Shown: in pieces, positions 1 through 32,000 of the stretch
Position numbering within the stretch: the stretch's first letter is position 1
How the letters are laid out: each line of letters begins with the position of its first letter
From: Cupriavidus necator
GTDB lineage: Bacteria > Pseudomonadota > Gammaproteobacteria > Burkholderiales > Burkholderiaceae
DNA: 32,000 nt
NCBI RefSeq assembly: GCF_016127575.1
Contig: NZ_CP066018.1
Coordinates: 600,001 to 632,000, forward strand
Direction of reading: 5' to 3'
Notes under the pieces: generated by a model
What the model was told of the DNA's origin: nothing
Databases searched by the model: none
The model's input: the letters and a program-made list of their open reading frames with translations, nothing else
Program-made: the position numbers and the translations under genes

Positions 1-919
1 TGGGAAGCGGGGCCAGCCCCGACGCAGCCAGCGCGCCATTGACGGCTGAAGTCGGGATATAGAAGCCCCGTCCGCCCTTGCCGAGGAAGTCGCTGGTCGA
101 AAAGAAGGTCCCGGGCGCGTCGAACTTGAAGCTGTTCCACTTCCACTGGTAGAAGGCCTCCAGGCCGAGGTCCTTGCCGAGTGAAGTGCTCGCAGAGACC
201 ATGGGCGCGGGGATGAACAGATTTTTAAGCGGCGTTCCCGGCTGGTGCGCGGACGGCAGGTAGATCGCGTTGATCGCGTTGATACCGCCCGGGATGTAGA
301 GGTTTTCACCCCAGTTCAGCACCTGGTTGCCGACCCGGACACGCGCCTGCTGGTCGCCGACGTCGAATTCCTTGGTGATGTAGGCGTCGAGCAGACGCGG
401 GTCGCTGGTGGCGAAGTTTCGCGCATCCGAGTCGAGATCGGTTCGTCTGGTGTGGGCGGTCGCAAAGTCATAGTTGACGACGCCGCGCACCAGCCCGCTC
501 CACCCGTTGGTGCCCTTGACATAGAGGTCGCTGGTCCACTGCGCATTGGCCGAAACCGGCTGCCAGCGCTTGTAGTTCAGGTTGCCGTCGTCCTGATTCA
601 GGCGCAGCGTATCCAGGTTCGACGAGAAGACAGACGGGTTACTTTTCTGCAGCGGCGTAGGCGCGTCGCCGACACAGCCGCCGTTGTCGTTGCCGACAAA
701 GCTGCAGTTCGTTTTCGACGTTCTCATCGCTGCACCAAACGAAACCGTCGAGTCGAAGGCTACCGCCCAGCCGTTGTCGAGCGTCCACTGTGCAGCGTAA
801 GCCGAGCCGGCATCCGCCATCGCCAGCAGGCCTACGATTACCGAGCGGGCCAGCTTCCGTTCCATCCGCATCCCCGCGGCGGCTTGCGCCGCCGCTGCTG
901 CAACATCACGCAGTTTCAT
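1..919 (-). CDS. DUF1302-family outer-membrane-associated protein (N-terminal ~306 codons; gene runs off the window start)
   Basis: Absent from the ORF track because it is open at the window edge. My minus-strand translation from ATG 919..917 gives MKLRDVAAAAAQAAAGMRMERKLARSVIVGLLAMADAGSAYAAQWTLDNGW... (signal peptide). It continues without a stop to position 2 (..NYKRWQPVSANAQW..VGNQVLNWGENLYIPGGINAIN..). It lies directly downstream of a DUF1329 gene, its usual partner. Confidence 0.8.
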   Translation of the reverse strand, partial: MKLRDVAAAAAQAAAGMRMERKLARSVIVGLLAMADAGSAYAAQWTLDNGWAVAFDSTVSFGAAMRTSKTNCSFVGNDNGGCVGDAPTPLQKSNPSVFSSNLDTLRLNQDDGNLNYKRWQPVSANAQWTSDLYVKGTNGWSGLVRGVVNYDFATAHTRRTDLDSDARNFATSDPRLLDAYITKEFDVGDQQARVRVGNQVLNWGENLYIPGGINAINAIYLPSAHQPGTPLKNLFIPAPMVSASTSLGKDLGLEAFYQWKWNSFKFDAPGTFFSTSDFLGKGGRGFYIPTSAVNGALAASGLAPLP

Positions 920-949
920 GCCTGTCTCCCCGTGGTTCTCTTTTTTGGC

Positions 950-2314
950 TTATCGTGTGGTGAACCGGCGCAGGCCGTCCGGCTCGAAGGTCTTCTCCTT
1001 CAGGCGCCCTTCCCTCGCGGCGAGCCAGTCAGGCTCCTTGTGGCCGGCGACGACTCGGTCGAGCACGGCGCGGCGGGTCTGGTGGTCATAGCTGGTATTG
1101 GCCGCCCAGACGCAGGCCGGCACTTCCCAGGCCATGTAGGGACCCATCTCGGTGGTGCGCCAGACCTTGCCCTGCGCGTCGTACATGTCCTCCACCAGGA
1201 TCGTCCACGTGTCCTCGTCGATGTAGAACACGCGCTTGGGGAAGGTATGCCGCATGCCTTGCTTGAGCGTGGCCTCGACCACCCACATCCGGTGCAGCTC
1301 ATAGCGCGTCAGGTCGCGGCTGAGGAACTTCGGCTTGACGACTTCATCGACCTTGTTCGCCGAAGAGTTGACCCGGTACGTGTTGTAGGGCACGTACATC
1401 TCCTTCTTGCCGGCCAGCTTCCAGTCATAGCGGTCTAGTGGGCCGTTGAACTGCATGTACTGGTCGACGGTCAGCAGGTTCTCGGTGTTGAGCTGCGGGG
1501 CGTCGTACTGGTATGTCGGCGCGCGGCGCACGCGGCGCTGGCTCGCGAAGTACAGCCAGACGTCGTTGGCCTCGGAGAACTTGTACTGCGTCAGGGTGGC
1601 ATCCCCCGCGATCGAGGGCGGGCTGGTAAACGTGTTGAGGTACAGGCTCTCGATGCCGCGGGCGTCGTCGACGCCCTTGTTCGACGGCGACCACATCGGC
1701 GACATCTGCCATTCCTGCTGGCCAAGCGGCTCCCCAATGCTGTCGGTGCCCTTCGGCGGGATGTAGCCCGCATAGCTCATCTGGAATCCCTCTCCTTTCC
1801 AGTGCAGCTTGTGGTTCCACATGGCTTCGGCGCCGTTCTGCGGAATCGGGAACGGCACGGCGGCGCCGATCGCCTCGGCGAGGTCCTGGCCGTTGGCGCC
1901 AAGCTTCGCCGTCGTTGCGTTCTTCTTCGTCCGCTCGTAGAAGAAGTCGGGGAAACCGCAAGAACGGTGGGTCGGATAAACATCCATCCGATAACCCGGG
2001 ATCGTCTTCACCATTTCGATCTGTCCGGGGGCAAGCTTGTCCTTGTATTTGTCGACATTGGACGCGTCGATCGAAAGTACGCGCTTGTCATTCGCGTACG
2101 GGTCGGGGCGCGCCGTGCCGGGCTTCCAGCCACCCGGTGCCTTCATGTCCCCGCCGGTCCACTCCGGAATCGACCCGTCCTTGTTACCGGCCCGTTCGGC
2201 ACCCACCGGAGTGAGGTCCTTGCCGAGCCGGCCCGCGTCCTGCTCGGAGGCCGCGGCATAGGCCGCTCCGCCGAACGCAAGGGTCACGCTGAGGAACAAC
2301 GTCTTGTATCTCAT
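950..2314 (-). CDS. DUF1329-family periplasmic/outer-membrane lipoprotein-sorting-like protein
   Basis: Track ORF 950..2386, trimmed to ATG 2314 (MRYKTLFLSVTLAFGGAAYAA signal peptide, AGGAGA Shine-Dalgarno just upstream). The motif LTPVGAERAGNKDGSIPEWTGG is characteristic of DUF1329. Confidence 0.85.
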   Translation of the reverse strand: MRYKTLFLSVTLAFGGAAYAAASEQDAGRLGKDLTPVGAERAGNKDGSIPEWTGGDMKAPGGWKPGTARPDPYANDKRVLSIDASNVDKYKDKLAPGQIEMVKTIPGYRMDVYPTHRSCGFPDFFYERTKKNATTAKLGANGQDLAEAIGAAVPFPIPQNGAEAMWNHKLHWKGEGFQMSYAGYIPPKGTDSIGEPLGQQEWQMSPMWSPSNKGVDDARGIESLYLNTFTSPPSIAGDATLTQYKFSEANDVWLYFASQRRVRRAPTYQYDAPQLNTENLLTVDQYMQFNGPLDRYDWKLAGKKEMYVPYNTYRVNSSANKVDEVVKPKFLSRDLTRYELHRMWVVEATLKQGMRHTFPKRVFYIDEDTWTILVEDMYDAQGKVWRTTEMGPYMAWEVPACVWAANTSYDHQTRRAVLDRVVAGHKEPDWLAAREGRLKEKTFEPDGLRRFTTR

Positions 2315-2369
2315 CTGAGTCTCCTGTCTGGCATGGCAACGAAGTGCCTCGCTTCGTGTGTTTTTTTCG

Positions 2370-2439
2370 GTAGAACACGTTACCAAACTTAGGTAACAAT
2401 GACAAAGAACAAAAGAAAAAAAGAGCTAGGGTATTCCCT
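2370..2439 (-). promoter_or_regulatory. Conserved 70-nt promoter/operator module, copy A (upstream of the DUF1329 operon)
   Basis: Read on the minus strand: TTGTCA (2405..2400), 17-nt spacer, TAACGT (2382..2377). The spacer contains the dyad TACC-N7-GGTA. A distal block is AGGGAATACCC. Gap-free alignment to 4084..4153 gives 49/70 identities by hand count. Confidence 0.5.
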
Positions 2440-2750
2440 GCGCGTTTGGCTGCGATGCTCGCAAACGCACCCGGTACCGTGCGCAGCGGCGAACCAATGG
2501 CACGAGGCACGGCTCGCGGCTGCTGGGGTGGCACCGGAAGCCGCAAGCCAACGCTGTCAGTCAGACCGCCGTAGTGATCCGGCGATGCCCCATGCCGCCC
2601 GAGGCTGTGCTGGAGATACACAGGTCCTCAAGGCCGCACGGCCGGGCACAGGTGTTGACCGTCCCGGCAGTGCAGGCCCGCCTGCCCAGCTCTGGAAATC
2701 GTGATCCACGGACTTCGACTGCGCTCGAGGCGCGCGCAGGACAACCAGGC

Positions 2751-3167
2751 TCAGGCGCCGCCGCTGCCAGCTACCGCCACCGCCTGAATCTCGATGCACA
2801 GCTCGGGAAGCGCCAGCTCTGTCACCCCCACCGCAGTCCAGGACGGATAACGGCTCGGCAGGTATTCGTCCTTGACCTTCGTGAAGGCCTCGATTTCCTG
2901 CCGCAGGTTGGTGTGATAGGTCGTCAGCTCGACAACATCCTCCAGGCTTGCGCCTGCCGCTTCGAGGACCGCTTTCAGGGATGCAAAGGCCAGCCGAGCC
3001 TGTGCCTCCATGCCCTCGCCGGGCTTCATCGCTGCGTCTAGCCCAACCTGGCCCGACACCCAGATGGTGTCGCCCACGCGGGTCGCGGGGGCGAAATGGT
3101 AGGCGTCGTAGAGCGGCTGGGTGCCGGGCGGAATGACCGGCTGCCGTTTCATCGTCGTGGTTGTCAT
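2751..3167 (-). CDS. RidA/YjgF/TdcF-family enamine/imine deaminase
   Basis: Track ORF 2751..3206, trimmed to ATG 3167 (MTTTTMKRQPVIPPG..), 18 nt after the stop of the upstream gene. Sequence ..APATRVGDTIWVSGQVG..LEDVVELTTYHT..PSWTAVGVTELALPELCIEIQAVA is typical of the Rid family. Confidence 0.85.
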   Translation of the reverse strand: MTTTTMKRQPVIPPGTQPLYDAYHFAPATRVGDTIWVSGQVGLDAAMKPGEGMEAQARLAFASLKAVLEAAGASLEDVVELTTYHTNLRQEIEAFTKVKDEYLPSRYPSWTAVGVTELALPELCIEIQAVAVAGSGGA

Positions 3168-3184
3168 GATGTCGGTATCGTTTA

Positions 3185-4018
3185 TCAGATGAGTTGGCGG
3201 AAGCATGGCGCACGGAAGGGATCACCTGCCTTCAGCGATGCCAGCTCCTCGACGTACAGCACACCCGCCGGCGTGAAGCCCGAATCGCTGTGGTCCGGCA
3301 ACGGACTGAAAACCGCGTCATCGCCGAAGAAGCGCAAGACCAGCGTATGGCGGTCCGGGAAATCGGCGTCGACAGCACCCCCGCCGTGCAGCGAACCCGG
3401 GTGCAGCAGCAGAACATCTCCGGGCTGCGTAGCCCAGGAGAGGATGTCGTAGGCATTGGGATCGATGCGGCGTTCGGCCTCGATGTCAGGCAGCCGCGGC
3501 CAGACCCCACCGCCGTGCAACGGCTCGGTCGGGTCGTCGGGGTTCTGAAAGGTGCTGCCGTCGTGGCGCGTACCCAGGTACGAGCCCCTGACGATCTCCA
3601 GCGCATTACGCTTGGGGACCGCCTCGAAGCTGATCCACGCGTTGGCGAAGTGCTTTCCCCCCCAAGGCAGGTAGGAGGTGTCTTGGTGCCAGGGCGAGCG
3701 CCCGGCCCGGCCTCCCTGCTTGAGGAACAACTCTTCCGCAAAGTACCAGACATGTTTAGAGCCCCAGAGATCGGCGAACAGCTGGCCGAACGGGAGCGAG
3801 GCGACCAGCTCATCCAGCCGCCCCTTTGCGAATGGATTGGCGTTATCGACGTGCGACCGTTGCACGGAGCCGTCAAACAGGCTATGAGCGTTGGGCCCCG
3901 GGTTCTCGATGCCCCAGTCAAAGACCTGCCTGCACATGGCTAACTGTTCCGCGTTGAGACAGCCTTCGATGAGGACGGCACCGTCCTCATCGAAGGCGCT
4001 GCGCTTGGATTCATCCAT
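3185..4018 (-). CDS. Phytanoyl-CoA dioxygenase (PhyH) family Fe(II)/2-oxoglutarate-dependent oxygenase
   Basis: 277-aa ORF with the HxD iron motif (SPWHQDTSY) and a distal His region (LLLHPGSLHGGG). Overall PhyH-like layout. Confidence 0.85.
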   Translation of the reverse strand: MDESKRSAFDEDGAVLIEGCLNAEQLAMCRQVFDWGIENPGPNAHSLFDGSVQRSHVDNANPFAKGRLDELVASLPFGQLFADLWGSKHVWYFAEELFLKQGGRAGRSPWHQDTSYLPWGGKHFANAWISFEAVPKRNALEIVRGSYLGTRHDGSTFQNPDDPTEPLHGGGVWPRLPDIEAERRIDPNAYDILSWATQPGDVLLLHPGSLHGGGAVDADFPDRHTLVLRFFGDDAVFSPLPDHSDSGFTPAGVLYVEELASLKAGDPFRAPCFRQLI

Positions 4019-4083
4019 GGATGCTCTCCTGATTCTTCATTAAGCCCGGCGCCCGGTCACGTGCGCTTCCGGTCGCCTCGTTT

Positions 4084-4153
4084 GTAGAACAACCTACCAA
4101 CATTAGGTCATGATGACAAAGATAAGTCAGAAGTAAAAGGGCGGGTATTCCCT
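4084..4153 (-). promoter_or_regulatory. Conserved 70-nt promoter/operator module, copy B (between the PhyH operon and the divergent amine oxidase gene)
   Basis: Same blocks and identical spacing as copy A. Minus-strand reading: TTGTCA, N17 (containing ACC-N7-GGT), TAGGTT, GTTCTAC, plus distal AGGGAATACCC. Confidence 0.5.
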
Positions 4154-4280
4154 ATCCCACATGGACTCTCCTCGCCTACGCAGGAATCAACTTGGGCTCG
4201 CGATTCATAATTTTGACTTGTTTGTGTTGTTGACCTATATTTGCCGCGAGCATGCCAATCATTTAACTTTTGTCCTAACA

Positions 4281-5831
4281 ATGCACGCGAAGACACGTGA
4301 AGATGCGCTGGAAGTCGATGCCGCACCGGCAGACATCGTGAACCGCGACACAGTCGCACTGACCCGACGCCGCCTCCTCGGCGCGGCTGCGGCGGCTAGC
4401 GCTGCAACGCTGCTGGCAGGCACACCACGCACAGCGAGTGCAGCGCCGCGGGTGAAGGGCGCCGGCGCCGCATCTGCGGGGCGCGACGTGCTCGATGTCG
4501 CGATCATCGGTGCCGGACTGGCGGGCCTGACCGCCGCACGCGACCTGAAACGCGGCGGATGTGACACGTTCGTCGTCCTGGAGGCACGTAGCCGTGTCGG
4601 CGGCCGCACCTACAACCATGACCTTGGCAACAGCGTGGTCTCGGAAGCCGGCGGGCAGTGGATCGGGCCCGGCCAGACCGCCATTGCTGACCTGGCGCGC
4701 GAGCTCGGCGTCGACACCTTCGAAACCTATTACCAGGGCAAGACCGTGTTCCTGGCCGGCGACGTGCGCGTGGCGCAGGATCTCCAGGGCGGCGTCGGCG
4801 CCCAGGGAAAGGTCGCCGCCAAACTCAGCGAGCTGGCGGGCCGCGTACCCAGCGGCGCCCCCTGGACAGCGGCAAACGCGGCGGAACTAGACAAGCTGTC
4901 GCTCGGCGACTGGCTGGCACGGCAAGACTTGAGCAACGAGGAAAAATTCTCCTTCAGCCTGGCCGCAACCCTGTCGCTCGGCGCGCAACCGGCGCAACTG
5001 GGACTGTTGCACTACCTGTCGGTGATCAACAGCGCTAACAGCGACTACGACACACTTGAGAGGATCAAGGGCGGCGCCCAGGAGACGCGCTTCGTCGGCG
5101 GCGCGCAGATCCTCAGCATCCGGATGGCACGCGAACTTGGCCACAAGGTGCGGCTGTCCTGCCCGGTACGCAAGATCGTTGGCTGGGATCGCGACATTGT
5201 CGAATTGCACACCGACCAGGGCGTGGTACGGGCGCGCCACGTGATCGCCGCACTGAATCCGGCGCTATGCCAGCAGGTCGTCTTCGACCCGCCGCTGCCC
5301 GCCGGACGCGCGCAATTGCATCGGTTCTGGCCGGCGCACGCGCCCATGCGCAAGACGGCGCATGTCTATGCACGGCCCTTCTGGCGCGACAAGGGATTCA
5401 ACGGACAGGTTGTGCCGCTGGACGGCCCGCTGATCTGGTCGGTCGACAACTCGCCGCCAGACGGCTCGGTCGGCGTGATCAGCGCATTCGTCAAGCCTGG
5501 CTTCCTGCCCGCCGAGCCCAAGGCTGCCGAACGCATCCTCTCGGCCATCTATGCCCAGGCGTTCGGGGACAAGGCGTTGAAGCCGACGCAATACCACGAC
5601 CTCGACTGGGGCAAGGTCGATAACTGGTCGATGAGTTGCATCAACCCGATGCCGGCGGGCTTCTGGACGAAGCTGGGCCAGTACCTGCATCCGCCGACAG
5701 GGCGGCTGATCTGGTCTGGCACCGAGACGGCCGACATCTGGGCCGGCGCCATGGATGGTGCCGTGCGCTCCGGCCACCGCGCCGCCCTGCAGGTGCTGGG
5801 CGCCCTGGCATACCCGGTTCGGGAGGCATGA
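4281..5831 (+). CDS. Flavin-dependent amine oxidase family protein with twin-arginine (Tat) signal peptide
   Basis: Track ORF 4161..5831, trimmed to ATG 4281. Tat-type signal LTRRRLLGAAAAASAATLLAGTPRTASA. FAD dinucleotide fold DVAIIGAGLAGLTAARDL...VLEARSRVGGR typical of the MAO/amine oxidase family. Confidence 0.85.
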   Translation: MHAKTREDALEVDAAPADIVNRDTVALTRRRLLGAAAAASAATLLAGTPRTASAAPRVKGAGAASAGRDVLDVAIIGAGLAGLTAARDLKRGGCDTFVVLEARSRVGGRTYNHDLGNSVVSEAGGQWIGPGQTAIADLARELGVDTFETYYQGKTVFLAGDVRVAQDLQGGVGAQGKVAAKLSELAGRVPSGAPWTAANAAELDKLSLGDWLARQDLSNEEKFSFSLAATLSLGAQPAQLGLLHYLSVINSANSDYDTLERIKGGAQETRFVGGAQILSIRMARELGHKVRLSCPVRKIVGWDRDIVELHTDQGVVRARHVIAALNPALCQQVVFDPPLPAGRAQLHRFWPAHAPMRKTAHVYARPFWRDKGFNGQVVPLDGPLIWSVDNSPPDGSVGVISAFVKPGFLPAEPKAAERILSAIYAQAFGDKALKPTQYHDLDWGKVDNWSMSCINPMPAGFWTKLGQYLHPPTGRLIWSGTETADIWAGAMDGAVRSGHRAALQVLGALAYPVREA

Positions 5832-6506
5832 ATGAAATACAAGCGCCCTGTTCTCGTGGCGGCTGCGGCCGTGGTGGCGGTGGCCGCCTTCATCGTCCCC
5901 GACCTCGTGGGCTATCACCGGTTCGGGACGGCACTGGATAACCAGGCCGTAGCCAGCCAGACCGATGGTGGACGCTGGCCGCAATTCCCGGAGACCTGCT
6001 TCGCCTGCCATGGCCCGCGCGGTCAGTCCCACAATGCCGAGTACCCTGCCCTGGCCGGCCAGCCGGCGGCTTTTATCGAGGCGCAGTTGCGCGCCTTCGC
6101 CAGCGGGCAGCGCGACAGCCCGACCATGGGGCCGCTCGCCAGGAACCTGACTGATGAGCAGATCGGGTTGCTGGCAGCCTATTACGCAAAGCAGGCGCCC
6201 ACAGGTAGCCCGGATGTCACGGCCAGCGCCGCGCTCGAGGCGCGCGGCAAGGCTGTGGTCCAGGCGCGCAGTTGCCAGGCCTGCCATGCCGAAGGGTTGA
6301 CCGGAAAGGACCTGGCACCACGCCTCGCCGGCCAGGGCGAGAGCTACCTTGGGCAACAGCTTGCCGCGTTCAAGAGCGGCAAACGCCATGACGCGTCCGG
6401 CGCCATGGACAGCATTGCCGCCGCCTTGTCGAACGAAGACATCCCGGCAGTGGCCCGCTACCTGGCCAGGATGTCGCCTGACCGCCGGGAGATCGGCGCC
6501 CGATAG
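5832..6506 (+). CDS. Di-haem c-type cytochrome (c4-like), N-terminal membrane anchor or signal
   Basis: Two CxxCH motifs (CFACHG, CQACHA). Hydrophobic N-terminus VLVAAAAVVAVAAFIV. Its ATG (5832) follows the oxidase TGA (5829-5831) with no gap. GGGAGG Shine-Dalgarno lies inside the oxidase 3-prime end. Confidence 0.85.
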   Translation: MKYKRPVLVAAAAVVAVAAFIVPDLVGYHRFGTALDNQAVASQTDGGRWPQFPETCFACHGPRGQSHNAEYPALAGQPAAFIEAQLRAFASGQRDSPTMGPLARNLTDEQIGLLAAYYAKQAPTGSPDVTASAALEARGKAVVQARSCQACHAEGLTGKDLAPRLAGQGESYLGQQLAAFKSGKRHDASGAMDSIAAALSNEDIPAVARYLARMSPDRREIGAR

Positions 6507-6565
6507 GGCCCGACGGGGCAGCAAGGGTAGTCGGCAAGATGCGCGGGTCAGACAGGAGGCGGGGA

Positions 6566-7882
6566 ATGAGCCGATACACACCGTCCTGGCTGCCAGCCGG
6601 CTTGGCGGCTGTCCTCATGCTTTGCATGGCGGCAGCCATGGGCGTGGCGCCGCGCAGCGCCTACCATGACGCTGGTGCGCCACGCCGGCTGGAAGCCCTG
6701 CAACTGCCCGACGTGCGCGACCAGCTCGAAAAGCTGGCGGATGCCGGTGCAACTTACATCCACGAGGAGCCCATGCGACGCGGCGACACGATCGCCACGT
6801 TGCTCAGACGGCTCGGCGTGGAAGATCCGGACGCACAGCAGTTCATTTCCAGGGATCCGGCGGCGCGCACCCTTTTCAACCTCCAGCCGGATCAGGTCGT
6901 CCAGGCGGAGGTCGACCAGGACAAGCTGCTGGTCTCGCTGCGCGCCCTCGTTGCCGGCAATTCCTCCGCCTCGCGCGAACTGCTGATCCGGCGGGCCGGC
7001 GACTTCCAGAAGCCCGCCTTCAAGGCGAACTTGCAGGCGGTCAGGAACGAACTGCGTTACGAGATGCGTTCCGGCACCATCACCGCGAATGGGTTCTTCA
7101 GGACGATGGACGCCGCGAAGGTGCCCGACGACATCGTCCGGCAGATGATCTCGATCTTCTCGGGCGTGGTCGATTTCCAGCACGACATCGTCCAAGGCGA
7201 TCGCTTTCACATTGTCTATGAGGCGGGCTTCCGTGATGGTGCGCTGGTGCGCAACGGTCGCGTCGTGGCCGTCGAACTCGTCAACCGCGCCCAGCTCTAC
7301 CAGGCCCTGTGGTATGACGGCGCAGATGGCAGCAACTCCGGTGCCTACTACACCTTCGACGGACGGGGCATGGCGCGCCCGTTTCTCCGCTCGCCGGTCG
7401 AGTTCTCGCGCTTGTCGTCTGGCTTCGGCTGGCGCAACCACCCGGTGCACCACCAATGGATCAAGCACAAGGGTGTCGACTTTGCCGCCCCGACAGGAAC
7501 CCGGGTCTTCGCCACAGCGGACGGGACTGTTGACTTTGTCGGCCAGCAGACAGGCTACGGCAATATCGTCATCCTCAAGCATCCTGACGGCTACTCGACG
7601 TACTATGCGCACCTGTCTGGCTTCGCTGGCATCCAGCCCGGCCAGCGCATCACGCAGGGGCAACTGATCGCGTATATCGGACAGACTGGCTGGGCGACCG
7701 GACCGCATCTGCACTACGAGCTTCGCTTCAATGACGTGCCGCAGAACCCACTGAGCGTCATGCTGATGAAACCCGTCACGCTGTCCGGACGCGCACGCCA
7801 GGGCTTCCTGAGCCATGCCAGCGACATGTTGAGCCGTATCCATGTCCTGCGCGGCATTGAAGTGGCATCCAGCCTCGGCTGA
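6566..7882 (+). CDS. M23-family metallopeptidase with LysM/OapA-like N-terminal region
   Basis: Track ORF trimmed to ATG 6566 (AGGAGG 6 nt upstream). Signal/anchor SWLPAGLAAVLMLCMAAAMG. M23 motifs HKGVDFAAPTGT and GPHLHYELR. Confidence 0.85.
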   Translation: MSRYTPSWLPAGLAAVLMLCMAAAMGVAPRSAYHDAGAPRRLEALQLPDVRDQLEKLADAGATYIHEEPMRRGDTIATLLRRLGVEDPDAQQFISRDPAARTLFNLQPDQVVQAEVDQDKLLVSLRALVAGNSSASRELLIRRAGDFQKPAFKANLQAVRNELRYEMRSGTITANGFFRTMDAAKVPDDIVRQMISIFSGVVDFQHDIVQGDRFHIVYEAGFRDGALVRNGRVVAVELVNRAQLYQALWYDGADGSNSGAYYTFDGRGMARPFLRSPVEFSRLSSGFGWRNHPVHHQWIKHKGVDFAAPTGTRVFATADGTVDFVGQQTGYGNIVILKHPDGYSTYYAHLSGFAGIQPGQRITQGQLIAYIGQTGWATGPHLHYELRFNDVPQNPLSVMLMKPVTLSGRARQGFLSHASDMLSRIHVLRGIEVASSLG

Positions 7883-8054
7883 GCCGCCCCAAGTGGCGCA
7901 CTGTCGACTCGCGAGTTGACCGGGGACTTCCCCGCGCATGCCGGTTTGCGCCGGCAGTGGCTGCGAGTATGCTTTCCTTCATGACGCGGATTCCGGCCGG
8001 CCTGCCATCGCCTCTTGCGTGCAGACGCCAGACCGCCGACTGCGGGGGCAGATC

Positions 8055-9647
8055 ATGCGCAGGCAGCCTCATGACGGATCGGGAAAGGATCGACCTTCCG
8101 CCCTCGACTTCAGGGAGGGCGAGCCGCACTTCAGGCTGCTCGCCGACGGCATCCCTCACATGATCATGACCGCCGATGCGGATGGCCGGATCGATTACTG
8201 CAACCGACGGTGGACGAGCTATACCGGCCTCAGTCTTGAGCAGACTCGGTCCGGCGCCTGGAAATCGGCCGTCCACCCCGAGGACTACGCGCGCAATATC
8301 GGCCACTGGGCAGACGCAGTGGCGAGAGGCTGCGAGTACGAAATCGAATATCGCCTGAAACGGGCATCCGATGGCGCCTACCGATGGCACCTCGAACGCG
8401 GGTCACCATTGAAGGATGCTGATGGCAAGATCGTAAAGTGGCTTGCATCCGGCACCGACATCGAAGCGCTGAAGCAGGCCCAGGCCTCTGCTGAAAGTGC
8501 CAACCATGCGAAGTCGGAGTTCCTGTCAAGCATGAGTCATGAATTGCGCAATCCGCTGAACGCCATCCTTGGCTTCGCGCAGCTGATGGCCTCTGAGGCT
8601 CCGCCTCCGACTGCGTCGCAGCAGGCCAGCATCGACCAGATCCTGAAGGCGGGCTGGCATTTGCTGGAGCTCATCAACGAAGTCCTTGACCTGGCCAGGA
8701 TAGAAGCCGGTCAGGCGTCGCTGTCCCCTGAGCCGGTATCGGTCATCGACACCTTGCACGAGTGCCAGGCAATGCTTGAGCAGCAAGCACTGAAACGCTC
8801 GGTCCGCATGCGGTTTCCCGCAGTCGAACCACCCTGCTTCGTCCGTGCCGACAGGACCCGCTTGAAGCAAATCCTCCTCAACCTGCTTTCCAATGCCATC
8901 AAGTACAACCGGGACCAAGGCTCAGTCGATGTGCAGGTGACGACGACGGGACATCGCGTAGGCGTCAGCGTGCGCGACACTGGAGTAGGGTTGACACCGG
9001 AACGGCTGGCCCAGCTATTCCAGCCGTTCAACCGCCTGGGGCATGAGGCAGGCCCCGTGGAAGGCACCGGCATCGGCCTCGTGGTGGCCAAGCGGCTGGC
9101 CGAGTTGATGGGAGGAACCATCAGCGCCAAAAGCACGCCTGGCGTGGGCAGCGTGTTCCGGGTCGAACTGCCTGCTGCCGCGCCTCCCGCAATGGCTGGC
9201 GAGAGCACGGAGGCCGCCGCACCTGTCCGGTCGCCAATCGAAGCCCCGTCCACGATGCACACCTTGCTGTATGTCGAAGACAACCCCGCCAACCTTAAGC
9301 TCCTGGAGCAACTCCTCGCCCGCCGGGCAGACGTGCATTTGCTGTCGGCGGCCACCGGGATTCTCGGAGTCGAGCTCGCGCGCACTTCGCTGCCCGATGC
9401 GATAGTGATGGATATCCATCTGCCGGACATCAATGGCATCGAAGCACTGGGACGCCTGCGCGAAGACCCGATGACAATGCATATTCCGGTCATCGCGCTC
9501 AGTGCCAATGCCATGCCACGCGACATCGAGCGGGGCATGAAGGCAGGATTCTTCCGGTACCTGACCAAGCCCATCAGGATCCACGAATTCATGGATGCAC
9601 TGAACGCCGCACTGGAACAACCGCGAGGATCAATTGCGCAGGGCTAG
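8055..9647 (+). CDS. Cytoplasmic PAS-domain hybrid sensor histidine kinase (PAS-HisKA-HATPase-REC)
   Basis: H-box SHELRNPLNAILGF, N-box LLSNAIKYN, G-boxes DTGVGL and GTGIGL. C-terminal receiver (LLYVEDNPANL..VMDIHLPDINGIE..LTKPI). No hydrophobic segments. The start is uncertain: ATG 8055 has the better G-rich ribosome-binding site, and ATG 7938 is the longest option. Confidence 0.85.
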   Translation: MRRQPHDGSGKDRPSALDFREGEPHFRLLADGIPHMIMTADADGRIDYCNRRWTSYTGLSLEQTRSGAWKSAVHPEDYARNIGHWADAVARGCEYEIEYRLKRASDGAYRWHLERGSPLKDADGKIVKWLASGTDIEALKQAQASAESANHAKSEFLSSMSHELRNPLNAILGFAQLMASEAPPPTASQQASIDQILKAGWHLLELINEVLDLARIEAGQASLSPEPVSVIDTLHECQAMLEQQALKRSVRMRFPAVEPPCFVRADRTRLKQILLNLLSNAIKYNRDQGSVDVQVTTTGHRVGVSVRDTGVGLTPERLAQLFQPFNRLGHEAGPVEGTGIGLVVAKRLAELMGGTISAKSTPGVGSVFRVELPAAAPPAMAGESTEAAAPVRSPIEAPSTMHTLLYVEDNPANLKLLEQLLARRADVHLLSAATGILGVELARTSLPDAIVMDIHLPDINGIEALGRLREDPMTMHIPVIALSANAMPRDIERGMKAGFFRYLTKPIRIHEFMDALNAALEQPRGSIAQG

Positions 9648-9673
9648 CACCGAGTCCCGCGAACTGGCTTGCC

Positions 9674-10846
9674 ATGATCCACCCATCGGACATCCTGGCT
9701 GCAAAAATCCTGGTCGTTGACGATCTGGAGGCCAATGTCCTGCTGCTCGAAAGGATGCTGCATGCGGCCGGATATACCAGCGTCGAATCAACCACCGATC
9801 CGCGCATGGTTTCCGAGCTTCACGGCAGGAACCACTATGACCTGATCGTGCTGGATCTCCAGATGCCTGGCATGGACGGGTTCGAGGTCATGGAGAATCT
9901 CAAGGTCGTCCAGCCGGACAGCTACCTTCCGGTGATCGTTGTCACCGCCCAACCCGATCACAAACTGCGCGCACTGCAGGCCGGCGCGAAGGACTTTGTC
10001 AGCAAGCCATTCGATCTCGGCGAGGTACTGATGCGGGTGCGGAACATGCTGGAGGTACGCCTGCTGCACAGTGAGTCCTTGCAGTACGGCAAGGAACTCG
10101 AGCGCAAGGTGCAGGAACTGGAAGCGAGCCGGGAGACGATAGTCCGTCAGAGCGATGAGCTCAGGCGCCTTTACGAAAAGCTTGTTTGCGAGCAACAGGT
10201 CACTGAGCGTCTTCTGCTAAACGTGTTGCCAGCTCCGATCGCCGAACGTCTGAAACAGCGTTCCCATCCTTTATCCGCCGGCCCTCCGGACGTCATCGCC
10301 GACAGGTTCGAGTCGGTGTCAGTACTGTTTGCAGATATTGTGCATTTCACCCGCTTCGCTCCCGGCATGAGCCCAGAACTACTAGTGGAGGTACTAAACG
10401 AGATATTTGCCGCCTTTGATGAAATCGCCGACGGCCGGGGACTCGAGAAGATCAAGACAATCGGCGACGCATACATGGCGGCCGCCGGTTTGCCGATACC
10501 GGTGGCGGATCATGCCGTTCGGGCCGCCCATATGGCATTAGACATGATGGAGTCGCTGAGCCGATTCAATCAGCGAAGCGGCTACGCGCTGCGGTTGCGG
10601 ATTGGCATCCATAGCGGGGCCGTCGTAGCCGGGGTGATTGGGAGGCGAAAGTTCATCTATGACTTGTGGGGTGATACCGTGAACATCGCGAGCCGGATGG
10701 AGTCTCAGGGCATAGTCGGCGGCATTCAAGTAACTGACGACACTCGACAGCAACTTGGAAAAACCTTCCTACTCGAAGACCACGGGGTGATTGCAGCAAG
10801 AGGCATCGGAGACGTGCATACATGGCATCTGGTTGGGAGAAACTAG
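9674..10846 (+). CDS. Response-regulator receiver fused to a class III adenylate/guanylate cyclase domain
   Basis: REC domain (KILVVDDLEAN..LDLQMPGMDGFE..SKPF), a coiled-coil linker, then cyclase motifs VSVLFADIVHFT, KTIGDAYMAAAG and GIHSGAVVAGVIG..YDLWGDTVNIASRMES. Confidence 0.9.
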   Translation: MIHPSDILAAKILVVDDLEANVLLLERMLHAAGYTSVESTTDPRMVSELHGRNHYDLIVLDLQMPGMDGFEVMENLKVVQPDSYLPVIVVTAQPDHKLRALQAGAKDFVSKPFDLGEVLMRVRNMLEVRLLHSESLQYGKELERKVQELEASRETIVRQSDELRRLYEKLVCEQQVTERLLLNVLPAPIAERLKQRSHPLSAGPPDVIADRFESVSVLFADIVHFTRFAPGMSPELLVEVLNEIFAAFDEIADGRGLEKIKTIGDAYMAAAGLPIPVADHAVRAAHMALDMMESLSRFNQRSGYALRLRIGIHSGAVVAGVIGRRKFIYDLWGDTVNIASRMESQGIVGGIQVTDDTRQQLGKTFLLEDHGVIAARGIGDVHTWHLVGRN

Positions 10847-11496
10847 ACAGCGACGTCCCTGGGACAGTAAGACAGTCTCGGTCTGGACGTGCTCAGTCAA
10901 GCCAGGACACTATTCAGAAAATCTCCCACACGCGTGGAGACCACGCGTGCGCCCCAACCGACGACGCGAAGCAAACCATTGCCAGGGTACCCATGCCCCC
11001 GAAATTTTGCCCAGCTCACTTAACTTCGATCTTCGTAATGGTAGTGGGCGACGAGCCCAACTTGGGCAGGCACAGCGTCAATAGGCGCCGTTCAAATCGA
11101 GCATCAATGTGCTCGACGACGCATCGGACGAGTCTTAATGGCCGAACTCGAACCGGCCTAAGCATTGAACGCCTGGGCAGCGAGACGCAATTCTGGGCCC
11201 ACGCCAGGAACCCATGTCCGCGGCGCGACGCGAGCGATCTCCCTATCCGTATGACCGCGACGAGAGCAACCGGAGGAAGCTATGCTCTAGTTTTTCCCGT
11301 CCCAAAATGCGCTGCGGTTCCATTTGCAGCAGCGATGCGGATCGTTGCGTTCCTATTTTGGCTGGCCATCCCCCAAAGCGATGGTCTACAGCGACCCGCG
11401 CTACGCGCTTTTGCTAGCGAGAGTGCAGATGCGCCATCTCGCAGTCGGGCGCGAGTCACTCTACACCAGGGTGCCGACATCTGTTGATATGTCGCG

Positions 11497-12225
11497 TTAG
11501 TGCACAGACGTCGCGGGCAGGAGTTGCAAGGTGCCGAATCGGTTGTAAAACATTGAGCCTTCGGGGGCTACTGTAGATTCAACGATCCGGACGCGAGAGC
11601 TGTAAGATTTCGTGCCGACCATCATGGTTTCACCGACTTTCACCTTCACCTCCTTCACGACCAAATGCCAAGCGAAAGCGCCGGCGACGGTTGTGCAGTC
11701 GGGGATGTTAGACGGGACACTCACGCCCTTCAGTCCAAAATTTTGCATGCCACTGCAGTGAGCGCCACTACCTCCAGCATCTACGGTGGCGACGAATGCC
11801 CGAAAAATGCCATCGATGCCGTCATTGGCCAGCGCCAGCCAGTTCTGTGAGGGATGGGCTACGCCGGCGTTCTCCACATACACGCCTAGTGCGCCGGCCC
11901 GGACCACGGCGCTCGCAGCGCCCATCACATGTGCCATGCGCTGCCGACTTCCGCCGGCGTCCGCAAGGAGGACATGAGAGGTATGCCGAGCGATGGCCCG
12001 CATGTCATCGGAGTCGTACCAATAGGTACCGCCACATCGAAAGTCCTCCACAATGCTCGAGTTGTGCCCCTTTTGAAAGTGGATGTGGACGCCCTGGCGG
12101 GTTCGCTGATCCACGAGCACGCCATTGGCAAAGCGATAGTTTGGCGCCTGCTTCTTAATGGCCGCCTTGAATTCGACGAGCGATGACCAGGTACCCGGAA
12201 GGATAAGAACTGCGAGATTTTGCAT
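11497..12225 (-). CDS. Hypothetical protein (242 aa), last gene of the orphan operon
   Basis: Track ORF 11497..12366, trimmed to ATG 12225 (MQNLAVLILPGTWSSL..); the longer N-terminus is an implausible R/P/S/T-rich extension. Coding-like codon usage. No family that I can name with confidence, and no clear Shine-Dalgarno. Confidence 0.55.
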   Translation of the reverse strand: MQNLAVLILPGTWSSLVEFKAAIKKQAPNYRFANGVLVDQRTRQGVHIHFQKGHNSSIVEDFRCGGTYWYDSDDMRAIARHTSHVLLADAGGSRQRMAHVMGAASAVVRAGALGVYVENAGVAHPSQNWLALANDGIDGIFRAFVATVDAGGSGAHCSGMQNFGLKGVSVPSNIPDCTTVAGAFAWHLVVKEVKVKVGETMMVGTKSYSSRVRIVESTVAPEGSMFYNRFGTLQLLPATSVH

Positions 12226-12452
12226 GCAACGAATGGCTTGGAGGTGAATGCGCCGAGGCCGTGACGTCGGCGCGAAGCAGGACCTTCTCGGTCCTATGGG
12301 GTTAAGTGAATCCACGCGATAGTTGTTGGCTTGGCAGCTGCGTGGGCGCGTGGTGGTGCGAGGCATGCGGATCTAATTACAAGCCGATTTCCATTTGATC
12401 CAGTCCGCGCTGCAGGGCATCGGTCAGCCAGCCCATGAACGCACACCATCCG

Positions 12453-12913
12453 TCATGCGAAAGCGCCAGCCCGTCGCTGCCATGGATCAGTCTCCGGCGC
12501 ACTATCGAGCTGCCAGCGCAGCCATCGCCTGATCAGCGTTTCCAACTCGAATGGGACGTCAGTCAAATAGATATACCGTTCTTGGTCTTGCACAATGGTT
12601 TTCAGTCCAGCCGGCAGCCAATGCGCCAGGGCGCGCCCTGCCTGCTCGGCAGTCGGGATGCGCTCGACGTTGCGCAGGATCCCCTGCGTGCGAAGAAATT
12701 GGCGCTCGAGGATTTCGCAACTCACCCTGAGCCGTCGATTCGCCCCATGCAACGGTTCCAGCGGATATTGATGAGCGAGCTTGACCACATCAAAAAGGGG
12801 CGGACGTGCGAGGATATTGGGAATCTCTGCGGGGGTACCACGCAATTGTCGGCTAGATCGAAGGTGCGCCCCCGCGTGAAACCCATTTCTCGGAACACGA
12901 ACTTTTCGGTCAT
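12453..12913 (-). pseudogene. Hypothetical gene split over two reading frames (apparent frameshift)
   Basis: ATG 12913 has a strong ribosome-binding site (GGGGGAGGG) and opens a 63-codon frame that stops at 12722. A second, coding-looking frame (track ORF 12453..12845) overlaps it. Both frames are open across 12722-12845, a region that contains G5 and A5G4 runs. Confidence 0.5.
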
Positions 12914-12941
12914 GGCCCTCCCCCGGCGGGTTCGAGCCGCG

Positions 12942-13265
12942 TTAAATGGCCTCGCGCGTCAGCACGACGCCCTGCGGTTCGTTCTGCGAGCTATGCATGG
13001 TGCGCTTGACGGGGGCCACGACGCTGAGCGCCATGCCGACCAATTGCATGGGGCGAACGAGGTCGCGCTCCACATTGTCCAGCGACGCAATAGTCCGGAA
13101 GGTTGAGCACTGCGCTGGGATGCGTGCATCGAACTCGTCCATGACGATGCGATAGGCGCCGGTGGTCAGGGATTCGCCCAACACATTGTCGATCTCGATC
13201 CGCCCAAGTGTTCGGCAGTATTCCTCCTGGCCGTCTGGAATAAGTTCCACGGTAACGCGTAGCAT
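12942..13265 (-). CDS. Hypothetical protein (107 aa)
   Basis: ATG 13265 lies 5 nt after the HAD-like gene stop, with GGGAG upstream. Coding-like composition. No recognisable motif. Confidence 0.55.
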   Translation of the reverse strand: MLRVTVELIPDGQEEYCRTLGRIEIDNVLGESLTTGAYRIVMDEFDARIPAQCSTFRTIASLDNVERDLVRPMQLVGMALSVVAPVKRTMHSSQNEPQGVVLTREAI

Positions 13266-13270
13266 CGGTT

Positions 13271-13801
13271 TTAGCTCCCGAGCAGGGCTTTAGCGGTCAT
13301 GCGTTGCAGCCGCTGCGCCAGTTCGGACTGCGCAGACGCGCTCGAGAGGCCCAGCACGCCATCCGTCTCGACCAAGTAGTCGCGCAGCTCGGCGGGCCAA
13401 TCCTCGCTGTCGTCATCGACGGCCAGCCAGTGTTCGGCCCGCAGCCCGGCCCGCGCAATGTAGCGTGCGATCTGGGCATACCGCGAGAGCTCGTTGAACC
13501 AACTCGCGTCTACGCGATGAGCGCCTTCATGATGCTGCGCCATTGCCGAATGCCAAGTCGCGCCGATGACACGTGCTTGCAGCGCAGCCGGCAGATAGGC
13601 ACGTGCGCGACTGAAGCTTTTGAGGACCCGAACCCACGACGTAGAAAGGACAATACGGACCTGAGGGTACGGCGCGAGAATTTCCTCGAGAATCGGCGCC
13701 CACATGAACAGCGTTCCAGCCGCGCGAAGCTCGGGGCGCCCGTTCACCAAGTAAGCGGCGTCTGGATGCAAGACACCGTCATAGTCCAAAAACAAAATCA
13801 T
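13271..13801 (-). CDS. Small HAD-superfamily-like protein (motif I DxDGV present)
   Basis: N-terminus MILFLDYDGVLHPD matches HAD motif I. 176 aa, no cap domain evident. First gene of the minus-strand operon. Confidence 0.75.
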   Translation of the reverse strand: MILFLDYDGVLHPDAAYLVNGRPELRAAGTLFMWAPILEEILAPYPQVRIVLSTSWVRVLKSFSRARAYLPAALQARVIGATWHSAMAQHHEGAHRVDASWFNELSRYAQIARYIARAGLRAEHWLAVDDDSEDWPAELRDYLVETDGVLGLSSASAQSELAQRLQRMTAKALLGS

Positions 13802-13878
13802 CGCCTTCTTGGCCTTTGTCTGTTACGCAGTGATGCAGGGCAGCATTGGTCCCACAGGTGCACCTACAAACCATGGCA

Positions 13879-13935
13879 TTATAGATTTATAAACAGTAGA
13901 TGTATATCCAGTAGAGTTGCATGTGTGTAGATTTT
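13879..13935. promoter_or_regulatory. Four phased TAGA(T/G) direct repeats in the divergent HAD-operon/XRE promoter region
   Basis: TAGAT at 13882, 13897 and 13928, and TAGAG at 13912 (spacing 15, 15, 16 nt). The extended units TAGATTTATAAA, TAGATGTATATC and TAGATTTTTAGC lie in an AT-rich stretch 30-85 nt upstream of the XRE start. Confidence 0.4.
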
Positions 13936-13963
13936 TAGCCTTGGTTTGCGCACTCTGCGCCCC

Positions 13964-14200
13964 ATGTCAAAGAGTGCTGAAAAGACCTACGCGCGGCTTA
14001 GGGTTGCCTCCAACCTACGGAAGGCAAGGGAGGCTGCGGGCCTATCTCAGGAAGACTTAGCCATCAAGGCAGGATTCCATCGGACCTATGTCAGTCAGAT
14101 CGAGCGCGCGGTGAACAACGCAACAATTGACAATATCTGCAGGCTTGCGGAATTTCTCGGGGTCGATGTTCACGAGTTGTTCATCGACCCTCACCAGTAG
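13964..14200 (+). CDS. XRE-family helix-turn-helix transcriptional regulator (78 aa)
   Basis: LRKAREAAGLSQEDLAIKAGFHRTYVSQIERAVNNATIDNICRLAEFLGV is a canonical Cro/C1-type HTH. ATG 13964 is preferred over the TTG at 13946. Confidence 0.85.
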   Translation: MSKSAEKTYARLRVASNLRKAREAAGLSQEDLAIKAGFHRTYVSQIERAVNNATIDNICRLAEFLGVDVHELFIDPHQ

Positions 14201-15044
14201 TAGTTCCCACTTCGTTCAGCGCCTGGTGTACCGCGGCCCTTTGGTTCGGTTCCGCCACTTTCGCGTTGCCAGGGCAAACCGGCAAACAGTACGTCCCTGC
14301 GACGCTCCTCCTTTTTCAACAGTTCGCCCTTCGCTTTATCTGCTCCCCGACCTCTTTTGGCGAGAATTCAAGGGTTGCAGGGTACGGTGCGGCGGCACCG
14401 TCTCTTGGTAAGGGTCTTCGTCAACAAACTAAAGCAGGGGTGTTGGATGCGCTCGCATGACGGTATGCTCATGCCTGTCTACGGACCAGGCAGCGCGTCA
14501 GCATGGCTCGAATTCCCCAGCTGGATGGCTGTATTGGCAGTGTCCGATAGCGGGCGTGTGGAACTGAGCAACTGCTCCGGTGCACTGTCATAGCATCCGG
14601 TGCGTTCGCCTGAACTTGCCGCTTCGCCAACGCGACCAGCGGCTGCTCGCTGATTCGGTGCCGGGCTATGCATTGCGGCAGTTCAGTGAGGAAGTGGCGA
14701 AGATGCGAATACGGTCCGGCTCGGAGAGTTGGCAGGATTCATCAGCGTATATTCCCACTCAGATCGGACTCCTGACTCCGCCTGGAGTTCTTCCCAGCCG
14801 CCCTTGTGGATGGGTATCTTGCAAATGATACCCTTGGCACGATGTGCTTCCAGTTCATTAAACGAGATTATCATGGCCTGCGCACTTGGCGGTTCTGGGG
14901 AGGAATCGAAGCTCGTCTTCAGGCTCAGGGTGAACACAGATACCTACTAGCCTGATTCGTGAAGTGGGCGAGCGCTCTGCAATTGGATGGGCATGCAATC
15001 GAGCTACGGTTCTCCAAGGACAGCGTACAAGTATGTCGTGGGAC

Positions 15045-15536
15045 CTAGCTTTGAGAATCCCCCCCAACGATGCGGGCAATTTTTTGCTTGCCGGCAAGTA
15101 GCTTATTGACTCGAGCGGCGCGCGCACGCTCCTGCTCCAACTCCTTCTCGGCCTTCACTCGGGCAAAATAGTGAGCAGTAGCTTCTGCGCGAAGCTTCCG
15201 AACTTCAACCTGAAGTTCGAGTTTTTCAGCGCGCAATCGTTGAATGATCTCTGTGTGCGTAGTTGGAAGCGAAGGCTTTTCCTTCGCTTCTCTTATTTTC
15301 TCTCTAACTACTGGATATCGACAGTTTTTATCTAGTCCAATTAATGTTCTAGACCGCCCCGCCTCGACGGCAACGTTACTGATCGTGATCTTCATCTTCC
15401 CGGCAGCTAGCCGATCTTTCATCTTCTTAGTTTTTGGCTTCCCGATCTGCAGCCGCGCCAGCGCATCTAGAAATTCCTGCTCGATGGAGTCTCCCGAATA
15501 TATCGCTTTTCTTTTTAACGACATTTGACTCACCAA
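15045..15536 (-). CDS. Small HTH plus coiled-coil protein co-transcribed downstream of the recombinase trio
   Basis: 163-aa ORF starting 21 nt after the third recombinase stop (AAGGA ribosome-binding site before GTG 15536; ATG 15524 is an alternative). HTH-like ITISNVAVEAGRSRTLIGL is followed by a heptad-rich, charged C-terminal half. Same low GC as the trio. Confidence 0.6.
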   Translation of the reverse strand: MVSQMSLKRKAIYSGDSIEQEFLDALARLQIGKPKTKKMKDRLAAGKMKITISNVAVEAGRSRTLIGLDKNCRYPVVREKIREAKEKPSLPTTHTEIIQRLRAEKLELQVEVRKLRAEATAHYFARVKAEKELEQERARAARVNKLLAGKQKIARIVGGDSQS

Positions 15537-15557
15537 ATCCTTTATGTGTTTTTTGTC

Positions 15558-17651
15558 CTATAGCTCACTGACATTTACACCGAGTTTTCGCAGTATCTTC
15601 TTCGCCTGCTCTGCGCGCTCAAGGATCACCCTGAAACCATTCATTTTACCCACCGCTTCCGCCTCACGAATTGCGATTTGGCTTTTTGTAAAGCGCTCCG
15701 ACCAAAATGCTATGTGACTCTTATCAATAATCGCACATGCACATCCCGCACATACGCTTGAATCTCGCGTGGCAAAATTCGGATATCGCCGGAACCATAA
15801 TGAGGTATTTGAAATCTCATGACACCTCATTTCGCTCGTTTTTACCGGACAGCATGTTGCATACTCCGTAAAAAAGAATTGAAGCTCTTGATTGTCAGCC
15901 CACTCGTCGACGATCCGCCACCTCTCAGAAGTTGGTAATTCGCCTAAATCGTCTTTAAATTCAGCGATCGAATCACCCAAAGTTTGGGCCATTCTACCCG
16001 CGGCAATACTATCTCCTGTTGCCATCTCATAAATCAGTAAATTTCTTCTTTGCCTAGAAACCGAATCCAGGGCTTCAACTTGGAGTGGATTATTCCCTAT
16101 ATAACCGCCCTCCGTCACCGCCATATTGAGGTGATGAAACTGCATTTGTATTGCACCAAGAAGGCTCGGATTTGCCGCCAGGGTAAAGCTGGCCCAGGTC
16201 TTTCGAAGCATATGAGAGCTAAAGATCTTTCCTTTTGACTCGCGCCAAGGGATCAGCTCGCCGTCGGATACTTTTTGCCGCGATTCGTTCGGCAGAGCCG
16301 TCAGGTTTACCCAGTCAACAATAAAATCCCTCATTGCTTTCCTGAGGGAGTCCGACAAAATGGGCTTCAGCGTCCCCGAAGGATGAGAGAGGGAGGCATG
16401 GCCGCGCCACTGAAGTATTAGCCGATCGGTGACCGCGTGATCACGCCAAAGCGAGAAAAGACGGTTAAGAACCTGAAGCGCACGTATTGCAGGCGGTATT
16501 TCATTGCTTCCTTCCGGGCGCATCCCAAGCACCCAGTCAACTTCGATGGGGGGCCCCTCCTTAGTCTTTGAGAGCAACGATCGGACAAGAAACCACTCGT
16601 ATAGACCACGTGAGCTGGATTCCAAACGGACATTACTTGGTAGCCCAGACACAGGATCAATGCCTCCCTTTAGCCCACAAATTTCTGAAATGCGCATGCC
16701 CGACATTCCTTGAACAATGATGGCGCACGCACCCAGCAAATCATATGCAAGCATTCGTGTAGTCCTATGTGCTGCACTCTCTCCATACATGTCACTTGGC
16801 AACTCGGCCAGAGGTCGATGCCATGGCTCACTCGAATCTTTTCCACTCCCAAACTCGAATCGTCGCAGGTCGCGTCGCATTCTCTTGATTCGCTGCGCGC
16901 GCCCTTCATTTGGATGTTGCGCAAGGATCGCCACAAGCCGAAGTATGTCTTCAGCCGGCTGCGACAGAAACCAGAGCGCTTCATTGAACATCGGCACAGC
17001 AACTTCATCTGGTATGGGCTTTATCCACCCTACGCTTTGTCCGGCGCATTCGTCAGCGATACTAGCCAATGATTTTCGAAAAAATGGATCTATTGAAATG
17101 GATTCAATTCCCATCTGCGCCATAGGAATACGTTGACGCCACAAGTTAGCAAGGGCTTCAAGGGCACGTCTTGCAACCGACACAGTGATTTTTTCCTCGT
17201 CTGTACAGTCAAGCATGAATTGGGGTAATTCATCTATATATCTGGAGACGACGCCAGCTGTCAGCTGAGATGGTACGTGGTAGCCATTTATGGCCATCCA
17301 CGACAATAACCACTTGAAAGATTGCTGGTGGGCGGAAACACCTCCAACCATCGTCGGCACTCCTTCGGCCGGCATTTTAAGGAGAGTCAAAAGGAGCGTC
17401 TTCGACCAATGTAAGCGTGCAGCGTGGTGTGGGTCAGTGAGCTTACTCCCGTCAAAGAGTTCTATACTCCAATTGATGGTGCTTGCGGTTTTTTTAAGGC
17501 CAGGCGTAGTCGGCGTAAACTCCCACCTAACATCCTTAAATTGACTATGCTCACTGAGCCAATAATCTTCTAGCTCCTCCTTATTTCTCTGAAACAGCGC
17601 TTTTGGCTCGCGCGAACTAGATCGATTAAGTTTGGCGGAGTTGCGCTGCAT
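15558..17651 (-). CDS. Tyrosine recombinase/integrase, third gene of the trio (RitC position)
   Basis: Track ORF 15558..17774, trimmed to ATG 17651, 5 nt after the preceding stop. Catalytic signatures GMRISEICGL (Arg), SHMLRKTWASF (HxxR) and HHLNMAVTEGGYIG (His..Tyr). Confidence 0.85.
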   Translation of the reverse strand: MQRNSAKLNRSSSREPKALFQRNKEELEDYWLSEHSQFKDVRWEFTPTTPGLKKTASTINWSIELFDGSKLTDPHHAARLHWSKTLLLTLLKMPAEGVPTMVGGVSAHQQSFKWLLSWMAINGYHVPSQLTAGVVSRYIDELPQFMLDCTDEEKITVSVARRALEALANLWRQRIPMAQMGIESISIDPFFRKSLASIADECAGQSVGWIKPIPDEVAVPMFNEALWFLSQPAEDILRLVAILAQHPNEGRAQRIKRMRRDLRRFEFGSGKDSSEPWHRPLAELPSDMYGESAAHRTTRMLAYDLLGACAIIVQGMSGMRISEICGLKGGIDPVSGLPSNVRLESSSRGLYEWFLVRSLLSKTKEGPPIEVDWVLGMRPEGSNEIPPAIRALQVLNRLFSLWRDHAVTDRLILQWRGHASLSHPSGTLKPILSDSLRKAMRDFIVDWVNLTALPNESRQKVSDGELIPWRESKGKIFSSHMLRKTWASFTLAANPSLLGAIQMQFHHLNMAVTEGGYIGNNPLQVEALDSVSRQRRNLLIYEMATGDSIAAGRMAQTLGDSIAEFKDDLGELPTSERWRIVDEWADNQELQFFFTEYATCCPVKTSEMRCHEISNTSLWFRRYPNFATRDSSVCAGCACAIIDKSHIAFWSERFTKSQIAIREAEAVGKMNGFRVILERAEQAKKILRKLGVNVSEL

Positions 17652-17656
17652 ACCTA

Positions 17657-19519
17657 TCAGCCCACCTGCGGCAGCGAAATATGAAACCTCAAAGCTTTGC
17701 TCATGATCTGTTCGGGCACCATATTTAGGAGGTTGTTCAAAGCCGACAGCCTTGGTGCCCAACGGCAGGACCAACTATTCCCGCTCATCTGCACTTGACT
17801 GGCAAGGAGACTGCTTTTCAATGCAAGGTAGTATGCAACACTAATGGCATCATTTGGTCTCGCGACCGCAAGGGGACAGGTCGGACAGCCTCCGTAGTCT
17901 TTGCACAGTACGCCGGAGCGCTGCCCCGGGGAGGGAGAATCAAACGGATCAAGGCAGCGAAAGCCTGGCGTAGCCGCCGCACGGTCATCAGTATTGGTAA
18001 GTCGACGGGGATCAATTTTTCCCTGTGTATTGATCCATCTCTCCCGTAATAATATTACCTCTCCGACTTTTTCCCGGTTCCGCTTGCGGGCTCCATCGCT
18101 GGTGTAATGTGTCCAGGTTGTGCTCATGCGGGAATGATTACCCACTGCCCGCGCCGCCTCCAGGCCACCATCGAACTGTTGCACCATATCAATAATGGTG
18201 GGTCGAATCTGCCCCAAGGTAAAATTTGGCAGCCTATTATCAGCAATAAACTCCTGCAGCTTCGGCCGCCATCCCGAGGAACGTAGGGTGTCATCGGTGA
18301 ATGAGATCACCCGCTTCTGACCTACTTTGGGCACAAAGACGAATACTCTATCGCGATCCTTTTTTTCACAAACTGGCCGAATCCTCGACGTAATTCGCTC
18401 CAAAAGATCTAAGAGATAGTCAAAGCAAAACTTCCTCGAAATGCTCGCCGATGGATCAAGCAACCGCACCAGATCTTTCTTTGCGCGGGCCTTTTCTCCG
18501 ATTACACGTATTCCTCTCAGCCCAAGTCGAAGGAAATTTCTGTCAATCGCGCTCCACTTGAGGCGTAGAACCGTATTGGGGTTAAAGACTGTGGCGATGG
18601 TTAGCAATATCACCAGAGGAACGAGATCACGGGGACTGGAATACAAGTAAGACGCTAGAGTTCGGGCACCGTGCTCCGTCGCTGCGTACCCGAGGCTCCT
18701 ATTTTCCTTCCCAATATCCTCAAGCGTAGGAAGCACGTTTGGATACTTCGCCGCCAACATTGCAAGACATACCGAAACGTTCTTGAGGTCAGTGTGTCCT
18801 TCTTCGATTGCTCGCTTACCCTCCGAGATGAGGACGCCCCCATAATCCAGCCTCGAAGCAATCTCCTCCAGTTCTTCTTCACACGCATCGATAATCGCTA
18901 CTAGCGAGCTGGCTGAAATGACTTCCAAGGGTGAGGCTCTTCGAGCTGCCCCAAAGGGACCTCGAGGCACACGTTGGGCGATGGACTGGGCGCTTTCTGC
19001 CCAGGGCCCCTTGTCTATCACTGATAGCAATATCCGCGGACATCCGAGATAGTTTTTGATGCTATTAGGATGGAGCGGTTTCCCCCTAACACGTCTTGCA
19101 AATAGCCACTCACGATATCCGGTGAACAATTCATCATTAAGATCAGGCGGAGTTAGCTCTACTCCTGCGTAGCAACTGTCCAAATACGAAAACAATCCAT
19201 TTCGCAACGTATAAACTAGCCCCACACGCGTGCGAATACTACGGGTGGGAGCCCAAAGCAAAATCGCTTGTGCAAAGAGCGGCATCAACTCTGACTGCGT
19301 GAGAAGGAAGCTAAGATCAAGTGCCTGCGTCTCCCCGACATCGGTTCGGATCAGTGCACGAAGCGTCGGCCGTCCATCGTCACGACGCCCCGATTCAAGA
19401 AGATTTACAGGAAACAATGGATGGGCACGATCCTTAGAACCATCCTCGGCATTAAGCTGGCGAACGACGCTCGCCGCCGAAGACACTCGCTTCGCACGGA
19501 TGGTCCTATTCTCGCTCAT
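17657..19519 (-). CDS. Tyrosine recombinase/integrase, second gene of the trio (RitB position)
   Basis: 620 aa. C-terminal catalytic region ..LGQIRPTIIDMV..VGNHSRMSTTWTHYTS (xxR, His, Tyr). Its start overlaps the stop of the first gene as ATGA (19516-19519). Confidence 0.85.
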   Translation of the reverse strand: MSENRTIRAKRVSSAASVVRQLNAEDGSKDRAHPLFPVNLLESGRRDDGRPTLRALIRTDVGETQALDLSFLLTQSELMPLFAQAILLWAPTRSIRTRVGLVYTLRNGLFSYLDSCYAGVELTPPDLNDELFTGYREWLFARRVRGKPLHPNSIKNYLGCPRILLSVIDKGPWAESAQSIAQRVPRGPFGAARRASPLEVISASSLVAIIDACEEELEEIASRLDYGGVLISEGKRAIEEGHTDLKNVSVCLAMLAAKYPNVLPTLEDIGKENRSLGYAATEHGARTLASYLYSSPRDLVPLVILLTIATVFNPNTVLRLKWSAIDRNFLRLGLRGIRVIGEKARAKKDLVRLLDPSASISRKFCFDYLLDLLERITSRIRPVCEKKDRDRVFVFVPKVGQKRVISFTDDTLRSSGWRPKLQEFIADNRLPNFTLGQIRPTIIDMVQQFDGGLEAARAVGNHSRMSTTWTHYTSDGARKRNREKVGEVILLRERWINTQGKIDPRRLTNTDDRAAATPGFRCLDPFDSPSPGQRSGVLCKDYGGCPTCPLAVARPNDAISVAYYLALKSSLLASQVQMSGNSWSCRWAPRLSALNNLLNMVPEQIMSKALRFHISLPQVG

Positions 19520-20757
19520 AATCCGATTATTTTCCGCACATCATACAGACCAGGCTGCATATTAAATACCTCCACATGAGCTAAATAGATATCAATAGTC
19601 GTCTGTAGATGCTTGTGTCCGAGTTGTGCTTGTATTTTTTTCCAAGGCTCTGGATTTCCGCTCATACGTTCAGCGTGATACGTAAGCACGGCGTATGTAT
19701 GCCGGAGATCATGGATTGAGTGCCTCGCCCGCTTCCTAAAAAAATTATTGGCGCCCTCTGGATCGATGCAATCGACAATCTTCAACCGCCCGATACCGAG
19801 GCATGCCTCCTCAAAAATTCCTTGCATGCGGCTGATTGAAATTGGCTTACTCTGGCGACTGCTTCCGTATTGACTCAGAAATAGCCGGATCGGTTGATTT
19901 CGAAAAGGAATATCAGTCACCTGGAGTACCGCGGCGCGCTCACCTTCAATGTAAGCAAGAATATCGGACACGAGCCAATTAGGAATCGCGACAGCGCATG
20001 TCTTGCCTCCCTTTCGGACGATACTCAGTTGCTGATCAGCACTCGGAGCTAAAGGATCAGGTGCCAGCGCGAGAAACTGCAAGATCGTCAATGCTGCAAT
20101 CTCTCCTACGCGGAGGCCCACAGCCCATCCCAGATCGAAAATGATCCTATTTCGGCTTAGCCGTTGATCACCGGCCATTTTTTGCGTTGCACGAGGCCCA
20201 GCATACTGCAATAATGCCCGCAAATCCTGTCGCGTCAGAGGATGAATTGCCAAATTAGGCCGAGCCTTTGGAAGATCAACGTCTCTGTAATGTCGAAAAT
20301 CGCTGCCGCAGAGATTTGACCCAATGTCTCCGTCGTACCATTCGGCATCCCGCGCATAAATATAAAAATCTCGGATAACCGACATTCTGCTTTTTACCGT
20401 GGACGCATGGTACTTCCCCCCCGTCTTCGGGGAAATCGCAACCATGTAAGCATCTCTGTAATCAATTCGATCTTGTGAGGACGCCAGCCTCCAGTCTCTC
20501 TTCAGGATCTGCAGATACTGAAACCAGGTTTTCAATGCCTGTGCCACGGCTGCCCAAGTATGCGGGCTAGTTCTAATTCCTCGCGCAACTATGCGCTCGT
20601 GTAAATAGAGACTGGGCTCTTCAAAAACAAGTGATTGACTACTGGTCCGAATGAAAAAAGATGGCTGCCCAACCGTGAGACTGCTCACACCTGGTTCATG
20701 GTGCGCGCAAAGCACAATCTCACCTTCCAAGAAATCGAGCATTGAAACATTGGACAT
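19516..20757 (-). CDS. Tyrosine recombinase/integrase, first gene of the trio (RitA position)
   Basis: 413 aa with the full catalytic set: GLRVGEI (Arg), KGGK (Lys), HDLRHTYA (HxxR), LGHKHLQTT (His) and IYLA (Tyr). Confidence 0.9.
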   Translation of the reverse strand: MSNVSMLDFLEGEIVLCAHHEPGVSSLTVGQPSFFIRTSSQSLVFEEPSLYLHERIVARGIRTSPHTWAAVAQALKTWFQYLQILKRDWRLASSQDRIDYRDAYMVAISPKTGGKYHASTVKSRMSVIRDFYIYARDAEWYDGDIGSNLCGSDFRHYRDVDLPKARPNLAIHPLTRQDLRALLQYAGPRATQKMAGDQRLSRNRIIFDLGWAVGLRVGEIAALTILQFLALAPDPLAPSADQQLSIVRKGGKTCAVAIPNWLVSDILAYIEGERAAVLQVTDIPFRNQPIRLFLSQYGSSRQSKPISISRMQGIFEEACLGIGRLKIVDCIDPEGANNFFRKRARHSIHDLRHTYAVLTYHAERMSGNPEPWKKIQAQLGHKHLQTTIDIYLAHVEVFNMQPGLYDVRKIIGL

Positions 20758-21202
20758 GTTCGCGAGTGCTGAGCCCTTTCGCGAATGCTAGCACGTCCCG
20801 GTCAGGTACAGGACCAGAACTTTTATCTGAACAAATTCAGAGTGGACATCTACCGCCCTACTTAGGCAGCCGCTCCCCGCTTCACAGAAGTACATCTATT
20901 TTCTTTGCCAGAATAATGGCAATTATCGATTCCACATCATGTTCGCATAGAATAATAAAATTAAAATTTCAATATGAGCCTCCAAGTGACTCCATTCACA
21001 GTCACTAGCTAGACATAATCCATTGAGATGCAGGACAAAAAATGTTCACGCGAAGGTGATCACGGCTGTGGCTTTCGTGAACAAATCTCGACGATGCCCT
21101 GCCAGCAGTCCGCTATGCGCTGCCCTCCAGCCATTACCTATGAACACTTTCCTACTGAGATTGGAGTTACCCCTTTAGTCGATCCCCGCTGGGAAACCAG
21201 CG

Positions 21203-21610
21203 TCATCGTGAGGATCTCAGCGGAGACGTTTCACTCCACATTTCGTGCTCGCAACCGCGGTAGGGGTTGAGCGAGACATCGAACGGGATGTCGGGCGATG
21301 CATTGCGCGTCAGGACCGAACGGGCGCGCTCGATATGGACTTCCGTGCGCAGCGGCGGCAGCGGCGCTGCCTCCGGCGACGGTGCGGCTTCGGTGGTACG
21401 CGGCGCCTCTTCTGGTGCACTGCTCCAGCCATCGTCGAACGCTTCACGCAGGTCGCGCTCGAAACGCCCCTGCAGGTTGCTCACGGCGCCTCGGCCCTTG
21501 CGCGCCACGGGCGGCCGCGGGCCTGCCTGCGGCGCGAGTGCGTCGGGGTCGGCATCGGGCCGCGTCGGGCGGCTGCTGACAGGCTTGGGTTTCGGCGGGG
21601 GGCGCTCCAT
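21203..21610 (-). pseudogene. 5-prime fragment of a PA0069-type radical SAM protein gene, truncated at the Fe-S cluster motif
   Basis: ..[49 protein letters not shown] matches this family up to the first Cys/His of the CxxxCxxC region. The sequence then reads [13 protein letters not shown]-stop, and GC drops at about 21243. Start is ATG 21610, or GTG 21625 overlapping the lrp stop. Confidence 0.75.
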
Positions 21611-21621
21611 GCTGGCCTTGG

Positions 21622-22125
21622 TCACACTGCCTGGCTCTTCTCCTCGACGGAAATCGCCAGCGTCTCCTTGATCTCTTCCATCACCACATAGCTCTTCGAC
21701 TGCGCTGCGCCGGGCAGCTGCAGCAGGATGTCGCCCAGCAGCCGGCGGTATTCACCGATCTCGCGGATGCGCGCCTTGATCAGGTAGTCGAAATCGCCCG
21801 ATACCAGGTGACATTCCAGCACTTCCGGGATACGCAGCACCTCGCGCCGGAACTGCTCGAACATATTGCCCGACTTGTTGCCCAGCGAGATCTCGACGAA
21901 CACCAGCAGCGCGCTGCCCAGCAGCGCCGGGTTCAGCCGTGCGTAGTAGCCCATGATGACACCATCGCGCTCCAGGCGCTTGACGCGCTCGATGCAGGGC
22001 GTGATGGTCAGCCCGACCGCTTCGGCCAGGTCCTTCATCGACATCCGGCCGTCGCTCTGCAGCGCCGTCAGGATCTTGCGGTCGAGCCGGTCGAGGGTGC
22101 GCATGGGCTGGCGACTCGTTCTCAT
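21622..22125 (-). CDS. lrp: Lrp/AsnC-family transcriptional regulator (DadR-like, divergent from dadA)
   Basis: Track ORF trimmed to ATG 22125 (AGGAAAA ribosome-binding site). [45 protein letters not shown] plus a RAM/AsnC_trans domain. Confidence 0.9.
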
Positions 22126-22233
22126 GAGTTTTTCCTGTTTTCCTGAGAAATTCGATAACAATGACTGGATTGGTTTCAATAGTATAGAGATAAATCCTTT
22201 ATCAACTTGTCACCGCAGTTGGAGCCCCCGGAC
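22126..22233. promoter_or_regulatory. AT-rich divergent lrp/dadA control region
   Basis: 108-nt AT-rich intergenic spacer between divergent starts. This is the expected position of Lrp-type operator sites. No specific site is called. Confidence 0.4.
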
Positions 22234-23538
22234 ATGCGCGTTCTCGTACTAGGCAGCGGCGTTATTGGCGTCACCAGTGCGTGGTATCTGGCCAAGGCCG
22301 GTCACGAAGTGACCGTCGTCGACCGCGAGGCCGGGCCCGCGCTCGGCACCAGCTTTGCCAACGCGGGGCAGATCTCGCCCGGCTATGCGTCGCCGTGGGC
22401 GGCGCCGGGCGTACCGCTGAAGGCGATCAAGTGGATGTTCCAGCAACATGCCCCGCTCAGCATCCGTCCGGACGGCACGCTGTTCCAGCTGCAATGGATG
22501 TGGCAGATGCTGCAGAACTGCAGCGCCGAACGCTACGCCGTCAACAAGGAGCGCATGGTACGGCTGGCCGAATACAGCCGCGACTGCATCCGCGCGCTGC
22601 GCGCGGAGACGGGCATCGCTTATGAAGGCCGCCAGCAAGGCACGCTGCAGGTGTTCCGCACCGACGAGCAGCTGCAAGGCGCGGCCAAGGACATCGCCGT
22701 GCTGGAAGAAGCCGGCGTGCCTTACCAGTTGCTTTCGCGCGAGGAACTCGCCGCGAGCGAACCGGCGCTGGCCGCCGTCCGCCACAAGCTGGCCGGCGGC
22801 CTGCGCCTCCCCAACGATGAAACCGGCGACTGCGCGCTGTTTACGCAACGGCTCGCGGGCATGGCCGAGCTGCTGGGCGTGAAATTCCTGTACAACCGCT
22901 CGATCGACAGACTGATGACCCAGGGCGATGCCGTCACCGGCGCCGTGGTCGACGGCCAGCCGATGGATGCCGACCTGGTGGTGGTGGCGCTGGGCAGCTG
23001 GTCGACGCAGCTGGTCAAGCCGTTCCTGCGTGGCATGTCCAACCTGCCCGTGTATCCGCTCAAGGGCTTCTCGATCACGGTGCCGCTGAGCGATCCGTCG
23101 CGCAGCCCGGTGTCCACCGTGCTGGACGAAACCTACAAGGTTGCCATCACCCGCTTCGACGACCGCATCCGGGTGGGCGGCATGGCGCAGATCGTCGGCT
23201 ATGACCGCAGCCTGGATCCGGCCAAGCGCCGCACGCTCGAACACGTGGTCACCGACCTGTTCCCGGGCGCCGGCGATGTCAGCCAGGCCGCCTTCTGGAC
23301 CGGCCTGCGCCCGATGACGCCGGACGGTACGCCGATCGTCGGCCCGACCCAGGTGCGCGGCCTGTGGCTGAACACGGGCCACGGCACGCTCGGCTGGACC
23401 ATGGCCTGCGGCTCGGGCAAGCTGCTCTCGGACCTGGTCTCTGGCACGTCGCCGGCGATCCGCGCCGACGACCTGTCGGTGGGCCGCTACCTGAAGCCGG
23501 CGCGCCATCACCTGGCGCCCAGGCCTGCCACTGCCTGA
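22234..23538 (+). CDS. dadA: D-amino acid dehydrogenase small subunit
   Basis: [32 protein letters not shown].. FAD fold. Length of about 434 aa and end-to-end DadA-like sequence. Divergent Lrp-type regulator. Confidence 0.95.
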
Positions 23539-23558
23539 AGCAGGCTGCCTCGATAAGC

Positions 23559-23590
23559 AAAAAGGGCGGCCCCGCGGGGCCGCCCTTTTT
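23559..23590. terminator. Bidirectional rho-independent terminator between dadA and the convergent acyl-CoA dehydrogenase gene
   Basis: Perfect 22-nt palindrome GGGCGGCCCCGCGGGGCCGCCC flanked by A5 and T5. Confidence 0.8.
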
Positions 23591-23613
23591 CTTTCCGGCG
23601 ACTGTCAGGCCAC

Positions 23614-25398
23614 TCAGAACTGCTCGGCCGTCATCGCATTCACCGGTGCCGCACCACTGACGATGGCATCGCGCAAAGCCGACGCCTGCGACAGGATGTG
23701 CTCCGCAAAGAAATGCGCGGTGGCGATCTTGGCGTCATAAAAGCCCGGATCCCCGGCCCGCTTCGCATCGGCGGCCAGCATCGCACGGCCGAACTGCCAG
23801 CCGGAGAACACGATGCCGCACAGCTTCAGGTAAGGCACGCTGCCGGCAAAGACGGCGTTCGGGTCGGACTTGGCATTGGCCACGACAAACGCCACCACGT
23901 CTTCCAGCGCCGCGCGACCCTTGGCCAGTTGCGCCTGTACCGCGGTGAACCCGGCGCAGCTGTGATTGCCCAGCGCAGCCTCGGTCTCGGCGATCTGCGC
24001 GCAGATCGCACGCGCCACGGCGCCGCCGTCGCGCACGGTCTTGCGGCCGATCAGGTCGTTGGCCTGGATTGCCGTGGTGCCTTCGTAGATCGGCAGGATA
24101 CGCGCGTCGCGGTAGTGCTGCGCCGCGCCGGTCTCCTCGATAAAGCCCATGCCGCCGTGCACCTGCACACCCAGGCTGGTGACGTCGATCGACAGCTCGG
24201 TGCTCCAGCCTTTCACCACCGGCACCAGGAACTCGTAGAAGGCCTGGTTCTGCTGGCGCACCGCTTCGTCGGGATGCTGGTGCGCCGCGTCGCTGGCGGC
24301 CGCGGCCACGTAGGCCACGGCGCGCGCGCCTTCGGTCAGCGCGCGCATGGTCATCAGCATGCGCTTGACGTCAGGGTGGTGGATGATGGTCACCGCCTCG
24401 CGCGCCGAACCATCGACCGGGCGGCTCTGCACGCGCTCGCGCGCAAAGGCCACCGCCTGCTGGTAGGCGCGTTCGGATACGGCGATGCCCTGCATGCCGA
24501 CCGAGAAGCGTGCCGAGTTCATCATGATGAACATGTACTCGAGGCCACGGTTCTCTTCGCCGACCAGCGTGCCGATGGCGCCGCCATGGTCGCCGAACTG
24601 CAGCACGGCCGTGGGGCTCGCCTTGATGCCCAGCTTGTGCTCGATCGAGACGCAATGCACGTCGTTGCGCTCACCGGTGCTGCCGTCGGCGTTGACCATG
24701 AACTTCGGCACGATGAACAGCGAGATGCCCTTGACGCCCTCGGGCGCGGTGGGCGTGCGGGCCAGCACGAGATGGACGATGTTCTTCGCCATGTCGTGCT
24801 CGCCGTAGGTGATGAAGATCTTGGTGCCGAACACTTTGTAGGTGCCGTCGCCCTGCGGCTCGGCACGGGTGCGCACTGCGGCCAGATCCGAGCCGGCCTG
24901 CGGCTCGGTCAGGTTCATGGTGCCGGTCCACTCGCCCGAGATCAGCTTGGGCAGGAAGGTGGCCTTCTGCTCATCCGTGCCGGCCGTCAGCAGCGCTTCG
25001 ATGGCACCATCGGTCAGCAGCGGGCACAGCGCGAACGACAGGTTCGCGGTGTTCAGCATCTCGTTGCAGGCGGTGGCGACCAGCTTGGGCAGGCCCTGGC
25101 CGCCAAACTCCTGCGGATGCAGCACGCCCTGCCAGCCGCCCTCGCCGAACTGGCGGAAGGCCTCCTTAAAGCCGGGCGTGGTGGTGACCACGCCGTCCTT
25201 CCAGCTGCTCGGGTCCAGGTCGCCGGCGCGGTTCAGCGGCGCGACGACCTGCTCGTTGAACTTGGCGGCCTCGTCCAGCACTGCCTCGGCCGTTTCCGGC
25301 GTGGCTTCCTCGAAGCCCGGCAGTTTGCTCACGGCCTCTAGCCCGGCCAGCTCGTTCATGACGAACAGCATGTCCTTGATCGGCGCACGGTAAGTCAT
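23614..25398 (-). CDS. Long-form acyl-CoA dehydrogenase (about 594 aa, with C-terminal extension domain)
   Basis: Track ORF trimmed to ATG 25398 (GGGAGA ribosome-binding site). ACAD motifs ..GTMNLTEPQAGSDL.., ..VHGGMGFIEETGAAQHYRDARILPIYEGTTAIQANDLIGRK. Confidence 0.9.
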   Translation of the reverse strand: MTYRAPIKDMLFVMNELAGLEAVSKLPGFEEATPETAEAVLDEAAKFNEQVVAPLNRAGDLDPSSWKDGVVTTTPGFKEAFRQFGEGGWQGVLHPQEFGGQGLPKLVATACNEMLNTANLSFALCPLLTDGAIEALLTAGTDEQKATFLPKLISGEWTGTMNLTEPQAGSDLAAVRTRAEPQGDGTYKVFGTKIFITYGEHDMAKNIVHLVLARTPTAPEGVKGISLFIVPKFMVNADGSTGERNDVHCVSIEHKLGIKASPTAVLQFGDHGGAIGTLVGEENRGLEYMFIMMNSARFSVGMQGIAVSERAYQQAVAFARERVQSRPVDGSAREAVTIIHHPDVKRMLMTMRALTEGARAVAYVAAAASDAAHQHPDEAVRQQNQAFYEFLVPVVKGWSTELSIDVTSLGVQVHGGMGFIEETGAAQHYRDARILPIYEGTTAIQANDLIGRKTVRDGGAVARAICAQIAETEAALGNHSCAGFTAVQAQLAKGRAALEDVVAFVVANAKSDPNAVFAGSVPYLKLCGIVFSGWQFGRAMLAADAKRAGDPGFYDAKIATAHFFAEHILSQASALRDAIVSGAAPVNAMTAEQF

Positions 25399-25418
25399 CG
25401 ATGTCTCCCAACATGTAT

Positions 25419-25453
25419 GAAAAAGCCGTTCGCGGGTCACCCCCGGAACGGCT
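25419..25453 (-). terminator. Rho-independent terminator-like hairpin between etfA and the acyl-CoA dehydrogenase gene
   Basis: Minus strand: AGCCGTTC-N14-GAACGGCT followed by TTTTTC. A second perfect 9-bp hairpin (25470-25490) lies just after the etfA stop. Confidence 0.55.
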
Positions 25454-25496
25454 CGTACTTGCTACCAGTGCCGGCCGCCTGGCGGCCGGCAAGGCA

Positions 25497-26432
25497 TCAG
25501 CCCAGTGCTGCCACCAGCTCCGGCACCACGGTGTTCAGGTCGCCTACCAGGCCGTAGTCGGCCACGGAGAAGATCGGGGCTTCGGCATCCTTGTTGATCG
25601 CAACGATCACCTTGGAGTCCTTCATGCCGGCCAGGTGCTGGATCGCGCCGGAGATACCGACGGCGATATACAGCTGCGGCGCGACGATCTTGCCGGTCTG
25701 GCCGACCTGGTAGTCGTTCGGCACGAAGCCGGCGTCCACGGCGGCGCGCGAGGCACCCAGCGCGGCGCCCAGCTTGTCGGCCAGCGGCGTCAGCACCTTG
25801 GTGTAGTTCTCGCCCGAACCCACGCCACGGCCACCCGAGACGATGATCTTGGCGGCGGTCAGTTCCGGACGGTCGCTCTTGGCCACTTCGCGCGAAACAA
25901 ACTGCGAAACGCCTGCGTCGGCCACGGCCGGCAGGGTCTCGACGGCAGCCGAGCCACCTTCGGCGGCGGCGGCGTCAAAGGCGGTGCCGCGCACGGTGAT
26001 GACCTTGATCTTGTCTTCCGACTTGACCGTGGCGATGGCGTTGCCGGCGTAGATCGGGCGCTCGAACGTGTCCGGGGCGTCGACCTTGGAGATTTCCGAG
26101 ATCTGGGCCACGTCCAGCTTGGCAGCCACGCGCGGCAGGATGTTCTTGCCGTACGGGGTGGCCGGAGCCAGGATATGCGAGTAGTCGTTGGCGATGGCCA
26201 GCGCCTGCTCGGCCACGTTCTCGGCCAGGCCGTCACCGAAGTACGGGGCGTCGGCCAGCAGGACCTTGGTCACGCCGGCGATCTTGGCGGCCGCATCGGC
26301 CGCGGCCTTGGCGTTGGCACCAGCCACCAGCACGTGCACGTCGCCGCCGCACTGGGCAGCGGCAGTCACGGTGTTCAGCGTGGCGGCCTTGATGGATTGA
26401 TTGTCGTGTTCAGCAATGACGAGTGCAGTCAT
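25497..26432 (-). CDS. etfA: Electron transfer flavoprotein subunit alpha
   Basis: 311 aa, [22 protein letters not shown].. and C-terminal FAD-binding region ..[28 protein letters not shown]. Confidence 0.95.
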
Positions 26433-26450
26433 GTTATTTCTCCCCCGCGC

Positions 26451-27200
26451 TCAGATAACCTTGGCTTCGTTCTTCAGCTTCTGCACCAGCGTCGCAACGT
26501 CCGGCACCATCACACCCGCGCTGCGCTTGGCAGGCTCGACCACCTTCAGGGTCGACAGGCGCGGCTTGACGTCGACGCCGAGGTCTTCCGGCTTGACGAT
26601 ATCGAGCTGCTTCTTCTTGGCCTTCATGATGTTCGGCAGCGTCACGTAGCGCGGCTCGTTCAGGCGCAGGTCGGTCGTCACCACGGCCGGCAGCTTGAGC
26701 GACAGCGTTTCCAGGCCGCCATCGACTTCACGCGTCACCGAGGCCTTGCCGTCGGCAACCACCACCTTGGAGGCGAACGTGGCTTGCGGCAGGCCAGCCA
26801 GCGCGGCCACCATCTGGCCGGTCTGGTTGGAGTCGTCGTCGATGGCCTGCTTGCCCAGGATCACCAGTTGCGGCTGTTCCTTGTCGATCAGCGCCTTCAG
26901 CAGCTTGGCCACGGCCAGCGGTTGCAGGTCTTCGTTCGATTCCACCAGGATGCCGCGGTCGGCACCGATGGCCATCGCGGTGCGCAGGGTTTCCTGGCAC
27001 TGCGTGACACCGCACGAGACGGCGATCACTTCGGTGACAACACCGGCTTCCTTCAGGCGCACGGCCTCTTCCACGGCGATTTCGTCGAAGGGGTTCATGC
27101 TCATCTTCACGTTGGCCAGATCGACGCCGCTGCCGTCCGCCTTGACGCGGACCTTGACGTTGTAATCCACCACCCGCTTGACTGCGACGAGTACTTTCAT
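26451..27200 (-). CDS. etfB: Electron transfer flavoprotein subunit beta
   Basis: 249 aa, [39 protein letters not shown].., directly upstream of etfA. Confidence 0.95.
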
Positions 27201-27316
27201 GCGCTCACTCCACTGATAGCTGATAGTCAGAAATTTTGTTCGCTCGTCATTATAACCACCGGGTTGGCGGCTCTCCTGTTTTTCGAACGATCGTACTATT
27301 TTATCGGCAAAATGAT

Positions 27317-27333
27317 GCCGGGCATAGCCCGGC
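27317..27333 (-). terminator. Possible metNIQ operon terminator hairpin
   Basis: GCCGGGC-ATA-GCCCGGC perfect 7-bp stem 86 nt downstream of the metQ stop. The tail on the minus strand is only partly U-rich (ATCATTTTGCC). Confidence 0.4.
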
Positions 27334-27418
27334 AGATCCCAGCCGTCCGACGATTGTGCCGCAAACCGGGGCTTGCGGGCATCGTCTGATTGGATGAAAC
27401 CCTCAAAGTGGCGTCGGC

Positions 27419-28216
27419 TTACCAGGCGGTAATGACCGAGTCCTTGAAGGTCGATGTGACGTATTGCTTGATTTCCGGCGAGTGATAAGCCTTCACCAGC
27501 TTGGCCACCCAGGGCTTGCTCTTGTCAGCCTCGCGGATCGCGATCAGGTTGGCGTACGGACCCTTCGGGCCTTCGATGGCGATGGCATCCTTGACGGGCG
27601 ACAGGCCGGCCGATTCCGCGTAGTTGCCGTTGATGGCGGCGGCATCCAGGTCATCCAGCGAGCGCGGCAGCTGCGCGGCGTCCAGCTCGACGATGCGGAT
27701 CTTCTTCGGGTTCTCGACGATGTCCAGCGGCGTGGCCTTCAGGCCGGCGTTAGGCTTGAGCTTGATCACGCCCTTGCTCTGCAGCAGCAACAGGCCGCGC
27801 CCGCCGTTGGTGGGATCGTTGGGCACGCCCACGCGCGCACCCTGCTTGAGCTGGTCGAGCGACTTGATCTTCTTCGAGTACACGCCCATCGGGAACGTCA
27901 CCGTATAGGCGATATGCGTGAACTTGTAGCCGCGGTCCTTGATCTGGGCTTCCAGGTACGGCAGGTGCTGGTAGCTGTTGGCGTCCAGGTCGCCGGCGGC
28001 CAGCGCGGCGTTGGGCTGGATGTAGTCGCTGAACTCGACCACGTGGATGTTCAGGCCGTCCTTGGCGGCGACCTTCTTCACCTGTTCCATGATCTGGGCG
28101 TGCGGGCCGCCGGTCACGCCGATCTTGATCGGCTTTTCCTGGGCGACGGCGCCCGTTGCCAGCGTTGCGCCGATCGCGGCGCCGAGAATCCATTGCAGCA
28201 GGTTGCGACGTTGCAT
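27419..28216 (-). CDS. metQ: Methionine ABC transporter substrate-binding lipoprotein
   Basis: Track ORF trimmed to ATG 28216 ([25 protein letters not shown] signal). NlpA/MetQ-like body. Follows metN and metI. Confidence 0.9.
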
Positions 28217-28262
28217 GATATGCGTTCCTGTTTCAGAAAATAATTGACTTGGCGTTGACGGA

Positions 28263-28916
28263 TTAGCGGTGGCTGATACGGCGGACAAGCCAGTCGCCGA
28301 AGCTCTGCACGGCCTGCACGAACACGATCAGGATCACCACCACCGCCACCATGACCTCGGTGATATAGCGCTGGTAGCCGTAGCGGATGCCCAGGTCGCC
28401 CAGACCGCCTCCGCCGATCGCGCCGGCCATGGCCGAATAGCCGACCAGGCTGACAAAGGTGATGGTCAGGCCGGCGACGATGCCGGGCATGGCCTCGGGC
28501 AGCAGCACCTTCCACACGATCTGGCGGGTGGTGGCGCCCATCGACTGAGCGGCCTCGACCAGGCCCTTGTCGACCTCGCGCAGCGCGCTTTCCACCAGGC
28601 GCGCGATAAACGGGATCGCCGCGATGGTCAGCGGCACGATCGCCGCGGTGGTGCCGATCGACGACCCGACGATAAAGCGCGTGAACGGGATCACCACCAC
28701 CAGCAGGATGATGAACGGGATCGAGCGCACGGCGTTGACCACCACGCCGATGCCGCGGTTGAACAGCGGGTGCGACAGCACGCCGCCACGGTTGGTCAGG
28801 TGCAACAGCACGCCCAGCGGCACGCCCAGCAGCGAGCCGACCACGCCCGAGATCGCCACCATCAGCAGGGTCTCGTTGAACGAGGTCAGGAACAGGTCAA
28901 ACATTTCAGACCACAT
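28263..28916 (-). CDS. metI: Methionine ABC transporter permease
   Basis: 217 aa, five hydrophobic segments. MetI-type EAA loop region ..[32 protein letters not shown]. Confidence 0.9.
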
Positions 28917-29940
28917 GCTCGAACTCCTCCACCACGACGCCTTGCGCCTGCAGGTATTCCATCGCCGCCTTCACGTCGGCCAGTTCGCCCGTGGCCATGA
29001 TCGCCAGCGAGCCGAAAGCCTGGCCCTGGATCTCGTCGATATGGCCGTGCAGGATATTGAAGTCCAGCCCGTAGCGGCGGATCGCCTGGGCCAGCACCGG
29101 CTGGTCCACGCCCTCGCCGGTGAAGGCCAGGCGGTAGACATGGTCGCGCCCGTTGCCGAGCCGGCTCTCCACGCGCTTGAGCACGCTGGCCGGCAGTTCC
29201 TGCGAGATGACGTCGCCGATCATGGCGCGGGTGACGTCGTGCTGCGGGCGCAGGAATACGTCGATCACGCGCCCGGTCTCCACCACCCGGCCGGCTTCAA
29301 GCACGGCCACGCGGTCGCAGACCTGCTTGATGACTTCCATCTGGTGCGTGATCATCACGATGGTCAGGCCCAGGTCGCGGTTGATCTGCTTGAGCAGTTC
29401 CAGGATGGAGCGGGTGGTTTCCGGGTCCAGCGCGGAAGTGGCCTCGTCCGAGAGCAGCACCTTGGGCTTGCTGGCCAGGGCGCGCGCAATGCCCACGCGC
29501 TGCTTCTGCCCGCCGCTGATCTGCGCCGGATAGCGGCCCTTCAGCGCCGACAGGCCCACCAGGTCCAGCAGCGGCAGCACCGTCGCGGCAATCTCAGCCT
29601 TGGGCTTGCCGGCCAGTTCCAGCGGCAGCGCCACGTTCTCATACACCGTGCGCGACGACAGCAGGTTGAAGTGCTGGAAGATCATGCCGATCTCGCGGCG
29701 TGCCAGGCGCAGCGCGCCCGTGTCCAGCGCGGTCAGCTCCTGGCCCGCGACGATCACGCGGCCGCTCGAGGGCCGGTTCAACAGGTTGATGGCGCGTACC
29801 AGCGTGCTCTTGCCGGCGCCGCTGCGGCCGATAATGCCGAAGACCTCGCCCGCCGCTATCGACAGGCTGACGTCCCGCAATGCATGCACGTCGCCAGACG
29901 CGCCCGGGAAGCGCTGCGACAGTCCTTGCAGTTCGATCAT
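28906..29940 (-). CDS. metN: Methionine ABC transporter ATP-binding protein
   Basis: Track ORF trimmed to ATG 29940 ([11 protein letters not shown]..). Walker [10 protein letters not shown], signature ISGGQKQRV, Walker [14 protein letters not shown]-terminal NIL domain. Overlaps metI by 11 nt. Confidence 0.9.
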
Positions 29941-29950
29941 GGAAAGGTGA

Positions 29951-29997
29951 CCAAAAGAAAAACGGCAACAGGCGAGGGATCTCCAGCGCTGTTGCCG
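29951..29997 (-). terminator. Terminator-like hairpin plus U-tract inside the metN leader (candidate attenuator or riboswitch expression platform)
   Basis: Minus strand: CGGCAACAG-N17-CTGTTGCCG followed by TTTTTCTTTTGG, ending about 11 nt before the metN ATG. No purine-rich Shine-Dalgarno in between. Confidence 0.5.
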
Positions 29998-30067
29998 CTC
30001 GTTATTTTTCTGAAGCGCGTATTTTATGCGATTCGCTTCATACCATAAACGACTTTTTACCGATGTC

Positions 30068-30096
30068 TTTATACGTTCCCGGCATATAAGGGGCAA
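30068..30096 (-). promoter_or_regulatory. Candidate sigma-70 promoter for metNIQ
   Basis: Minus strand: TTGCCC (30096..30091), 17-nt spacer, TATAAA (30073..30068). This predicts a leader of about 120 nt. Confidence 0.4.
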
Positions 30097-30105
30097 AAAA
30101 GTCGA

Positions 30106-30915
30106 TTATGAGCCACGCCAGGACGGCGAACGCTTGTCAATGAAGGCCTGCACCCCCTCCAGCGCCGACTCGTCCATCATGTTGCAGGCCATGGTCTGGC
30201 CGGCCAGCTGGTAGGCGGCCTCGATGCCCATTTCCAGCTGGCGGTAGAACAGACACTTGCCGGCGGCCACCGCGGCGGCCGGCTTGGCGCAGATGCTGGC
30301 GGCCAGGCGCGCCACCTCTTCGTCGAGCTGGCCAGCGGGCACCACCCGGTTCACCAGCCCGCGCTCACGGGCGGTTTCGGCGTCGATCATGTCGCCGGTC
30401 AGCAGCATCTCCATCGCCTGCTTGCGGTGCAGGTTGCGCGACAACGCCACCCCGGGCGTCGAGCAGAACAGGCCCAGGTTGACGCCGGACACCGCAAAGC
30501 GCGCATCGTCGGCGGCCACCGCAAGGTCGCACATGGCCACCAGCTGGCAGCCCGCCGCCGTGGCGATGCCCTGCACGCGCGCAAGCACCGGCTGCGGCAT
30601 CTTCTGGATCGCCATCATCATGCGCGTGCAGCGGTCGAACAGGCGCCGGTAGTAGTCGTGCGACGGCGAGGCCCGCATCTCGCGCAGGTCGTGCCCGGCG
30701 CAGAAGGCCTTGCCGGCGCCGGCCAGCACCACCACGCGCACGGTATGGTCCGACGCCAGCCGGCCGAGGGCTTCGGTCAGCGCGTCGAGCAGCCCTTCTG
30801 ACAGTGCATTGAACGCCTGCGGCCGATTCATGGTCAGCCGCACCACGCCCGCGGTGTCGCGCGATTCGGTCAGCAGCGGCGCGTCCACGCGCGCATCGGT
30901 CTCGGCCATGGCCAT
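30106..30915 (-). CDS. Enoyl-CoA hydratase/isomerase (crotonase) family protein
   Basis: ..VRVVVLAGAGKAFCAGHDLREM.. oxyanion-hole region and crotonase-fold length. ATG 30909 is an alternative start with better spacing from AGGAGA. Confidence 0.9.
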   Translation of the reverse strand: MAMAETDARVDAPLLTESRDTAGVVRLTMNRPQAFNALSEGLLDALTEALGRLASDHTVRVVVLAGAGKAFCAGHDLREMRASPSHDYYRRLFDRCTRMMMAIQKMPQPVLARVQGIATAAGCQLVAMCDLAVAADDARFAVSGVNLGLFCSTPGVALSRNLHRKQAMEMLLTGDMIDAETARERGLVNRVVPAGQLDEEVARLAASICAKPAAAVAAGKCLFYRQLEMGIEAAYQLAGQTMACNMMDESALEGVQAFIDKRSPSWRGS

Positions 30916-30921
30916 GCTCTC

Positions 30922-31845
30922 CTATCGTTCCAGCAGCACCTTCAGGTGCGCCAGCACGCTGCGGCCCAGCGCGCTCAGGTTGTAGCCCCCCTCCAGGCAG
31001 CTGACGATGCGGCCCTGCGCATGGGCGCGCGCAACGTCCACCAGCTGGCCGGTGATCCAGGCGTAGTCCTGCTCCACCAGGCCCATCTGGCCCAGGTCGT
31101 CCTCGCGGTGCGCGTCAAAGCCGGCGGAGATAAACAGCATCTGCGGGCGGAACTCATTGAGCCGCGGCAGCCAGATGGTCTCGACCACTTCGCGCACGGC
31201 CATGCCGTTGGTATAGGCCGGCAGCGGTATGTTGACCATATTGGGCGCGAGATGCTCGGTGCCGCTGTACGGATAGAACGGGTGCTGGAAAATGCTGCAC
31301 ATCATCACCTGCTCGTCGCCGCGGAATGCCGCTTCGGTGCCATTGCCGTGGTGCACGTCGAAATCGATGATGGCCACGCGCTCCAGCCCGTGCGCCCGCA
31401 GCGCGTGGCGCGCGGCGATGGCGACGTTGTTGTAGAAGCAGAAGCCCATGGCGCGGTCGGGCTCGGCGTGGTGGCCGGGCGGGCGCACGCAGCAGAACGC
31501 GTTTTCGAACTCGCCGGCGATCACCGCATCGGTGGCCGCCACCGCCGCGCCCGCGGCCAGCGTGGCGGCGGCAAGCGTGTGCGAGTTCATCGAGGTATCC
31601 GGATCGATCGCGTGATAGCCGCTGGCCGGGCTGGCGCGTTCGAGTGAATCGACATAGTCGGGCCGGTGCACGCGCTCAAGCTGCTCGCGCGTGGCGGGCG
31701 GGGCTTCGCGGCGCTCCAGCAGCCCGTCCAGGCCGTGCGAAATCAGGTGATCCTCGATCGCCTGAAGGCGTTCCGGGCACTCCGGATGGAAATGCCCCAT
31801 CTCGTGCCGCTGGAACTCGGGGTGCGTGTAATAGCCTGTCGGCAT
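30922..31845 (-). CDS. Histone deacetylase / acetoin-utilisation (class II HDAC-like) family deacylase
   Basis: 307 aa, ..RPPGHHAEPDRAMGFCFYNNVAIAA..IIDFDVHHGNGTE..SAGFDAHREDDLG.. carries the Zn and catalytic residues of the family. Confidence 0.9.
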   Translation of the reverse strand: MPTGYYTHPEFQRHEMGHFHPECPERLQAIEDHLISHGLDGLLERREAPPATREQLERVHRPDYVDSLERASPASGYHAIDPDTSMNSHTLAAATLAAGAAVAATDAVIAGEFENAFCCVRPPGHHAEPDRAMGFCFYNNVAIAARHALRAHGLERVAIIDFDVHHGNGTEAAFRGDEQVMMCSIFQHPFYPYSGTEHLAPNMVNIPLPAYTNGMAVREVVETIWLPRLNEFRPQMLFISAGFDAHREDDLGQMGLVEQDYAWITGQLVDVARAHAQGRIVSCLEGGYNLSALGRSVLAHLKVLLER

Positions 31846-32000
31846 CTCTTATCGTCGCGATGTTGTCTCCAATCGCTACGTTAGCACACGCCAGCCCAAG
31901 CCACCCAGCGGCGCCGGCGCGCCATCTCGTGACGACTTGCCGGCAGTTGCCGCAGTGGCATCCGCTATACTCGGTGCGACTTGCAAAGGACATCATGACC

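Follow-up and report, generated by a model that had tools for sequence, protein, structure and literature searches.

The window analysed here, a 32,000-nt stretch of the Cupriavidus necator contig NZ_CP066018.1 (positions 600,001 to 632,000, forward strand; positions below are those of the window unless prefixed C1 or C2), covers part of a catabolic gene cluster of ~35 kb for amines and acyl-CoAs. On its minus strand, a gene for a DUF1329 (LolA-like) protein (950–2314; Pfam PF07044, E 7e-134) heads a nine-gene operon, DUF1329-DUF1302-MMPL/RND-BNR-DUF5938-acyl-CoA ligase-thiolase-DAO-TetR, assigned to the putative promoter P_A. Genes for a PhyH-family dioxygenase (3185–4018; PF05721) and a RidA protein (2751–3206; PF01042) form a second minus-strand operon (2751–4018) assigned to P_B, and, diverging from it on the plus strand (4281–6506), genes for a Tat-signal flavin amine oxidase (amine oxidase 2, 4281–5831; PF01593) and a di-haem cytochrome c (5832–6506; PF00034) are assigned to P_AO2; the amine oxidase start at 4281 was inferred from the AT-rich, promoter-like region at 4161–4280. 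Outside the window, P_C precedes genes for an acyl-CoA dehydrogenase, amine oxidase 1, a cytochrome c, an APH kinase, and an SDR, and its transcript possibly extends into the adjacent pntAB genes. The types of product encoded by these operons are those of the AmeABCD-type DUF1302/DUF1329/RND/BNR envelope system and of the NicA2/CycN-type cytochrome c-dependent flavin amine dehydrogenases (PMC6394551). The accessible text of those reports treats the proteins, whereas the feature described here is a shared promoter/operator, and no such element turned up in our literature searches.

A preliminary description of the locus had reported that two 70-nt segments, 2370–2439 (copy A) and 4084–4153 (copy B), align without gaps at 49 of 70 positions and, read on the minus strand, share the pattern AGGGAATACCC-N20-TCTTTGTCAT-N4-ACCTAA-N2-TTGGTA-N3-TGTTCTAC; both statements were reproduced, and the exact matches to the pattern in the 7.4-Mb genome are these two. 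When each 70-mer was scanned without gaps against all 14.8 million positions of the genome on both strands, a third full copy, C, was found at C1:589089-589158, 10.9 kb to the left of the window. Copies A, B, and C, the putative P_A, P_B, and P_C, are identical to one another at 49–52 of 70 positions (best unrelated genome position, 36/70), and a position weight matrix of the promoter part scores 57–59 bits in the three copies and 14 bits at the next unrelated site. All three copies have one orientation relative to their downstream genes and point into operons of the same cluster, with the operon starts 55–73 nt away: 55 nt for A (DUF1329 ATG at 2314) and 65 nt for B (PhyH ATG at 4018), as first described, and ~73 nt for C. 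Weak operator-like matches were also observed grouped on C2 near 1.50 Mb, where no paralogous cluster lies. The region 2200–4400 had no Rfam match at E ≤ 1 when tested for a riboswitch or leader, and a literature search for the motif strings returned unrelated eukaryotic matches only.

Each cassette is laid out as an upstream palindromic element, a −35 hexamer TTGTCA, a 17-nt spacer that contains a dyad, an extended −10 of the form TGn-TAnnnT, and a second TGWYCTA repeat at about +1. In copy A (2370–2440, minus strand; orthologous copies occupy the same position in genomes G015, G061, and G067), these are the palindrome CAGGGAATACCCTAG (2426–2440), whose core AGGGAATACCC (2429–2439) is invariant across copies and is followed by a T-rich tract (2411–2425); the putative −35 (2400–2405), nearly invariant in 44 aligned copies and 17 nt from TAACGT; the putative operator dyad TTACCTAA-G-TTTGGTAA (2380–2396), which has 6/7 mirrored pairs, lies in the spacer, and overlaps the putative extended −10 TGG-TAACGT (2377–2385); and the repeat GTTCTAC (2370–2376), predicted to span roughly −6 to +1, which follows the first TGACCTA-type element by 19 nt and is a full TGACCTAA in Oxalobacteraceae. 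Copy B (4084–4154, minus strand), inside the divergent intergenic region, has the upstream element TAGGGAATACCCGCC (4140–4154; core 4143–4153), the putative −35 TTGTCA (4114–4119), a putative operator TGACCTA-ATG-TTGGTAG (4094–4110), a putative extended −10 TGG-TAGGTT (4091–4099), and GTTCTAC at about +1 (4084–4090). Numbering relative to +1 is predicted throughout; a literature search found no transcription start site data set for this organism.

The reading of TTGTCA-N17-TAnnnT as a sigma-70 promoter is borne out at the level of prediction, as its geometry is conserved as far as Oxalobacteraceae, which carry TTGTCT-N17-TATTAT in the same frame. The three copies have TTGTCA or TTGGCA, 17 nt (within a 16–18 nt spacing), and TAACGT, TAGGTT, or TATCGT with TGn upstream of each, and the −10 hexamers are weak (3–4/6) and fall below the detection of a consensus promoter scanner. 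The ACC-N7-GGT dyad reported earlier in the spacer is real, but it is better described as an element of the TGACCTA-N3-TAGGTCA type. Some copies show it in perfect form, and its right half also forms the predicted −10. The dyad symmetry score of the 17-nt spacer element is 0.52, whereas shuffled columns give 0.25 ± 0.09 and attain 0.52 in 0.25% of cases; a perfect palindrome, TGACCTA-TGT-TAGGTCA, is present in G089, the copy A orthologue of G061 is a perfect GTTACCTAA-G-TTAGGTAAC, and G085, which has two TetR paralogues, has the symmetric variant TTGAC-N7-GTCAA. A sigma-54 promoter (GG-N10-GC; TGGCAC-N5-TTGC) was considered and rejected: in TTGGTAnnnTGTTCTA, positions 12–15 past the GG read TCTA rather than TTGC, and the GG itself is unconserved (TTTTGTA in many copies). 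None of the LexA-box, LysR T-N11-A, lux-box, Fis, or sigma-54 consensus sequences fitted the blocks on inspection.

On the opposite strand, the divergent P_AO2 (4213–4247, plus; TTGACT-N17-TATATT, 10/12 in a promoter scan) has a TGACCTA at 4231–4237 that overlaps its −10, and its motif TTTTGACTTGTTTGT..G(A/T)CCTATATT is kept in seven species and is module-like in G022, G059, G085, and G089. By these sequence features, P_AO2 is a worn fourth version of the cassette that would drive the amine oxidase 2 and cytochrome c genes, and the predicted regulon is three full cassette copies plus this degenerate fourth at the amine-oxidase promoter. The proposal that A and B are homologous promoter/operator modules that link separate operons into one regulon thus stands, there being three copies, none elsewhere, and conserved blocks.

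Comparison with orthologous promoters in other species and genera found the same blocks conserved. Within the genus, 78 genomes were searched with a sequence profile of the cassette; 12 of them carry it, with 3–6 copies each, and every copy lies at one of the corresponding junctions of the syntenic cluster. An orthologue of the cluster's TetR gene is present in all 12 cassette-bearing genomes, and 64 of the remaining 66 lack both, a co-occurrence that is partly trivial owing to physical linkage. Genome G076 carries a cassette with TGACCTA and lacks a TetR orthologue at E ≤ 1e-40, a nearby TetR having just 28% identity, and in G062, which has no full cassette, the TetR homologue has lost 5 residues of its helix-turn-helix. 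Beyond the genus, TetR orthologues of 54–66% identity are followed directly by the cassette in Burkholderia, Paraburkholderia, Pandoraea, Trinickia, Caballeronia, and Ralstonia, and the same adjacency (TetR identity again 54–66%) is found in Massilia, Duganella, Janthinobacterium, and other genera, so that the order of TetR gene and then cassette is shared by ~13 genera in two families. In the 500 nt that follow the TetR gene, the TetR strand has 43 occurrences of T[GT][AT]CCTA among 63 Burkholderiaceae loci and 20 among 15 Oxalobacteraceae loci; counts on the opposite strand are 5 and 0, respectively, and reversed-motif controls give 2–7. Because these orthologues hardly differ in the helix-turn-helix region of the TetR protein, conservation of the operator is to be expected too. 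A class-wide search for TetR orthologues gave only matches of 33% identity; one of these has TGACCTAA and ACCTA/TAGGT repeats upstream, which is no more than suggestive.

It was rightly stated earlier that this part of the window has no candidate regulator gene, but the TetR gene sits just outside the window in the same operon: at C1:589200-589883 (TetR_N and TetR_C_6 domains), it ends the P_A operon, and copy C follows immediately downstream of it. Small open reading frames in the intergenic gaps of the cluster, inspected for hidden regulators, had no Pfam match. A CRP-like factor linking the neighbouring hybrid kinase and receiver-cyclase genes was also considered and set aside; no cNMP-binding or CRP gene was found nearby, and the kinase pair is missing beside the cluster in G085 and G002.

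We consider it probable that the element is a cluster-specific promoter-operator cassette repressed by the cluster's own TetR. When the inducer is absent, TetR made from the last gene of the P_A operon would bind the TGWCCTA elements, which flank and overlap the −10, such that bound TetR would occlude RNA polymerase at the four promoters. An acyl-CoA or a lipophilic amine is the probable inducer; as a pathway intermediate, it would release the repressor and turn the operons on together. Because the repressor gene lies within the P_A operon, the circuit would be negatively autoregulated. The TetR-tetO, RutR, PsrA, and AtuR circuits are alike in having a TetR gene embedded in the regulated cluster, an autoregulated regulator, a ~17-bp dyad over the −35/−10 spacer, and an operator common to several promoters (the last three as predicted here). 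The half-site core TGACC resembles that of the RutR box (TTGACCAnnTGGTCAA), but the spacing differs (TGACC-N7-GGTCA in the cassette, N4 in the RutR box), and the cassette also differs in its second, directly oriented repeat at +1. RutR and PA3006, which we take to be PsrA, are among the weak PDB sequence matches of this TetR (best E-value 1.5e-7), which has low identity to any characterised TetR. Several observations count against repression by this TetR, among them the mismatches between cassette and TetR in G076 and G062. Most copies have a weak right dyad half, 4/7 mirrored pairs being the mode. The TGACCTA elements of Oxalobacteraceae resemble direct repeats, TGACCTAT-N11-TGACCTAA, and variant promoters of G062 and G076 have three TAGGTCA repeats; these 19- or 22-nt periods (22 nt in G062 and G076) form a layout that is unusual for a TetR dimer. 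The invariance of AGGGAATACCC in A and B, where the hairpins are weak and B is divergent, is outside what TetR repression accounts for.

The AGGGAATACCC block is probably not part of the operator: it is the core of a hairpin followed by a T-run that was probably, in ancestry, the terminator of the TetR unit. At copy C, ~35 nt past the TetR stop codon, the hairpin has 11 bp and −15.5 kcal/mol (z −4.8) and is followed by U8, such that GACAGGG-AATA-CCCTGTC and its T-run would be the intrinsic terminator of the P_A/TetR transcript just before P_C, and would have been carried along as the cassette duplicated. Different or compensated stems occupy the orthologous position in other genera (CGACAGGC-GAT-GCCTGTCG, ACGACAGGCC-GC-GGCCTGTCGT, GGCGGCGG...CCGCCGCC, and GACAGGGC-CCGT-GCCCTGTC), each with a T-run after it, as is expected of compensatory change in a terminator. 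Copy C is thus like other intrinsic terminators placed just upstream of the next promoter, whereas A and B differ from a pure terminator in retaining an unchanged 11-nt core in an eroded hairpin, with B-type copies lying in divergent regions: the hairpin of A (−7.3 kcal/mol) is no different from shuffles, and that of B (−7.6 kcal/mol, z −0.3) is weak and in a divergent region, so it cannot serve as a terminator. The invariant core in A and B may therefore have an extra sequence-specific role, for example as the site of a second factor or a UP-like element. We tentatively suggest, as a possibility that we would not favour, that the core and T-tract are the site of a second, unlinked host factor of Cupriavidus and Burkholderia grafted onto the former terminator hairpin, which would couple the cluster to a PhyH2-RidA2-DAO2/porin locus where the 18-mer AGGGAATACCCGCCCTTT recurs in the TetR2-porin intergenic region (D site), beside PhyH, RidA, and DAO paralogues. 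If so, one short sequence would be both terminator and transcription-factor site, and the second factor might also link the cluster to a genus-wide conserved CAGGGAATACCCGAGG site upstream of an rRNA-like promoter. A genome-wide search gave no convincing palindrome or operator sites beyond the cluster and the D site.

The same observations bear on an alternative in which the palindrome, centred near −64, is the true regulatory site and TGACCTA is mere promoter context; the protein on the palindrome would be either TetR of the cluster or an unlinked factor that works as an activator of class-I type or as an anti-UP repressor. The near-complete invariance of AGGGAATACCC among the 44 aligned copies, A and B included, next to a flanking linker that is ~45% diverged, speaks for it, as do the recurrence of the 18-mer at the D site, the identity of the core among the divergent B-type copies in 10 of the 11 species, a setting in which a terminator is useless, the ~15-fold excess of CAGGGAATACCC over its reversed control across the genus, and the weak −10 hexamers, which fit activator dependence. 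The distribution of the core, however, argues otherwise: GGG(G)AATACCC is found in 39/63 Burkholderiaceae loci and in none of the 15 Oxalobacteraceae loci, all of which retain TetR, with its conserved helix-turn-helix, and the TGWCCTA promoter, and carry unrelated or compensated hairpins with T-runs at this position, the signature of a terminator selected for structure. A dimeric DNA-binding protein would, moreover, sit poorly with arms whose spacing can be 4 or 5 nt in a single genome, and the palindrome is missing altogether from the A-type promoters of G022, G059, and G060. TetR2 (C1:575683-576339), which lies beside the D site, was rejected as the binder, being absent from G085, G002, and all other genera with perfect palindromes; its intergenic region holds a separate perfect palindrome, CGATTCGCGCGAATCG, that is a better candidate for a TetR2 operator. 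We judge this alternative unlikely.

Less likely again is that the regulator is not TetR but an unlinked protein that binds direct repeats (AraC/XylS-, OmpR-, or LuxR-like) at two TGWCCTA repeats 19–22 nt apart. Such a protein would suit the direct repeats of Oxalobacteraceae, the 22-nt-period variants of G062 and G076, and the possession of the element by G076 without a TetR orthologue, and a LuxR-type activator is believed to control the DUF1302/DUF1329 genes of Pseudomonas putida (bioRxiv 10.1101/2020.07.04.188060). No AraC/XylS-, OmpR-, or LuxR-like gene, however, is present in the conserved cluster of any genome examined, perfect 7-3-7 palindromes exist, the repeats lie on both sides of the −10 and extend over +1, where repressors rather than activators would sit, and TetR is the sole regulator gene that travels with the element across ~13 genera.

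It is very improbable that the copies lack a common specific regulator and are alike only through recent duplication of a promoter or through gene conversion, the blocks being RNA-polymerase contacts only. The −35 and extended −10 do account for two of the five blocks, and promoter reuse within prokaryote genomes, as "putative mobile promoters", is common (PMC3575422), but the spacer TGACCTA and the +1 GTTCTAC are not polymerase elements and yet are among the most conserved columns in two families, and the divergence of the linkers shows that conservation is block-specific. Like putative mobile promoters, the cassette is a homologous promoter found upstream of non-homologous genes in one genome and common to several genera; unlike them, its copies are confined to one functionally coherent cluster, carry a specific (putative) operator, and are not associated with mobile elements. 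The reading as a generic dispersed repeat (REP, MITE, or similar), which has the inverted repeat as its one point in favour, is to be dismissed given three copies in 7.4 Mb with a next best match of 36/70, their restriction to one cluster in one orientation relative to genes, and the lack of an Rfam match.

With repression by the cluster's own TetR as the preferred reading, the cassette would define how a conserved catabolic cluster is controlled in cis, in an organism of biotechnological importance and in its relatives; the cluster unites an envelope system for lipophilic substrates and acyl-CoA chemistry with amine dehydrogenases that are periplasmic and cytochrome c-linked. The sharing of one operator is a tidy but ordinary bacterial way to co-regulate several operons. 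Four promoters, an operator, and a candidate repressor make the substrate of the cluster approachable, either with reporter fusions or with purified TetR against amines and acyl-CoAs, and the cassette could supply a new orthogonal inducible promoter/repressor pair for Cupriavidus engineering. It also seems to have spread inside the cluster, to three to six copies depending on the species, and thereby offers an evolutionary example of a promoter-operator cassette, terminator included, that was copied within a cluster and recruited operons into a regulon.

The likeness reported between copy A (2370-2439) and copy B (4084-4153) was confirmed on the minus strand, where the two align without gaps at 49/70 positions with the identities falling in the blocks AGGGAATACCC, TCTTTGTCAT, ACCTAA, TTGGTA, and TGTTCTAC. 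Scanning of the source genome (G000; 7.4 Mb in three replicons, C1 and C2 among them, 66% G+C, with the window at C1:600001-632000) added a third full copy, C, on the minus strand at C1:589089-589158, 10.9 kb left of the window. The three copies share 49-52/70 positions with one another and at most 36/70 with the rest of the genome when each 70-mer is slid over 14.8 million positions, and the whole-genome weight-matrix scan proposed in the preliminary description, run with the promoter part, recovered A, B, and C at 57-59 bits, the next unrelated site scoring 14 bits. Given these gaps, the likeness lies far beyond chance and a generic dispersed repeat is ruled out. The modules end 55 nt (A) and 65 nt (B) from start codons, as had been described, and ~73 nt (C). 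We are thoroughly confident that the copies represent a promoter cassette that is shared within, and specific to, this cluster and that defines one regulon.

Pfam scans placed the cassettes, whose putative promoters we call P_A, P_B, and P_C, in a single large cluster with three minus-strand operons: P_B is followed by PhyH and RidA; P_A by DUF1329, DUF1302, an MMPL/RND transporter, and a BNR propeller, and later by DUF5938/saccharopine-dehydrogenase-like, acyl-CoA ligase, thiolase-like, DAO-type FAD oxidoreductase, and TetR-family regulator genes; and P_C by acyl-CoA dehydrogenase, amine oxidase 1, cytochrome c, APH-type kinase, and SDR genes, directly after which lie pntAB, which may be co-transcribed with them. 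Divergent from copy B lie, as described, amine oxidase and cytochrome c genes, the oxidase (amine oxidase 2) having a Tat signal. This part of the window indeed holds no regulator gene, but the TetR-family gene (hereafter TetR) lies just outside, at C1:589200-589883, where it closes the P_A operon directly upstream of copy C. The DAO-TetR gap (L002 3890-4050; C1:589890-590050) contains a perfect TATAAT, lying ~95 nt before the TetR start codon with no obvious -35, which may be a weak constitutive promoter keeping a basal repressor level.

A sequence-only profile built from nine cassette copies found the cassette in 12 of the 78 genomes of the genus that were scanned, at 3-6 copies each, in every case within the corresponding syntenic cluster and at matching gene junctions; G076 carries one further single copy, without the upstream palindrome. 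All 12 cassette genomes possess a TetR orthologue, and 64 of the 66 others lack both cassette and TetR. Beyond the genus, the cassette is again found downstream of TetR orthologues (54-71% identity) in Pandoraea, Trinickia, Burkholderia, Paraburkholderia, Caballeronia, and Ralstonia, and a diverged cassette follows those of the Oxalobacteraceae Massilia, Duganella, Pseudoduganella, Janthinobacterium, Rugamonas, and Noviherbaspirillum; conservation of the blocks in orthologous promoters, on which the preliminary description had staked the element, thus holds within the genus and in other genera. Chromosome 2 of Cupriavidus sp. TMH.W2 (G085; 304-326 kb, L042/L043) carries an expanded cluster. 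Its six cassettes include a back-to-back pair in which both members have a perfect palindrome of their own, TetR and acyl-CoA dehydrogenase are each represented by two paralogues, and the DUF1329/DUF1302/RND/BNR set is accompanied by a second, divergent one.

Across 44 non-redundant copies read in the direction of transcription, the cassette comprises a palindrome (GACAGGG-AATA-CCCTGTC, the central 4-5 nt varying among AATA, TATT, TAAT, GAATA, and others), a run of 6-9 T, a putative -35 (TTGTCA or TTGGCA), a 17-nt spacer containing TGACCTA(A/T), a putative extended -10 (TTGGTA-nnn-T, read as TGn-TAnnnT), and GTTCTAC, which lies at about -6 to +1, 19 nt beyond the first TGACCTA. A consensus promoter scanner did not call the A, B, or C promoters because their -10 hexamers match at only 3-4/6 positions. 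The sigma-70-like reading TTGTCA-N17-TAnnnT is nevertheless upheld by the constant geometry among copies and by the same frame in Oxalobacteraceae (TTGTCT-N17-TATTAT), and the predicted promoter assignment has good comparative support. The cassette region had no Rfam match. At 2339-2366, within the DUF1329 5' leader, a hairpin ACGAAGTGCCTCGCTTCGT is followed by GTGTTTTTTT, reading on the plus strand as a terminator antisense to the leader and on the minus strand as an A-run and hairpin in the 5'-UTR.

A degenerate fourth putative promoter, P_AO2, lies on the amine oxidase 2/cytochrome c side at 4213-4247 (plus strand). The start of the amine-oxidase gene is most likely 4281, since 4161-4280 is AT-rich and promoter-like; there the scanner found TTGACT-N17-TATATT (4213-4241; 10/12 consensus positions), whose -10 is overlapped by TGACCTA (4231-4237). 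The promoter, TTTTGACTTGTTTGT...G(A/T)CCTATATT, is kept in seven species, and G022, G059, G085, and G089 still have the full cassette layout at this position. Immediately before the start codon (4266-4283), with no obvious Shine-Dalgarno sequence, lies a further TGTCCTAA inside TTTTGTCCTAACAATG, kept in G061, G067, and G073; the string CCTAACAATG is common to this stretch and the second repeat of Oxalobacteraceae cassettes.

The ACC-N7-GGT dyad noted in the spacer is real, but forms only part of a larger 17-nt element of significant two-fold symmetry, with a mean mirrored-column complementarity of 0.52 versus 0.25 +/- 0.09 for shuffled columns (0.25% of shuffles reach 0.52). Perfect palindromes occur at the amine-oxidase promoter of G089 (TGACCTA-TGT-TAGGTCA) and in copy A of G061 (GTTACCTAA-G-TTAGGTAAC), and one cassette of G085, the genome with two TetR paralogues, carries TTGAC-N7-GTCAA as a symmetric variant; in C. 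necator the degeneracy of the right half (TTGGTAn) stems from its second task as the putative extended -10. We searched the 500 nt downstream of each of 80 TetR orthologues for T[GT][AT]CCTA. The 63 Burkholderiaceae loci gave 43 occurrences on the TetR strand against 5 on the opposite strand, and the 15 Oxalobacteraceae loci 20 against 0 (reversed-motif controls, 2-7); by this sequence comparison the element tracks the TetR gene. The helix-turn-helix region (RAQGxRTRN...ISxSNLQYYFPTR) is nearly invariant among orthologues, and a conserved operator is therefore expected. Elements in Oxalobacteraceae and in variant promoters of G062 and G076 resemble direct repeats with 19- or 22-nt periods, so that two binding modes are possible, one dimer on the pseudo-palindrome or two dimers. 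The "type II" variants of the latter two genomes (L087 5564-6214 in Cupriavidus oxalaticus JPY540, G062; L059 17576-18329 in G076) consist of CAGTGTTTTCCCT, ~20 nt, TTG(A/C)TT, and three T(A/G)GGTCA direct repeats (TGACCTA in reverse complement) whose period is exactly 22 nt; the G062 TetR homologue is missing 5 residues in the helix-turn-helix, and G076 lacks a TetR orthologue and has a divergent TetR of 28% identity.

We identify the upstream palindrome as having originated as an intrinsic terminator for the TetR transcription unit, because in copy C it forms a hairpin of 11 bp (-15.5 kcal/mol, z -4.8) with a U8 run behind it, ~35 nt past the TetR stop codon; because the orthologous position in other genera has hairpins with compensated or unrelated stems and T-runs (CGACAGGC-GAT-GCCTGTCG, ACGACAGGCC-GC-GGCCTGTCGT, GGCGGCGG...CCGCCGCC, and, in Burkholderia metallica, GACAGGGC-CCGT-GCCCTGTC); because loop length varies (4 or 5 nt); and because the GGG(G)AATACCC core is present in 39/63 Burkholderiaceae but 0/15 Oxalobacteraceae loci. 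The hairpins of copies A and B (-7.3 and -7.6 kcal/mol) are no better than shuffled sequence. B-type copies sit in divergent intergenic regions, and in 10/11 species their 11-nt core, AGGGAATACCC, is unchanged while outer stem and linker have diverged, a constancy for which the terminator reading does not account. The core may serve a second factor encoded elsewhere or act much like an UP element, and a sequence-specific protein site at the palindrome seems rather unlikely. TetR2, a separate gene, was rejected as the binder because it is absent from many genomes with perfect palindromes.

Of the cassette, the TetR2-porin gap (D site; L001 8558-8640, C1:576558-576640) has just the upstream half, CGCAGGGAATACCCGCCCTTTCTATTT, and it shares the 18-mer AGGGAATACCCGCCCTTT with the cassettes. 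Next comes a perfect palindrome of 16 bp, CGATTCGCGCGAATCG, that is probably TetR2's own operator; the site adjoins paralogues of PhyH (59%), RidA (64%), and DAO (68%) and is kept in species without the cluster (G019, G078). Outside the window, an enoyl-CoA hydratase-like gene has CAGGGAATACCCGAGG (C1:1985569-1985585; orthologues in L088-L098) directly past its stop codon, ahead of an rRNA-type promoter, TTGCAA...TAATAT-TCGCCCCC. At least 12 species of the genus keep CAGGGAATACCCGAGG amid varying flanks; it has a GGGnTATT inverted partner 13-16 nt further on, and contains a 12-mer ~15 times commoner across the genus than its reversed control. It shares the 17-mer GATCAGGGAATACCCGA with CAACCCGATCAGGGAATACCCGAATCCGGTTG (C2:366360-366400), a 32-nt imperfect palindrome ~85 nt upstream of a LysR-type gene.

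Beyond the directly observed copy number, position, conservation, symmetry, and TetR linkage, we propose that the TetR protein would bind the TGWCCTA elements that flank and overlap the -10 of the four promoters and block RNA polymerase, that a pathway metabolite would release it, that the circuit would be negatively autoregulated because the repressor gene is the last of the P_A operon, and that the copy C hairpin would separate the P_A transcript from P_C; we consider this scheme as a whole fairly probable. The scheme works in the way known from classical pairs of TetR repressor and operator in catabolic clusters. TGACC, the core of the half-site, recalls the RutR box, although the half-site spacing of that box differs from the cassette's, and solved TetR structures are only distantly related to the cluster TetR (best E-value 1.5e-7). 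Promoter reuse has been described (PMC3575422), and the instance here is one cassette spread to several junctions of a cluster; our literature search for the cassette motif found no description. The cassette is real and well supported, though not surprising; it offers a route to the cluster's substrate as well as a potential inducible promoter system.

Follow-up and report, generated by a model that had tools for sequence, protein, structure and literature searches.

Described relatives of the flavoprotein-cytochrome pair

That many bacterial 'amine oxidases' are in fact cytochrome-linked dehydrogenases was established for NicA2/Pnao-CycN of the Pseudomonas putida S16 nicotine pathway. [quoted passage not shown] A single cluster may hold two FAO paralogues, and CycN, a soluble monohaem class I protein of ~11 kDa, is common to both enzymes. 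The principle was extended in 2025 with the description of clade 1 FAOs, which are placed far from clades 2 and 3 and are defined by a Tat signal and a neighbouring gene for a dihaem c4 cytochrome of ~20 kDa that is membrane-bound (Akram, Stull et al., Biochemistry 2025, PMC12224317). The clade 1 enzymes assayed, from B. metallica, B. stagnalis and P. aeruginosa, gave ligand-free kox(O2) values of 160-590 M-1 s-1, as slow as free flavin, and reduced their adjacent c4 cytochromes modestly at 290-2700 M-1 s-1, which is ~2-5x the O2 rate constant and 100-1000x below pairs of the NicA2/Pnao type; the authors' proposal is that the slow transfer to c4 comes from assaying a membrane protein in solution (PMC12224317). 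The same study reports that Tat-signal FAOs without an adjacent cytochrome are fast oxidases, that an adjacent cytochrome c gene is the stronger predictor of dehydrogenase function, that FAO-cytochrome pair specificity is demonstrated for other clades, and that in some family members O2 reactivity rises 27- to 125-fold with product or substrate bound (NctB 27-fold, MAO-A 125-fold) (PMC12224317). For clade 1 no substrate, neighbourhood analysis or active-site differences were reported (PMC12224317).

The closest solved relatives of the flavoprotein examined here are the classical flavin amine oxidases, namely human MAO-A/B, bacterial putrescine oxidase, cyclohexylamine oxidase and the 'monoamine oxidase' 8p84, all of which match from end to end (E=1e-48 to 7e-78). 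These enzymes use O2 and are not Tat-exported, with MAO-A/B being mitochondrial membrane proteins. Known classical c4 cytochromes are either soluble or attached peripherally, and their signal peptides are cleaved off. Those of Pseudomonas stutzeri and Pseudoalteromonas (6q2u, 1etp) are formed of two class I domains, each with a CxxCH motif and an aligned Met, as is the cytochrome described below. Sphingosine detoxification in Pseudomonas aeruginosa provides an analogy only, in that SphC is likewise a Tat-exported periplasmic flavoprotein that acts on a hydrophobic amine and is genetically paired with a membrane-tethered cytochrome c, SphB. However, SphB is a c5-like lipoprotein and SphC is described as an FMN-linked oxidoreductase and not as a member of the FAO family.

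The flavoprotein and its place in the family

The window analysed here is a 32,000-nucleotide stretch of Cupriavidus necator DNA (contig NZ_CP066018.1, positions 600,001 to 632,000). It contains a gene for a flavin amine oxidoreductase of the MAO/FAO family (4281..5831, + strand), directly followed by a cytochrome c gene (5832..6506, + strand), and together the two ORFs span exactly the 4281-6506 interval given for the pair in an earlier note on this DNA. The flavoprotein, a 516-aa precursor with a mature form of ~49 kDa, is 100% identical to one Cupriavidus necator protein and matches Pfam PF01593 (Amino_oxidase) with E=3.4e-49 and 168.8 bits, against a curated cut-off of 19.8 bits, over residues 80-506 and the entire profile (1-443/443). 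Comparison with the PDB gave whole-length matches to 8p84 (E=7e-78), putrescine oxidase 3rha (2e-60) and MAO-A/B (~1e-55), and NCBIfam has no model specific to the flavoprotein. A literature search on 8p84, the best PDB match, and its sister entries returned nothing relevant, and a structure predicted from an alignment of 15 sequences was too poor to use (mean pLDDT 42.6, pTM 0.34).

The earlier note had likened the pair to NicA2/CycN. The genetic logic is indeed the same, but the flavoprotein is not a close relative of NicA2, scoring 70-87 bits against NicA2 structures (7c4a 70; 5ttj), whereas entries for MAO, putrescine oxidase and cyclohexylamine oxidase give 190-266 bits (8p84 266). Furthermore, the nicotine-pathway context is absent from the C. 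necator pair, and every flavoprotein comes with a dihaem, putatively anchored c4 cytochrome of its own whereas CycN serves two enzymes. Judged by these alignments, the likeness to NicA2 is one of logic and not of lineage.

Identity of the C. necator flavoprotein to homologues from B. metallica, B. stagnalis and P. aeruginosa, which we matched to the assayed clade 1 enzymes by species name and not by accession, is 75%, ~71% and 64%, respectively, and the B. metallica and P. aeruginosa loci, when inspected, had the same architecture as the window pair. The pair shares with clade 1 the Tat signal, a directly adjacent anchored dihaem c4 cytochrome of ~20-23 kDa and the same wider neighbourhood, but its accessory operon is transcribed divergently and it lacks the downstream catabolic genes. 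Judged by species name, sequence identity and the layout of the locus, the C. necator flavoprotein probably belongs to clade 1. The idea of a cytochrome-linked dehydrogenase is not new, having been published in 2025 as clade 1, and to the general principle this locus adds nothing. Its apparent membership of clade 1 nevertheless puts it in the least understood branch, where the in vitro reaction with the cytochrome is too slow to convince, and its conserved neighbourhood and altered active site provide concrete leads to the substrate.

Database annotation places the start of the flavoprotein at 4161 (556 aa) and not at 4281 (516 aa) as used here. In the AT-rich divergent intergenic region there is a sigma-70-like promoter match (TTGACT-17-TATATT, 4213..4241, + strand), a consensus match only, with 10/12 positions agreeing and 1 such site found where 0.5 was expected. 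As this match lies inside the 556-aa ORF, the annotated 4161 start is probably too long and 4281 is favoured.

The twin-arginine signal proposed previously is borne out by the sequence. Residues 1-54 (4281..4442, + strand) are read as a Tat signal peptide with the arginine pair at 4365-4370, and the translation reads L-T-R29-R30-R-L-L-G-AAAAASAATLLAG-TPRT-ASA-AP, with an inferred cleavage site between ASA and AP. This contains an S/T-R-R-x-L-L motif (T-R-R-R-L-L), a weakly hydrophobic h-region (Kyte-Doolittle mean 1.4), a c-region Arg and an AxA site. R29 and R30 are invariant in the 15-sequence flavoprotein alignment, and in a larger set of 98 homologous flavoprotein genes, drawn from 80 genomes and the window, 97 contain the RR motif. 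The flavoprotein is predicted to be periplasmic.

The active site of the flavoprotein

In common with classical amine oxidases, the flavoprotein contains the dinucleotide-binding GxGxxG motif, Lys358, a C-terminal GTETA motif and a Cys at the covalent-FAD position, and it also has the acidic residue at the end of strand 2, E101. The GxGxxG glycines (G77, G79 and G82), K358 and C453 are invariant in the 98 homologues, as is E101 apart from one E101D copy. K358 aligns with the Lys of 8p84 and 3rha and we infer it to be the Lys beside flavin N5, equivalent to NicA2 Lys340. C453 (C453-I454, 5637..5642, + strand) aligns with MAO-A Cys406, the site of covalent FAD attachment, and FAD may be covalently bound through this residue.

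Besides its Tat signal and cytochrome partner, what sets the flavoprotein apart from classical amine oxidases is the replacement of both cage tyrosines. Ile454 stands in place of MAO-A Tyr407 and, in the alignment to MAO-A chains, Ala490 (5748..5750, + strand) takes the position of the second aromatic-cage residue, Tyr444, such that the two-Tyr aromatic cage of classical MAO is absent. Position 454 is Ile or Val in all 98 homologues, while position 490 separates two groups, with Ala, Ser or Gly in all 75 copies of the window type and Tyr in all 23 copies of a second group, paralogue B. This altered cage (Ile, Ala) alongside an invariant Cys at the covalent position is a new observation.

The cytochrome partner and the gene junction

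The downstream gene (5832..6506) encodes a c4-type cytochrome c of 224 aa and 23.5 kDa. Pfam Cytochrom_C matches its product in two stretches (E=9e-18), and among solved structures it matches cytochromes c4 (6q2u, E=3e-21, cytochrome residues 54-212). As the earlier note stated, there are two CxxCH haem motifs: CFACH (5997-6011, + strand; residues 56-60) and CQACH (6273-6287, + strand; residues 148-152), which pair with Met99 and Met192, respectively. Both Met residues align with their counterparts in solved c4 structures, so that each of the two class I domains has a CxxCH motif and an axial Met, and conservation at these positions is at least 90% across 90 homologues. The best NCBIfam model for the cytochrome, PdsA, scored 83 bits, far below its cut-off of 330.

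Towards the N-terminus of the cytochrome there is a hydrophobic segment (residues ~7-22, nt ~5850-5897, + strand) with a Kyte-Doolittle mean of 3.06 over 16 residues, which we read as an anchor. No AxA site follows it, and it is succeeded by a linker of ~30 residues. The homologues likewise have a conserved N-terminal Lys/Arg and then a ~17-residue hydrophobic segment without an AxA site. This conserved segment without an obvious cleavage site distinguishes the protein from classical c4 cytochromes and suggests that it is membrane-anchored, which agrees with the previous description of a dihaem, membrane-anchored partner unlike CycN.

The two genes abut with no gap, as had been noted, at a coupling junction (5821..5834, + strand) consisting of a GGGAGG Shine-Dalgarno sequence (5821-5826), the flavoprotein TGA (5829-5831) and the cytochrome ATG at 5832. 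A homologous dihaem cytochrome lies immediately downstream in 96 of the 98 flavoprotein genes, with homologous pairs found in Burkholderiales, Pseudomonas, Marinobacter, Rhodocyclaceae and Variovorax, and thus the synteny with c-type cytochromes, raised in the earlier note as a check on its proposal, is conserved. The junction measures -4, -1 or 0 nt in 70 of these 96 pairs and 9-17 nt in 20 more. Neither of the two genes that lack a downstream cytochrome reflects a failed search: at one locus (L030) a membrane protein comes next and a second pair lies nearby, and at the other (L049) the downstream region is degraded, making both genuine exceptions. Flavoprotein and cytochrome distance matrices are strongly correlated (r=0.94; Mantel test, r reached in 0/999 permutations). 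Moreover, the cytochromes fall into the same two paralogue groups as the flavoproteins (distance 0.57 between groups and 0.43-0.46 within them), which indicates that each pair was duplicated, and has been retained, as a unit. The adjacency of the two genes is therefore not due to chance, and coupling that is almost universal, together with joint duplication, makes a stronger genetic case for a true partnership.

Electron acceptor of the flavoprotein

We consider it likely that the two genes are translationally coupled in one operon and encode a flavoprotein amine dehydrogenase that works in the periplasm and is linked to a cytochrome. The flavoprotein would fold with FAD in the cytoplasm, possibly attached through Cys453, and leave it in the folded state by the Tat pathway. 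In the periplasm it would oxidise the C-N bond of an amine, probably a hydrophobic one, to an imine, hydrolysis of which would yield an aldehyde or ketone and ammonia or an amine. Reoxidation of the flavin would then occur in two one-electron steps by the next-door dihaem c4 cytochrome, which its uncleaved N-terminal anchor would fix to the periplasmic side of the inner membrane. From this cytochrome electrons would pass to a terminal oxidase with no H2O2 being made. Both the route to a terminal oxidase and the hydrophobic class of substrate are put forward here as predictions.

The earlier note had argued for a dehydrogenase and not an oxidase. The slow O2 reaction of clade 1 enzymes supports this, and the genetics hold, but the accompanying claim of transfer to the cytochrome fares less well, since the rates measured for clade 1 pairs are modest, so that electron transfer to the cytochrome counts as plausible and the interpretation as a whole as partly supported. 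These same rates, which barely exceed those with O2 (PMC12224317), leave some room for a genuine periplasmic oxidase that uses O2 as acceptor, releases H2O2 and has its O2 reactivity switched by ligand, with the cytochrome being otherwise employed in detoxification or in supplying electrons to another enzyme. The acceleration of MAO-A and NctB by ligand and the fast oxidase activity of Tat-exported FAOs that have no adjacent cytochrome both fit such an enzyme (PMC12224317). However, the flavoprotein here does have an adjacent cytochrome gene, which is the better predictor of dehydrogenase function, and ligand-free O2 rates in clade 1 equal those of free flavin (PMC12224317). Given an adjacent, translationally coupled cytochrome for 96 of the 98 genes and duplication of the pairs as units, we regard an oxidase as unlikely.

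It is also rather improbable that the flavoprotein is a dehydrogenase for which c4 is not the direct or sole acceptor, with another periplasmic or membrane carrier taking the electrons and c4 acting as a downstream relay or docking subunit. Direct flavin-to-c4 transfer is slow in vitro (PMC12224317), a conserved small membrane protein is encoded after the paralogue-B cytochromes, and among the 63 loci of at least 15 kb used for neighbourhood frequencies, 67% contain a further, third Tat-exported flavoprotein, of the DAO family, all of which could be taken to favour an additional carrier. Yet the window pair is followed by an M23 peptidase and not by an extra membrane protein, every flavoprotein copy retains its own cytochrome, and FAO-cytochrome specificity is known from other clades (PMC12224317). 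Cupriavidus necator is genetically tractable and would be a convenient host for settling whether the anchored c4 cytochrome is the physiological acceptor.

Gene neighbourhood

Upstream of the pair is a divergent operon on the - strand, its first gene encoding a PhyH-family Fe(II)/2-oxoglutarate dioxygenase (3185..4018; PF05721, E=6e-15), which is found in 63% of the 63 loci. This is followed by a RidA/YjgF-family protein, a predicted imine/enamine deaminase (2751..3206; PF01042, E=2e-24; 81% of loci) whose true start is probably at ~3167, and by a DUF1329 envelope protein (950..2386; PF07044, E=9e-134; 62% of loci). Last in the window is the N-terminal part of a DUF1302 protein (1..920), which runs off the left edge and was assigned from its translation by resemblance to a DUF1302 cluster representative from a related locus that itself matches Pfam DUF1302. 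In the nearest locus (L001, deposited as Ralstonia pickettii), DUF1302 and MMPL genes are next in line. The nearest solved relative of the PhyH neighbour, MysH, gave no clue to the substrate, the match being weak (E=1e-13) and covering half the protein.

Genes for an acyl-CoA ligase, thiolase-like enzymes, DUF5938 and the Tat-DAO flavoprotein follow the pair in Burkholderia/Paraburkholderia but are missing after the window pair, as might be expected if the adjacency in C. necator were a functionless inherited relic, with silent genes or an orphan pair cut off from its pathway. This is highly improbable, because both ORFs are intact with all invariant residues and motifs kept, a promoter-like site and strong Shine-Dalgarno sequence are present, and the divergent PhyH-RidA-DUF1329-DUF1302 operon is retained, with the same layout in six other loci (five Cupriavidus and L001) that hold the closest flavoprotein copies (80-95% identical).

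The pair lies within a widely conserved cluster of PhyH, RidA, DUF1329/DUF1302/MMPL/BNR, acyl-CoA ligase, thiolase-like and Tat-DAO flavoprotein genes, which is described here for the first time; literature searches on this gene combination and on long-chain alkylamine dehydrogenase genes found nothing. The conserved composition of the cluster suggests a hydrophobic amine as substrate. We tentatively propose that the pair performs the first, periplasmic step of an undescribed catabolic island of ~13 genes, widespread in Burkholderiales and Pseudomonas, for a hydrophobic or lipid-like amine. DUF1302, DUF1329, BNR and MMPL proteins might then form an envelope module for hydrophobic compounds. 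The flavoproteins could comprise up to two paralogous flavoprotein-c4 pairs, distinguished by Ala/Ser/Gly or Tyr at position 490, and the third, Tat-exported DAO-family enzyme, and in the cytoplasm PhyH dioxygenase, RidA, DUF5938, acyl-CoA ligase and thiolase-like enzymes may conceivably act under TetR control. If this proposal were true, anchoring of the c4 cytochrome would connect the oxidation of amines directly with the respiratory chain at the surface of the membrane, which would explain the poor kinetics in solution.

Identity of the flavoprotein and cytochrome genes

The MAO-family flavoprotein gene at 4281-5831 (+) encodes 516 aa with a full-length match to Pfam Amino_oxidase (E=3.4e-49), and its product matched a C. 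necator database protein at 100% identity. Solved flavin amine oxidases resemble it over the full length: the E-values were 7e-78 for 8p84 'monoamine oxidase', 2e-60 for putrescine oxidase, ~1e-55 for MAO-A/B and ~1e-54 for cyclohexylamine oxidase. At the N-terminus we found T-R29-R30-R-L-L followed by an Ala-rich, weakly hydrophobic h-region (Kyte-Doolittle mean 1.4), with an Arg-containing c-region and an ASA|AP site by sequence reading. R29 and R30 are unchanged across a 15-homologue alignment, and 97 of 98 homologous genes encode an RR motif; the single exception is truncated by a contig end. This conservation agrees with the Tat signal read in the earlier note.

The public database places the start at ATG 4161 (+; 556 aa). 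However, a sigma-70-like promoter match (TTGACT-17-TATATT, 4213-4241, +) lies inside the 4161-4280 extension and homologues are 480-520 aa in length, and therefore the annotated start is probably wrong and ATG 4281 the true one. Translation from 4281 gives the N-terminal peptide EDALEVDA, which is kept in an aligned 77%-identical homologue. GTG 4338 may be an alternative start, and neither it nor ATG 4281 is preceded by an obvious Shine-Dalgarno sequence.

The flavoprotein TGA (5829-5831) touches the ATG of the cytochrome gene (5832-6506, +), with GGGAGG six bases upstream, and the positions of both genes are as first proposed. The cytochrome (224 aa, 23.5 kDa) has two Pfam Cytochrom_C stretches and two CxxCH motifs, CFACH and CQACH, matches cytochrome c4 6q2u (E=3e-21, structure sequence match), and its Met99 and Met192 each have a Met counterpart in the alignment to solved cytochromes c4. 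Its Lys/Arg-rich N-terminus is followed by a strongly hydrophobic 16-residue segment (Kyte-Doolittle mean 3.06), after which sequence reading found no AxA site.

Conservation and duplication of the pair

We fetched 80 genomic loci encoding flavoprotein relatives of 59-94% identity, from Cupriavidus, Ralstonia, Burkholderia, Paraburkholderia, Caballeronia, Pandoraea, Pseudomonas, Marinobacter, Variovorax, Rhodocyclaceae and others, which together with the window gave 98 flavoprotein genes. A homologous cytochrome gene lies directly downstream on the same strand in 96 of these; 70 of the pairs have a junction of -4, -1 or 0 nt, another 20 one of 9-17 nt, and 93 of the 96 paired cytochromes have two CxxCH motifs. 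Conserved synteny, whose lack would have counted against the earlier note's reading of a periplasmic amine dehydrogenase, is thus found. The two real exceptions are loci L030, where a membrane protein comes next instead, and L049, where the downstream region looks degraded. L049 (2200-4200) is from a MAG labelled Thermodesulfobacteriota, and after its flavoprotein gene (69% identity by locus match) come ORF fragments that resemble a flavin monooxygenase; the label looks doubtful, the gene being seen elsewhere only in Proteobacteria.

The 98 flavoproteins form two paralogue groups, of 75 (window type) and 23 copies. The distance matrix of the flavoproteins is correlated with that of the cytochromes (r=0.94; Mantel test, 0/999 permutations), although such a correlation can come from shared phylogeny alone. 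The cytochromes divide into the same two groups, and this parallel split shows, at the level of sequence, that the pairs were duplicated and kept as units. In many genomes a second flavoprotein-c4 pair, 56-63% identical to the window flavoprotein, lies within the same cluster, for example in loci L037 (11638-13116, -), L052 (11730-13229, -), L025 (13563-15047, +), L079 (7842-9455, +) and L081 (13010-15888, +), and in this second type the gene after the cytochrome usually encodes a multi-pass membrane protein of ~220 aa that matches no Pfam family.

Lineage and active site

The flavoprotein scores 190-266 bits against classical MAO, putrescine oxidase and cyclohexylamine oxidase entries and 70-87 bits against NicA2 entries (7C4A is NicA2; PMC12224317), and by sequence is much nearer the classical group. 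The likeness to NicA2-CycN drawn previously is one of functional logic, without shared recent ancestry: the NicA2/Pnao-CycN system works alike, yet the window locus is not a member, because the cytochrome type is wrong, the sequences are distant and the nicotine-pathway context is absent.

Cys453, which lines up with the covalent FAD attachment site Cys406 of MAO-A, and Lys358 are unchanged in all 98 homologues, while both MAO aromatic-cage tyrosines are substituted in the alignment (Tyr407 by Ile454, Tyr444 by Ala490). Position 490 is Ala, Ser or Gly in the window type and Tyr in the second group, which suggests that the two paralogues may use different substrates, or intermediates that follow one another, as is the case for NicA2 and Pnao.

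Probable assignment to a published clade and proposed mechanism

Akram, Stull et al. (Biochemistry 2025; PMC12224317) screened 2911 FAO sequences for a Tat signal and an adjoining cytochrome c gene, which gave three clades of putative dehydrogenases. Clade 1 combines the Tat signal with an adjoining gene for a membrane-bound dihaem c4 cytochrome of ~20 kDa. The window locus has every feature of their clade 1 that sequence can reveal, and the flavoprotein is 75%, about 71% and 64% identical to its homologues in B. metallica, B. stagnalis and P. aeruginosa, the species whose clade-1 enzymes were assayed (PMC12224317). This flavoprotein-cytochrome architecture recurs in the loci of B. metallica and P. 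aeruginosa, with two pairs apiece. Judged by species, identity and architecture, the window flavoprotein very likely belongs to clade 1. The cytochrome-linked dehydrogenase idea of the earlier note is sound, and all genetic signposts fit, but it had already been published (PMC12224317).

Pair anatomy, conservation, coupling and co-duplication are seen in sequence, and we consider a Tat-exported, c4 cytochrome-linked periplasmic amine dehydrogenase the probable and best-supported interpretation. The FAD enzyme would be exported folded via Tat and oxidise an amine to an imine in the periplasm, two one-electron transfers would pass from the flavin to the anchored dihaem cytochrome, and a terminal oxidase would finally receive the electrons, without H2O2 formation; cbb3-type oxidases are common electron recipients of c4 cytochromes. 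For the window pair we infer the localisation, cytochrome anchoring, downstream electron route and substrate class.

The assayed clade-1 enzymes of all three Burkholderia and Pseudomonas species were shown to react slowly with O2 (kox(O2) 160-590 M-1 s-1, on par with free flavin), and the authors concluded for clade 1 that O2 is unlikely as the physiological acceptor (PMC12224317). The same enzymes gave some cytochrome reduction, with a kox for the cognate cytochrome of only 290-2700 M-1 s-1 compared with 1e4-1e6 for NicA2-type pairs, and the authors suggest that assays in solution do not mimic the membrane-bound partner (PMC12224317). Among rival readings, a true oxidase activated by a ligand is unlikely; in other family members ligand gives a 27- to 125-fold activation (PMC12224317). 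It is likewise unlikely that the enzyme is a dehydrogenase handing its electrons directly to some acceptor besides the c4 cytochrome, and very unlikely that the pair is a functionless relic.

Gene neighbourhood and candidate substrate

Among the 63 loci that span 15 kb or more, the families near the pair were RidA (81%), AMP-dependent ligase (68%), DUF1302 and a Tat-signal DAO-family flavoprotein (67% each), PhyH dioxygenase (63%), DUF1329 and an SCP-x-type thiolase-like protein (62% each), an MMPL/RND protein (56%), DUF5938/saccharopine-dehydrogenase-like (51%) and BNR/Ycf48-like (46%), with at least one of these in 62 of 63 loci; TetR regulators were likewise common. In Burkholderia and Paraburkholderia these genes form a single co-directional cluster. 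The window and other closest-copy loci have a PhyH-RidA-DUF1329-DUF1302(-MMPL) operon divergent from the pair (window 1-4018, -, with DUF1302 passing the left edge), and there the downstream catabolic genes are absent.

Linkage of PhyH, RidA, DUF1329 and DUF1302 to the pair, at 62-81% of related loci and usually with MMPL/RND and BNR, goes unmentioned in PMC12224317. DUF1302, DUF1329, BNR and RND are a known co-fit envelope module that recurs in clusters for hydrophobic compounds (phenanthrene, p-cresol, steroids, fatty esters), from which we can only infer, by analogy, a hydrophobic or amphiphilic amine as substrate. More tentatively, the pair could be where a lipid-like amine enters a widespread and so far undescribed catabolic island.

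The DAO-family FAD oxidoreductase (L016 14839-16335, +, and equivalents), co-clustered in 67% of loci and absent from the window, is distantly like sarcosine/glycine oxidases and bears its own RR-type signal (RRTFVKGAAATALV); it would be a third exported flavoprotein of the same island. A P. aeruginosa accessory locus (L083 13205-17444, -) encodes an FMO/Baeyer-Villiger-type monooxygenase, an alpha/beta-hydrolase (Abhydrolase_3) and an AMP-ligase, a ketone to ester to acid logic as in cycloalkylamine and alkyl-ketone pathways, and by analogy this gene set may hint at a secondary amine carbon.

Other features of the window

The genes downstream of the cytochrome (6539-10846, +) encode a MepM/ShyC-like peptidase of family M23, a hybrid histidine kinase carrying PAS and receiver domains, and a response regulator whose fusion partner is an adenylate/guanylate cyclase domain. 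In four closest-copy loci (L001, deposited as Ralstonia pickettii, L005, L006 and L014) the kinase-cyclase pair occupies the same position, and the peptidase is kept in L001, L003 and L006, but none of these genes is conserved in other genera, and so they are probably unrelated to the flavoprotein-cytochrome pair.

The region ~10800-21000 has a G+C of 0.48-0.59, compared with 0.63-0.68 in its flanks, and is probably an integrated island. A phage-integrase-family ORF lies at 19516-20757 (-), two large ORFs at 15558-17774 and 17657-19519 (-) have no Pfam match, and no tRNA genes were found in the window. Further along, 23614-27200 (-) encodes an acyl-CoA dehydrogenase with a C-terminal extension domain and, after it, the two electron-transfer flavoprotein subunits, alpha and beta.

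Follow-up and report, generated by a model that had tools for sequence, protein, structure and literature searches.

A mobile Cupriavidus cassette that joins a HAD_SAK_2 phosphatase to a DUF4261-family protein: a possible protective module, partly decayed in a Cupriavidus necator strain

Introduction

HAD_SAK_2 (PF18143) is, in its Pfam description, the HAD phosphatase domain of the "Swiss Army Knife" RNA-repair proteins. The part of Zhang et al. (2012; PMC3482391) considered here names DUF2314 (Imm34) among the fusion partners of Imm-SuFu family 2. The locus described below lies in a 32,000-nt stretch of the Cupriavidus necator contig NZ_CP066018.1 (positions 600,001 to 632,000), referred to as the window, and places a HAD_SAK_2 gene and a gene of a DUF4261-containing family in one operon that faces a divergent regulatory gene. 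Its features, in window coordinates, are as follows.

13946/13964..14200, plus strand: XRE-family helix-turn-helix (HTH) regulator, 84 aa from TTG at 13946 or 78 aa from ATG at 13964
13802..13945: divergent control region (promoter scan; repeats read from the sequence)
13271..13801, minus strand: gene 1, predicted stand-alone HAD_SAK_2 phosphatase (PF18143), 176 aa
12942..13265, minus strand: gene 2 (p107), 107 aa without known domain, 5 nt after the HAD gene
12377..12913, minus strand: gene 3, apparent pseudogene of a 211-aa protein, start at 12913, 28 nt after the p107 gene
11497..12225, minus strand: gene 4, 242 aa, DUF4261-containing family (profile search and model)
11150..14413: discrete transferable module (blastn against the 93%-identical L024 copy; edges inspected)

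Organization of the operon and its control region

Four co-oriented minus-strand genes face the divergent XRE gene, with 5 nt between genes 1 and 2 and 28 nt between genes 2 and 3; this is the layout reported in the initial annotation, and the open reading frame coordinates agree with it. The intermediate GC content reported there also stands, at 0.59-0.61 for the cassette region against 0.63-0.69 for the core and 0.48-0.52 for the recombinase block. The promoter scan places a sigma-70-like operon promoter (TATACA-17-TATAAT, 10/12 matches) at 13906..13878 on the minus strand. TAGA(T/G) repeats spaced by about 15-16 nt are visible by eye in the control region and may represent a putative operator. 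The XRE protein matches Pfam HTH_3 (E 2.3e-15) as well as the PADLOC model for restriction-modification "control proteins" (E 7.7e-19). For gene 4, the start at MQN is kept in homologues, and a 289-aa extended form is not. Pfam recognizes none of the small flanking ORFs (14200-15045 and 10822-11487), and Rfam no RNA family within 10800-15600. A "51-bp palindrome" downstream of the XRE gene was discarded (folding z 0.2); the copies of the locus differ there by short inverted segments instead.

Conservation and mobility

Linkage of the five genes is kept in other Cupriavidus genomes in at least three settings: the 86.4-kb island of the window, where the cassette adjoins the island's recombinase module; a block, next to genes for an integrase and KfrA, that is 99.9-100% identical across seven species-level genomes; and chromosome 2 of RAL3. 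The cassette has a patchy distribution, occurring in 8 of the 45 sampled Cupriavidus species. When the window is compared by blastn with chromosome 2 of CP158804 (L024), only 11141-12485 and 12657-14413 are homologous, at 93% identity and in different surroundings. With a length of about 3.3 kb, the locus is an accessory cassette that is complete in itself, moves horizontally and travels as cargo of integrative elements in Cupriavidus. One edge of the module abuts a scar resembling a tRNA T-arm.

Plasmid remnants are found as well. Cupriavidus sp. P-10 has two plasmid copies, truncated by IS elements, in which gene 3 is intact while gene 4 is deleted and the HAD gene is absent too, presumably together with the operon promoter; a remnant on plasmid pMTS3 has a DUF3962 gene and a gene for an ATP-binding protein as neighbors, with IS elements nearby. 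The island recombinases, the integrase block and these plasmid copies support the proposed association with mobile DNA. The "mobile element" first reported next to the genes is indeed mobile DNA, but it is the recombinase module of the larger island to which the cassette itself belongs.

The four-gene linkage is not found beyond a narrow set of Cupriavidus genomes; more distant homologues of the HAD and DUF4261 proteins have other neighbors. In the window, the neighbors of the cassette are signaling and catabolic genes, and catabolic genes also occur elsewhere on the island. The idea of a prophage remnant is unsupported because no relatives turn up in phage collections: the HAD gene has no tblastn match in 50,697 phage records, and p107 and gene 3 have no relatives in IMG/VR.

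Selection and decay

Relative to a diverged copy, dN/dS is 0.10 for the HAD gene, 0.21 for p107 and 0.18 for gene 4; relative to the closest copy it is 0.35-0.52, a value based on few changes. Judged by these substitution patterns, the cassette genes are real coding genes under purifying selection. The XRE protein is 100% identical in amino acid sequence to its L024 counterpart across six synonymous changes, the HAD protein likewise shows zero amino acid changes from the L024 copy, and, apart from the IS-disrupted remnants, all lineages examined have intact HAD, p107 and gene 4 reading frames. One further copy (G386) has eight single-G deletions and a frameshifted gene 4; these frameshifts are probably sequencing errors, so this copy was set aside as uninformative either way.

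Gene 3 has followed a different course. Three-frame alignment to intact homologues, such as the 211-aa orthologue at L015:7617-8252, reveals frameshifts near 12880 and near 12495 and the in-frame loss of about 29 codons, and on these lesions gene 3 is a pseudogene in this genome. The initial annotation noted that gene 3 is frameshifted; there are two frameshifts in addition to the deletion, and the true end of the gene is at 12377. Gene 3 of the L024 copy is independently broken, with lesions that differ from those of the window, and the gene appears truncated or shifted in two more C. necator copies (P0022 and P0026). With gene 3 dead in this genome, the module has partly decayed here; the gene is dead in the closest copies as well, so that as a unit the module may have ceased to function.

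The HAD_SAK_2 phosphatase

The product of gene 1 matches PF18143 with E 1.5e-31 and 110 bits (cut-off 27.5) over profile positions 1-138 of 139, which bears out the HAD_SAK-type identity suggested for it in the initial annotation, and a genome-wide search recovered the match again. The HAD motifs LDYDGV, STSW and AVDDD, corresponding to the DxD, S/T and acidic-pair positions, are present, and at least 90% of 22 Burkholderiales homologues agree in these columns. Judged by these motifs, gene 1 is predicted to encode a catalytically intact, stand-alone HAD_SAK_2 phosphatase. The protein also has a weak PHROG match (phrog_1818), and a sequence search of the PDB found nothing for it.

Orthologues at 40-58% identity are encoded on small plasmids, in operons with genes for 3'-5' exonucleases, metallophosphoesterases, HAD-IA proteins and AAA ATPases, and these plasmid genes adjoin relaxase/Mob genes and a small HTH gene. 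Chromosomal homologues adjoin Metallophos and Rv2179c-like exonuclease genes. The repeated occurrence of HAD_SAK_2 genes beside relaxase genes on small plasmids suggests a role in establishment or counter-defense; to our knowledge, none of the plasmid-borne operons has been characterized. Two candidates for further cassette relatives were dismissed: the further HAD_SAK_2 gene of chromosome 2 differs in context and has a degenerate motif, and the hypothetical gene downstream of the HAD gene on pZM22-2 is unrelated to p107.

The DUF4261-family protein

Profile searches with gene 4 recovered a family of about 240 aa comprising 702 representative clusters, 458 of them at E <=1e-10 over the full length. 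Sampled relatives carry PF14080 (DUF4261; gathering cut-off 27 bits) at the equivalent position, and two of them exceed the cut-off (39.8 and 31.1-32.7 bits). Gene 4 itself has no PF14080 match in the Pfam search, and its close homologues do not reach the cut-off (best E 0.011 in 5 of 9; 18.8 bits for the L015 orthologue). As a member of the DUF4261 family gene 4 is not an orphan, so the earlier statement that three of the four products match nothing holds for p107 and gene 3, which lack domain matches, and not for gene 4. Two relatives (P0139 and P0141) are fused to a C-terminal DUF2314 (Imm34) domain, a third (P0052) is a tandem duplication with two copies, and the protein of the window is single-domain. 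Distant members of the family occur as lone insertions with lower GC3.

The AF2 model of gene 4 is a two-lobed alpha/beta structure with a pLDDT of 93.5; an earlier model, from a nine-sequence alignment, had reached 53. Its top fold matches are the bacterial SuFu homologue 3k5j and CdiI (4g6v_B), at Z 6.5; residues 117-242 align to 3k5j over 103 residues with an rmsd of 3.4, although a Z below 8 may mean a common arrangement. Human and fly SuFu score lower (Z 4.6-5.2), and hhalign against SUFU (PF05076) gives a probability of 0.1% with a self-made template that is thin, at four sequences. Foldseek against the PDB returned nothing below E 1e-3, and a PDB sequence search found nothing; the C-terminal domain of ZipA (Foldseek E 0.011) was judged to be a generic alpha/beta match.

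Given the DUF2314 fusions in the DUF4261 family and the SuFu and CdiI fold matches of its own model, gene 4 looks like an immunity-type binding protein of the SuFu family 2 kind. By analogy, the DUF4261 family as a whole reads as behaving like the immunity proteins of polymorphic-toxin systems; to equate it with Imm-SuFu family 2 would be a step of our own. No toxin, RHS, CdiA or secretion gene is recognized in the cassette or its flanks.

The two lineage-restricted genes

The p107 protein is strongly conserved and taxonomically very narrow, being almost confined to Cupriavidus: its family numbers 24 clusters among 5.8 billion proteins, every one at 53% identity or more, with a mean column identity of 78%. 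Pfam, NCBIfam, PADLOC, PHROGs and the PDB contain nothing that matches it. The gene 3 family is as restricted, with only 18 clusters, nearly all from Cupriavidus, and has no Pfam or PDB match and no recognizable toxin, nuclease or trafficking domain. For both proteins the ESM Atlas offers sub-threshold leads only. A DUF2384/Xre_MbcA_ParS_C antitoxin domain was considered for the N-terminus of gene 3 and rejected, as the family HMM misses intact gene 3 copies and hhalign finds nothing.

What the cassette may do

The reading to which we lean, tentatively, is that the cassette is a module borne by mobile elements that protects against nucleic-acid-targeting attack and has partly decayed in this strain. 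A small XRE or controller-type repressor and the four-gene operon would share one divergent promoter region, so that the operon is probably under tight control timed to entry. The HAD phosphatase, of a type found in predicted nucleic-acid end-healing systems, would process phosphate ends on RNA, DNA or nucleotides left by an attacking nuclease or signaling system, the DUF4261 protein would bind and neutralize a protein effector, and jointly the two would protect the element or its host. The substrates, partners and protective role of the cassette products are what we infer from their families and setting. No ligase, kinase, nuclease or phosphoesterase domain was detected in the operon with Pfam, NCBIfam, PADLOC or PHROGs, so the repair component of this reading comes from the HAD protein by itself. 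A bolder proposal, and a rather improbable one, is that the intact cassette (XRE, HAD_SAK_2, p107, 211-aa and DUF4261 proteins) constitutes an undescribed multi-component conflict system, combining end healing with an effector inhibitor, in which p107 and the 211-aa protein have new folds and serve, for example, as sensor or adaptor.

The initial annotation had grouped the locus with defense, toxin-immunity or prophage-remnant modules. Of this, the immunity-like character of one product, gene 4, survives; no phage relatives are found, and with PADLOC-DB 2.0 none of the four operon genes matches a known system, the XRE gene alone matching regulator models. NCBIfam and PHROGs recognize no known system in the cassette either. 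This result also bears on the suggestion that the cassette is a new anti-phage system, similar to abortive infection, in which XRE holds a harmful operon off until infection and the host benefits. The arrangement of an operon with a controller-like XRE regulator, the location on accessory DNA beside recombinases, the patchy occurrence among Cupriavidus species and the DUF3962 and ATP-binding-protein genes next to the pMTS3 remnant would all suit such a system; however, no nuclease, NTPase, TIR, SIR2 or membrane effector is recognized, the neighbors in the window do not form a defense island, gene 3 is inactive in several strains, and we hold an anti-phage function to be quite unlikely. Genes 3 and 4 could instead be an intracellular toxin-immunity (addiction-type) pair to which HAD and p107 are accessory, the toxin having decayed here and left the immunity gene an orphan. 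Between cassette lineages these two genes diverge fast (54% and 49% identity, where HAD has 83% and p107 79%), they stand in the order putative toxin, then immunity-like gene, and gene 3 is broken independently in the window and in L024 and apparently altered in P0022 and P0026 while gene 4, with its resemblance to an immunity protein, remains intact and under purifying selection. Such a pair is nevertheless unlikely in view of the P-10 plasmids, which retain an intact gene 3 without gene 4 (there the HAD gene and presumably the promoter are gone too), and of the lack of any recognizable toxin, nuclease or trafficking domain in gene 3.

Simple decay would fit the three lesions of gene 3 and the different ones in the closest copy, the tRNA-like scar, the IS-truncated P-10 copies and the higher dN/dS from the closest copy, few as the changes behind it are; the cassette would then be hitch-hiking cargo, a leftover of an older element inside the island that no longer serves a function in this strain. 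The low dN/dS of the HAD, p107 and gene 4 genes across a long divergence, their integrity outside IS-disrupted remnants, the absence of amino acid change in HAD and XRE relative to L024 and the retention of a strong promoter-like site speak against this, and make it distinctly doubtful. Far less credible is the view that the operon serves an ordinary metabolic phosphatase. Most HAD enzymes do act on small molecules, and the island carries catabolic genes elsewhere, but this cap-less HAD protein belongs to a nucleic-acid-associated family whose partners elsewhere are plasmid exonucleases and phosphoesterases, the operon has no transporter or pathway enzyme, and it occurs patchily, on mobile DNA.

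Should the protective reading hold, a single transferable and regulated unit would bring together RNA/DNA end repair and polymorphic-toxin immunity, two themes of bacterial conflict that have so far stood apart, and would offer a first way into the function of stand-alone HAD_SAK_2 and DUF4261 proteins, both of which are widespread and uncharacterized. In practical terms this means little for the industrial chassis C. necator H16, in which the locus is cargo of an island, includes one dead gene and can probably be dispensed with.

Comparison with known systems

Gene 1 resembles the HAD_SAK_2 family in its full-length HMM match, its DxDGV, S/T and DD motifs and its minimal cap-less size, and its relatives adjoin phosphoesterase and 3'-5' exonuclease genes. 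Unlike the repair enzymes with this domain, it is stand-alone rather than multidomain, and its operon partners are two lineage-restricted orphans and a DUF4261 protein.

With Imm-SuFu family 2 (PMC3482391), gene 4 shares DUF2314/Imm34 fusions among its relatives, a tandem relative that resembles a polyimmunity protein, and the occurrence of relatives as lone inserted genes; its top fold matches, SuFu and CdiI, may be a further point of likeness. It differs from that family in that a toxin gene or secretion system is absent beside it, and such immunity genes are not known from operons that include a HAD phosphatase.

The regulator is similar to restriction-modification C proteins and to the XRE repressors of mobile elements, being a small HTH_3 protein, divergently encoded, with repeats in the shared promoter region and a strong PADLOC "control protein" match; in contrast to restriction-modification loci, the cassette has no restriction or methylase gene.

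The plasmid HAD_SAK_2 operons (pZM22-2, pLM8P2, p14057B, pHS87a, and Chitinibacter, Deefgea and Rhodoferax plasmids) have exonuclease, metallophosphoesterase, HAD-IA or restriction genes downstream, never p107, gene 3 or gene 4. What they share with the cassette is an orthologous HAD gene (up to 58% identity), in several cases a small HTH gene directly upstream, and a location within the accessory or transfer-proximal DNA of mobile elements.

Organization and control region

The cassette consists of an XRE gene and a divergent operon of four minus-strand genes. The ORF map and sequence bear out this layout, intergenic gaps included, as the initial annotation described it:

13946/13964..14200, plus strand, XRE gene
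13801..13271, minus strand, gene 1 (HAD), 176 aa
13265..12942, minus strand, gene 2 (p107), 107 aa, 5-nt gap to gene 1
12913 (start) to 12377 (true end), minus strand, gene 3, 28-nt gap to gene 2
12225..11497, minus strand, gene 4, 242 aa

The intermediate GC ascribed to the region also holds, with the cassette at 0.59-0.61, the core at 0.63-0.69 and the low-GC recombinase block at 0.48-0.52. The XRE protein has an HTH_3 match and a strong one (E 7.7e-19) to the PADLOC models for controller proteins of restriction-modification systems. A sigma-70-like promoter (TATACA-17-TATAAT, 13906..13878) is directed toward the operon and shares one AT-rich control region with TAGA(T/G) repeats.

Directly 3' of the XRE stop (14208-14290), two adjoining segments of about 45 and 34 bp are each inverted relative to L024, the 93%-identical cassette copy of strain RAL3; this stretch folds no better than shuffled sequence (z 0.2). 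A tRNA T-arm-like hairpin (GCCGG-TTCGAGT-TCGGC, 11139-11158, minus strand) coincides with the start of homology to L024 (~11150) and may be an old attachment-site scar at the module edge; according to ARAGORN, the window holds no tRNA gene.

The HAD protein and its relatives

Gene 1 is a stand-alone HAD_SAK_2 phosphatase: it hits PF18143 with E 1.5e-31 (110 bits; cut-off 27.5), in agreement with the HAD_SAK-type identity first suggested, and its DxDGV, S/T and acidic motifs fall in columns conserved among 22 Burkholderiales homologues. Homologues of 35-55% identity occur in 26 of the 401 sampled Burkholderiales genomes, this one counted. Orthologues of 40-58% identity are plasmid-borne, not phage-borne: they come from plasmids of Pseudomonas, Comamonas, Chitinibacter, Deefgea and Rhodoferax, which are small and in many cases mobilizable, and a search of phage records returned none.

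The plasmid HAD gene is typically downstream of a small HTH gene and adjoins relaxase/Mob genes or the partition region; its operon partners are 3'-5' exonuclease, metallophosphoesterase, HAD-IA or AAA ATPase genes. Restriction-modification, Abi or toxin-antitoxin genes are frequent neighbours. Chromosomal homologues share these partners (Metallophos, Rv2179c-like exonuclease). Such partners agree with the annotation of HAD_SAK_2 as a nucleic-acid end-processing phosphatase, and the contexts as a whole point to a role in mobile-element establishment or conflict. The plasmid module is recurrent and uncharacterised, with relaxase/Mob or ParA genes adjacent (loci L113, L114, L124-L126, L128 and L129; plasmids pZM22-2, Chitinibacter unnamed3, pLM8P2, p14057B, Deefgea unnamed1, pHS87a and Rhodoferax unnamed2); this HTH plus HAD_SAK_2 unit is a candidate for a role in establishment or counter-defence.

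A second HAD_SAK_2 gene (78 bits) lies on chromosome 2 (G000:C2:1334097-1334501; L047:7918-8514, minus strand) in core-like surroundings with no cassette partner; its motif 1 reads LDVPG, without the second catalytic Asp.

p107, gene 3 and gene 4

The claim that the remaining three products match nothing recognisable stands for p107 and gene 3 and fails for gene 4. The p107 and gene 3 families are very narrow (24 and 18 clusters, respectively, among 5.8 billion proteins), their named clusters come from Cupriavidus only, and neither has relatives in Pfam, PDB, Atlas or IMG/VR. The intact gene 3 orthologue encodes 211 aa (L015:7617-8252, in genome G071). In this gene, first reported as frameshifted, three-frame alignment to intact homologues shows three lesions in the window:

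~12880, near codon 12: 1-nt frameshift
variable middle: in-frame loss of ~29 codons
~12495, near codons 170-174: frameshift

Gene 3 of the window, read from this alignment, is a pseudogene. L024 gene 3 is broken otherwise: codon 8 is a stop, one stretch is scrambled, ~39 codons are deleted and a further stop comes late.

The first search with gene 4 gave just 8 matches; a profile built from these brings the count to 702 representative clusters, 458 of them with E <=1e-10, of proteins of about 240 aa, and DUF4261 (Pfam) is present in the members sampled. DUF2314 is fused to two members, and a further one is tandemly duplicated. Zhang et al. (2012, PMC3482391) list DUF2314 (Imm34) as a fusion partner of Imm-SuFu family 2. 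The AF2 model of gene 4 (121-sequence alignment; pLDDT 93.5, pTM 0.91) has no significant Foldseek match; with an exhaustive aligner its joint top fold matches, both at Z 6.5, are the bacterial SuFu homologue 3k5j (residues 117-242) and the CdiI immunity protein 4g6v_B (residues 4-128). No support comes from a thin, purpose-built SUFU profile. Three weak-to-moderate lines of evidence therefore suggest that gene 4 is an immunity-type binder resembling SuFu family 2.

Orphan immunity genes behave as lone insertions of lower GC3, and distant DUF4261 genes do the same. One such gene (L043, G515:C1:4839000-4856000, at 8049-8795; GC3 0.63 versus 0.85 in its neighbours) is inserted between apparent sucD and sucA of a TCA-cycle operon.

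Distribution in Cupriavidus

Linkage is conserved at close range only. The complete five-gene unit is also present in seven other species-level Cupriavidus genomes, at identities to the window of 83% (HAD), 79% (p107), 54% (gene 3) and 49% (gene 4); p107, gene 3 and gene 4 are all absent near the HAD homologues of the sampled Burkholderiales (35-55% identity) and the distant DUF4261 members examined, so the four-gene linkage is a narrow, lineage-specific assembly.

The seven cassettes sit in a block of at least 14 kb that is 99.9-100% identical between those genomes, in the order tyrosine integrase, KfrA_N protein, XRE and the four operon genes (L015, G071:C1:2719000-2737000, with L131-L134; same block in L016-L021). 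Either this is a large, very recently spread element or the genomes are closer than their species labels imply. G071 and G371 are still 99.78% identical across the next 40 kb upstream. The L019 cassette (G386:C1:1659000-1677000) has eight single-base deletions, all of G, that split gene 4 in three; these are most likely homopolymer sequencing errors, not real decay.

Chromosome 2 of RAL3 (CP158804) provides the third setting; homology there is limited to window 11141-14413, the surroundings are unrelated and no integrase lies within 10 kb. On the XRE side of this copy, a 20-nt tandem repeat flanks the cassette, with genes for an HTH regulator and a DUF6630 protein farther out (L024 7510-8016 and 8780-8850). 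DNA identity to L024 is 100% for HAD, 96% for p107 and 95% for gene 4; the history of the cassette is mosaic. HAD, p107 and gene 4 are under clear purifying selection (dN/dS against the L015 type 0.10, 0.21 and 0.18).

Two plasmids of Cupriavidus sp. P-10 carry remnants (L107 on pMTS3, NZ_AP025174; L108 on pMTS1, NZ_AP025172) in which gene 3 is intact and the HAD gene, the 5' half of p107 and nearly all of gene 4 are missing. Both truncate p107 at the identical point; on pMTS3, the remnant is bordered on one side by a DUF3962 gene and a large gene for an ATP-binding protein, and on the other by ISNCY/IS256 transposases.

The island in this genome

Here an inserted island carries the cassette as cargo. 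A radical-SAM gene is split, with residues 1-128 at window 21242-21625 and residues 115-411 at G000:C1:533942-534832, 86.4 kb to the left; the overlap of the halves at residues 115-128 suggests a ~42-bp duplication at the island junctions. An intact 402-aa paralogue (G000:C1:534972-536039, plus strand), outside the window and just within the left end of the island, adjoins the orphaned 3' part, is 55% identical to the split gene's orthologue and may be a replacement copy delivered by the island.

Function of the cassette

The best-supported reading, though tentative, is an XRE-controlled, mobile-element-borne cassette that protects against nucleic-acid-targeting attack. On this view the HAD phosphatase would process phosphate ends, either damaged or signalling ones, and the DUF4261 protein would be an inhibitor binding the effector, with p107 and gene 3 as putative partners specific to the lineage. 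In this strain part of the module has decayed. The chief rival, that genes 3 and 4 are a toxin-immunity pair whose toxin is dead, draws on the fast evolution of both genes and the repeated loss of gene 3. It is unlikely; against it stand the P-10 copies, which keep gene 3 without gene 4, and the lack of a toxin signature in gene 3.

A defence system benefiting the host is rather improbable; defence was among the module types first considered. PADLOC and NCBIfam match none of the four operon genes. Comparably doubtful is decaying cargo without function; gene 3 is damaged in both the window and RAL3, and the other three genes compared are constrained. An ordinary metabolic operon is very improbable. 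The component families are already named but uncharacterised, and their combination is not described in the libraries searched; in kind, it would be a regulated conflict cassette on mobile DNA.

Follow-up and report, generated by a model that had tools for sequence, protein, structure and literature searches.

A probable SE-type recombination module heading an 86-kb genomic island of Cupriavidus necator H16

A four-gene module

The 32,000-nucleotide stretch of Cupriavidus necator DNA analysed here (the window, corresponding to CP196472.1 913,784-881,785) probably contains, between positions 15045 and 21243, the left-end intA-tfp-intB-srap module of an element that inserts site-specifically and belongs to the SE kind (strand-biased circularizing integrative elements), the module heading an 86,451-bp island on chromosome 1 of C. 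necator H16. This assignment is drawn from sequence comparison with the known SE elements SE-6283, SE-6945 and SE-PaeBT2436 (Nonaka 2022, Idola 2023, PMC10214605), whose published host range comprises Gammaproteobacteria only.

Three minus-strand genes lie end to end in this region: g1 (intA, 19516..20757), encoding a 413-aa IntA-type tyrosine recombinase of ordinary size; g2 (tfp, 17657..19519), encoding a 620-aa Tfp-type protein with a predicted tyrosine-recombinase fold; and g3 (intB, 15558..17651), encoding an IntB-type large tyrosine recombinase of 697 aa when read from its ATG, the start that we prefer to the TTG at 17774 reached by the mechanical open reading frame because the N-termini of homologues support it. 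A first-pass annotation of the sequence had already described three consecutive minus-strand genes of 413, 620 and about 697 aa, in agreement with these coordinates, and direct reading bears out the two junctions it reported, an ATGA overlap of g1 and g2 (19516-19519) and a 5-nt gap (TAGGT) between g2 and g3. Its remark that GC content in the trio falls far below that of the flanks holds as well, with 0.45-0.53 in each 500-nt segment from 15501 to 21000 versus 0.60-0.70 to the right of 21500. The extent it proposed, 15558-20757, was too short: a fourth co-oriented minus-strand gene, g4 (srap, 15045..15536), encoding a 163-aa Srap-type accessory protein, had been overlooked, and the unit reaches far beyond. 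All four genes are intact and full length relative to their homologues. On the other side, a non-coding leader (20758..21231, minus strand) with no conserved open reading frame separates intA, the first core gene, from the left terminus, which lies 486 nt away; the equivalent spacer in related loci measures 170-195 nt.

The order g1-g2-g3-g4 recurs in Sphingobium pSES189, in Janthinobacterium, on metagenome contigs (13/13 loci of sufficient length) and on a Methylomonas plasmid, and g4 follows g3 in all related loci. More than 25 loci share the identical order, the spacing and the fourth gene, and they span three proteobacterial classes, with hosts including Cupriavidus, Janthinobacterium and Duganella (Beta), Sphingobium, Mesorhizobium and Methylocella (Alpha) and Methylomonas (Gamma); the Tfp-like family alone comprises ~1,000 clusters at 50% identity. 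The four genes are a conserved, tightly packed unit, and the initial idea that they are co-expressed stands, now read as the recombination module of a mobile element.

Active sites, folds and links to SE proteins

The three recombinase-like proteins differ in how readily they are recognized. While g1 passes the Pfam thresholds for Phage_integrase (PF00589) and SAM_1 (PF02899), the only Pfam match of g3 is sub-threshold and g2 has no sequence match in Pfam, NCBIfam or the PDB; PDB sequence searches with g2 and g3 profiles likewise returned nothing. Catalytic signatures had been ascribed to all three; g1 and g3 each have a full set, and g2 is without Arg-I and His-I. In the g3 family alignment, R320, K362, H480-x-x-R483, H506/H507 and Y517 are invariant, and the protein ends in a Cys/His cluster (C600, C610, C634, C637 and H646). 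Matches of g1 to RitA, RitB, RitC, GinA and IntA are about equal in strength, a generic similarity.

Across a 26-sequence family alignment, g2 has Asn313 in the place of Arg-I and has lost the His of the HxxR box, but keeps K343, R439, H462 and Y472, together with a conserved C-terminal four-Cys motif (C522, C539, C545 and C548). The box 'GQIRPT', earlier noted as a non-canonical HxxR, is real and is conserved through the family as LxQ(L/I)RPT; the division of labour at which it was thought to hint is indeed suggested by this second protein. An AlphaFold (AF2) model of g2 (pLDDT 79) matches XerH 5jjv at E 4e-5, and also XerA, Cre and IntI; the same XerH structure is the template reported for SE Tfp (PMC10214605). 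The Tyr, Lys and Arg-II are kept in SE Tfp sequences too, as seen in a joint alignment. With its recombinase fold, g2 retains part of an active site, and this part is conserved. In the single-sequence AF2 model of g4, the N-terminal helices are short and a single long helix (residues 94-157) forms the C-terminal part; a g4 homologue from an alpha/beta-proteobacterial plasmid clade (the AB clade) passes Pfam TetR_N.

This AB clade serves as the intermediate in a chain of homology leading to the SE proteins. Compared position by position and over nearly full length, the g1, g2, g3 and g4 families align with their AB counterparts at hhalign 99.9, 99.9, 99.9 and 95.8%, and the AB clade in turn aligns with SE IntA, Tfp, IntB and Srap at 99.1, 93.7 (AB_2 versus Tfp, over 481 columns), 98.5 and 96.0%; as HMMs, AB_1 scores 87 bits on g1 and AB_2 scores 120 bits on g2. 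Direct comparison links g3 with SE IntB (hhalign 93.9%) and g4 with SE Srap (76.7%, E 2e-5), whereas that of g2 with SE Tfp is not significant (E 0.17), so that here the link depends on the AB clade. The published SE survey had taken PSI-BLAST homology to Tfp and Srap as its criterion (PMC10214605). The profile comparisons suggest that the SE kind extends to Alpha- and Betaproteobacteria, contradicting the published view that SE-type Tfp and Srap are absent from these classes; this extension does not count against the mechanism. The initial statement that the mechanism of such a trio is uncharacterised needs qualification, because both the architecture (IntA-Tfp-IntB-Srap) and the profile homology are those of the SE elements, whose descriptions date from 2022-2023.

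Ends, target gene and cargo of the island

On its left side the module abuts the 5' fragment (codons 1-127; 21244..21625, minus strand) of a host PA0069-family radical-SAM gene, which is broken after ...NPYRGCEH, within its Fe-S cluster motif. The junction falls exactly between 21243 and 21244, between the CEH and GC codons, where host sequence ...TGCGAGCACG gives way to the element's left terminus (attL side; 21232..21243, minus strand), reading inward AAATGTGGAGTG, with the family consensus WWATGYNNA; the last 6 host nucleotides adjoining the element are AGCACG (21249-21244). At the amino acid level the fragment is 87% identical to residues 1-127 of the C. lacunae gene, which is intact; 10 Cupriavidus genomes remain syntenic up to 21244, and relatives with an uninterrupted radical-SAM gene provide the attB sequence. 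Eleven other loci have the same junction with related termini, and in many independent genomes insertion took place at the identical point. For relatives inserted outside the radical-SAM gene, the upstream open reading frames were uninformative as to target.

The right end lies outside the window, 86,451 bp from the left end, between 978,992 and 978,993 of CP196472.1, where the 3' half of the split radical-SAM gene was found. The island thus occupies 892,542-978,992 of that sequence, of which all but ~50 kb in the middle was read. Neither the 3' half of the target gene, nor the right-end motif, nor a spare gene copy occurs in the window or the 9 kb beyond it, and a truncated remnant ending at ~10.85 kb was considered until the right end appeared 86 kb away. 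Adjoining that end, the island carries a second version of the target gene, diverged but intact, which shares 53% identity with the host gene and 91% with the copy in YR651. Between the H16 right terminus and host DNA stand 6 nucleotides, AACACG, whose sequence varies among relatives (ACATTG in YR651, GTATGA in locus L103), even though the right end of YR651, these last 6 nucleotides apart, is ~80% identical to that of H16 over 393 nt. AACACG is identical with an allele that this gene has in other hosts (GAA-CAC-G), which agrees with the prediction of the SE footprint model (PMC10214605, Background, Fig. 11 legend). In intact genes the two host halves are contiguous, no bases being duplicated or lost, and the only addition is the 6 extra nucleotides at attR. 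The junction sequences therefore point to a 6-bp donor-derived footprint at attR, with the 6 bp of attB kept at attL and without target duplication.

The two H16 ends, AAATGTGGAGTGA and TTATGGTCCGTCA, match at ~7/13 positions and are only weakly inverted-repeat-like; SE elements have imperfect terminal inverted repeats, with motifs C and C' of 13-19 bp. The left-end consensus WWATGYNNA fits the L103 right end well, and the H16 left terminus matches that L103 end better than it does the right end of H16 itself. Within the window we found no meaningful terminal inverted repeats. Around the trio, the search yielded only a 22-nt repeat (18/22 matching; 15549-15570 and 21021-21042), which leaves g4 outside and is absent from four related loci. 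No metagenome contig held both ends of one small element, all islands there exceeding the 10-kb flank.

With the right end 86 kb away, the whole window to the left of 21243 becomes island cargo, and the island runs a further ~65 kb past the window start. Beyond g4 lies a small XRE-family HTH regulator (13946..14200, plus strand; Pfam HTH_3, 2e-15), which often accompanies it: homologues lie near g4 in several other loci (L096/97, L106/107, L114 and L117). Next comes a block specific to the H16 lineage (10850..13945), containing open reading frames of 221, 289 and 107 aa without assigned function and a HAD_SAK_2 protein (13271-13801; Pfam). At ~10826-10850, synteny with loci L087/L088 ends, and the remainder (1..10849) is cargo of host-like GC encoding DUF1329, PhyH, amine oxidase, cytochrome c and M23 peptidase proteins, a hybrid histidine kinase and a REC-adenylate/guanylate cyclase. 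This block has a counterpart of 96.5% identity on CP006669.1, a 737-kb replicon of another strain, where no module is adjacent. PADLOC gave no match on the near cargo, and PHROGs showed no phage context there, matching only the XRE regulator and generic integrases. A search for identical copies elsewhere recovered exact g1 only in assemblies of the H16 lineage, always in the same single context.

Alternative readings, mechanism and known systems

Much of this evidence also bears on whether the island still moves as one unit. The module may be genuine and the H16 island nonetheless a fixed mosaic, built by accretion or by recombination of two related elements with captured DNA, a reading that we think possible though on balance doubtful. 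The left terminus being closer to the L103 right end than to its own partner, which it matches poorly, suggests that the island may be mosaic; and the host-like GC of the middle cargo, with its near-identity to a block on a module-less replicon, suggests accretion, not one coherent transposon. The single context in all H16-lineage assemblies fits this too, as does the resemblance of the right end and target-gene copy to those of YR651 (80-91%), while the one g2 homologue retrieved from YR651 (P0022, which may lie outside that island) is only 46% identical. Against a mosaic stand the four intact, full-length genes, the preservation of both termini and the footprint, and the existence of GInts of 70-76 kb (PMC5385486).

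Other classes of element fit the module less well. In GInt (ginABCD) islands, two ordinary catalytic integrases are followed by a large degenerate GinC and then GinD; the logic is the same, a four-gene 5' operon with variable cargo inserted site-specifically in a conserved gene, and GInts occur in Betaproteobacteria (PMC5385486 Table S3; PMC10214605), have imperfect direct repeats at their borders (here AGCACG / AACACG) and possess a GinC that, like g2, has no first Arg according to Bardaji et al. (2017, PMC5385486). Yet the degenerate protein here is second, not third, and the large catalytic recombinase third, which is the SE order; against four ginABCD reference sets (E. coli Sakai, pEQ011, Pseudomonas and Bosea), the g2, g3, g4 and AB-clade profiles reach only hhalign 0.1-34% with GinB, GinC or GinD (for GinC and GinD, 0.1-1.1% for the g families and at most 34% for the AB clade); and tblastn with GinC recovers a set of plasmids disjoint from that found with g2 or g3, all of which makes a GInt improbable. 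Still harder to sustain is the initial proposal of a RIT element, a compact ~3.5-kb RitA-RitB-RitC unit bounded by long terminal inverted repeats. RIT elements were reportedly described by Van Houdt in 2009 and 2012 and by Ricker in 2013; they are common in Cupriavidus, this genome being itself rich in them, and three adjacent recombinase-fold genes with a 4-nt overlap, the generic Rit matches of g1 (hhalign 95%; RIT_B HMM, 22 bits) and the 22-nt repeat that happens to bracket the trio all recall them. However, RITs consist of three short (315-420 aa), fully catalytic proteins from distinct subfamilies, without a fourth gene or cargo; those of pHG1 measure 412/314/332 and 420/327/336 aa, against 413/620/697 aa here. 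The pHG1 RitB and RitC HMMs and profiles give nothing for g2, RitB gives nothing for g3, and RitC finds g3 only at HMM E 0.017 (hhalign 53% over 45 columns at the first catalytic box), so that g2 and g3 do not fall into the RitB and RitC families, the outcome that the first-pass annotation had itself named as refuting its proposal. The Arg-I and His-I missing from g2 belong to a motif kept by all Rit proteins (PMC3414803 Table 1; PMC10214605 Table 1), the trio is accompanied by a conserved fourth gene, and no terminal inverted repeats of at least 34 bp flank it, the true ends being at 21243 and 86 kb away. That three phage or island integrases were independently acquired and are adjacent by chance has nothing in its favour beyond the adjacency itself; it is refuted by the conserved synteny across classes, to which the want of phage context beyond generic integrase matches adds, and its probability is negligible. 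BIM modules, which pair a recombinase with an SMC-domain protein, were set aside as different in composition.

Returning to an SE-kind element, we infer how it would move from homology with SE-6283, SE-6945 and Tn554. By analogy with these, IntA and IntB would act at the two imperfectly inverted termini, cutting DNA and rejoining it, and Tfp and Srap would supply DNA-binding or architectural subunits needed by every four-gene system. Recombination between attL and attR would yield a circle with a 6-bp spacer taken from the left flank; upon integration, the 6 bp of attB would stay at attL and the carried 6 bp would be left at attR as the footprint. The diverged radical-SAM copy probably makes up for the function that the host has lost; for carrying such a target-gene-like copy, a related transposon offers a precedent (PMC12486829).

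A more speculative extension, in our view unlikely, is that one SE-type superfamily spans Alpha-, Beta- and Gammaproteobacteria, in which Tfp is a recombinase paralogue and not a dead scaffold, contributing to a composite active site, and in which a spare target copy is carried. The half active site of Tfp (Lys, Arg-II, His-II and Tyr, with an invariant Asn at Arg-I and the four-Cys module) would then be universal, and Tfp might complete or gate a composite site with IntA or IntB; the clade that targets the radical-SAM gene would carry its spare copy, making insertion harmless. If true, gating by Tfp such that only one strand pair is exchanged would explain both the need for three proteins of recombinase fold and the strand bias.

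SE, GInt and Tn554 elements use several tyrosine recombinases to move resistance, virulence and defence genes, and with this locus a clearly related module becomes available in C. necator H16, a model organism amenable to genetics. Because the genes are intact, the ends mapped and attB known, knock-outs, mini-element assays and Tfp mutants (Y472F, N313R and Cys to Ser) should be straightforward. With its target in the Fe-S motif codons of a radical-SAM gene and a second copy of that gene on board, the element would itself bear the cost of inserting, and for H16 biology the analysis marks ~86 kb of chromosome 1 as an island.

Among known systems, the closest likeness is to SE elements, with which gene order and protein sizes agree: an ordinary catalytic IntA is followed by a Tfp of recombinase fold (~600 aa) that lacks part of the active site, then by a large, catalytic IntB (~680 aa) and a helical Srap (~160 aa). 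There is profile-level homology at each of the four positions, for g2 by way of the AB clade. Shared, too, are the module at the left end, site-specific insertion without target duplication, a 6-nt footprint by the right terminus and variable cargo, which in SE elements often consists of defence or resistance genes. Unlike them, the present module has marginal or absent direct BLAST/HMM similarity to SE proteins and occurs in Beta- and Alphaproteobacterial hosts, classes from which the SE survey recovered no homologue of Tfp or Srap (PMC10214605); the target is a radical-SAM gene, of which the H16 island carries a copy, and this island measures 86 kb against an SE median of 15.7 kb. With GInts it has in common a four-gene operon (essential in GInts), a layout of module, cargo and short distal end, a conserved housekeeping gene as target, large size (GInts reach 70-76 kb) and Betaproteobacterial hosts (PMC5385486), but the order of catalytic and degenerate proteins differs and profile similarity to GinB, GinC and GinD is absent. 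The Tn554 family (TnpA, TnpB and TnpC; including Tn552-II/Tn553) resembles it in moving a 6-7-nt junction sequence from donor to new site without target duplication, some members even carrying a target-gene-like gene (PMC12486829), but these are small elements of Firmicutes with no counterpart of Tfp, which here, as g2, is present and conserved.

The four genes and their family

Four minus-strand genes make up the unit: g1 (19516-20757; 413 aa), g2 (17657-19519; 620 aa), g3 (15558-17651; 697 aa counted from the ATG) and, co-oriented 3′ of g3, g4 (15045-15536; 163 aa), which the first-pass annotation had not mentioned. ORF calling recovered the other three with the coordinates and sizes claimed for them, and direct sequence reading confirmed both the ATGA overlap of g1 with g2 and the 5 nt that separate g2 from g3; the low GC noted for the block likewise holds, at 0.45-0.53 over 15.5-21.0 kb versus 0.60-0.70 right of 21.5 kb. 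The domain search that had been proposed as a check bore out the recombinase reading in part: Pfam Phage_integrase and SAM_1 are both found in g1, g3 has a sub-threshold Pfam match at the catalytic box only, and g2 gave no match in Pfam or NCBIfam. The g1 and g2 proteins have exact matches in chromosome 1 of Cupriavidus necator H16 (AM260479.1; 4,052,032 bp), and the window is the reverse complement of CP196472.1 881,785-913,784, an H16-like chromosome, with identity over the first 12.3 kb.

A division of labour among the recombinases, sensed in the first reading, is suggested by their catalytic residues. The g3 family keeps R320, K362, H480, R483, H506/H507 and Y517 together with a C-terminal Cys/His cluster. 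Across 26 relatives of g2, Asn (N313) invariably stands in for Arg-I, and the HxxR box has lost its His; K343, R439, Y472 and four Cys (522, 539, 545 and 548) do not vary, and H462 is nearly invariant. The AlphaFold model of g2 (pLDDT 79) matches XerH (5JJV), XerA, Cre and IntI over ~400 columns; g4 is predicted to consist of helices only, the C-terminal one being 64 residues long.

[quoted passage not shown] GInts carry ginA, ginB, ginC and ginD, all four essential, and their GinC lacks the first Arg (PMC5385486). The SE gene set is intA, tfp, intB and srap, in which IntB is the large catalytic recombinase, Tfp (at least 550 aa) has a recombinase fold without the RHRY motif, and Srap is a small coiled-coil protein; an SE deposits a 6-bp footprint at attR, and its movement yields no empty site (PMC10214605).

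The first-pass annotation had assigned the trio at 15558-20757 to RitA-RitB-RitC, which is the wrong family. Canonical RITs of megaplasmid pHG1, from the same species, encode proteins of 412/314/332 and 420/327/336 aa with 4-8-nt overlaps; profiles built from them gave on g1 a generic recombinase signal only, as did GinA and IntA, RitB found nothing in g2 or g3, and RitC matched g3 over just 45 columns around the first catalytic box. We reject the RIT assignment because the protein sizes do not fit, g2 is degenerate, a fourth gene is conserved with the trio, and the trio lacks the flanking repeats of a RIT. A 22-nt inverted repeat (18/22, with an 11-nt exact core TTTTTTGTCCT) at 15549-15570 and 21021-21042 brackets exactly g1-g3 and exceeds local shuffles (maximum 16); it was not found in four related loci and is probably incidental.

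We compared the proteins by hhalign with references from SEs (pAQU1, pBT2436, p92-9000 and a Photobacterium toruni plasmid) and GInts (E. coli Sakai, pEQ011, and Pseudomonas and Bosea plasmids). Directly, g3 matched SE IntB (93.9%, E 1.6e-7) and g4 matched SE Srap (76.7%), g2 had no significant match to SE Tfp, and g2, g3 and g4 had none to GinB, GinC and GinD. Distant tblastn matches on plasmids of Mesorhizobium, Methylocella and Sphingomonas, together with a large pHG1 module, define an intermediate alpha/beta-proteobacterial clade with the same four genes. Through this clade the chain is strong at every position: the window family matches it at 99.9% over 346 columns (IntA), 99.9% over 559 (Tfp), 99.9% over 578 (IntB) and 95.8% over 117 (Srap), and the clade in turn matches the SE proteins at 99.1%, 93.7% (481 columns), 98.5% and 96.0%, versus at most 34% for GinB, GinC and GinD and low probabilities for RitB and RitC. 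HMM bit scores are likewise position-specific (87, 120, 81 and 17 bits for positions 1-4). From these profile comparisons we infer that the module is of SE type, homologous gene for gene to intA-tfp-intB-srap.

Ends of the island and its target gene

Synteny with ten other Cupriavidus genomes ends at window position 21244, inside a PA0069-family radical-SAM gene, after ...NPYRGCEH, where host sequence ...TGCGAGCACG gives way to element sequence AAATGTGGAGTG. The same module lies at the identical nucleotide of the same gene in eleven other loci (Janthinobacterium and metagenomes), whose termini fit the consensus WWATGYNNA. In the truncated host gene (21203-21625) a frame of 140 codons stays open, its stop lying 41 nt inside the element, so a transcript started at the host promoter could extend into the module, as has been reported for GInts.

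Neither the window nor the 9 kb beyond its start contains the 3′ half of the target gene; the idea that the H16 copy is a truncated remnant was dropped once its right end was found, by anchoring on a neighbouring dehydrogenase gene (H16 orthologue CAJ92039.1). Gene order there is dehydrogenase, TM2, LysR, the 3′ target-gene fragment, a spare copy of the radical-SAM gene, DUF4145, kinase and reverse transcriptase, and the junction reads ...GACGGACCATAA AACACG | GCTGCATCTACTGC (CP196472.1 978,992|978,993). With the left junction at 892,542 of the same record, the island spans 86,451 bp, and all window sequence left of 21243 is island interior. Both H16 halves of the target gene keep the same order and orientation, and since they are contiguous in the intact genes of other genomes, no host bases were duplicated or lost.

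Two further Cupriavidus right ends read ...GAGTCCACATAA GTATGA | GCTGCATC (contig L103) and ...GACGGACCATAG ACATTG | GCTGTATC (strain YR651, L104), each adjoining a full-length radical-SAM copy on the opposite strand that is 51-52% identical to the host gene. Over 393 nt, the right ends of H16 and YR651 share ~80% identity, with the last 6 nt wholly different, and L103 has a third distinct 6-mer. The H16 6-mer, AACACG, corresponds to the GAA-CAC-G allele that other hosts have at this site, and the H16 attL retains its own AGCACG. For SEs and Tn554, the 6 bp of attB stay at attL and 6 bp from the previous site go to attR (PMC10214605; PMC12486829); on this comparative evidence, the H16 ends appear to carry the same footprint pattern.

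The spare copies (15011-16096 in the H16 right-end region, L131; 8552-9637 in L103; 8648-9733 in L104) are intact and low in GC, lie ~160-370 nt from the right end and are 51-53% identical to the gene interrupted; those of H16 and YR651 are 91% identical to each other. Their DNA keeps GAGCACGG at the insertion site, and flanking synonymous positions have diverged. An 18-bp perfect palindrome, kept in H16 and YR651 ~121-138 nt from the right end, could be a terminator of the spare copy or a protein-binding site.

Cargo and the integrity of the H16 island

We also considered that the H16 island is a mosaic that no longer moves. Its two termini match poorly as inverted repeats, its near cargo (10.85-15 kb) is confined to the H16 lineage, and exact g1 copies occur in this one context only. 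Window positions 1-10826 have host-like GC and belong to a block of at least 20 kb that is 96.5% identical on the 737-kb replicon of 'Ralstonia pickettii' DTP0602 (L087; CP006669.1 11780-33144), where it has other neighbours; its genes extend from those for a REC-cyclase, a hybrid histidine kinase, an M23 peptidase, a cytochrome c and an amine oxidase through to DUF1329, DUF1302 and MMPL, and the two sequences part exactly at the cyclase gene's 3′ end. These features, with ~50 kb of the interior outside the sequence read, mean that the island may be such a mosaic, which we hold to be a real possibility somewhat short of an even chance.

Within the near cargo, a gene at 13271-13801 encodes a HAD_SAK_2 protein ('Swiss Army Knife' RNA-repair HAD; Pfam 1.5e-31). 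After this gene comes a 107-aa ORF without a family, and beside it lies an XRE regulator, scored by PADLOC as a control protein of the restriction-modification type. Anti-phage defence genes are frequent cargo beside these modules (L090, L091, L094, L103, L131 and L100): examples are a NERD helicase with DUF87 and SIR2, AAA_13 with nSTAND3 and Mrr, HamA with a DEAD helicase (Hachiman-like), the H16 reverse-transcriptase protein and, for the GInt of pEQ011, Avs4.

Distribution and relation to known elements

By tblastn, all four genes are present at 36-41% identity on Sphingobium yanoikuyae pSES189, and a Methylomonas plasmid also carries them. Look-ups of g2 homologues in Janthinobacterium and metagenome contigs gave proteins of ~425, 630-643, 731-733 and 157-162 aa with gene order unchanged, and unrelated cargo comes after them (NERD, DUF87 and SIR2; AAA_13, nSTAND3 and Mrr; or czc efflux). 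Scanning metagenomes brought 15 further loci, with gene order kept in all 13 long enough to judge, and among 1.84 billion proteins the g2 profile matched 1,019 cluster representatives at E ≤1e-3 and 412 at ≤1e-30.

On Methylomonas pUP202 (L123), a member of the window clade sits at 2506-8248 between traU and traN, and the classical SE of pAQU1 (L002) lies beside traN; on plasmids, the surroundings of conjugation genes may be a target that both have in common. pHG1 (L005; NC_005241.1) has a second, SE-type four-gene module at 27084-36203 (integrase 34782-36203, Tfp-like 29320-31200, IntB-like 27443-29323, small gene 27084-27434), with a canonical RIT inserted on the opposite strand (31477-34722) between its integrase and Tfp-like genes; its Tfp-like protein matches SE Tfp at 96.7% and its IntB-like protein SE IntB at 99.2% hhalign probability. 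Among g4 homologues of the intermediate clade, one passes Pfam TetR_N and several touch DUF6262, like an SE Srap.

The feature is an SE-type module heading a large island in a radical-SAM gene, with a spare copy of that gene. SEs have been reported from Gammaproteobacteria only, an explicit search of Alpha- and Betaproteobacteria having been negative (PMC10214605), and in the literature searched we found no description of this clade, its host classes, its target or the conserved half active site of Tfp. The SE kind itself is already known. In a joint alignment of 14 second-gene proteins (g2 family, intermediate clade and three SE Tfp), Asn and Lys are each present in 13, and Arg-II, Tyr and the four Cys in all; even the SE Tfp references retain Tyr, the HxxR Arg and all four Cys, with the β-hairpin Lys in two of the three. 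This alignment-based half active site conflicts with the published view of Tfp as a protein without the RHRY motif.
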